DNA of 63,706 nucleotides, the filler included, from Octopus bimaculoides (lineage: Eukaryota): NCBI RefSeq assembly GCF_001194135.2. It is 7 parts of 6 records of this genome, joined end to end, with 100 filler letters (N's around TTAATTAATTAA, not from the genome) between each part and the next. Parts side by side here need not be neighbours in the genome. Positions count along the whole stretch, not along the records: positions 1 to 23,393 come from NC_068995.1; 6 more parts are not named here. The stretch is one strand, 5' to 3'. Position 1 is the first letter of the stretch, and every line of letters begins with the position of its first letter. This document shows, one piece after another, positions 1 to 63,706 of this stretch. Made by a program: the position numbers and the translations under genes. Below the pieces are notes generated by a model that was not told the DNA's origin, did no database searches, and was given only the letters and a program-made list of their open reading frames with translations.

Positions 1-715
1 CAGCACAAGATCAAAGCTTGGCAACCAGGGCTTACCACAACAAAATAATGAACGATGGCAGTGACCCGAAATGCAGAATGTGTCATGAGTAGGATGACAC
101 AGTGGACCGCATCTTAACTGGATGCACAGCGCTTGCAAAAAAACCGAATATATTCATAGACACGATAGAGTAGCGCAATATATCCATTGGAAGATATGCA
201 AACACTACCAGCTTCAGAAATATGGTACCAGCATAAACCTGAAACTGTGACCGGAAAAGATGATGTCACAGTACTCTGGGACATGCCAATCAACACCGAT
301 GAAGATATCAAGGAAAACCTGCCGGACATAATCATCAAAGATGGGAAGAATAAGAAATGCTTAATGATAGATGTGACAGTACCATCAAAGAGAATTGTGT
401 CCATTAAAGAAGTTGAGAATTTATTTTAACTACAAAGACCTAGAAATAGAAGTAACCAAGATGTGGGTAATGAAAAGCAGCACAGCACCAGTGGTGATTG
501 GAGCGTTAGGGCTAATTAAAAAGGGCCTTGATAAGCAGCTCAATAAACTCCCTTGCAGTGTTAACGTGGGAAAACTTCAGAAAATAGTGTTGCTAGGTTC
601 CGCACACATTTACGCCGTGTACTCTCCATGAGATGAGGACCTGCTGTGACCCTAGGGTCAAGGAATGACCCCAGTTCAGCAGAAGACAACGGACCATATT
701 TAATTTTTAGAAATT
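1..715 (+). mobile_element. 3' fragment of R4/Dong-clade RLE non-LTR retrotransposon (zinc knuckle + restriction-like endonuclease + 3'UTR), degenerate
   Basis: From nt 3: AQDQSLATRAYH...CRMCHE*DDTVDRILTGC...RHDRVAQYIHWKIC (CCHC-type knuckle, RHD motif). Then, across frameshifts, PDIIIKD...CLMIDVTVP and YKDLEIEVTKMW...PVVIGALG...LQKIVLLGSAHI. Followed by a (TAA)n tail at ~716-764. Confidence 0.9.
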
Positions 716-1584
716 ATTATTAATAATAATAATAATATTAATAATAATAATAATAATAATAATANNNNNNNNNNNNNNNNNNNNNNNNNNNNNNNNNNNN
801 NNNNNNNNNNNNNNNNNNNNNNNNNNNNNNNNNNNNNNNNNNNNNNNNNNNNNNNNNNNNNNNNNNNNNNNNNNNNNNNNNNNNNNNNNNNNNNNNNNNN
901 NNNNNNNNNNNNNNNNNNNNNNNNNNNNNNNNNNNNNNNNNNNNNNNNNNNNNNNNNNNNNNNNNNNNNNNNNNNNNNNNNNNNNNNNNNNNNNNNNNNN
1001 NNNNNNNNNNNNNNNNNNNNNNNNNNNNNNNNNNNNNNNNNNNNNNNNNNNNNNNNNNNNNNNNNNNNNNNNNNNNNNNNNNNNNNNNNNNNNNNNNNNN
1101 NNNNNNNNNNNNNNNNNNNNNNNNNNNNNNNNNNNNNNNNNNNNNNNNNNNNNNNNNNNNNNNNNNNNNNNNNNNNNNNNNNNNNNNNNNNNNNNNNNNN
1201 NNNNNNNNNNNNNNNNNNNNNNNNNNNNNNNNNNNNNNNNNNNNNNNNNNNNNNNNNNNNNNNNNNNNNNNNNNNNNNNNNNNNNNNNNNNNNNNNNNNN
1301 NNNNNNNNNNNNNNNNNNNNNNNNNNNNNNNNNNNNNNNNNNNNNNNNNNNNNNNNNNNNNNNNNNNNNNNNNNNNNNNNNNNNNNNNNNNNNNNNNNNN
1401 NNNNNNNNNNNNNNNNNNNNNNNNNNNNATATGCATGTAGTGAAGAATTATGTGTACCTACGCCGAATTAAGTCCACTGAATAAATTAATTTTACTATGA
1501 ATCGATGTAATTCATTTGTTTACTTCAAAGAAATCCACATTCTTATTGCATTTGTTTACCTGATACACATTTAACCACTGCAAT

Positions 1585-1609
1585 AGTAGTAGTAGTAGTT
1601 GTAGTAGTA

Positions 1610-1688
<79 letters not shown>

Positions 1689-1712
1689 TACTAATAATAA
1701 TAATATTAATAA
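1585..1712 (+). repeat. (AGT)n(AAT)n microsatellite directly 5' of the Dong-like element
   Basis: Direct read of the sequence. Confidence 0.95.
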
Positions 1713-4700
1713 ACTATGCTCGGCAATAAATCTATCAACAAAAAATACAGACGAATACAGATCTGTTAGCCTTAAGAAGGTACGTTACGACCAATGTTTA
1801 CATGCAGAGAACTCGGTGACGCTGTTGTCTCAAAAAATTGACCCTAAACAAACAAATCCGTCCGCTAATGTCAACGTCGAAGCTCGTCATGCCTCAATGA
1901 TAACAAAGCAAATTACAAACCAGATTAGTTGTCGACCAGATTGCAAAGGACCATGTACTCAATATAGATCTGTTAGCCTTAAGAAGCTACGTTACGAGCA
2001 ATGTTTACATGTAGAGAACTCGGAGACGGTGTTGTCTCAAAAATTTAACTCTAAACAGACAGATCCGTCCCTTAATGTCAACGTCGAAGTTCCTCGTGCC
2101 TCAGTTAACAAAGTAAAATACAAACCGGAATGGTCATCGACCGGATTACAAAGGACCACGTACTCGAACGTTGAACAAGATTCGAGGCGAAAAATCAGCT
2201 ACTAGTTCAAATCTTCCCGACACACAGGAGTTGGAAGTACCCCACAACCGGAATATTCCAACAGATGGCCATCCATGTTCGTCATCAAATAACCAAAAGA
2301 AAAAGAATGAAAAATGGTCTAGGGAAGATGATAAAGAAGTTCTTACGGCCTTCTACCATGCCATATATCTCCCCACAAATAAATCTAATACAATACAAAC
2401 CTACTTAAACTGGAGACAGAAACACCCTGAAGTAAGACCCTACATAGAGAGTAACAAACTTGTCAACGTCAGAAGAAACATTACGAAAAAAATTACTAAC
2501 TGAAGTAGTGATTGACCAAATTAAACAAGGAGTAAGGGATAAAAAGAACGAAGCTGCGGCTAAAGAAGATACTACAGAGGAAATAATTACAGACAAGCCC
2601 AGGACTGATGAAAACGCAGTAGTTATTGAAAGAATTAATGTAACTGATAGGCAAAGTGAAATACTCTCTAAACCAACCATCTACTAAGGTAGATGAAAAT
2701 CAAATAGATGCAAAAAGTCACACAAATATTGACCCATCAGAACTACATAATCTAAAAAATCAAATCATGATTGAATGGCTGAAAACTAAAGAAACCAGTA
2801 TGAATGAACGCGATACTCTCCCAATAATTCGCAATTCTAACCAAAAGCAGAAAATTGGTAAAATCCGCCTTGCACTTAAAGGATATAATTTCAGCTAATA
2901 ATGTTGGTATTACAGATCTCAACCACCTGTACTATGCATCCGCGAAAATCTCAACGATTCTATGTGGTGAAAAGATTAGAAAACGACAACATTCCCACAA
3001 AAAGCCTTCTTGGCAAGAGCGCATTCAACACCGAATTAAGCTACTTAGATCTGACATAGAATGCTTGAAAAACCTTAAGTTTGACAAGACTACCAAACTT
3101 ACAAAACCCCGAAAATTAAAGAAAAATATAATATGAAAACCATACTTGACATTGATGCCATCGTAGAAACCATCAAGCAAAAGGTATGTGCTAAAGCTGC
3201 CAGCATAGCAAGGTATGAAAAGCGCGTTATATTCTTCAAGGATAACAACGTGTTCAAAACTAACCCCCCAAATTTTTTACAGGAAGATAGGGAAAACACC
3301 AGTTACAGTAAAGTCTGTCCCATCAAAAGAATAAGTGCAGGAATTTTGGAATAAAATTTGGGCAGAAGAAAAAACACACAATGAAAAGGCCCCTTGGATT
3401 AATAGAATATCTACAGACTTAGACTGCTTAGAGGAGCAGAAGTGGGCGGGTGTCAAGGTAGAAGATATAAGTCTCCAGGAAAAAATAAAATTCCTAACTT
3501 CTGGTTGAATGCCTTCCCAAAGTGCCACGAACTATTAACAAAACTTTACAACGATGTTTTGCAACATCCTAGTATGATACCCGCTAGGCTAGTTAATAGT
3601 ATTACATTCCTACTTCCAAAAAATTAAGAAACAAGTGAACCAAAAAAATAGACCCATAACCTGATTAACAACAATGCATAAAACGCCAACATCTATCCTG
3701 ACTGAATATATCCATATTTTTTTTTAATAGAAAGTAGCATATTCCCTAATGAGCAAAAAAGGATGTAAACGTGGATCTTATGGTTGTAAAGATCAGCTAC
3801 TCATCAATAAGATGATCTTAGAAGGTTGTCACAAACGACACAAAAACTTGTTAATAGCCTGCATATACTATAAAAAAGCTTTTGATAGTTTACCACATAG
3901 CTGGATTAAGAAAAGTCTGAAAATGTATAAAATAGCGCCTACTCTGCGAAACTTTTGCCTGTAAGTATGAGATCATGGTGAACCACACTGACTTTGAACA
4001 GTGACAATGGATCTCTAAATGCTGGAGATGTAAAAATTTCCATGCTGACTCACTATCACCACTCCTCTTCTGTCTAGCCTTAATACCTCTCTCAAAATTG
4101 CTCAATGCTGCACAGTACGGTTATAAAATGTTTGATAAAAATATAAATCATCTCATTTACATGAATGATTTAAAGCTCTTTGCAAAAAATGACCAATAAC
4201 TCAAGGGCTTACTAGCGATTTTTAAACAATTCAGTGATGATATCAGGATGCAATTTGGTCTCGATAAATGTACAAAAGCTACCTTTATCAAAAGAAAAAT
4301 GACAGAAACATCTAACATTAACCCTGACCAGCAGAATGTCATAAAAGAGTTAGAACCAGCGGAGAGCTACAAATACCTAGGGGTACTTGAAGGGGACAGA
4401 ATCAGGCATTCAGTGATGAGGGAAAGGATCAGAAGAGAATGTGATCGCAGGGTGAAAGCAATACAATGCAAGAAACAGGATCGAAGCGATCACTGCTTTA
4501 GCCATACCAGTCGTGACTTACAGTTTCAATATCATTAACTGGTCAATTACTGAAATATGTAATCTTGACAAAAAAATACGAAAACTGTTGACAATGCATA
4601 GAATGCACCACCCTAAGGCAGATATAGAAAGGCTTTATCTACCAAGAAAAGAGGGAGGTCGTGGACTTTTACAACTGGCATTAACAATGAAGATTGCCAC

Positions 4701-5415
4701 GATTGGCCTAGACACCAACCTGAAAAACTCTGAGGACTGGTTGTTAAAACTTGTCTCAAAACATGAAAACAAGAAAGCATCATACTCAGTAACAAAACAG
4801 GCAAAGGAATATCTAAGTGAATTCCAAATACAACAAATTCCGGAATTAGACATACTAGAAACAAGGACAGAAAAAGCTAAGCGCAGAAAAAGCTAAGCGC
4901 ATGAAAACCCGTGCTAAAACTGCTGCCTTAGATATTCCAGCTGATAAATGGCAAGAAAAACCTCTTAATAGCAAATACCCAAAGAGAACGAATAACGCCG
5001 ATGTTGACAAAGCCCTTACCCATCAATGGCTAATGGCTTTTGGCTTAAAATCTGAAACAGAAGGGTTTATCATAGCAGCCCAAGATCAATGCCTTCCTAT
5101 AAGGAACTACCAGGCAAACATATTAAAGAACGGCAGCTTCCCAACATGTCGCCTATGTCAACAACAAAATGAAACCATTGATCATATTGTCTCCATGTGC
5201 AGTCTTCTTGCGCCTACAGAGTATCTCAACAGGCATGATAGTGCTGCACAATATATTCACTGGGTAATTTACAAAAACCTGGACTTGCCCCATGATAAAA
5301 ACTGGTGGGAACACAAACCACCTACAGTGCTGGAAAATAATCACATTTCACTCATCTGGAACTTCACCATTCAAACTGACAGAAAGATAGATGCAAATAG
5401 GCCAAACATCATATT
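1713..5415 (+). mobile_element. Near full-length R4/Dong-clade RLE non-LTR retrotransposon, dead (many stops and frameshifts); 3' end lost in N gap
   Basis: N-terminal KWSREDDKEVLTAFY...W...HP domain. RT motifs [72 protein letters not shown]. Knuckle CRLCQQQNETIDHIVSMC, RHDSAAQYIHW, and RPNII at the gap edge. Confidence 0.93.
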
Positions 5416-6883
5416 NNNNNNNNNNNNNNNNNNNNNNNNNNNNNNNNNNNNNNNNNNNNNNNNNNNNNNNNNNNNNNNNNNNNNNNNNNNNNNNNNNNNN
5501 NNNNNNNNNNNNNNNNNNNNNNNNNNNNNNNNNNNNNNNNNNNNNNNNNNNNNNNNNNNNNNNNNNNNNNNNNNNNNNNNNNNNNNNNNNNNNNNNNNNN
5601 NNNNNNNNNNNNNNNNNNNNNNNNNNNNNNNNNNNNNNNNNNNNNNNNNNNNNNNNNNNNNNNNNNNNNNNNNNNNNNNNNNNNNNNNNNNNNNNNNNNN
5701 NNNNNNNNNNNNNNNNNNNNNNNNNNNNNNNNNNNNNNNNNNNNNNNNNNNNNNNNNNNNNNNNNNNNNNNNNNNNNNNNNNNNNNNNNNNNNNNNNNNN
5801 NNNNNNNNNNNNNNNNNNNNNNNNNNNNNNNNNNNNNNNNNNNNNNNNNNNNNNNNNNNNNNNNNNNNNNNNNNNNNNNNNNNNNNNNNNNNNNNNNNNN
5901 NNNNNNNNNNNNNNNNNNNNNNNNNNNNNNNNNNNNNNNNNNNNNNNNNNNNNNNNNNNNNNNNNNNNNNNNNNNNNNNNNNNNNNNNNNNNNNNNNNNN
6001 NNNNNNNNNNNNNNNNNNNNNNNNNNNNNNNNNNNNNNNNNNNNNNNNNNNNNNNNNNNNNNNNNNNNNNNNNNNNNNNNNNNNNNNNNNNNNNNNNNNN
6101 NNNNNNNNNNNNNNNNNNNNNNNNNNNNNNNNNNNNNNNNNNNNNNNNNNNNNNNNNNNNNNNNNNNNNNNNNNNNNNNNNNNNNNNNNNNNNNNNNNNN
6201 NNNNNNNNNNNNNNNNNNNNNNNNNNNNNNNNNNNNNNNNNNNNNNNNNNNNNNNNNNNNNNNNNNNNNNNNNNNNNNNNNNNNNNNNNNNNNNNNNNNN
6301 NNNNNNNNNNNNNNNNNNNNNNNNNNNNNNNNNNNNNNNNNNNNNNNNNNNNNNNNNNNNNNNNNNNNNNNNNNNNNNNNNNNNNNNNNNNNNNNNNNNN
6401 AAAGATAATACTCTGTATTAGACACAATGTAGTACTTGTACTTGTCATAAAAATATTGAATGTTCATAACTACAAAGACTTTTTTGATATCAGATACAGT
6501 GGATCGTGTCTGTTCTAAGTGTCAACAACATGATGAATGCTACCATTTACCTTTTTCTGTTGTTCTACATTGAAGAAGACTAAGAAGTCGTTTTTCAGAG
6601 AACAATTAAATAATAAAGTAAACTAATAGGAATTGAGAATGTTTTCATTTTATTCAATCTATATTATTGAACTGAATCTGTTATATTTGTTATTGATATC
6701 TGATTGACCACAGTGAATTTTGGTGCATGTTAATAATTTGAACACTTTTATTGTAGAATTGGGGTGGGGGAGTTTTCAGGTTTTGATAAGAAAATATATT
6801 CGATTAGACCTTCTGTTCTGTTTAAAGTTCAGCAGCTAATATTTTTGCAGACCTCTCGAAATTTCTGGATAAAAACAGTTCAT

Positions 6884-9031
6884 TCAATATGCCATAATTT
6901 CAGAATTCTCATCAGTTTCTTCCACAGATGAGGATAGTTCTGCAAAAGGTGGAAACCTTTTAGCAAGAGGTCTTTCAGATATACGCAAAGGTGAGGTGTC
7001 TTCGTCTTCAGGTAGTGANNNNNNNNNNNNNNNNNNNNNNNNNNNNNNNNNNNNNNNNNNNNNNNNNNNNNNNNNNNNNNNNNNNNNNNNNNNNNNNNNN
7101 NNNNNNNNNNNNNNNNNNTAACGCTCCTCATTTCATCCATTATTTCGAAATCTTCTTCAGTAACACTCCTTATTTCATCCAGTCTGTCGATTTCTGTTCC
7201 AATAGCGCTCCTCACTTCATCCAGTCTATCGATCTCTTCTTCAGTAACGCTCCTCTCTTCATCCAGTCTATCAATCGTTTTTTCAGTAATACTCCTTCTT
7301 TCATCCAGTATATCGATCTCTTCTTCAATAACGCTCCTCATTTCATTCAGTCTATCCATCTCTCCTTCAATAACGCTCATCTGCTCATCATATTTAACTG
7401 GTGACACGCTAGCTGTAGCTCCTGGTAGAAGTTCTCCAGATCTTGAACGAGTTTCATCTCGAATTGATTCTTTAATTTCAGGAGGTAGATCCATTAAGTC
7501 TTGGCCAGGTTCTTCAGATGAAACACTTGATAGTCTAACAGGTGTTAAAGATTGTGAATGTCGATAACTTGATGTCCTACTTGCGTCACCCTGCTGGAGA
7601 TTTCTTTGCCTATCGTCCTCTCCACTATCTGGTGGAGGTTCTCCAGATCTTGAACGAGTTTTATCTCGAATTGATTCTTCAGTTTCAGGAGGTAGATCCA
7701 TTAAGTCTTGGCCAGGTTCTTCGTAAACAGATGAAATACTTGATAATCTACCAGGTGCTAAAGATTGTGAATGTCGATAACTTGATGTCCTACTGAGTTC
7801 GGGTTGCCCTCTGGAATATTCGACACTGGGAATTTCATCCTCCCTAAAAAGCAATTGGGACCGACTTAAGTCACCGGAGCGATATGGGTGAGATGAGTCC
7901 CGCTGTTCCATAAGTTGTTCCCAGACATCAAGGCCATGGTGAGTTGATGCTTTTTGTTTCGCAATTCTATCCAAAGTTTCAGTAGCTGCAGCTCCTTGTG
8001 AAGTTTCTCCAGACCTTGATTTAGATGATATACTTGCGTCACCCTGCTGGAGATTTCTTTGCCTATCGTCCTCTTCACTATCTGGTGGAGGTTCTCCAGA
8101 TCTTGAACGAGTTTTATCTCGAATTGATTCTTCAGTTTCAGGAGGTAGATCCATTAAGTCTTGGCCAGGTTCTTGNNNNNNNNNNNNNNNNNNNNNNNNN
8201 NNNNNNNNNNNNNNNNNNNNNNNNNNNNNNNNNNNNNNNNNNNNNNNNNNNNNNNNNNNNNNNNNNNNNNNNNNNNNNNNNNNNNNNNNNNNNNNNNNNN
8301 NNNNNNNNNNNNNNNNNNNNNNNNNNNNNNNNNNNNNNNNNNNNNNNNNTTGATGCTTTTTGTTTCGCAATTCTATCCAAAGTTTCAGTAGCTGCAGCTC
8401 CTTGTGAAGTTTCTCCAGACCTTGATTTAGATGATATACTTGCGTCACCCTGCTGGAGATTTCTTTGCCTATCGTCCTCTTCACTATCTGGTGGAGGTTC
8501 TCCAGATCTTGAACGAGTTTTATCTCGAATTGATTCTTCAGTTTCAGGAGGTAGATCCATTAAGTCTTGGCCAGGTTCTTGGTAAGCAGTTGCAATACTT
8601 GATAGTCTAACAGGTGCTAAAGATTGTGAATGTCGATAACTTGATGTCCTACTGGGTTCGGGTTTCCCTCTCGGATATTCGACACTGGGAATTTCATCAT
8701 CCCTAAGAAGCAATTGGGACCGACTTAAGTCACCGGAGCGATATGGGTGAGATGAGTCCCGCTGTTCCATAAGTTGTTCCCAGACATCAAAGCCACGGTG
8801 AGTTGATGTTTTTTGTTTCGCAATTCTATCCAAAACTTCAGTAGCTGTAGCTCCTAGTGATTGAGATGATATACTTGCGTCACCCTCAAGTTCAGGCCGT
8901 TTTGCTTCATTATAACTTTCCTCTCCACTATCTTGGGGCGTAGACGCTGCTAAAGGCAATAACCTTCTTTCATAAAACTGTTCTTCATCTAGAATATCTT
9001 CATCATTAAAACCTACCTGACTTAAGTTCAT
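6884..9031 (-). CDS. Uncharacterised acidic S/E/R/P-rich repeat protein (151-aa repeats + 14-aa repeats), ~580-730 aa depending on gap resolution
   Basis: ATG at 9031 (aagaATG, in-frame TAA 13 codons upstream). No stop or frameshift in any sequenced segment (9031-8350, 8175-7119, 7018-6884). After the 100-N gap the compositionally matching frame reads SLPEDEDTSPLRISERPLAKRFPPFAELSSSVEETDENSEIMAY* (TGA 6886-6884). AATAAA on minus at 6752-6747 and 6654-6649. Confidence 0.7.
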
Positions 9032-9699
9032 TCTTTGAGTAACATTAATATCAATGAGGATGCACGGTTAATATGTTTTATGAATGTTCACCACACTTAT
9101 GGCAGTTGATTTTGTATTGAGCGTTTGTAGATGTCCTCTCAAAGCCTATTGTGAATATTTTAAGATAAAAATATATTTTAGTTTAATATGACTGGATATA
9201 AGAATGTTTTATAGTTGTCATACAACATATCAACTCATCACTATGCGTTCGGTATTTCATACATATTTATGTAACTAACACGTTTATACTTAGACACATA
9301 CACAAACATATAATCAGAATACGGACGCCATACGCATATCCACACATATACTGTAGACACACACCTGCACACATATACATGTGCATGAAAACACACATAC
9401 ATGCATGAGGACACTCGCTCCCACATATACACTTAGATACACGCGCACACACATGCTTTTTCTAACATCTTGGAAAAGGAAGCATAAAGAATTATACAAA
9501 TGAACTTGCGACCCTCTATGTGATCAATGGATCTGCAAGAAACAGCGACCATATCTTCCTCAAATCACATCTTGCCATCAATACACAGAGATTGGTGGGG
9601 GTGCAAAATATGACAATTTATGTTCCTTTTTCTTTTTCAGGAACAGCTTGATATATTGGTGAACAGTTAACAGCGTTGGAGAGTAGAGCATAAAGATTA

Positions 9700-10195
9700 A
9701 AGTTGTAGTTGAAAAAACGTTAGCTGATATGGATGGTTGGAAGCCATCTGAATATTGGAAAAAGGTTACCCTTATCATGATGATTCGCACCTGGTGTCAA
9801 AATGCTGACATCATGAGTATTTCTCAATGTTCTGTGAACACTGTAAAGGCTGTTAGACGTGACATGGACAACTGCAACAGTGATTACGAAGCTGTTGCCG
9901 GTAGAAAGAGGCATAATATGCGTTTTGATTGCGTCTGCACGTTGGTTCAATTCAAACTGTTACGTGAACCTGCTGGAGACTTTGATTGATATCTGGTGGG
10001 AGAGGGCAGCTGCTGGAAAGCCATGTATGTGGCAGTAGCATTCGACCAAACTTTCAGAAAGAGCCAGAAGTGCTTGTCGGAGAATTTCTACGACTTCACC
10101 AGTCCCAATTTCTGACCTCCTAATTTCCCAGAAATTCAATCCCATAGATTATTGTGGGAGAAAGATATCAACCACCACTGCAACACTAAGGCCAA
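9700..10195 (+). mobile_element. maT/DD37D-like Tc1-mariner transposase remnant, internally deleted
   Basis: N-terminal HTH-like region (CSVNTVKAVRRDM...AVAGRKRH) jumps to WWERAAAGKPCMWQ*..., KCLSENFYDF..PNF*PPN and WEKDINHHCNTK, resembling the QQDSAP / WPPNSPDLNPLD region of maT transposases. Confidence 0.7.
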
Positions 10196-11019
10196 NNNNN
10201 NNNNNNNNNNNNNNNNNNNNNNNNNNNNNNNNNNNNNNNNNNNNNNNNNNNNNNNNNNNNNNNNNNNNNNNNNNNNNNNNNNNNNNNNNNNNNNNNNNNN
10301 NNNNNNNNNNNNNNNNNNNNNNNNNNNNNNNNNNNNNNNNNNNNNNNNNNNNNNNNNNNNNNNNNNNNNNNNNNNNNNNNNNNNNNNNNNNNNNNNNNNN
10401 NNNNNNNNNNNNNNNNNNNNNNNNNNNNNNNNNNNNNNNNNNNNNNNNNNNNNNNNNNNNNNNNNNNNNNNNNNNNNNNNNNNNNNNNNNNNNNNNNNNN
10501 NNNNNNNNNNNNNNNNNNNNNNNNNNNNNNNNNNNNNNNNNNNNNNNNNNNNNNNNNNNNNNNNNNNNNNNNNNNNNNNNNNNNNNNNNNNNNNNNNNNN
10601 NNNNNNNNNNNNNNNNNNNNNNNNNNNNNNNNNNNNNNNNNNNNNNNNNNNNNNNNNNNNNNNNNNNNNNNNNNNNNNNNNNNNNNNNNNNNNNNNNNNN
10701 NNNNNNNNNNNNNNNNNNNNNNNNNNNNNNTATACAAAAAGACAGAATGGCCATACGTGGAACGTCTTTGCGAATAGGTTTGCTGTCGCAAATTTGCTCA
10801 GTTCCACTTGCACAGCTCTGTATATTCTAGTGTGAAAAATTTATCCTTGTACCTCTACCGGTATGCTTACAGATGTTTTTATGACTGGCAAAACTTGAAG
10901 GGCGCTACAATAAAGCCAGAATACTGGTGTTTCTCCAACACAAGGCGCATACAATAGTCCACCATGACGATAAAAAGGTCAGGAACCAATGTATCTCCCT
11001 GAAGCACTCCAGCCAGTAT

Positions 11020-11810
11020 CTCAAAGAACCCCGTCATCCCGTCAGGCTCAGAGCAGGAGGGTCAAGGCTAAAAAGATATCAGATGCTGAATTTGCTGACG
11101 ACATAGTTCTGGTGGTAAACGCAGTGAGGAAGGCAGAGGAGTTGATGCAGGAGGTGGAGACTGTGTTGATGAGTGTGGGACTGAAAATGAATTAAATCAA
11201 GATGAAGTATCTGGTAGAGAGTATTAAGAAGCCAGAAAGGATTATAAATGTGGGTGGGAAGCCACTAGAGTTGGTTGAGGACCTCCTGTATCTGGGAGCA
11301 AAGATTGGGAACACATGTGGTGATATAGTTGAGAGGAAAAGCAAAGCCTGGGCGGCATGCCACAGTTTGAGATCCGTATGGACCTGAAGATCCGTCTCTT
11401 CATTGCTGCAGTGGAGTCTATGCTGTTGTATGGGTCTGAGACTTGGACATTGACCAAGAAACTCACTCAGATTGTGAATGGGTGCTACACGAGAATGCTG
11501 AGGATGGCTCTGAAAAGTCATCCGTATACACTGAGGATGAAGATCTCAGAGCTGCACGAGAGCCACCCAATAGTTAGCTCGAAAATAATACAGAGGAGAC
11601 TGAGGTTAACTGGACATGCTCACCGTCATTCAGAGTTGATACTGTAGGAGCCCCTACACGGACACACTAGAAGAGGGAAACCGAGGATGACATATGTTGA
11701 TGCCCTAAGGATAGACACTGGTCTCTGGAAGGGACAGGACACGGCAGCGATGGTGCGGGACAAAAACCGCTGGAGAGAACTCGTCCATGGATCTCGGGAA
11801 TTTTACCCGC
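11020..11810 (+). mobile_element. 3' portion of RTE-like LINE reverse transcriptase
   Basis: KISDAEFADDIVL...VGLKMN, EDLLYLGAKI, KIRLFIAAVESMLLYGSETWTLT, RRLRLTGHAHRH, RRGKPRMTYVD. Confidence 0.88.
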
Positions 11811-11872
11811 CCTATATATACATATATATATTATATTATATTATATTATATATATATTATATTATATCATAT

Positions 11873-11904
<32 letters not shown>

Positions 11905-11993
11905 NNNNNNNNNNNNNNNNNNNNNNNNNNNNNNNNNNNNNNNNNNNNNNNNNNNNNNNNNNNNNNNNNNNNNNNNNNNNNNNNNNNNNNNNN

Positions 11994-12042
<49 letters not shown>

Positions 12043-12199
12043 GAGAGAGATGGGTAGATTGTCGCCATTTTTATACTTGAAGGGGTACTTATCTATATAT
12101 AATTCTGAATCAATACACACACTTACTAGCACTCACATATGTATGTATCTATGTAGCTGTGTACGTATGCATGTATGTATGTATGTATGTATGTATGTA

Positions 12200-14362
12200 T
12201 TGCTGGTGAGTATTTACAAGTGTGATGAACCCACATACTGGCAGATTAACGCCTGTCTATATGCTCTGGCTACTATTGCAAAGTATTATATGAATGACAT
12301 TCAAAAAGTAAACAAAACCGAAATATCAAAGAAAGTACCAACATGGGTTTTGAAGACAGAGAAAAAGATAATTGGTTTACGGAAGACTATCAGTCATGTA
12401 ATGATGCTTATTGCATGCAAACAAGCAAATCACTATACGTCCCACCAACAGAAAGTAAAGAAGGAGATAAAAATGGTGTTTGGAGACAGCAAGAAAGAGG
12501 ACACTCACTTGCAAACTGATTACCCTCAAGCAAGAGCTACAAGCTGTCAGTGAAAAACTCAGACATCAGAAGAGAATAACCAAAAGAACAATAAATAAAA
12601 AATTTAACCGCAACCAGGCAACAGTATACAGATACATGAGAGGAGGAACAGTAAATATGACGGAAGCTCCTTCACGAGAAGATATAGACTCCTTCTGGAG
12701 GAAAATCTGGAGTGAAGAGATGAAATTTAACCAAGATGCTCTGTGAATGGAAGAATTCCGAAAAAAGTTATTGCTCCTGCATTACATCCAAGACATACAA
12801 CATTGATGGTGAAACTCTTGCAACTGTGATCCAAAAACTCCAGGATGGAAAAGCACCTGGAAGAGACTTGATTGTTGGATATTGGTACAAGAAGCTAACA
12901 TTCTACCGACCATATCTTATCAATTTGTACCAGCAAGCTCTCATTGGGAACAGTAGCATATCACACTGGTTAGCTCTGGCAGAGACAAAATTGATCCCCA
13001 AATGTAGAACCACCCACATGGCAAAAACTTACCGGCCAATTGCATGCCAGAACTTAATGTATAAAATATATACAGCAGGTTTAAACCTCTTCTTCCAGGA
13101 CCATTGTGTAACCAATAACATCATTACAGCAGAACAAGCAGCTGGGAAGAAGGGAGAACACATGTCACTAAAGAATACTACAGCCGAATAAAGAAAATTT
13201 GGACCTCAGAACTCCCTGCTTTCAATAAAACAGTGGCCCACAATGTGTTTGTAGTGCCAGTACTCATTAACATTTGGGCTGCTTGATTGGACGCTTGATG
13301 AGACCCGAGTCATTCAACACCCGAAAAATACTAACAAGCACACAATTTCCACATGAACAGGGATGTAGACCGCCTCTACCTAAAACGAAAGCAAGGTAGA
13401 AGAGGCTTAACATCGATCCAAAATGCATTTGAATGTCGCATCATATCCCTTCGGTGACATCTTTTAACTACCAAGTGTCGAAGTGCGTCCCTTGACCAAG
13501 TTTGCATGCATGAGGCTGATAATATCTTAAGACTTTGAAGGCAGCTCCTTGAGCAACACTCTTTGTCTGATAACCTAGAATACATGCTCAAAGAAGTCGC
13601 ACGATTCCACCGCAACGTATCATCAGATGAAAGAATGAGCCTATATGAGAAGACTATGCATAGATATGTTACTAGAAAGCTCCATGATGACAGTAACATC
13701 GATCATCAAAGCAGTTTATCATGGACCAATATCCAGATTACTACCTCCCACTTTGAACGGTATGCGTTTGCAATCCAGGAACAGGAAATATCAACCAAGT
13801 ACCTGATGCACAAAAGGGATAGAGATGCCGGTAAAGCTGCAAAGTGTGACAAGCGATGCAGACTTTGCGGAGTTCACACTGAAGATATCACCCACATCAT
13901 AAGCAGCTGTCCGAAAATGTCATTACGGTGTTATCTACCGATGAGATATGACGTTGTAGCTAGGACACTCTATAATACAATCTGTCGGAAGCATAATCCC
14001 AAGGACAAAAAAATAAGATCCCACAATATGGTGGTAGCCATGGCCACTTATAATAATAAGGAATACTGTTGGAATATACCAGTAAAGACCTCAGTAAAAT
14101 GTAAGCGCAACAGAGCTGATATAATGATTTGGGATAGTGAAAAAGAGAACACCTATGCTGGGCTATTGAGAAATCTGCAGTTGCTCTATCCAGATTACAA
14201 GTTCAGGTTTATGCCTGTAATTATTGGGGCCCTGGGATAGGTAACACACTGCCTAAATACCAATCTTGAGAAATTGGGCTTCTCAAAACCAGAAGGGAGA
14301 AAGCTAATTCGAAGACTACAGATCCAGTCCATCACTGGAACTGTAAAAATCTGTAAAACTTA
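12200..14362 (+). mobile_element. Second family of RLE-type non-LTR retrotransposon (R4/NeSL-like), internally deleted (RT core and part of RLE missing)
   Basis: KAPGRDLIVGYWYK, YRPIACQNLMYKIYT, QAAGKKG, then a jump to post-RT DVDRLYLKRKQGRRGL; CRLCGVHTEDITHIISSC, MRYDVVAR, RADIMIWD, MPVIIGALG; ends ITGTVKICKT*. Confidence 0.85.
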
Positions 14363-15195
14363 AGTCATCCAGGTGTTACGAGAATGTTTCATTTTGTCAA
14401 ATCAAAAAGGCTCCCGTTTTCACTGGAAGACGTTAAGATGATGACATCTAACTGTAAAGTCTGTACTGAACTAAAAGCAGCATTTTTCAAGCCTCTCAAT
14501 CTCATCTGATGAAGGCTAATCAACCGTTTGAGAGACTCAGTCTGGATTTCAAGGGTCCTCTACCATCAGTGACACTTAACAAATACCTGCTGACTATTGT
14601 TGACGAATACTCACGTTTCCGTTTGCATTTGCCTGTGCTGATACTTCTGCTTCTACTGCCATTTGTTGCCTCTCTCAACTGTTTGCTATTTGTGTAATGC
14701 CATCATACGTCCACAGTGATAGAGGATCTGCATTTATGTCAGAGGAATTGAGATCTTTCCTAATATAGAAAGGAGTAGCAACAAGTCGCACAACTCCATA
14801 CAATCTTCGTTGCAACGGTCAGGTGGAGAGACTGAATGGTACGCTGTGGAAAGCCATTACCCTATCCCTCAAATCCTGTGCTTTACCAATCAGTCATTGG
14901 GAGCAAGTACTTACAGGCGCTCTGCACGCTATCAGATCGCTGCTCAGCACAGCTACAAATGAAACTCAACATGTACGCCTATTTTCCTACAACTGCAAAT
15001 CTACGATGGGAACAACACTACCCAACTGGCTTCTGACTCCCGGACCTGTGTACTTGAAAAGGAATGTCAGATAATCCAAGTATGACCCCCTGGTTGATGA
15101 AGTAGAACTTTTAGACTGTAACCCTCAATACGCACTTGTACGTTTATCTGATGGACGGGAAACAAGCGTGTCACTGAGACAGCTGGTTCCAATCC
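14363..15195 (+). mobile_element. Ty3/Gypsy integrase fragment
   Basis: HPGVTRMFHFVKSK...CKVCTELK (HHCC finger), PFERLSLDFKGPLP...LTIVDEYSRF, HSDRGSAFMSEE, TTPYN..CNGQVERLNGTLWK (DDE core). Confidence 0.9.
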
Positions 15196-15640
15196 CCGAG
15201 ACTACCATACTGTAGGTTCTTATTTCTTTAACCTCGAAGTTTTCCTTCCAACGGATCTCATTATACAGTGCCCTAACTACATCATGTCTCATCAGTAGAT
15301 AAACCGCGGTGACATTTTTGGACAACTGCTTATGATGTGGGTAATATCTTCGGTGTTAACTCCACAAAGTCTGCATCGATTGTCACATTTTGATGCTTTT
15401 CCTGCGCCACTGTCCCTTTTGTGCATCAGGTATTTGGTTGATATTTCTTGTTTCTGGATTGCAAGCGCATATTTTTCAAAGTGGGAGGTAGTAATCCGGT
15501 TGTTGGTCCATGATAGACTGCTTTAATTATCAGTGTTACTATCATCATGGAGCTTTCTACTAACATATTCTGCTGATATTCGCCCAGCCTTTCATCTGAT
15601 GATACGTTTCGGTAGAGGCGTTTGACTTCTTCGGGCATGT
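15196..15640 (-). mobile_element. Inverted fragment of the same RLE family as 12200-14362
   Basis: Its reverse complement aligns to ~13585-14010 at roughly 80% by eye (e.g. aacgtatcatcagatgaaag; aaatatcaaccaa.tacctgatgcacaaaaggga). Confidence 0.88.
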
Positions 15641-16072
15641 ATGTATGCAGGTATGCATGTATGTATATATGTACGTACGTATGTGTGTGTATGTATGTAT
15701 GTATGTATGTATGTATGTATGTATGTATGTATGTATGTATGTATCAGTTCAAATATGCTGCAGGCATATTCGAAACTGTATGAATGCCTTTCATTGTATT
15801 TTGCAATGGAGAAAATTTCTTACTGCAGAGAATTAGGGGGTGCATACACCGATTCAGCCCATAACGCACCTAACCAGATTGTGGGATGCATGCATTCCAG
15901 AGTGGTTATCTCCTCTTCGGCCACAGACAACAGAAAGGTAACATTACGAACTGACACGAGAGACAGGTCCCTCTTATGATATTCCAGATATATTCAATGA
16001 CTAGTTGCGCTACTCAGCGGCTCACCATAAATACTGTACGTGGTGACAGCGCTAAGCAAATATGCTTGAGGA

Positions 16073-16117
<45 letters not shown>

Positions 16118-16180
16118 GTGTTGTGTATCCATGTATACTTATTGGCCATTCAACAATGTGTGCGTGCGCGAGCGCGCGTG

Positions 16181-16223
<43 letters not shown>

Positions 16224-16335
16224 ATATTTTTAAACTTCTTTTTCAATCTATATTTTGATATTCCCTTTTTATTTTTTATCTTTATTTTATATCTACACAT
16301 ATATTTTATGTGTTTTATATTTGTCTGGTGTAGTC

Positions 16336-16511
16336 GGGTGGGACTAGCACCTCTGATGGGGAGATTGTCGCACCCTTTTAGGATCGGTCTGCCCACCTTG
16401 GTCCCCACTTGACTCCCAGCTTTTACCTAGGGTTCCTCGTAACTATTTGCATGTAACAGCAGTCACACCCCCGGGCAACGGCTTCGACAGTCCGGCAAAA
16501 CTAGGTGAGGG
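16336..16511 (+). ncRNA. HDV-like self-cleaving ribozyme fold at RTE 5' end (predicted cleavage 5' of G16336)
   Basis: P1 GGGTGGGACT(A)GC 16336-48 / GCAGTCACACCC 16459-70. P2 TTTACCTAG 16422-30 / CTAGGTGAG 16501-09. P3 GGT/ACT around L3 TCCTCGTA 16434-41. P1.1 GG followed by GCAAC; short P4; catalytic-position C16496 in GCAAAA. Confidence 0.65.
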
Positions 16512-18742
16512 TAGCCGACGGATCTGAAACCCTCAGTGAGTAACTCAGAGTTTGCCTACCCTTGGCATGCAAAGACTGGTTCCGGCAGACTGGGCGGACG
16601 AGACCAAAAGTGGTCCAATGGCTAAGAAGGCGGTTCCAGCAGGCGTTGTGGAGCGCTTAGGACAGAACAAGGCGCGAAGACGTTCTGGTTTTCCACTGTA
16701 GCAGGAAGGTCTCCAACGTAACGGTTCACCGTGCCACTGGATCAAGGTCTCATCTGCCGAGAGAGTGGGACTGTCCGCGTGCAACGAGTCTTCCACTTTA
16801 ATCAACCTCTCGCATAAGTATTTATGTATCCCAATCCTAACTTCCCACTGATGTCCTGCGGCCACGGGGGAATGGCGAAAGTGACAGGTGGAGGTAGTCA
16901 CTGGAAGTCATAGTCACGAACCTGCAAATAGGCGGCTTGGGACTTTGGTCGTTGTCCTTTGGATTCGAGGCAGCGGAGGACTTCGGCAGCATCTCAGGAG
17001 ACTGAGCAACCGTTTACAAATGCACTGCTCACCCCAGTAAGGGAGAGACCTAGAAAAGGTGAACTAAACAAAGTCTGCCCTACGCCGTATGGCCAGTTTA
17101 CCGCAGCGGGCAGACTTACCGATTTGTAGTCGATTCCAATTGAAAAAGAAGAAACTCATCATCGGGACGTGGGACGTGCGTACCCTTTTTGATCGTGACA
17201 ATGTCCCAAGATCCCAGGGAAGGACAGCCCTTGTATCCACCGAACTGTCGAGATACAGCATCGACATCGCGGCCTTGAGTGAAACCCGACTAGCCGAAGA
17301 GGGATCGGTAACCGAATCCAACGGATACAACTTTTTCCGGAAAGGAAAGAACCAGAACGAAGACCGCCTCCACGGGATTGGACTTGCCACCGGACCCAAA
17401 CACTTCATACAGATCCCCGATCTCGCGAATGGTGTCAATGAAAGGCAGATGAATATCCGCCTCCCAATCAGCAACGGGCGATTCACCACTATCATTAGCG
17501 CCTACACCTCACCATGACATCCACGGAGGAAGTCAAGGAGCAGTTTTACACCGACCTTGACACTCTACAACGTACCACGCCTGCCACTGACACGCTCATC
17601 CTGTTGGGTGATTTCAACGCCAGAGTTAGCAGCGACTGCAATGAGAGGCGGTGAGTGATTGGGAAACACGATGTAGACAAGATGAACAGCAACGGACTTC
17701 TGCTGTGCAAGTGCGCAGAACATGAATTGCTCATCACAAACACAGTCTTTAGGCAGGCTGATAAATGCAAGAAAGCGTGAATGCATCCCCGATCTAAACA
17801 GTGGCATCTCATAGACTACATCATCACCCGTCAGCGCGACAGCAGTGACGTCCTCACCAACGGGGCAATGCGCACCGCCTTGTTCGAGCCAAGCTCAACA
17901 TTCGCATAGTCCCCCACCAACTCAAGCGCCCCGAGCTCATCAAATAGGCCTCCAACACAGCAAGACTCCAGTCTTCCAAATACCAGCGGGACTTCCAGAA
18001 CAGCCTTGATGAAATACTCGATGCAGCAGGTCTGCTTACTGGAGGACCAGAGGGAAAATGGAAACAAGTTCAAAGAAGCAGTCACTGAGACAGCTAAAGC
18101 AGTCCTTGGCCCCAAGAAGCGGTATCAAGACTGGTTTGACGAAAACAATAAAGCCATCGGAGCCCTGTTAAAAGAGAAGAGAGCCGCCTACATCAACTGG
18201 CAGAACCATCCCATCTGTGTCGCACGATGTGGCCATATTCAAGGAATGCAAGACCAAAGCTCAGAGTGAACTTCATGCCGTACAAAATGCTTAATGAGAA
18301 AAGAAAACCGAGGAAGTGCAGCTCTACGCCGACGTTGGCGTTAATCAGCTGCTTGGAGTTGTTCAACTCCAAGCAGCTGATTAATGCCATCAAAGTCATC
18401 TATGGACCTTCAACTAGAGAATCGGAACCCCTGCTCTCAGCTGATGGCTCCACCATCATCAAAAACAAAGAAAGTCACAGCGCAAGGTGGCAAGAACACT
18501 TCAACACTTCAGCCAGCTCAACCGCCCTTCCTTCGTCGACCAAACAGCCCTACAGCAGATCCACCAGCAGCCAACCCAGGAAGATCTGGACCTCCCGCCT
18601 AGCGGAGAAAAGGTACAGACCGTCATCAAACAGATGACCTACGGCAAAGAACCAGGAAGGGACGGAATACCTGCTGAGCTGTTCAAGTCGCTCGGATCCA
18701 CAGCCCTCAACACCTTCCATGACATCCTCTCGACCATCTGGT
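16336..18742 (+). mobile_element. RTE-clade LINE (BovB/RTE-like): intact-looking 5'UTR + APE endonuclease, truncated before the RT core
   Basis: GC-rich relative to flanks. ORF from 17089: IGTWDVRTLFD...IDIAALSETRL; ILLGDFNARV; WHLIDYII; YQDWFDEN; GKEPGRDGIPAELFK; frameshifted. Confidence 0.92.
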
Positions 18743-19057
18743 TCCAAGTTCAGTCCCACAATGTGGCATCCTAGACAAGTGTCTTCTACTATAGCCTTGG
18801 GTCCACCAAAGTCTTGTGAGTGGATTTGGTAGACGGAAACTGAAAGAAGCCTCTGTCAGTGCTTGTTCCCCATCTCTTGACAACCGGAATTGGTGTGTTT
18901 ACGGCCCCATAAGTTAGTCGTTCGGCAAAAGAGACCGATACAATAAGTATCAGGCTTTTAACAAAATAAGTACTGCAGCCGATTCATTCGACTGAAAATT
19001 CTTCAAAGCGGTGTCCCAGCATGGCTGCAGTCTAATGACTGAAATAAATGATAAAAT
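18743..19057 (+). mobile_element. 5'-truncated tRNA-derived SINE; related copies at ~26760-26870 and ~57065-57440
   Basis: B-box-like agttcagtccc; shared body gtcttgtgagtggatttggtagacggaaactgaaagaagcc and tail cccagcatggc..cag..aatgactgaaa found again at 57065-57440. Confidence 0.75.
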
Positions 19058-19629
19058 ATGTAAGTATATACGCATACGCGCATGTGTGTATGTATAAGCG
19101 TATACGCGCATGTATGTATGTATGTATGTATGTTATGTGAGGTCGCTCTTGTGTTCTACTGGTAACATGTAACCCAATACAAGCTGTTGCATGGTCGGGT
19201 CGTCGGCGACTAAACTGGCACTAAACTGGCACCAAGCCTGCTTGGTGAGGAGGGTGACTGTTGGACACCCAGCGGGGCGAAATATATGTCCCGTCAAAGG
19301 GAGGAGGAACTCATGAATAGTCAACTGCCATCCAACAAATATGTGTAAATATGTATATATCGTTTCCTTTATGTATCGTTTTTTTTTTATATTCTTTTAT
19401 ATATATCATGGATCCCAGGCTGTTATTACAGTATCCTTCTAAAAGAGGAAAACTTGAAATAAAACCTGCGGTTGATGTGATTACTGATCATCTGGCTTAG
19501 GCTTGTCACAAACAATAATCACTGAAACTTAGAGAGTGGTGCTCGTGTAGTACAAGCGTTTGCCACTATAATCCAGTGATGTACAGATGTCTCTTTTGTG
19601 TTCTTCTCATCTGTCTTTCTTACAGATGA

Positions 19630-21672
19630 AAGCCCTATGGCGATGGAGTGGCGACGTGTGCAGACCTGACAAATTGGAAGCATATAACTACAAATCTATA
19701 CATAGGTGGCACGGGTCTTATCATAACATCGTTGTTATGTCTTCCTGTAACAGGGGTTAACTCCGGTGGAGACACCTATGTCTGGGAAGCCCTATTAACG
19801 AGAGCACTGCTCACCCAAAGTCTTGGGACGGTGCTAGAAAAGGAGCACTAAAAATTGCGTGTCACATCAATGTTGGGTAGTTTACTGCGGCTATCTGCGG
19901 TTAATTCAAGCAGGAAAGAAAACAATTCATCACAAAGCAAAACATTTATGAAAAAACGAATTTAAATAAATATTTGCTGCTGGAATGTTAGAACTCTTCT
20001 GGACCAAAGCTCATCAAACCGACCAGAAAGATGAACCGCACTGGTAACAAAAGATCTTCAAAGATTACTTATACATATTGCAGCCTTGTCAGAAACACAC
20101 CTACTAGGGTGTGATCAGCTGACTGAAGCATCATCAGGTTTCACACTATTCTGGACAGGGAAACCAAAAGGAGAACAGCGAGATGGTGGTGTAGGTTTTT
20201 CAGTGCGTGGAACTCTAATACAACATTTACGGTACCCCTCTAGAATCGATGACCGTATAATGAAGCTGCGATATGCAACAACTCTGTCTTTTTATGTTCC
20301 AGCTCTCAAGGCCAGTGAGGAAAGTATTATGACATTTCATGAATCCCTTTGCACCACAATTATATCTACTCCAGTCGAAGAAAAAGTTATAATTCTTGGT
20401 GATTTCAATGCACGAGTTGGCAGAGTTCATGGGATATGGGATGCACTAGATCATTATGGCATCGGTAAGATGAATGCCAATGGTTTGAAGCTGATTGGGT
20501 TCTGTTCGTGGATCAATTGTACACAGCAGGAGCAGAAGAACTTGGATTCAGGGCATCAAAAAAAAACGACATAAAGATTGGTTTGATGATAATAATCTGA
20601 TTATCAGCCAACTTTTAAAGAAAAAACATGTTCTTCATGAAAAGCTTCTGGAAGAGTGCCCAACGAATTTAATTGCAATTAAAAAGACATATAAAGAATA
20701 TAAAGCCACCTTACAACGTGAGCTGAGAAGGCTTACGGTTACTAACGCGGCATCACTCTGTTGAAGTCTGTGGGAAAAATTCTTGCTAAATTATTGTTGA
20801 GCAGGTTGATGGAGGACATTTGTCCTACAGTGATCCCTGAATCACAAAGTGGCTTTATATCTGGCAGAATGACGATTGATATAATCTTCTCAGCAAGGCA
20901 GATTTAGGAGAAATGTATTGAGCCGAGGGTTCCTCTATATCAGGTCTTTGTTGATCTGACAAAAGCCTTTGATACGGTGAACAGAGGTGCACTGTGGAAA
21001 ATATTAGGGAAAATAGGGTTCCCACCAAAGTTTATTGATATGTTCGTTCGACTGCACAGAAATATGAAGGCTCGGGCTGTGTTGAATGGAAAATTGTCCA
21101 ATGAAATCGCAGTTGATAATGGCGTAAAGCAGGAAGATATCCTGGCTCCCACACGGTTTTCAATATTTTTTGCTGTGAGGATGACTCATGCATTCTAGGA
21201 CTGTGGAAAGGGTATTCTATTGCAAATTAGAACTACAGGAAGGTTTTTTGACCTAAGAAGGTTCAATTTCAAATCCAAGGTGTTTCAAATATTAATTAGA
21301 GAACTCTTGTATGTAGACGATGTTGACTTTTGGGCTTACTCTCAGGATGACATGCAACATATCATGGATTATTTTGCAGCATCTTGTAATGCCTTCCGCA
21401 TGGAAATTAATTTTAAAAAGACCAAGGTAATGTTCACCCATCACCAGGGGAACCATATGTCGAGCCAAATATAATGGTGCATAGAACTAGGTTGGGTGTA
21501 GTTGACACTTCTGTTTACCTGAGTACATTATCAAGGGATGGTTCAATGGATATAGAAATACACCTGCGCATTCAGAAGGCCTCTGTAGCCTTTGGAAAAC
21601 TCGAAAAGAGAGTGTGGGCAAATCATGGCATCAATATCAAGACCAAGATTAGTGTGTACATGCTGGCATTCT
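19630..21672 (+). mobile_element. Heavily degenerate, internally deleted RTE LINE (APE + RT)
   Basis: CWNVRTLLDQ..NRPER, AALSETHL, ILGDFNARVG, KDWFDDNN, FVDLTKAFDTVNR, GVKQEDILAPT.FSIFF, ELLYVDD, QKASVAFGKL. Confidence 0.88.
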
Positions 21673-21689
21673 AAGTGCACTGTTGTACT

Positions 21690-22700
21690 CTTCAGTCCAA
21701 TAGTCTGGAATATTCATATTCTTACTTCTTTGTTCATCACGCGCCGTCAGTAACATCTTATTTCCATTGCATTTACGTTATTTTCCCAGTTCTGCTGTTA
21801 ATGATCAAATCTCACAGGCGTATAGAAAGATGCAAATCACAAGTGGTCGCATTAGTCTAACTTTTGTGCAAACCCTAATGTTCCTGTCTTTCCCGATTGA
21901 CCTGAGTTTTGTGAGCACTACCGTTGCCTGTCCAATTGTAAGAGGATTCCTGGCCTGAATATTTCGTTGGCGACGATAGTTTCTAGCTGATTTGAACTTT
22001 CTGAAAGTTTTTTAATGTTTATCCGTTCACTGTGATGTCATATGCAGCCATTCGTTTGTTATTGTTGGCCACAATTTTGGTTTTCTCTGCGCTCATTTCC
22101 ATGCCGTACGCCTTTCAAGTACTGCGTAGCTATTTCACCAAGTTTTCCAGCTCTGTTTATGTTCCTGTTAAGCCATCGATTTCGTCTGTGAATCGGGGGT
22201 TGGCGACGGTTGAAGAACCAATACTGACTGTGCCTTTATTGTCTTCATGTGTATCCGACATGTTTATTTCCAGGAAGACATTGAAGATGATAGGTGAGAG
22301 CAGACATCCTTGATATACATCTACTGTTGTTCGAAACTAGTTTCTGATCATTCCGTTATAGTAGACAGCATTAGTTGCTTTCTCGTTTAGTTGTCTGTAG
22401 TCTTCAAACACGTTTAGGCTGATGTACTTTTTCATTGATGATCATTTAATGGTCGAGATATTTTTTCTCCAAGAACTCACAGATTGAAAGTTTGTTTCAT
22501 TGTGCTTTTGTTTTCCTTGAAACTAGCTTCTTCTGCAATTATTTTTTCTACTTGAGGTTTTTAGCCTGTTCAGAATGTTTCTCAATAGCACTCTGCTGGG
22601 CCGACTGACGAGGCCGAACATGCGGTAGTTTTTGCATTTCTTGAGCTTACCATTCTTGAGGAGAGTTATTATGATAGATTGTGTCCATGAACCTGTCAAA
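21690..22700 (-). mobile_element. RTE-like LINE RT fragment on minus strand
   Basis: NYRMFGLVSRPSRVLL; QGCLLSPIIFNVFLE...NPRFTDEIDGL...YGMEMSAEKTK; KVRLMRPLVICIFLYACE. Confidence 0.85.
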
Positions 22701-22897
22701 TTCAGTTCGAACACGCTATATATATATACATATATAATTATATGTGTGTATATGCATGTATGTATGTATGTCTGTATGTATGTATGTATGTATGTAGTTC
22801 GAATACGCTATATATATACATATATAATTGTATGTGTGTATATGTATGTATGTATGTATGTATGTAGTTCGAATACGCTATATATATACATATATAG
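22700..22897. repeat. Compound tandem repeat: ~2.4 copies of agttcgaayacgctatatatatacatatata + (GTAT)n
   Basis: Anchor motif at ~22703, ~22796 and ~22866. Confidence 0.85.
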
Positions 22898-22919
22898 TTT
22901 TCGTGCCTATCCTCACCTT

Positions 22920-23325
22920 TGGTCCTGAATGTTGGCAATGACCAAATGAGTGAGCTTGCGAATACAATTGGCAGATACTGGGTTCTACCAAAGGATTTCT
23001 GGAATAACGTTACTCGACAGGGTGCATAACTCGAAGAACAAAGGGGCTCTCCGGCTCGAGCTGCTACCTCTCTGCATTGAGCGGTCACAACTCCAGTACT
23101 ACGGATATGAGTGTCGCAGAAAAGAATCGGAAGATGATTCATCAAGTCGAACCAACCGAACGGAAAATTAGAAGTAGAACAGAAACTAGAAGGTTCGATA
23201 ATATCCACAGTCACAGTTGGTTGTGCTTGGGAATCCAGCCGGAGAGTCTAATGACGGTAAAAGACGCCATGAAAAAGGTGCATGAAGACTACTGCAACGA
23301 CCCTCCCAAGAATAGTGAACAGAGA
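22920..23325 (+). mobile_element. Degenerate 3' end of RTE-like LINE
   Basis: RIQLADTGFYQRISGITLLDRVHNS...LCIERSQLQYYG resembles the RT C-terminal consensus of RTE-type LINEs. Confidence 0.65.
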
Positions 23326-23393
23326 CTTGTGTGTGTGTGTGTGTGTGTGTGTGCATTTGTGTGTGTGTGCGCGTGTGTGTGTGCGTTTGTGTA

Positions 23394-23493
23394 NNNNNNN
23401 NNNNNNNNNNNNNNNNNNNNNNNNNNNNNNNNNNNNNTTAATTAATTAANNNNNNNNNNNNNNNNNNNNNNNNNNNNNNNNNNNNNNNNNNNN
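23394..23493. other. Artificial 100-bp scaffold spacer 44N-TTAATTAATTAA-44N (also 28167-28266, 45342-45441, 47639-47738, 55528-55627, 62368-62467)
   Basis: Identical geometry six times; the 12-mer has stops in all six frames. Confidence 0.95.
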
Positions 23494-39215: not shown

Positions 39216-39957
39216 GCATGCAAACATGTATAAACATACATATGCCACACGCTCGCACACACATACATACACGTACATAATACATACATATATATATTTA
39301 TCTATATTTATGTATCTACGTTCATACATACATACATACATACATACATACATACATACATAAATAAATACATACATACAACATACACACATACGCACAT
39401 ACATACATATACATTGTTCAAATTTATAGAAAAACAAAGACGAATACAGGTGTAAGATCAACACCGAAGTGTATTATTTTGACGCTTGGGAAAAACGGAA
39501 AAGTCTTTTACGTTTCGAGCTTATGCTCTTCGGCAAAAAGAAATAAGAGGAAATAAATAGAGAGAGAATGAAAAAAAATGTATTGAGTGCAGTGATACGC
39601 ATACATGTATATTTATATATGTATGTGTGTGTGTGTATGTGTATATACATGCATACACACACACACACACATATGTATCTATCTATCTATATATATGTAT
39701 GTATCTATAATGAGAAACCAGTGAGCAGTATAATAACAAAGAGACAAGGAGAGAGTGAGAGAAAGAGGAAGTGATAAAGATAGCTCTGTGAATATACATA
39801 TCTACATACATGAATATGTATATGTGCGTGTGTGTGAGTGTGTGTGCATGCGCGTGCATGTGCATGTATGTACGTATATATAAAAAGAGAGAGGTGATAA
39901 AGAAAGACCGAAGCATCAACCTACAGATTGATTTAGACAAAGAGTAAATTAGACAAA

Positions 39958-40056
<99 letters not shown>

Positions 40057-40854
40057 GAGGGGAGAAGAGAGAGTTGAGGGGAGTAGAATGAACGTTAATT
40101 AGAAAGTGGATTATTGTGATGGTGATAGCGATAAAAGCGATGATAATAGTGATGATGTCGATTGTGATGATGGTGATGATGATGATGTTGGGGATGTTGA
40201 TGGTGGTGGTGGTGGTGGTGGAGATTGGAGCCGAAAGAAAATAATGAAACACAACTACGCGTATAATGAACGACTTCCATGGTAATTTTAATAAAGTCTA
40301 AATTGATACTCAATTAAAGGATAATTAGAGCTAAATAATAATTATTCCTTTTTAAAATGATTCTTTAATTGAAATCTAAACGGGAGACTATCTATAATTA
40401 CTAATGATCAATATATATATANNNNNNNNNNNNNNNNNNNNNNNNNNNNNNNNNNNNNNNNNNNNNNNNNNNNNNNNNNNNNNNNNNNNNNNNNNNNNNN
40501 NNNNNNNNNNNNNNNNNNNNNNNNNNNNNNNNNNNNNNNNNNNNNNNNNNNNNNNNNNNNNNNNNNNNNNNNNNNNNNNNNNNNNNNNNNNNNNNNNNNN
40601 NNNNNNNNNNNNNNNNNNNNNNNNNNNNNNNNNNNNNNNNNNNNNNNNNNNNNNNNNNNNNNNNNNNNNNNNNNNNNNNNNNNNNNNNNNNNNNNNNNNN
40701 NNNNNNNNNNNNNNNNNNNNNNNNNNNNNNNNNNNNNNNNNNNNNNNNNNNNNNNNNNNNNNNNNNNNNNNNNNNNNNNNNNNNNNNNNNNNNNNNNNNN
40801 NNNNNNNNNNNNNNNNNNNNNNNNNNNNNNNNNNNNNNNNNNNNNNNNNTATAT

Positions 40855-41695
40855 ATCTCGCCGAAGTTTGAACCAGTGTGGTCTTCATGGACGCATTCCT
40901 CGTAGGAATTCTTTCCTCACTACCAGGCATAAACCAAGTTGTCTTTCTTTTGGCGAAACCTATGTGAGTAAGGGAAAGGAGTTTTGGAATAAAATTCTTT
41001 TTTCTGACGAGACTAAAATCAAATTGTTTGGGTCAGATGGTATTGAACGAGTATGGCGACGACTAGGTGAGGATAATAGTGACAAATGCACCGTGCCTAA
41101 CGTCAAACGCGGTGGCCGAAGTGTTATGCTTTGAGGATGCATGACTGCGGCTGGGATTGGAGGACTCACATTGATTGAGAGAACAATGGATTCAAGGCTT
41201 TATTGTTACATATTGCAGAAACCAATGTTGAAAAGCATCAAGGAACTAGGAAGACATTCCATGTTCCAACATGATAACGATCCTAAACACTCTTCAAAGA
41301 CGATGACTAAGTTTTTATAAGATAAAAAGGTAAAAGTATTGCCTTGGCTTACTATGTCACCTTATTTAAACCTAATAGAACATCTGCAAGGTGTTTTGAA
41401 AAGGAAGGTTGAGGAGAAAAAAATCCGCAATGTAACACAATTGAGAGACACCGTTCAAGGTGGATGGAGGTCGATTTCATCGGTTATATGCGGAAATTTA
41501 GTCGACTGTATGCCCAGAAGATTTAACATACATGCAAAGGCGGTCACACCAAGTATTGAATATAGCAAATATTCATTTAGGGTGTACATATTTTTGTATC
41601 GCTTGAAAATTAATATTTCGTTCATATTACCTGTTATTAAATATCTGTGTTTTTATAAACATAAATCTGTCCTCAAATATCTTACGCACCCTGTG
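40855..41695 (+). mobile_element. Tc1 (DD34E) transposase pseudogene; 5' end lost in gap
   Basis: FWNKILFSDETKI; VKRGGRSVML*GCM; FQHDNDPKHSS; PWLTMSPYLNLIEHL. Confidence 0.93.
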
Positions 41696-41700
41696 TATAT

Positions 41701-41990
41701 GAGGGCGCGTGGTCTAGTGGCTAGGGAGGTACATGCAAGATCTTAGTTTCAATTCTTTGACCGGATGGCGCGTTGTGTTCTTGAGCAAAACGCTTCATCT
41801 CACGTGGCTCTTCGACATCACACGTGATCACTTCGACACCTGACGTCTGATGCACAGTGCACCTGTTCAGGTAACGTCGATTTGATGGGGTAAGAGTGCG
41901 CTAATGTGCGGCATGATCACGGTAAGATCACGGTAAACAAAACTTTTTGTGCAGGTCGTTCGGCAATAACTGAACTCTCATACGTCGTCT
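41701..41990 (+). mobile_element. tRNA-derived SINE
   Basis: A-box TGGTCTAGTGG 41710-20; degenerate B-box gtttcaattc 41746-55; ttgtgttcttgagcaaaac core-like segment. Confidence 0.7.
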
Positions 41991-42039
41991 TTATTACTGT
42001 CTATATGTATACAAGTATATATACACTCACTAAGACACA

Positions 42040-42077
<38 letters not shown>

Positions 42078-45077
42078 CAAATATATATGCATACAAACGT
42101 ACATACATACATTCGTGTGCATGTGTGTATGTATGTATATGTGCTTGTGTTTTCAAAATATAAAATGGAGACATGAAGATGTAGTGACAGTGATAAACAG
42201 ACAGATGAGATAGTTTACCATGCAAATTTCACAAAACCCAGTTTACGGTCATACAATGATACGCTTATATGAGTATTCAATGAGGAATATCGTGTAGTCG
42301 GTAATTAAGTAAATTATCTCACATACACCCAGCTGGACATAATTTCCTGTTAATTACTTTAACGAACGATTAATGTAATCAATAGAAGTTATATTCTAAT
42401 TACACAGATGTGTAACCTGTTATGCAGTTAAGCCAACCGTCTTTGTATTGCATTGTTACACTTCCGGTCACGTCACTTTCATTTGCTATTTCATTTTAAA
42501 CATCTCTTTACGTTCAGAGTTTACATCTCGGTGTACAAATTCGATTTTGACTTGCTTCCCTCTGTGGTGGATCAACAAAGTATGTACAGGCTGGTGTTAC
42601 TTTCTTTGAAGTGGTTTTGAAAATAGTAATAGGATGTTTTGTTGTTATTGATGTTTTTTGTTATTGTTGTTATTGTTGTTGTTCTTGTTCTTGTTCTTGT
42701 TGTTGTTCTTCTTCTTTCCACTCTTCCTCCTTCTCGTCCTCCTACTTACCCTTCTTTTACGAGAGGTTTATGCAAGAACGAAGAAAAAGAAACCCTGGGA
42801 AACACAGGGAAACGCAAATACGCCACACACTTCGTCAGTTGTCGACCAGATATCATAGTAATATCGACACCTCCCGACAATAGTTTTCCCTTTGGCAGAA
42901 TAAGCAGCGTGAAAGCTACTAACGTCTGGAGAAGTAGATTAACCAGCTAACAGAGATTAAAAAAAACCCAAAAAAAACTGATCGAGTAGGACGGTAAAGG
43001 AAAAAGCTAATCTTTCGATTGAACAAGACGTTTTTGCGGGAAGGTAAGAATGACAAAAAAACTTAAAACGAAACAAATGTATATATGTATACATAAAATG
43101 TCTTTCGACATAAGAATAATATTAAGACAAGTACTGCGAAGTGATGCCAAGAAAATATGTCTGCCAATAAATAGATGGAACAAAGCAACTGGCCAGTAGA
43201 AGGATCAGTTTCAGGAAGGATTAGCTGGAGACGAAACACGGACAAATATGGAGACAAATCGGAAGGTACGAGGGTAGAAGGAGAGGTACATTGATAGATC
43301 GATACAAAGATGGAAAAGAGGTTTGCATTGCCTTAGAGTTGAGAGAAAGAAAGTATTGCGGCAACGAAATTTACAAGAATGAAACGAACGCAAATATGCT
43401 CTGGGCCACGTCAGTTGTTGATATCTAACTATCTACCTATCTGCATTAATACTTCCTGATTGGATCACGTACTCTTTGGAATTTAAAACAAAAGTTGGAG
43501 AGTTTAATTTGTAAGGGACTAGCGACCTAGCCAAGAGGAATCGGGACGCTCATTTATTTCTCATCCATTGTTTTAGCACAACCAAGACTTATACAGCCCA
43601 AGGCCAGTTTGTTTTTGCTTTTATTTTTATCTTTCAATTTCACATTATTAAGCCCTGCGGTCTTGGCAAGATGGGGGTTAAGTGGGGGTAAGGTAGGGTT
43701 AGCGGTAAAGCGGGGGTTAAGTAGTGTAGGTACATTGGGTAGTGTGAGGGGATGGGTGGAAGATTTGTGTTTGCGAATATTTTACATTTCGTCAATTAAT
43801 TACACATCGTGATTGTGTGTGTGTTTGTGTGTGTGTACATGCGCGCGTGTGTGTGTGCGTATGTGTTTGTGTATGTGTGTGTGTTAATGTGTAATGTTGT
43901 GCCGATATTGAAAAGGGAGGGAGAATTAAGTTCAGTAGAAAATACAAGGAAATTAAAGTAAACAAAACAATAACAATTCATTTATGTTGTTGTTGTTGTT
44001 GTTATTGTTTTTGTTGTTGTTGTTGTTGTTGTTGAAATGTCGGGCAATAAAGGTCGTTTCAATAAATGAAAATGGTTAATATCTTAGTTTATTTAGTTTA
44101 TCCCCCTTGGCACAATGACAACAACAACAACAGCAACAACAACAACAACAACAATAACATCATTATAAAAATGGTCATTGCGATTCCCTCCTCCTCNNNN
44201 NNNNNNNNNNNNNNNNNNNNNNNNNNNNNNNNNNNNNNNNNNNNNNNNNNNNNNNNNNNNNNNNNNNNNNNNNNNNNNNNNNNNNNNNNNNNNNNNNNNN
44301 NNNNNNNNNNNNNNNNNNNNNNNNNNNNNNNNNNNNNNNNNNNNNNNNNNNNNNNNNNNNNNNNNNNNNNNNNNNNNNNNNNNNNNNNNNNNNNNNNNNN
44401 NNNNNNNNNNNNNNNNNNNNNNNNNNNNNNNNNNNNNNNNNNNNNNNNNNNNNNNNNNNNNNNNNNNNNNNNNNNNNNNNNNNNNNNNNNNNNNNNNNNN
44501 NNNNNNNNNNNNNNNNNNNNNNNNNNNNNNNNNNNNNNNNNNNNNNNNNNNNNNNNNNNNNNNNNNNNNNNNNNNNNNNNNNNNNNNNNNNNNNNNNNNN
44601 NNNNNNNNNNNNNNNNNNNNNNNNNNNNNNNNNNNNNNNNNNNNNNNNNNNNNNNNNNNNNNNNNNNNNNNNNNNNNNNNNNNNNNNNNNNNNNNNNNNN
44701 NNNNNNNNNNNNNNNNNNNNNNNNNNNNNNNNNNNNNNNNNNNNNNNNNNNNNNNNNNNNNNNNNNNNNNNNNNNNNNNNNNNNNNNNNNNNNNNNNNNN
44801 NNNNNNNNNNNNNNNNNNNNNNNNNNNNNNNNNNNNNNNNNNNNNNNNNNNNNNNNNNNNNNNNNNNNNNNNNNNNNNNNNNNNNNNNNNNNNNNNNNNN
44901 NNNNNNNNNNNNNNNNNNNNNNNNNNNNNNNNNNNNNNNNNNNNNNNNNNNNNNNNNNNNNNNNNNNNNNNNNNATCATCATCGTCATCGTCATCGTCAT
45001 CGTCATCATCATCATCATCATCATCGTCATCATCATCATCGTCATCGTCATCATCATCATCATCATCATCGTCATCG

Positions 45078-45134
<57 letters not shown>

Positions 45135-45660
45135 GTAGTAGCAGCAGCAGTGACAGAAACAATACCGACTACAACAGCAACAATAAATACAATGGCTAAG
45201 ATAAATATTCAAATTATGATTATTTAATAGAAAACGAAACTTCTTCCATTACGTCGCCCCTCCTTCTCCTTCTCTCTCCTCTCCCCATCCCTCGCCTTTC
45301 CTTTTCTCCCATCTCCTCTCTCCTCCTCCTCCTCCTCCTCCNNNNNNNNNNNNNNNNNNNNNNNNNNNNNNNNNNNNNNNNNNNNTTAATTAATTAANNN
45401 NNNNNNNNNNNNNNNNNNNNNNNNNNNNNNNNNNNNNNNNNTATTAGATGTCCACCTGGTGGTCATCCCTTGTTGGGTTGTTGATAACCTCTTTCTAGCA
45501 TATTGGATGTCCACCTAGTGGTCATCTCTTATACATGTGTAATACAATTTTTTCTGAATTTTCAGATTTTTTTACATGCTAAGCCACTTGGTTTTAAATT
45601 GAATTAATATTCAATTTATCACCCTATCTATCTATATATATATATATATATATATATATA

Positions 45661-45962
45661 GGAACAATTTATCTTTTTTTATAAGAACAGTTTTTTAAAA
45701 TTTTACACGCTCTGTATGGTTACCATTGTTTTGAATACGCATTGCAATACACTTACCCACTCACTGTGAACTCATAATAGCACACCTGGTGATACGTTTT
45801 CAAAGGTGTTGGTGATGCATTCCTTCAAATCATTTATGTTTTTTATCTTTTCACGATACACCATGCCTTTCAAATACCCCTAAAGATAGAAATCAAGAGG
45901 GACCAGATCAGGGGATCAAGGGGATCTTATAAACTGTTTCTTATAAAGAAATAAATTTTTCC
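45661..45962 (-). mobile_element. ~300-bp Tc1/mariner-superfamily deletion derivative with ~33-bp imperfect TIRs and TA flanks
   Basis: TIR ggaacaatttatctttttttataagaacagtt / aactgtttcttataaagaaataaatttttcc. Minus strand P*SPDLVPLDFYL*GYLKGMVY... Confidence 0.8.
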
Positions 45963-46051
45963 TATGTATGGAGACTTTTGAATCACCCTTTGGGAAGTGG
46001 TTAAGATATGCAAGCCCAAAGTGTAAGAAGTAAGGCAGGATAGAACTGGGG

Positions 46052-46092
<41 letters not shown>

Positions 46093-47398
46093 TTGTGTGT
46101 GTGTGTGTATAGAGTGTTAGGTGTGATGTACAGTATTGAATATTGAAAAAAAGTCGTCAGAATTTTTGAAAAAATTTGTATATGACAAGTTTGAAAGACG
46201 AACGAAAGCCTTAATATGAAAATGAAGATATAATAATAAAACAAGTTTTTCCCAAAATTCTGACGACTTTTTTCAATATATATATATATGTATATGTATG
46301 TTATGTGTATATGTATATGAATATATATATATATATATATTCATATACACATGCACACATACACACATATATACATTCACCTGTATATCAATATTAAAAT
46401 ACATTAGCATAAAAAGAAGAAAAAACAAGATCAAATAAAGGTTGAAGATTACTGGTGACAAATAAACAAAAGACACTTCAAAAGTGAATTCCTAAACAAG
46501 TACATCACAGACCAAACATTATCTCCTCCCAGCACTTGCCACAAATATGGTGCTCACCATAATGCATTGGGAAGTACATTCCAAAACAGGTAGCTACAAG
46601 GCTACTCTATATTCAAACCAACGTTTCAGAACTGCTTTATAAATTTTTCATTGTTAATCAAACATTTGACATTGTCAAAGGCCTTCTGCTTATGATCAGT
46701 ATATACCCAATATTCTCAGTAGATTTCTAAACCAATGTGTTTCATGGTTATTTAATGAGACTATAACTGACTAGGTAAGACCATTCTCCACTGTTCGAGC
46801 AATAATCTTAAAATATTAACTATTATTGGTGGATTTTGAAAAGGTGATGGATTAGCAAACATCCTTAGAGCACAAAAAAATAAATAAATAAAATGCCTGG
46901 CAGTATTTGTTCAAGCCCTTCATATTTTAAGATGGAATCTTACCTTCCATTCTGTTGCAGTGGATAAAAAAAAGTATCAACCAAGTACTGGGGTGGATAT
47001 AATTGAGTAGCTCATTTCCCTCAGAAATACTATGGGAAAGCAGTTCAAAAGCCTCAAATCTGGATGGTTGATGTCACCTTGGTACATCAAGGAAACACTT
47101 GGGTAGCATAGGTGTACTGTTTATAGTAGACATGAAATTTGATTCTCATAGATTATGTTACAACTTTTTTCCACTTTCTTATATATATATATATATATAG
47201 ATAGATAGATAGAGAGAGAGAGAGACGTTTACGAATTTGTGTTGCAAGATTCCTGATGTAAAACCATGTGTTCAAACAGATTTCGTTATATTTCAGGTCA
47301 GGATGGTCGTTCTTTTTTTTTTTTTGTGCCAAATAAACACGCACTATATATTTGTTCTTGGCTCATTTATTACTGTTCTTATTTTAACTGATGTCCAT

Positions 47399-47444
47399 TG
47401 TCCAGAAATCTCTCATCGTACATCTATGACCTCTTCAGTGACAC
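47399..47444 (-). ncRNA. Degenerate mirror hammerhead (GAAA->GAGA)
   Basis: Minus strand GTGTCA CTGAAGA G GTCATA GATG TACGAT GAGA GATT TC TGGACA. Confidence 0.45.
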
Positions 47445-47516
47445 TTTCTGTCCTCATGTATGCTCCTACTCTGCTTTATGGACTAAGCAAAGCAGGAGCA
47501 TACACAAGGATGGAAA

Positions 47517-47562
47517 GTGTTACTGAAGAAGTCACAGATGTGTGATGAAAGATTTCTGGACA
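47517..47562 (+). ncRNA. Minimal type I hammerhead ribozyme, Penelope-type (predicted cleavage after C47556)
   Basis: CTGAAGA(A) 47523-30; stem II GTCACA/TGTGAT with GATG loop; GAAA 47547-50; self-complementary stem III AGATTT; UC cleavage triplet end; short stem I TGTTA/TG(G)ACA; AATAAA at 47590-95. Confidence 0.6.
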
Positions 47563-48832
47563 ATGGACATAAGATAAAATATCAACAGTAATAAACGAGT
47601 GAATATATAGTGCATGTGTTAATTTGCCCCCCCCCCCCNNNNNNNNNNNNNNNNNNNNNNNNNNNNNNNNNNNNNNNNNNNNTTAATTAATTAANNNNNN
47701 NNNNNNNNNNNNNNNNNNNNNNNNNNNNNNNNNNNNNNGGGGAGGTGCTGGCGGCGGCCCGTGGCAGAGAAACTCTTGTAGAGATTTGAAGGAATTATAT
47801 GGCACAACAGGACGTTAAAAACATAACAAGAACAACTGGCAAAGAGGGGATGGGAGGAGGTTAGGGTGATGGTATGAGACGGGAAAAAAAAAGAAAAGGG
47901 GATGTGTGAAGAAGGAGTGCGGGGGAGGAGGAGGGGAGGAGTGCATGAAATGTAAGAAGAGGATGTGAGAGAAGTATCAATGACGATGGGAGGTGGGCGA
48001 GGGTGGATGGTGTTTTAGTGATAGTGTGAGGAAGTGTGAGTGGCTGGGGTGAGAGGATGGCAGTGGTGATGGTGGTGATGGTGATGGTGGTTGTGGTGAG
48101 GGTGGTGGGGACAGCATCAGAATAGTTAGAGGAGGTGAGAGTGGAATTGGGGAGCTGAAGACAAGCGAAAACAAGGAGTGACGAGAAGTGTGAGGGATGG
48201 GNNNNNNNNNNNNNNNNNNNNNNNNNNNNNNNNNNNNNNNNNNNNNNNNNNNNNNNNNNNNNNNNNNNNNNNNNNNNNNNNNNNNNNNNNNNNNNNNNNN
48301 NNNNNNNNNNNNNNNNNNNNNNNNNNNNNNNNNNNNNNNNNNNNNNNNNNNNNNNNNNNNNNNNNNNNNNNNNNNNNNNNNNNNNNNNNNNNNNNNNNNN
48401 NNNNNNNNNNNNNNNNNNNNNNNNNNNNNNNNNNNNNNNNNNNNNNNNNNNNNNNNNNNNNNNNNNNNNNNNNNNNNNNNNNNNNNNNNNNNNNNNNNNN
48501 NNNNNNNNNNNNNNNNNNNNNNNNNNNNNNNNNNNNNNNNNNNNNNNNNNNNNNNNNNNNNNATGGTGATGGTGGTGGTGGTAGTAGTGGTGGTAGTGAT
48601 GATGATGGTGATGGTGGTGGTGGTAGTAGTGATGATGATGGTGATGATAGTGGGGGAAGATAAGAGGTTGAATGAGAGAGAGACAGAGAGAGAAGGGTGA
48701 GATAGAAGAGATGAGACAGAATGGGGGGAAGTTAGTTTCTGGGGGGGCGAGGCTGGCATGGATGTGGTCGATCGTGACACGAGGGAAGAGGATGAAATGC
48801 GAGAGATAGAAGGAGAGTATGAGGATGGGCAT

Positions 48833-49019
48833 AGGCTATGGGCTGGGGTACAGGACATTGAGATATAGGACATTGGGATATAGGACATTAAGACATTGGG
48901 ATATAGGACATTGAGGTTATGGGCTGGGATATAGGACATCGAGGCTATGGGCTGGGATATAGGACATTGAGACATTGGGATAGAGGACATTGAGGCTATG
49001 GGCTGGGATATAGGACATT
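48833..49019. repeat. Minisatellite of 28-bp GAGGCTATGGGCTGGGATATAGGACATT and shorter GGGATATAGGACATT-based units
   Basis: Direct read. Confidence 0.9.
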
Positions 49020-49125
49020 CTGTCCACATTGATGTGGACAGAAAATACAGAGAGTGCAGAGAAATTTTCAGAAGGCAAAAGAAGTCAGAGATGAGTGTGA
49101 ACAGAAAAGTTGGTTGTTACTATGA

Positions 49126-49563
49126 CTGTTTAACCCCAGGTCAGTCCTATTCAAGCAGACCTATTATTCCCACCATGACCATCCTGTTTGTTTGTCAGCC
49201 TGGTATATGTCATCTGATGTGTCCAATTTTTAACAGGATAGGGTAAGGATTGAAAGAGATTTAGCTGTGATTTCTAGTAGGTCAAGTGACTACATATAGG
49301 TACAGAGCCATCAGAGGAGAATCTATGAGATCGTTCACCCTGCTAGAAATATCAGCTAATTTTCCTCAAATCACAACCTATTATCTGAAAGAAGCGTGTG
49401 TTTCATAATGTACTTCTGAGTTCCTGACATATAGATGGAGGGTCACGGTTGGAAGTGTCATTGATCATAAGTCTGTTGGATCAGTACACAAAGATGGAAG
49501 GGTCACGGTTGGGAAGCCTTTGATCATAGGTCTGTTGGGGCAGTACTGACTTAGGGTTGAACA
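49126..49563. mobile_element. MITE-like element with ~60-70-bp imperfect inverted ends; related fragments near 27120, 30050 and 32660
   Basis: tgtttaaccccaggtcagtcct..cagacctat at 49127-49170 matches the reverse complement of 49525-49563; a 60-bp tandem duplication in the right arm. Confidence 0.55.
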
Positions 49564-49787
49564 ATGACAACGAGAAGCACATTCTTTATTTAGTGTGTTG
49601 ACTAAGAGAGTGAGAGAGCATAAGAGAGCGACAGCTGAGAGAGAGAGAGAGTGACAGTTAGAACTGAGAATAAAGGTGAAAATGAGATAGAGGGAGAGGG
49701 AAAGGAAGAGAGAGAAAGAAAGAGAGTGAGAGAAAAGTAAGAGAAATAAATTAAACATCTAGTATAAAATGGTTGTAGAAACAAGTT

Positions 49788-49829
<42 letters not shown>

Positions 49830-49938
49830 NNNNNNNNNNNNNNNNNNNNNNNNNNNNNNNNNNNNNNNNNNAGAGAGAGAGAGAGAGAGAGAGAGGGGGG
49901 GAAAGAGGGAGAGACAGAGAGAAAGAGAGATAGGTAGG

Positions 49939-49977
<39 letters not shown>

Positions 49978-50229
49978 ATGGTGAGAGAGGGTGAGTGTGA
50001 GAAAGGAGTGGGTAGTTTGGAAATTACTGTATGAAAGGAAGGGTGTGACACGAGACGGATGTTAACCGTGTCTGGCTGAGAAACCATTCAATAGGATGTG
50101 CTTATATCAATTTTCCAAGTAACTGTTGCAAATATATGTCTGCCCATATACATGTACACACACACACGCACACACAAAAAGACAGTACATGAATAGAGCA
50201 GAAGTACAAGAAATGTTCACAGTTAATAT

Positions 50230-50675
50230 ATTTTTCTGCTCTAGGCACAAAGTCCAAAATTTTTAGGAAGGGGGCCAGTCGATTAGATCGACCCCAGTAT
50301 GCAGCTGGTACTTAATTTATAGATCCCGAAAGGATGAAAGGCAATGTCGACCTCGGTGGAATTTGAACTCAGAACGTAAAGACAGACGAAATACCGCTAA
50401 GCATTTCGCCCGGCGTGCTAACGTTTCTTATTTCTTTATTGCCTACAAGGGGCTAAACATAGAGGGGCTAGACAAGGAGCTAAACAACAAAGACAGACAA
50501 ACGGATTAAGTCGATTATATCGACCCCAATGCGTAACTGGTACTTATTTAATCGACCCCGAAAGGATGAAAGGAAATGTCGACCTCGGCGGAATTTGAAC
50601 TCAGAACATAAAGACAGATGAAATACCGTGAAGCATTTCGCCCGGCGTGCTAACGTTTCTGCCAGCTCGCCGCCT
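50230..50675 (-). mobile_element. Dimeric tRNA-derived SINE flanked by a 16-bp TSD
   Basis: Two tandem heads (B-box gagttcaaattcc) each followed by a ttcatcctttcggg...taagtaccag core. TGTTCACAGTTAATAT at 50214-50229 and 50676-50691. Confidence 0.88.
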
Positions 50676-51009
50676 TGTTCACAGTTAATATTATTAAGTT
50701 GATGCACAAGGGAGAATGAAGAAAGTTAAAGCTAGGTTTTGGTCAGAATCCTTTTTACAGGAATGTTCCAGAGAAACAGGGGAGAGAAGGAAGGAGATTA
50801 AAAGAAAAGAGACAGGAAAAAATCACGTGGGTTTGGCTTACATAGTAAAGTTTGGCTTACACACACATACACACACACAGTTATATTTCAGGATGGTGAT
50901 TTTTTGCCGAATAAACACACGCACTATATACTCGTTCTTCACTTCAACTTTATTATTGTTCTTATCTCACATCACCTGATCGTATATTCCATTGTTGTAC
51001 CAGGGGTGG

Positions 51010-51484
51010 ATTGCATTCTTGGACAAGATGTCGTTGGGCAAGGCATTTCATTTTATGTTTGCCCTACAGTCACATCAACCCCTGGCATGTGAGGCAGTGT
51101 GTAGTTGTACAGGCAATGTTGGTTTGATGGAAGGAGTGAGCTTATATACGTCACTGGAAAGTTTGTGTTGCAACTTACTTGGTGACCCTGCCAGTGCAGG
51201 TTCCACTTAAAAGCATCCAGTCCACACTGTAAAGTGGTTGGTGTTCGGAAGGGCATCCAGTTGTAAAAACCTTGCCGAAACTGACCTCGCCTGTGCTTGT
51301 GCCACGTAAAAAGCACTAACTCCACTCTGCTGAGTGATTGGTGTTTGGAAGGGCATCCAGCTGTAAAAGTCCTGCCAAAACAGTTACAGAAATCTGGTGA
51401 TGGCTTCTGGCTAGCCGGCTCTTGTCAAATCGTCCCACCTGTGCCAGCATGTGAGGCGGACATTAGGCGATGATGATGATGACG
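51010..51484 (+). mobile_element. SINE with tandemly duplicated V-domain-like block and (GAT)n tail
   Basis: GGAAGGGCATCCAG at 51247 and 51347 (100-bp period); ends ggacattaggcgatgatgatgat. Confidence 0.7.
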
Positions 51485-51652
51485 AAGATTTGTTTATAGC
51501 AAAAACAAATCATACACAAACATACCCACATATGTAGGTTGTTTAGCAAGAAGTTGTAGAACCGTCTTTCTTTGGTTTGAGAGAATACAATTACGTATGT
51601 ATATATATATATTTATATATATGGATGTATGTATGTATGTATATATATATAT

Positions 51653-54138
51653 TGTTGTGATGAGAGTTACGACGCCCCCTTTTGATAGGTAAACTGGTTC
51701 GAGTAAAATATAAATAGTAACGATCCATGTGAGTTCAGAGTCGAGTGAAGTTGGAAGGTGTTGGTTGGTTAGTCCACAAGGAATATTGATTGTTGGTTCG
51801 TAAAGAGATTTGTTAGTTTGTTACATTGTTTTTACAGTTGTCTGGTTATCTTATTTATTGTACGTAACAAATTACATTACAACATCTGGCGACAAGGGTT
51901 TCGAAGCTCGCGTAGATTATTTAACAATTTGTTCGTGATGCAACTTATTAATTAATGGAAGACCTATTAGCTTCCACTGTACAGTTGCAAAAGCAACAAG
52001 AGCAGCGACAAGAGTTGCAGAAACAACTATTACAGCAACAATTATAGGAGCTATATTCAAAGGAGTTCAAAAATGAGTTAAGTTTGTTCTCGCCAGACGG
52101 CGTTCCGAACTCTATTAACGAATTCAGTTATAACCCAGAGGAGGGTATAACTTTTGCATCGTACTACAGAAGGTACGAGGAAATTTTTAAGCAAGATTGC
52201 AAATCATTGTTGGACGAATAAAAAGTGAGATTGTTATTGCAAAAACTAACTCTGTCAGAGCACGAACGTTACTGTAATTTCATATTATCCCCAAAACCCA
52301 ATGAAATTTGTTTTAAAGAAACAATAAAAGTATTGTCTAACATATCTAGTGATAAAACTTATTTAAACTCTATTTAACACTCGAATAAAGCGTTGGAATA
52401 TAACGAAAATGTGAATAATGATTTTATCATATACACAGGAACAGTCAACAGGATGTGTGAAAGTTTTAAACTCAAAGAACTTACACCTGAGCTGTTCAAG
52501 TGTCTTATTTTAGTGCAAGGCCTTACAGCAAGTGAAGATACAGAAATTTGGGCAAGAAATCTTTCTAAACTGGAACAAGCGAACCAAGATCTAACCTTAC
52601 AATCCATGACAGAAGAATGTCAAAGGATGGTAAATCTGAAACACGATGGAGAAAAAATTCAAGAAAAGGATTCCTCAAAAATACAGATACACCGACCGGA
52701 AACGTATAACCAAAAAATTGCGCCACGTTCTAATCCATGTTATGGATGGGGGAGGGGGCATACTTTTCAGAAAATAATGTCCATTAAAAATACAAAAAAA
52801 ATGTTATAGTTGTAAAAGAATTGGTCACAAGAATTCACACTGCAAAACGAAATTACGAAGCAAAAATCGACTCCTAAATAAGAAAATTCGTACACGTAAA
52901 AATAAACGCAACACATATTAAGCGTCAATTGGATACTGGAAGTGATATTCCAATTATAAATATGGTCACATGGAAGAAAATAGGGAAACCCATGTTGAGA
53001 AAAACATTGAAATATGTTCGTAGCGTGACGGGCAGCAAATTACATTTCATAGGTGAAATGTGGTCTAATGTCACATTTTAAGGGAAAACATGCAAGGCGA
53101 AAATCTTCGTCGATAAAAAAATGCAACCGATCTGTTTGGTACTAATTGGTTAGAATTATTCGATATATGGGACCTCCCCATAAATCTCTGTTGTAAAAAC
53201 GTAAATAGTTGTCCCTCTAGAAATAATTCGTCTGAAGAGTTAAAGAGAAATTTTTTTTTAATGTTTCTGCAAGTACTCTCGGACAAACTAGGTTTATGCC
53301 CAAAGACTGAGAGATTATGGTTCAGGATACATATTGATGACGCGGGACCAGTGAATGGTGTATAATATCGAATCGTTGTGGATAGCTATACAAAGTAGCC
53401 AGAGGTATGCATATGTAATAAACCCACAGCAAAGACAACAATGAACTTATTTGCTCAATACGGTGTTCCATACACGTTTGTTTCAGATAATGGAACACAG
53501 TTCAACAAGTATGAATTAAGAAATTTCTGCAAAATACATGCCATAAAGCACATCTTTACTCCGCCTTACCACCCGAGATGAAATGGGCAAGCGGAAAGAT
53601 TTGTCGACACATGCAAAAGAGCTCTAAGAGAAGCTAGGAAAGAGTTAGATAATGACGAGGCACTAACGAAATTTTTGAGAGTATATAGAATAACGCCAAG
53701 TACCAATACTAATTGAGGAAAGTCACCAGCAGAGTTAATGTTCGTGCATAAAATAAAAATCGATCTTCGATAAATTACTGCCACGAAAAAATGCATATAA
53801 AGGTAAGACAATTATACATTTGAAGGAAATACAAGAAATATTACAAAACGTTTCGAAGTAGGAGATAAAGTTCATTTTAAAAATTGCAAAATTTGTTAAA
53901 GAAGGTTGTGAGGATGGGTGTGTAATCAAAAGATTTCGTAACGTATTTAATTGAAGGTCAACGTTCGGAACATAACCAGTTAAAGATGAGACATACAGGA
54001 GAACGAAGGGTAATACCGATAGAAGTTTTCGATATGTTTGAAGTGCCAGCACCAAGAGATATTGAACCCCGTAGAACTAGCTTCAGAAAACGAAAACAGA
54101 CTGAATACCTGGAAGTAATATCAAAACGAAAAAGATAT

Positions 54139-54170
<32 letters not shown>

Positions 54171-54430
54171 GGAATGCTGTCGAGAGTGCTTAGTACAACA
54201 AACGGAAACAGAAAAGTGCTATGCGCAACGAACAATACTACCTTAAAAGTCGGGAAACAATTAAGATACAACAGCTAAAAAAAAGTGGGGAGAGGTGCTT
54301 GAATGAAAACAAATAAAAATAAAAGAAATTCCATTTTCTCACAGATGTCGTGATGAGAGTTACAACGGCCCCTTGCGAGAGATAGATTGGTCCGAGCAAA
54401 GTATATATAGTAACGATCCAAGTGAATTCA
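51653..54430 (+). mobile_element. Ty3/Gypsy Mag-clade LTR retrotransposon, RT-RNaseH deleted
   Basis: 5' LTR TG..CA 51653-51884. PBS TGGCGACAAGG at 51887 (tRNA-Ser(GCU)-like). Gag YNPEEGITFASYYRRYEEIF; protease QLDTGSDI; jump at ~53315 to RIHIDDAGP...SDNGTQF...YHPR*NGQAERFVDT. Partial LTR copy from 54346. Confidence 0.9.
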
Positions 54431-55628
54431 TACTTTGTATATGATGTAATTTTCTAGTTTAGTTTTGAAAGATGTGACAGGATTTTATGTATGCGATTAC
54501 AATATATGCTAAAGTTCAGAAATGCATATGTGTATCAATTGATTTTCAAGGAATTGATGGTTTACCCATAACAGCGAGGTAGAATAGCCTATGTCTCTGG
54601 CACAGTACATAAAATCTTTTGAATGGCAACTTGGATTGAGTATGAATTTGTATTTGTACTATAACAGTTAGAAGTGATTTGGTATCATACTAGGATTTTA
54701 ATTTCGTGAGGTTAAGCATAGCAATATCTTGTGTAAAATTATGCAAGGCAGAACTGGAAATTTTTATGCTAAATTCTTTAAATAATTCACAGTATTTATG
54801 GTCAATGGGGAAATGCCTATGTGAACATTTGAGCATATATGTGCGTGAGTCAGTGACTATGTGTGTATGTATATCCATCAATCTATCTATCTAACTATTT
54901 ACCTATCTGTCTATCTATGTATCTATCTATCTATAATTACAAGATTTTCTTACAATCATATTTATGTGCAATTATACACATAAGTGTGCATGAAAATCAT
55001 ACCAAATCATTAACTTCTAAGTTTGCATCTGCGTAATTATGGATGTCTGTCTGTATGCATACATATATAAATGCATGTATCTATATATGCATTCATATAT
55101 GTATGCAGGATTGTGTGTGTGCCTCTGTGTGGGTCTATGCAGGAATGTATATTTGCATATGTATGTATATATGCATGTGTCTATACATGTATACTTGTAT
55201 GAATTTATGTACGTATCTATGCAAGTACAAATATATGGTTTCATAAATACATATAAGCTTACATACAAGTTCAGGCCCTGAACATTAGGCTGAGTTTTGT
55301 GTGAGATCTGTATCCAAGTGTAAAAGTGTTTATGTATTTCAGGAGAGTAACTTAAATGCTCAAAACCTGTGTAACATTTAAATCCTCCAATGAATGAAAT
55401 CAAATAGACAAATTCTTATAAGTATGTAAGTATATACATACATACATACATACCTACATACATACATATATATATATACATATACACATATAATAGAAAT
55501 GTTAATATTTCTAAGTCTCTTTCTCTCNNNNNNNNNNNNNNNNNNNNNNNNNNNNNNNNNNNNNNNNNNNNTTAATTAATTAANNNNNNNNNNNNNNNNN
55601 NNNNNNNNNNNNNNNNNNNNNNNNNNNT

Positions 55629-55926
55629 CGAATGTGGAATCTAAAAACAGAAACAATTCCTATCATAGTAGGTGCCTTAGGTATAATAAAAAAATATTCA
55701 GACAAATACATAACAAAAATACCAGGACTTACAAATATATATAACATACAGAAAATTGCACTACTGGGTACTGCACACATTCTACGCAAAACACTTTCAA
55801 TACAGTAAACATAAGAGCACCACAGCAAACCACAGCACATACCCAAGGCGCACAGAGCTACGCTCGGTAGTGAAGTGAAAGCACGTTATAAAAATAAAAC
55901 TACCGAACAATAATAATAATAATAAT
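55629..55926 (+). mobile_element. 3' end of R4/Dong element with 3'UTR and (AAT)n tail
   Basis: RMWNLKTETIPIIVGALGIIKK...IQKIALLGTAHILRKTLSIQ*. Confidence 0.9.
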
Positions 55927-56385
55927 GAAAGGAAACGAGCGGAGCCTCCCAAGGACTGGTTGATGATACATCTAGTAATGGTGTCACAAAAAAAAACACA
56001 GGTAACTGCGCAACCTGATAATCGCTACCTCATATGAGTTATTGTGAAAAACGGTGGTAATGAAACTGAAGCCACCGATGGTGACAGTGTTGCACCCGAC
56101 AGGCACAGAGATTCTGGTCCGGCTCCAGCCTGTTGATATCCAGTAAGGGACCACAACACACGGCGTAGATGGAGCAAGCAAATTAATGCTGTGGTCATGG
56201 AGTGTTACTCCCTGAACAGCCCGGTAGAAGAAAATGGTGCTCAAGTTGGGGGTTACCGACAACGTATATATGATCATTGGAGGGAAAAGGGATTGTTCCA
56301 ATTCACGGAACAGAGACTATGCGATCAAGCTAGACAATAAGAAAAAATCGTTGGTTCACAGAAGTAGAGCTTGAAGCTATCAAAA
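55927..56385 (+). mobile_element. 5' (N-terminal) fragment of another R4/Dong element directly after the (AAT)n tract
   Basis: RRRWSKQINAVVMECY...GYRQRIYDHWREKGLFQFTEQRLCDQAR...NRWFTEVELEAIKR. Confidence 0.8.
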
Positions 56386-57064
56386 GACATTCGGCCGAGC
56401 CTGATCTTTCTTTCTTGGCCGGCCGTTTTGCGTGCAATATCGATATTCCTCCCTGTGCCTGTGAAATCCTATATCATTGCCATAAGGCTTTATTTCCACA
56501 CACGCCAGCTTAATTTAATTCGTCCTTCGTCGAAAAACACCTGTTGTTATGTCCTGTTATTATTTTTATTGTATTTGTGTAACATTGTTCATTTTTTTTC
56601 CGTCTTTGTTTTTGTATACATTCACTGCTTTCTTCCAAGAAATCTAATGCTTAGTTTTTCCTTGGGTCTGGCCAGATTGGAGCAATATCGAGTATTTTCG
56701 GGTGAAATTGCAAAGATAATCTGGATCTCGACTGATGAAAGAAGACTCCGAATGACCTGTTCTTGTTTTCTTTATATCGTCTATCTGGATGTTTTGTTGT
56801 CCCTTTCTTGTATCACCTAACTGTCTTGATGTTTTGCGTTCTTGTCCCATTTTGTATTATTTATATATATAGTTCAAATTTACAGAAAGCAAAAGACGAA
56901 CACGGGTGAGAGAACAACAAGCCGGTGTTTTCGTTTGACCCTCGAAAAGAATAGAGAAGTTTCGATCCTACGCTCTTCGACAGAAAAGACAGAGAGGAAC
57001 AAAAAATAGAAAGAAAACGAAAAAAAAAACTGAGAAGCCTATACCCGAACCATATGGGCACTCT

Positions 57065-57440
57065 TAGGGTTTAGTCCCACTGCGCGGCACATTGGCCATG
57101 TTCCATCTATAATAGCTCCGTGTCGACCGAAGTCTTGTGAGTAAATTTCGTAGATGGGAATTGAAAGAAGCCCATCGCGTATAAATATATCTACGTATGT
57201 GTGTGTGTTTGTGTGTGTGTACGTGCGCGTGTGTGCATGCGTATGTATGTGTGTGTTTGTGCTTGTCCACCACTATTGCTTGACAACTGGTGTTGGTTTG
57301 TTTACGTCCCTGTAAATTAACGGTGCGGCAAAAGAAACTAGAGTTTTTAAAAAAAATAAGCACTGAGTCGATTTGGCCACAAATCCATCAAGGTACTGCC
57401 CCAGCATGGCCACAGACCAATGACTGAAACAAATACAAGA
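57065..57440 (+). mobile_element. tRNA-derived SINE, same family as 18743-19057, with an internal (TG)n expansion
   Basis: Shared body and tail motifs. Confidence 0.75.
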
Positions 57441-58430
57441 ATATATACATTTGAACCCAGTAAGTACAGAGCCGGAATTAACGTCGCAGAACACTTTTCA
57501 CGATTCAGCCAGCTAGTCGCCTTTTACAGTAATAACAACAAAAACAAGATGACAACAAAACTGTTTTGGGTGTCAACGAAATTGGTATTGATTGCTTTTC
57601 AACATCGCGTAGCGCGCGCGTGTGCACTCGCGGATGCGCGCGTACACGTGCATATATATATTCGCGTATATGTATACGTGCATGTACATATATGTATATA
57701 CAAACATACATACATACATATATATATGTATGTATATATACGCTTTACAGAAAGATGAAAGACTAAGACAGGTATAAGAACAACTGGCAGGTGTATTAGT
57801 TTAACGCTCGAGATGTACATATAAATATATATGTGTGTGTGTGTTTGTGTGTGTGTATGTATGTATGTATGTATATATATACATATATATATATACATAT
57901 ATATATACATATATTTATATATATATNNNNNNNNNNNNNNNNNNNNNNNNNNNNNNNNNNNNNNNNNNNNNNNNNNNNNNNNNNNNNNNNNNNNNNNNNN
58001 NNNNNNNNNNNNNNNNNNNNNNNNNNNNNNNNNNNNNNNNNNNNNNNNNNNNNNNNNNNNNNNNNNNNNNNNNNNNNNNNNNNNNNNNNNNNNNNNNNNN
58101 NNNNNNNNNNNNNNNNNNNNNNNNNNNNNNNNNNNNNNNNNNNNNNNNNNNNNNNNNNNNNNNNNNNNNNNNNNNNNNNNNNNNNNNNNNNNNNNNNNNN
58201 NNNNNNNNNNNNNNNNNNNNNNNNNNNNNNNNNNNNNNNNNNNNNNNNNNNNNNNNNNNNNNNNNNNNNNNNNNNNNNNNNNNNNNNNNNNNNNNNNNNN
58301 NNNNNNNNNNNNNNNNNNNNNNNNNNNNNNNNNNNNNNNNNNNNNNNNNNNNNNNNNNNNNNNNNNNNNNNNNNNNNNNNNNNNNNNNNNNTGTATGTTT
58401 ATGAATATGTGTGTGTGTGTGTGTGCGTGT

Positions 58431-58490
<60 letters not shown>

Positions 58491-59732
58491 AATTAGGTCA
58501 GATCAATAGATGCATAGAGAGAATGAGATGCACGTTTACAGGCAATCATGTTAAAAGTACATGTGCACATGTGCAGAAATAGGCTACAATGAAGTAATGT
58601 ACATGTGCAGGAAATGTAAACTCCATCCACATATACACACACACACTTACACACACAAATATACACGCGTACACTGTTGCTATCTCATACAGAACGCTAA
58701 CAACTTTGAAAATACTGGTGGTGGTTGTCGTGATGGTTATGGTGGCGGTTATGGTGGCGGCGGTGGCGGAGTCGGTGGCGGTGGCGNNNNNNNNNNNNNN
58801 NNNNNNNNNNNNNNNNNNNNNNNNNNNNNNNNNNNNNNNNNNNNNNNNNNNNNNNNNNNNNNNNNNNNNNNNNNNNNNNNNNNNNNNNNNNNNNNNNNNN
58901 NNNNNNNNNNNNNNNNNNNNNNNNNNNNNNNNNNNNNNNNNNNNNNNNNNNNNNNNNNNNNNNNNNNNNNNNNNNNNNNNNNNNNNNNNNNNNNNNNNNN
59001 NNNNNNNNNNNNNNNNNNNNNNNNNNNNNNNNNNNNNNNNNNNNNNNNNNNNNNNNNNNNNNNNNNNNNNNNNNNNNNNNNNNNNNNNNNNNNNNNNNNN
59101 NNNNNNNNNNNNNNNNNNNNNNNNNNNNNNNNNNNNNNNNNNNNNNNNNNNNNNNNNNNNNNNNNNNNNNNNNNNNNNNNNNNNNNNNNNNNNNNNNNNN
59201 NNNNNNNNNNNNNNNNNNNNNNNNNNNNNNNNNNNNNNNNNNNNNNNNNNNNNNNNNNNNNNNNNNNNNNNNNNNNNNNNNNNNNNNNNNNNNNNNNNNN
59301 NNNNNNNNNNNNNNNNNNNNNNNNNNNNNNNNNNNNNNNNNNNNNNNNNNNNNNNNNNNNNNNNNNNNNNNNNNNNNNNNNNNNNNNNNNNNNNNNNNNN
59401 NNNNNNNNNNNNNNNNNNNNNNNNNNNNNNNNNNNNNNNNNNNNNNNNNNNNNNNNNNNNNNNNNNNNNNNNNNNNNNNNNNNNNNNNNNNNNNNNNNNN
59501 NNNNNNNNNNNNNNNNNNNNNNNNNNNNNNNNNNNNNNNNNNNNNNNNNNNNNNNNNNNNNNNNNNNNNNNNNNNNNNNNNNNNNNNNNNNNNNNNNNNN
59601 NNNNNNNNNNNNNNNNNNNNNNNNNNNNNNNNNNNNNNNNNTTTGGTGCTTGTGGTATGGTAGTTGCAGTAGAGATAGTGATTCTTCTAAGGACGGTGGT
59701 GCTGCCGCTGTAGCCGATAGTGCTTCACATAC

Positions 59733-59786
<54 letters not shown>

Positions 59787-59929
59787 AAGCCAATAGCAAA
59801 GTACTGCTCTGACGTTAAGTCCTGCTAAACTACTACTGCTACTACGACTAACTCCATCACTATCTCCACCGCAACTACCACAACTGTAGCAACTACGATT
59901 TCTACTACTACTACTACTACTACTACTAC

Positions 59930-59975
<46 letters not shown>

Positions 59976-60134
59976 ATTGCTGCTGCTGCTACTGCTAAAT
60001 CCACCACACCACCACCACCACCACCACCACCACCACCACCAAAACAATCATTATTACTATTACTACTACTAACTCCATCACCATCTCCATCAAAACTACC
60101 ACCAACACCGTAACTACTACAAATGCTGCTGCTG

Positions 60135-60200
<66 letters not shown>

Positions 60201-60531
60201 TTACTACTGCTGCTGGTGCTGCTGGTGCTGCTTCGTCTACTGCTACTACTAATAAATCAACCACACCACTACCTCCACCACCATCACCACCACCACCACT
60301 ACTACTACTACCATTACTACTACTACTATTGCTGCTGCTGCTGCTTCTACTACTACTAACAGCAGCACAGCTAATACTAAAACCACCACAACCTGTTGAC
60401 GTAGCAGAATAGTTTCATACTCGAAGAAAAAACCCTGCAATACAGACAATCGATCTTACTAAATATTTGGCAGGATCTAAATTATACTAAGTCCCATGAA
60501 AGACAGGTCTAATACAGCTTCTCTTAAATAA

Positions 60532-60615
<84 letters not shown>

Positions 60616-60769
60616 TTAACTTTCTTGTTAGCCACACAGAGTTGAACACAGATGGGACAAATACAATGTAGAGTTTTTCTTTTCGATGGGAGCAAAAGAA
60701 AGAAAAAAAAAGTAGAGACAACGATCAAAAGGAATCGAAAACGTTTGGGGTATGTACAAGAAAGATAAA

Positions 60770-62180
60770 TATATACAAAAAGTTCTCAAGAAATGGGGAG
60801 GTTTATCCGTGGGAAGAAAAACCTCCGAAAAGACCACGGTAACCTCGGGCAATTAGGTATAGCAAAGCACTAGCCATATTTAGAAACAGAGTAGTGGGTG
60901 AACTAGTTAAGAAGCTAAAAGGGGCGATTAGAAGTGGGCTTGCGACTCAGCACCTGGAGAAGCAAGCTGATGCCGTCCACCAGCGCCTCCATCGTGGGAC
61001 GCTGAACCGACGGTCCGGTTGAGTTGCTCGGGGTCTGATTTGGTCCAGACCTCCAAACGGAGAAGAACTGGAACGAGATAGATAGATAGATAGATATCTA
61101 TCTATCTGAAGTTCACCCTGCGTTCTCGCTCACCACTCGTCCCGAACAGTCGGGCAAAATGCTGTCGAAAGGTCTCATACATTTTACTTGGCTCGAGTAA
61201 TTCGCGCCCCTGGTCATCTACCAGAGACCGAATAGTGGCTTCGTTGCCCTGTTGCGCCTCCGCCATCCGGGCCTCTCGCGCGGCTCCAACACCTTCGTTC
61301 CTTAGAGCACGCATCCTAGTTCTGATAACACACCCTTCGTGTTTGGCGTTGAAGTGCTGGTCGAGGGCGAACCTCGCCGCCAAAAACGTCGGATACGATG
61401 CCACTTCTAATCGCCCCTTTTAGCTTCTTAACTAGTTCACCCACTACTCTGTTTCTAAATATGGCTAGTGCTTTGCTATACCTAATTGCATCTGCTTTTA
61501 TTCCTCTCTTGAGGGCAAACCACCATTTGTTGTTGATGATGGCTCCCGTCAAAGCCTTGTTTACTAGCGTGCTAATCCGGTCTCTGAAAACCTGTCTCGA
61601 CGGAAAGACTTGTTTAGTTTCCAGTACCCGGGGCCCTGCCTATGTGTCTAGCGTACACGTCACAAGTCTGTGATCCGTGTAGCTGACTATGTGGAATTGT
61701 GGACACCCTTTGCTATTTCTATTTACTGTCCTACACAGTATCCTATCTAGATACGATCTCGACGACCCGATGCGGTTGCTCCATGTCCACGTTGGCGCAT
61801 TCGGGTGGTCGAGTCGATACCGTTCAGACAGCTGAAAGCATCTGAGGAAGTCTCTGAGGCATTAGCAACCCTGTCTATTCCTATCTCTGCCCACGTAGTC
61901 TAGATGCGTGTCTAAGGTAGTATTCCAATCTCCCACTAAAAGTAAGGGACGAGACGTTCCTAGGAATATTTCTAGACGTCGAAAGAAATCCGGCCGACCT
62001 GTTAAAGGCAGTGCGTAGACTGATACAAGTCGAAAAGCGCACTCATTGCTGCCGTCGACATCCAAGACGACCAGTCTACTCTCCAGGTCTACGAATATTG
62101 TCTTTACTTCGAGATTCAGACTCTTGCGAAAAAGTACCACCGTGCCACTACCGCCCATTCCCGGCAGACAGAGAGAAAAA
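60770..62180 (-). mobile_element. Tx1/L1-clade LINE ORF2 N-terminal fragment (APE + linker), rearranged
   Basis: GSGTVVLFRKSL, GSNECAFRLVSVYA, LLLVGDWNTTLD, RSYLDRILC, YTDHRLV, GPGYWKLN, GCVIRTR. Confidence 0.85.
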
Positions 62181-62199
62181 TAAATGTTAAACTGTCCAG

Positions 62200-62253
<54 letters not shown>

Positions 62254-62276
62254 AGAGAAAGGGGGGAGATGGATAA

Positions 62277-62310
<34 letters not shown>

Positions 62311-62467
62311 CTATGGGCAGATATACGCGTCTATGCACTTACACGCACGAATATATATTAGATATATNNNNNNNNNNNNNNNNNNNNNNNNNNNNNNNNN
62401 NNNNNNNNNNNTTAATTAATTAANNNNNNNNNNNNNNNNNNNNNNNNNNNNNNNNNNNNNNNNNNNN

Positions 62468-62504
<37 letters not shown>

Positions 62505-62574
62505 GGCTAAATTTTCACCATTTTATGTTTTTAATTTCCACCATTGCTTGCATTTAATTTTGCCTACTACACAA

Positions 62575-62891
62575 TATAGTTGGGTCAGTTGGACACCGTC
62601 TGTGAAATATACAGCACCATGATGCAATTCACTCTGTCAGAAATTTGGAAACGACATGCTGTATTGTTTGGCATTCGCGCCAGAAGCTCCAACACGGAGC
62701 GTCGGAAGCTCCAATACGAAAATATACCGAGAGTGATCAAAATCAAACATCCAGTCACCATCTGGTATTTGGAGTGATCATTAGTGATGACGACGTTATG
62801 CCGCTAGTCATCTTCCTACACAGCTTCACGCTCAACACGGAGGCCAACTTCAAGTGCTTGGAGGAGGAAGTACTACCCTAGATCAAGAGGA
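62575..62891 (+). mobile_element. maT/DD37D-like transposase fragment (probably same family as 9700-10195)
   Basis: IPRVIKIKHPV.. then FGVIISDDDVMPLVIFLHSFTLNTEANFKCLEEEVLP*IKR. Confidence 0.75.
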
Positions 62892-63177
62892 NNNNNNNNN
62901 NTGTTTTTTAATTTTAATTTTCTAAACAATATTGACATACGTCTTTTATGAACTTTATACACTAATACATTTTTTAACTTTTATTTACTTCTTCCATAAT
63001 GATTTAACCTTGTTCACTACAATACTCTTTTTCAATATTGTAAGATTGTAACTTTTAATAATCATATTAATACCGTTAACGTAGGGATTATTTTACAGGT
63101 TTTGTGTCTTTATATACATTTTTATTTCACATGTTTGTTTATTCCTTGAATGCTTTTAGGTATGTTTTTAGGAATTT

Positions 63178-63292
63178 GACCTGAAGAGTGACTGATTTTG
63201 GGAGTAAAATCATTTCCCCGTTCTAATGAACTTGGATAGAATTCGTTTATGATTTTATATAGTCCTATTCCAGCCATGAAACGCGCGTAGTC
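63178..63292 (+). ncRNA. Minimal type I hammerhead ribozyme, Penelope-type, with 76-nt loop II (predicted cleavage after A63289)
   Basis: Stem I GAC 63178-80 / GTC 63290-92; CTGAAGA 63181-87; stem II GTGACTG / CAGCCAT (1 A-C mismatch); GAAA 63278-81; palindromic stem III ACGCGCGT; GUA triplet. Confidence 0.65.
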
Positions 63293-63667
63293 TATGTCCA
63301 AACACTAACTTTTATACATTTATACTTTTACATATTATATTATTGTATTAATTTTTACTGTCCTATTTATACATTATTTGATTTTGAAATTAATATTTTA
63401 TGATGAATGTTTCTTTATATGATATATTATGTATTATTAAAATTATAAAAATTTTAGATAAAAATATTAGATAAATATTGATATGGTATATGCCTCACAG
63501 CATGGTTTTGGACGGGTTCTTCGTTGACTGAGTTGTAGAATGGTGGTTCGTCTCTAAATTAGTTATTTACATATATATTATATATTACGAAATTCGGTGT
63601 AATATTATACCGATTTTTGCCAGTAAGGTTGGAATAAGTTTTTATTCCCTAATATTATTACTATATA

Positions 63668-63706
<39 letters not shown>

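What the first reader, a model, noticed from the sequence alone, without database searches (positions are those of the whole stretch)
6884..9031. Intact orphan repeat-protein ORF amid dead transposons
Seen: ~1.9 kb of sequenced ORF has no stop or frameshift, while every neighbouring TE ORF is broken. It has an upstream in-frame stop, A at -3 of the ATG, and two downstream AATAAA signals. The protein is acidic and looks disordered. It has an N-terminal AASTP, 2-3 copies of a 151-aa (453-bp) unit (EPGQDLMDLPPETEESIRDKTRSRSGEPPP...FDVWEQLMEQRDSSHPYRSGDLSRS...RTSSYRHSQSL), one internally deleted copy, then 14-aa repeats. Indels between copies keep the frame. Established: S-T-P is a polo-box docking motif and ExxR is the separase cleavage consensus; many ExxR motifs occur here (e.g. 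SVEYSR, EIDR). Inference: either a young lineage-specific gene (possibly germline or cell-cycle related) or cargo of an unrecognised virus-like or DNA element. I recognise no domain.
Basis: partly seen in the sequence, partly recalled or inferred. Interest (0 to 1): 0.75.

Follow-up and report, generated by a model that had tools for sequence, protein, structure and literature searches.

The report
Octopus-only fast-evolving repeat-protein gene
The reading frame is a real gene found only in octopuses, already listed in databases as "uncharacterized protein LOC128249525"; it encodes a mostly disordered acidic repeat protein with a helical rod, it changes unusually fast between species, and two assembly gaps stop anyone from calling it intact.

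Summary
The ORF lies on the minus strand of Octopus bimaculoides chromosome CM046615.1. It is RefSeq model XP_052829356.1 (LOC128249525, uncharacterized). The sequenced part is three open pieces: 9031-8351, 8175-7120 and 7018-6890. With the gap lengths as written, the pieces are not in one frame. Gap 2 is flanked by 232 identical bases, so either the contig ends overlap or one 453-nt period is missing; both readings restore the frame. The frame across gap 1 cannot be settled.

Among 1.84 billion representative proteins the only relative is O. vulgaris CAI9734162.1. It sits at the orthologous locus, where the same ATG opens an uninterrupted 1359-codon frame. No Pfam, PDB, transposon or viral relative was found, and there are no terminal repeats.

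AlphaFold gives low confidence for the 151-aa units and one confident helix for the 14-aa repeats. Between species the 411-nt 5' flank shows 2% substitutions, while the first 38 codons show pN 0.19 against pS 0.02. The 14-aa repeats look constrained. The ExxR and S-T-P motifs are no more frequent than chance.

Verdict: a taxon-restricted, rapidly evolving repeat-protein gene. Function is unknown and interest is modest.

The parts
9032..9442 (-). Conserved 5' flank, the putative promoter and 5' UTR. It holds TATAAA boxes at 9213-9208 and 9288-9283.
   Evidence: Against the O. vulgaris orthologous locus: 395 matches, 8 mismatches and 21 gap columns. About 290 nt of it recur at 82% in front of the neighbouring O. 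vulgaris gene (L001 2037-2327). The TATAAAA at 9213-9208 is identical in all three sequences. Promoter function is inferred.
8351..9031 (-). Coding piece 1: start codon, unique N-terminus (aa 1-48), a partial first unit (8887-8579) and the start of the next unit (8578-8351), which is cut by gap 2.
   Evidence: 227 open codons. Matches aa 1-197 of XP_052829356.1. The N-terminus aligns with O. vulgaris CAI9734162.1.
8176..8349 (.). Assembly gap 2 (174 N), lying inside the 453-nt repeat.
   Evidence: 7944-8175 and 8350-8581 are 100% identical over 232 nt. Merging the two copies, or assuming a gap of 221 nt (232+221=453), puts pieces 1 and 2 in frame. With 174 N they are off by one base.
7120..8175 (-). 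Coding piece 2: full unit 8172-7720, internally deleted unit 7719-7513, partial unit 7512-7390, linker, then the 14-aa repeats.
   Evidence: 352 open codons. Unit boundaries. AlphaFold pLDDT is 36-63 over aa 1-258.
7119..7378 (-). Array of 42-nt (14-aa) repeats with six copies visible, cut by gap 1. Predicted as one long acidic helix.
   Evidence: TRF gives period 42, 6.2 copies and 78% matches. The helix covers aa 260-351 at pLDDT 93-97. Columns 9, 10, 11 and 13 are held in 16-18 of 18 copies across the two species. pN/pS is 0.49 within O. vulgaris and 0.70 between species.
7019..7118 (.). Assembly gap 1 (100 N), lying inside or just after the 14-aa repeat array.
   Evidence: O. vulgaris has 13 copies of the 14-aa repeat and about 270 more residues before the stretch that weakly resembles piece 3. 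The gap may therefore hide 0.8 kb or more.
6887..7018 (-). Candidate coding piece 3 (43 codons plus TAA). The frame is not proven.
   Evidence: Frame 0 is acidic and Ser-rich like the rest of the protein. It resembles O. vulgaris ORF aa 750-785 weakly (shuffle p 0.01-0.03), while the other open frame shows no resemblance. The RefSeq model skips this piece.
6607..6752 (-). Conserved 3' flank module holding both AATAAA signals, a putative 3' UTR and polyadenylation region.
   Evidence: 70-74% identical to L001 5710-5860, which begins 37 nt after the stop of the neighbouring O. vulgaris gene CAI9734161.1. AATAAA positions.
6515..6622 (-). Last exon of the RefSeq model (35 codons plus stop), probably an annotation patch.
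   Evidence: aa 548-582 of XP_052829356.1 map here. Both 'introns' of the model span the N gaps. This exon has no counterpart in O. vulgaris and begins downstream of both AATAAA signals, overlapping the end of the conserved 3' module.

Best explanation
The feature is a genuine protein-coding gene restricted to the genus Octopus: O. bimaculoides LOC128249525, with orthologue O. vulgaris CAI9734162.1.

Shown:
- It is read from one large exon that begins at the ATG at 9031.
- About 290 nt of its conserved, TATA-containing 5' flank recur in front of a neighbouring repeat-protein gene in O. vulgaris.
- The protein has a short N-terminus, then tandem 151-aa acidic Ser/Arg/Glu-rich units that AlphaFold models with low confidence.
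- The units are followed by a rod of 14-aa repeats predicted with high confidence as one long helix. The rod has a hydrophobic stripe and a net charge of about -4 per repeat.
- The open frame is kept in both species, and all indels between copies are in frame.

Inferred:
- The repeats grow and shrink by unequal exchange or slippage. O. bimaculoides has multiplied the 151-aa unit. O. vulgaris has one unit-like region but 13 helix repeats, plus a basic Pro/Arg/Val-rich C-terminal half.
- Selection keeps the frame open and preserves the helix repeat, while the residues of the disordered part change at or above the silent rate.
- The protein most likely works as a structural or scaffolding protein. 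The acidic helical rod and disordered arms would bind partners through charge and phosphorylation-prone Ser/Asp/Glu clusters rather than through a folded domain.
- Expression from the shared, conserved promoter is probably tissue-specific.
- The tissue and the partners are unknown.
For: Identity and locus.

Orthology:
- E-values are 9e-33 for piece 1 and 3e-93 for the RefSeq model P0001 against P0002.
- The 5' flank is collinear, with 8 mismatches in 403 aligned bases.
- The start context is identical in the two species.

Frame maintenance:
- O. vulgaris has 1359 uninterrupted codons from the same ATG.
- Under simulated neutral drift that frame stays open in 0.05% of runs or fewer at 0.04 substitutions per site. 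The two O. bimaculoides pieces stay open in 8% and 3% of runs at 0.08.
- The open pieces exceed all shuffles, and indels between copies are multiples of three.

Structure: low pLDDT for the units and a helix at pLDDT 93-97 for the 14-aa repeats. pI is 4.5-4.7.

Constraint pattern:
- 14-aa repeats: pN/pS is 0.49-0.70, with near-invariant columns.
- N-terminus: Sd 0.5 of 22.7 sites and Nd 17.5 of 91.3 sites, Fisher p 0.02. Against the flank, p is 7e-9.
- Units: dN/dS is 1.3-1.5.

No known domain, structure, transposon or viral relative was found. The two species split about 34 Mya (PMC10700109).
Against: - No expression or protein evidence could be examined, and both database entries are computer predictions.
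- The frame across both gaps is unproven.
- The C-terminal half of the O. vulgaris ORF has no counterpart in the window, in 3.5 kb beyond it, or among annotated O. bimaculoides proteins.
- dN/dS of 1 or more is also what a decaying sequence shows. Within O. bimaculoides the copies give pN/pS of 1.0-1.6.
- Comparisons between repeat units may pair non-orthologous copies.
- The selection tests rest on few sites: 38 to 169 codons.
- The proposed scaffold function is an inference from composition and a single-sequence structure model.
Confidence: 0.72

Rival explanations
1. Assembly chimera or truncation. Pieces 1 and 2 belong to LOC128249525, but gap 1 hides much more than 100 bases, or it joins the gene to the 3' end of a different member of the same small family. 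On this reading, the gene 'end' at 6887 and the polyadenylation signals do not belong to this ORF as drawn.
For: - The 3' flank module matches the 3' flank of the O. vulgaris neighbour gene and not that of the orthologue.
- Piece 3 resembles the orthologue only weakly, at a position about 270 residues past the repeats.
- O. vulgaris has 13 helix repeats against 6 visible here.
- The assembly has seven N runs within 23 kb.
- The RefSeq model had to jump both gaps.
Against: - Piece 3 in frame 0 has the same acidic, Ser-rich composition as the rest, and its similarity to the orthologue's own downstream sequence is marginally significant.
- The scaffold order comes from one chromosome-scale assembly.
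- Nothing in the window shows a second family member.
Confidence: 0.35
2. A non-functional open frame. On this reading it is a recently dead gene or a coding-derived minisatellite, and the frame is open only because near-identical units were copied recently from one open unit.
For: - pN/pS is about 1 or above between copies and between species in the unit region.
- The non-redundant open sequence in O. bimaculoides is only about 350 codons. The 151-codon N-terminal stretch stays open in 10-42% of neutral simulations.
- No transcript evidence was seen.
Against: - The orthologous frame is open for 1359 codons after about 34 My of separation.
- The start codon context and 411 nt of upstream sequence are almost unchanged.
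- The 14-aa repeats, which differ by about 20% at the nucleotide level and so are old, keep key columns and show pN/pS below 1 in O. vulgaris.
- All indels are in frame.
Confidence: 0.1
3. An ORF carried by, or derived from, a transposable or virus-like element, for example an ORF1-like coiled-coil protein or cargo of a DNA element.
For: - The gene sits among retroelement debris.
- It has no introns.
- Its 5' and 3' flank modules recur at a second gene in O. vulgaris. A repeated element could in principle produce that pattern.
Against: - No reverse transcriptase, integrase, transposase, capsid or ORF1 family hit in either species' protein.
- No ORF2-like frame lies downstream on the same strand.
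- No terminal inverted repeats.
- No relative on 2.9 million viral contigs.
- Only two proteins in the whole library resemble it, which a multicopy element would not give.
- The locus is orthologous between species.
Confidence: 0.05
4. A cell-cycle protein that is docked by Polo-like kinase through S-T-P and cleaved by separase at ExxR sites.
For: S-T-P at aa 30-32 is kept in O. vulgaris. ExxR is mildly over-represented in piece 2, at 10 against 5.1 expected.
Against: - The ExxR excess comes from the same motifs copied with the units. In O. vulgaris it is not significant, at 12 against 8.9 expected.
- One S-[ST]-P is about what composition predicts.
- There is no similarity to any known separase substrate or kinetochore or cohesin protein in Pfam or PDB searches.
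Confidence: 0.03

Closest known systems
XP_052829356.1, uncharacterized protein LOC128249525 (Octopus bimaculoides, RefSeq Gnomon model)
   Same: It is this locus. Its aa 1-197 and 199-548 are pieces 1 and 2 of the window.
   Different: The model removes part of the repeat and hops over both N gaps with 'introns'. It ends in a 35-codon exon at 6622-6518 that begins downstream of both AATAAA signals, and it skips piece 3. Its 582-aa product is therefore a patched approximation.
CAI9734162.1 / A0AA36BIQ0, hypothetical predicted protein (Octopus vulgaris)
   Same: It is the orthologue. It shares the start codon and 5' flank, the N-terminus, the unit core around the W...DSS...DLS.SQ.L...DEIPS stretch, the junction ending in SPVKYDE, and the 14-aa helix repeats.
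   Different: It has only one unit-like region but 13 helix repeats. Its genomic frame runs on to 1359 codons, with a basic Pro/Arg/Val-rich repeat half (pI 11.5) that is not seen in O. bimaculoides. Amino-acid identity in alignable parts is about 51-67%.
CAI9734161.1 / A0AA36BGS8 (Octopus vulgaris), the neighbouring gene 7 kb upstream of the orthologue
   Same: It shares the 5' flank module (82% over about 290 nt) and the 3' flank module (70-74% over about 110-150 nt). It is also a domain-free repeat protein with charged helical repeats and basic Pro/Arg repeats.
   Different: Protein similarity is marginal, with a best E-value of 0.039 in a single pairwise comparison. Its annotated start lies about 330 nt after the conserved ATG, which there opens only a 4-codon frame.
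Charged helical repeat proteins (Pfam ERM_helical-type stretches; trichohyalin- or involucrin-like tandem-repeat structural proteins)
   Same: These are long, highly charged helices built from short tandem repeats, flanked by disordered repeats whose copy number varies between species. This is a resemblance in how the protein may work, drawn from general knowledge.
   Different: It is not a member. ERM_helical scores 19 and 34.4 bits against a cut-off of 40, and no other shared domain was found.

Membership tests
Same gene as RefSeq LOC128249525 | The protein maps to this locus at about 100% identity. | tested here: met
   P0001 aa 199-548 match 8169-7120 at 99.7%. Its aa 1-197 match piece 1. 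The locus look-up returns CM046615.1 with the window sequence.
Orthologue pair with O. vulgaris CAI9734162.1 | Significant protein similarity together with collinear flanking DNA. | tested here: met
   E-values are 9e-33 and 3e-93. Window 8921-9442 aligns to L001 10111-9585 at 91.6% with gaps counted, or 98% at aligned bases of the flank.
Orthologue pair with O. vulgaris CAI9734162.1 | Full-length collinearity, including the C-terminal half. | tested here: not met
   O. vulgaris ORF aa 480-1359 have no significant match in the window or in L002. Only piece 3 shows a weak resemblance. The gaps may be the cause.
Taxon-restricted (orphan) gene | No detectable homologue outside the lineage. | tested here: met
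   An exhaustive phmmer search of 1.84 billion representatives returned two hits, both from Octopus. Word-indexed searches of 5.8 billion clusters returned the same two, plus one low-complexity fish hit. Unannotated genomes of other cephalopods could not be searched.
Transposable-element or viral ORF | A hallmark domain such as reverse transcriptase, integrase, transposase, capsid or ORF1 (Transposase_22). | tested here: not met
   Pfam scans of all three pieces and of the 1359-aa O. vulgaris ORF gave no such family. No relative was found on viral contigs.
Transposable-element or viral ORF | Terminal repeats and many dispersed copies. | tested here: inconclusive
   No terminal inverted repeats around 6401-9600, and no second copy in the window or in L002. 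The flank modules do recur once in L001. Genome-wide copy number is not testable with these tools.
Pfam PF20492 ERM_helical | A score at or above the gathering cut-off of 40 bits. | tested here: not met
   19 bits for piece 2 and 34.4 bits for the O. vulgaris ORF.
Separase substrate or Polo-box ligand | The motif is present beyond what composition predicts. | tested here: not met
   ExxR occurs 10 times against 5.1 expected, and the sites are repeat-copied. In O. vulgaris it is 12 against 8.9 (not significant). S[ST]P occurs once against 0.4-0.9 expected.
Separase substrate or Polo-box ligand | Cleavage by separase, or phospho-dependent binding. | not testable with these tools
   This needs biochemical evidence.
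Helical repeat rod (coiled coil or single alpha-helix) | A confidently predicted continuous helix with hydrophobic positions spaced about 3.5 residues apart. | tested here: met
   The helix spans aa 260-351 at pLDDT 93-97. Hydrophobic residues dominate columns 1, 6, 9 and 12 of the 14-residue repeat. The oligomeric state is not testable here.

The most novel reading that the evidence does not exclude
LOC128249525 and its neighbour-type relatives may form a small Octopus-specific family. The members would be driven by one strongly conserved promoter module, and their coding bodies would be under diversifying selection, as seen in gamete-interaction or other conflict-driven proteins. The proteins would be block polyampholytes, with an acidic helical half and a basic Pro/Arg half, that assemble by charge into a tissue-specific material or condensate.
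Probability: 0.2. Interest if true: 0.5.

Novelty: new member of a known kind. Interest (0 to 1): 0.3.

Why it matters
Cephalopod genomes hold many lineage-specific genes of unknown role, and few have been examined closely. This one gives a compact example with three features:
- An intronless repeat gene whose promoter region is almost frozen over about 34 My, while its first codons change roughly nine times faster at replacement sites than at silent sites.
- Internal repeat arrays that have expanded differently in two species.
- A neighbouring gene in O. vulgaris that shares its flanking modules.

If expression proves tissue-specific, it would be a workable case for studying how new structural or reproductive proteins arise in octopuses.

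On the practical side, both public gene models at this locus look wrong. The O. bimaculoides model is patched across the gaps. The O. vulgaris model is probably cut at half length.

Tried and rejected
- The word-indexed protein search with piece 1 returned nothing. The exhaustive search then found two relatives, so the empty result was a limit of sensitivity or indexing, not true absence.
- Pfam gave only sub-threshold coiled-coil-like hits.
- PDB sequence searches gave only chance-level hits such as eS10 and SWM1, with E-values of 0.16 or worse.
- The viral contig scan was negative.
- Rfam on 6401-10195 found nothing.
- The search for terminal inverted repeats found only short chance pairs.
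- A search with the O. vulgaris C-terminal half found no O. bimaculoides counterpart. The one extra hit, a fish CNPase, is a Pro-rich low-complexity match and was rejected.
- The neighbour protein P0004 compared with the orthologue gave marginal similarity (E 0.039). This is kept only as a hint.
- Piece 3 compared with P0004 gave nothing.
- dN/dS between copies within O. bimaculoides has little power, with few differences and possible gene conversion.
- A fold search was not run, because most of the model has low confidence and a lone helix matches anything.
- No paper mentions the accession numbers.
Full report
**1. What is in the sequence**

The reading frame is on the minus strand. It consists of three stop-free pieces separated by two runs of N:
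- 9031-8351, 227 codons from an ATG;
- 8175-7120, 352 codons;
- 7018-6890, 43 codons followed by TAA at 6889-6887.

The ATG has A at -3, and an in-frame TAA lies 12 codons upstream. AATAAA occurs at 6752-6747 and 6654-6649. The two long pieces are the longest stop-free stretches in the whole window and exceed all 1000 shuffles of the same bases.

**2. The gaps, tested first**

With the N runs as written (174 and 100), the three pieces are not in one frame. A straight translation from the ATG runs into stops after gap 2.

Gap 2 sits inside the 453-nt repeat. The 232 bases on its two sides (7944-8175 and 8350-8581) are 100% identical. There are two readings:
- The two contig ends are the same sequence and should be merged. 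That gives one unit fewer and 502 codons from the ATG to gap 1.
- Exactly 221 bases are missing (232+221=453), which gives 653 codons.

Both readings put pieces 1 and 2 in frame (arithmetic). Other copies differ by only 0-3.4%, so the sequence cannot choose between them.

At gap 1, two of the three frames are open on the far side. Frame 0 is acidic and Ser-rich like the rest of the protein. It resembles residues 750-785 of the O. vulgaris frame weakly (shuffle p 0.01-0.03), and the other open frame does not. The claim of an 'intact' ORF is therefore plausible but unproven.

**3. Repeat anatomy**

The layout is as follows:
- a unique N-terminus, aa 1-48;
- a partial first unit, 8887-8579;
- a unit cut by gap 2, 8578-8351;
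- a full 151-aa unit, 8172-7720;
- a unit with an 82-codon internal deletion, 7719-7513;
- a partial unit, 7512-7390;
- a short linker;
- six 14-aa repeats, 7374-7123, which run into gap 1.

All length differences between copies are multiples of three: 18 nt, 246 nt and the 42-nt period.

**4. Identity**

An exhaustive HMMER search of 1.84 billion representative proteins gave two hits.

P0001 is XP_052829356.1, 'uncharacterized protein LOC128249525', on Octopus bimaculoides chromosome CM046615.1. It is this very locus. That model bridges both N gaps with 'introns', and it ends in a 35-codon exon at 6622-6518 that begins downstream of both AATAAA signals. It is a patched approximation.

P0002 is O. 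vulgaris CAI9734162.1, a 'hypothetical predicted protein' of 704 aa. Word-indexed searches of 5.8 billion clusters found nothing else that is credible. The accession numbers appear in no paper in the library.

**5. The orthologous locus**

The O. vulgaris locus (L001) has no gaps. The window's 5' flank and first codons (8921-9442) align to it at 91.6% with gaps counted. In the 411 nt upstream of the ATG there are 395 matches, 8 mismatches and 21 gap columns. The start context is identical.

From that ATG, the O. vulgaris frame is uninterrupted for 1359 codons. It holds:
- the same N-terminus;
- one unit-like region;
- 13 copies of the 14-aa repeat (12 in register and one a residue short);
- a spacer;
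- a basic half of roughly 39-aa Pro/Arg/Val-rich repeats (pI 11.5, against 4.5 for the first half).

The annotated 704-aa model leaves this frame through a 172-nt intron. The C-terminal half has no counterpart in the window, in the 3.5 kb beyond it, or among annotated O. bimaculoides proteins.

**6. Is it a gene or a relic?**

Neutral-drift simulations show that the 1359-codon frame would stay open in 0.05% of runs or fewer, even at 0.04 substitutions per site. The two O. bimaculoides pieces stay open in 8% and 3% of runs at 0.08. The species split about 34 Mya (PMC10700109). Together with the in-frame indels, this means the frame is being kept open by selection, most clearly in O. vulgaris.

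The pattern of change is uneven:
- The 14-aa repeats keep columns 9, 10, 11 and 13 in 16-18 of 18 copies. Their pN/pS is 0.49 within O. vulgaris and 0.70 between species.
- The unit region gives dN/dS of 1.3-1.5.
- The first 38 ungapped codons have 17.5 replacement changes over 91.3 sites against 0.5 silent changes over 22.7 sites (Fisher p 0.02). Replacement divergence there is 0.19, against 0.02 in the adjoining flank (p 7e-9).

So either the N-terminus is under diversifying selection, or the flank and silent sites are unusually constrained. The samples are small, and repeat units may be mispaired, so I treat positive selection as likely in the N-terminus but not proven.

**7. What the protein looks like**

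No Pfam family reaches its cut-off. The best is ERM_helical at 19 and 34.4 bits against a cut-off of 40, a generic charged-helix signal. No PDB sequence relative was found.

A single-sequence AlphaFold model of piece 2 gives pLDDT 36-63 for aa 1-258. It gives one continuous helix at pLDDT 93-97 for the 14-aa repeats. Hydrophobic residues occupy columns 1, 6, 9 and 12 of the repeat, an average spacing of 3.5, and the net charge is about -4 per repeat.

The N-terminus is acidic and has no hydrophobic signal-peptide-like stretch, by direct reading of the sequence.

The ExxR and S-[ST]-P motifs occur at about the frequency that composition predicts. The ExxR sites are largely the same motif copied with the units.

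**8. Not a mobile or viral element**

The evidence against a mobile or viral origin is:
- no hallmark domain;
- no ORF2-like frame downstream on the same strand;
- no terminal inverted repeats;
- no Rfam family;
- no relative on viral contigs;
- no second copy in the window;
- only two relatives among all library proteins.

They give sub-threshold but consistent hits to RVT_1, zf-RVT and rve, in frames split into many short pieces.

**9. A small family with shared flanks**

In O. vulgaris, about 290 nt of the 5' flank, including the TATAAAA and the ATG, recur at 82% identity. They lie 7.7 kb upstream of the orthologue's own flank, in front of the adjacent gene CAI9734161.1. That gene encodes a 1005-aa, domain-free protein with charged helical repeats and basic Pro/Arg repeats.

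About 110-150 nt of the window's 3' flank, which carry both AATAAA signals, match the sequence just after that gene's stop codon at 70-74%. Protein similarity between the two genes is marginal (E 0.039).

I read this as a local duplication that kept the regulatory ends while the coding bodies diverged. It also raises the possibility that gap 1 joins parts of two family members.

**10. Mechanism, with its status**

Shown:
- a maintained open frame in two species;
- a conserved start and flank;
- repeat arrays that differ between the species;
- a predicted helical rod and low-confidence (disorder-like) units;
- no known domain.

Inferred:
- transcription from the conserved TATA-containing flank as a single exon;
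- expansion and contraction of the units by unequal exchange or slippage;
- a structural or scaffolding role through charge and phosphorylatable Ser/Asp/Glu clusters;
- tissue-specific expression.

Unknown: the tissue, the partners and the true C-terminus in O. bimaculoides.

**11. Verdict**

The lineage-specific-gene reading is supported. The mobile-element reading and the motif-based cell-cycle reading are not. The gene is already in the databases as an uncharacterized protein. What this analysis adds is:
- the orthology with O. vulgaris;
- the unusual contrast in rates between the flank and the coding start;
- the shared flank modules;
- the likely errors in both gene models.

Interest is modest.

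Noticed in passing
L001 10001-14080 (O. vulgaris OX597828.1): The annotated 704-aa model CAI9734162.1 leaves the frame through a 172-nt intron. The genomic frame itself runs uninterrupted for 1359 codons into a basic Pro/Arg/Val-rich repeat half, and it overlaps a minus-strand gene model at 12331-22287. The annotation is probably truncated.
   Followed up: partly
L001 2037-5860: The adjacent O. vulgaris gene CAI9734161.1 (1005 aa, no Pfam domain) carries copies of the 5' flank module (82%) and the 3' flank module (70-74%) of the window's gene. In that copy the conserved ATG opens only a 4-codon frame, and an (AT)n run separates it from the annotated start.
   Followed up: partly
window 6515-6622, 7019-7118, 8176-8349: Both introns of the RefSeq model XP_052829356.1 coincide with the N gaps. 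Its last exon begins downstream of both AATAAA signals and overlaps the end of the conserved 3' flank module. The model looks like a workaround for the gaps.
   Followed up: yes
window 1564-5413 (+): A non-LTR retrotransposon-like reading frame with RVT_1 and zf-RVT hits below cut-off. It is split into about 11 short open pieces in different frames, so it has roughly ten or more stops and frameshifts, and it is cut by the gap at 5416-6400. It is tail to tail with the gene.
   Followed up: partly
window 10885-14237 (+): A second retroelement-like stretch, with an RVT_1 fragment and a zf-RVT tail, in about 9 open pieces and interrupted by two N gaps and microsatellites.
   Followed up: partly
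window 13539-14237 (+) and 15128-15522 (-): Two inverted, related copies of the same zf-RVT-type tail (the peptide stretches are clearly alike) flank an integrase-like (rve) fragment at 14470-15071. This looks like nested or rearranged retroelement debris.
   Followed up: no
window 17068-18771 (+) and 20035-21671 (+): Two further LINE-like stretches, with endonuclease-like N-terminal peptides and RVT_1 fragments, each in about 5 open pieces.
   Followed up: no
window 9687-9986 (+): A 100-codon open piece between the gene's 5' flank and the gap at 10196. It has only a weak DUF5093 hit (E 0.003, below cut-off), and its nature is unknown.
   Followed up: no
window 765-1428, 5416-6400, 10196-10730, 11905-11993: Four more N gaps lie in the window, along with many microsatellites: (TAA)n at 1611-1712, (AG)n at 11994-12050, (TATG)n or (ATGT)n at 12138-12200, 15637-15744 and 22751-22866, and (TG)n at 16074-16126 and 23328-23392. 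Several listed 'ORFs' that span gaps are artefacts.
   Followed up: no
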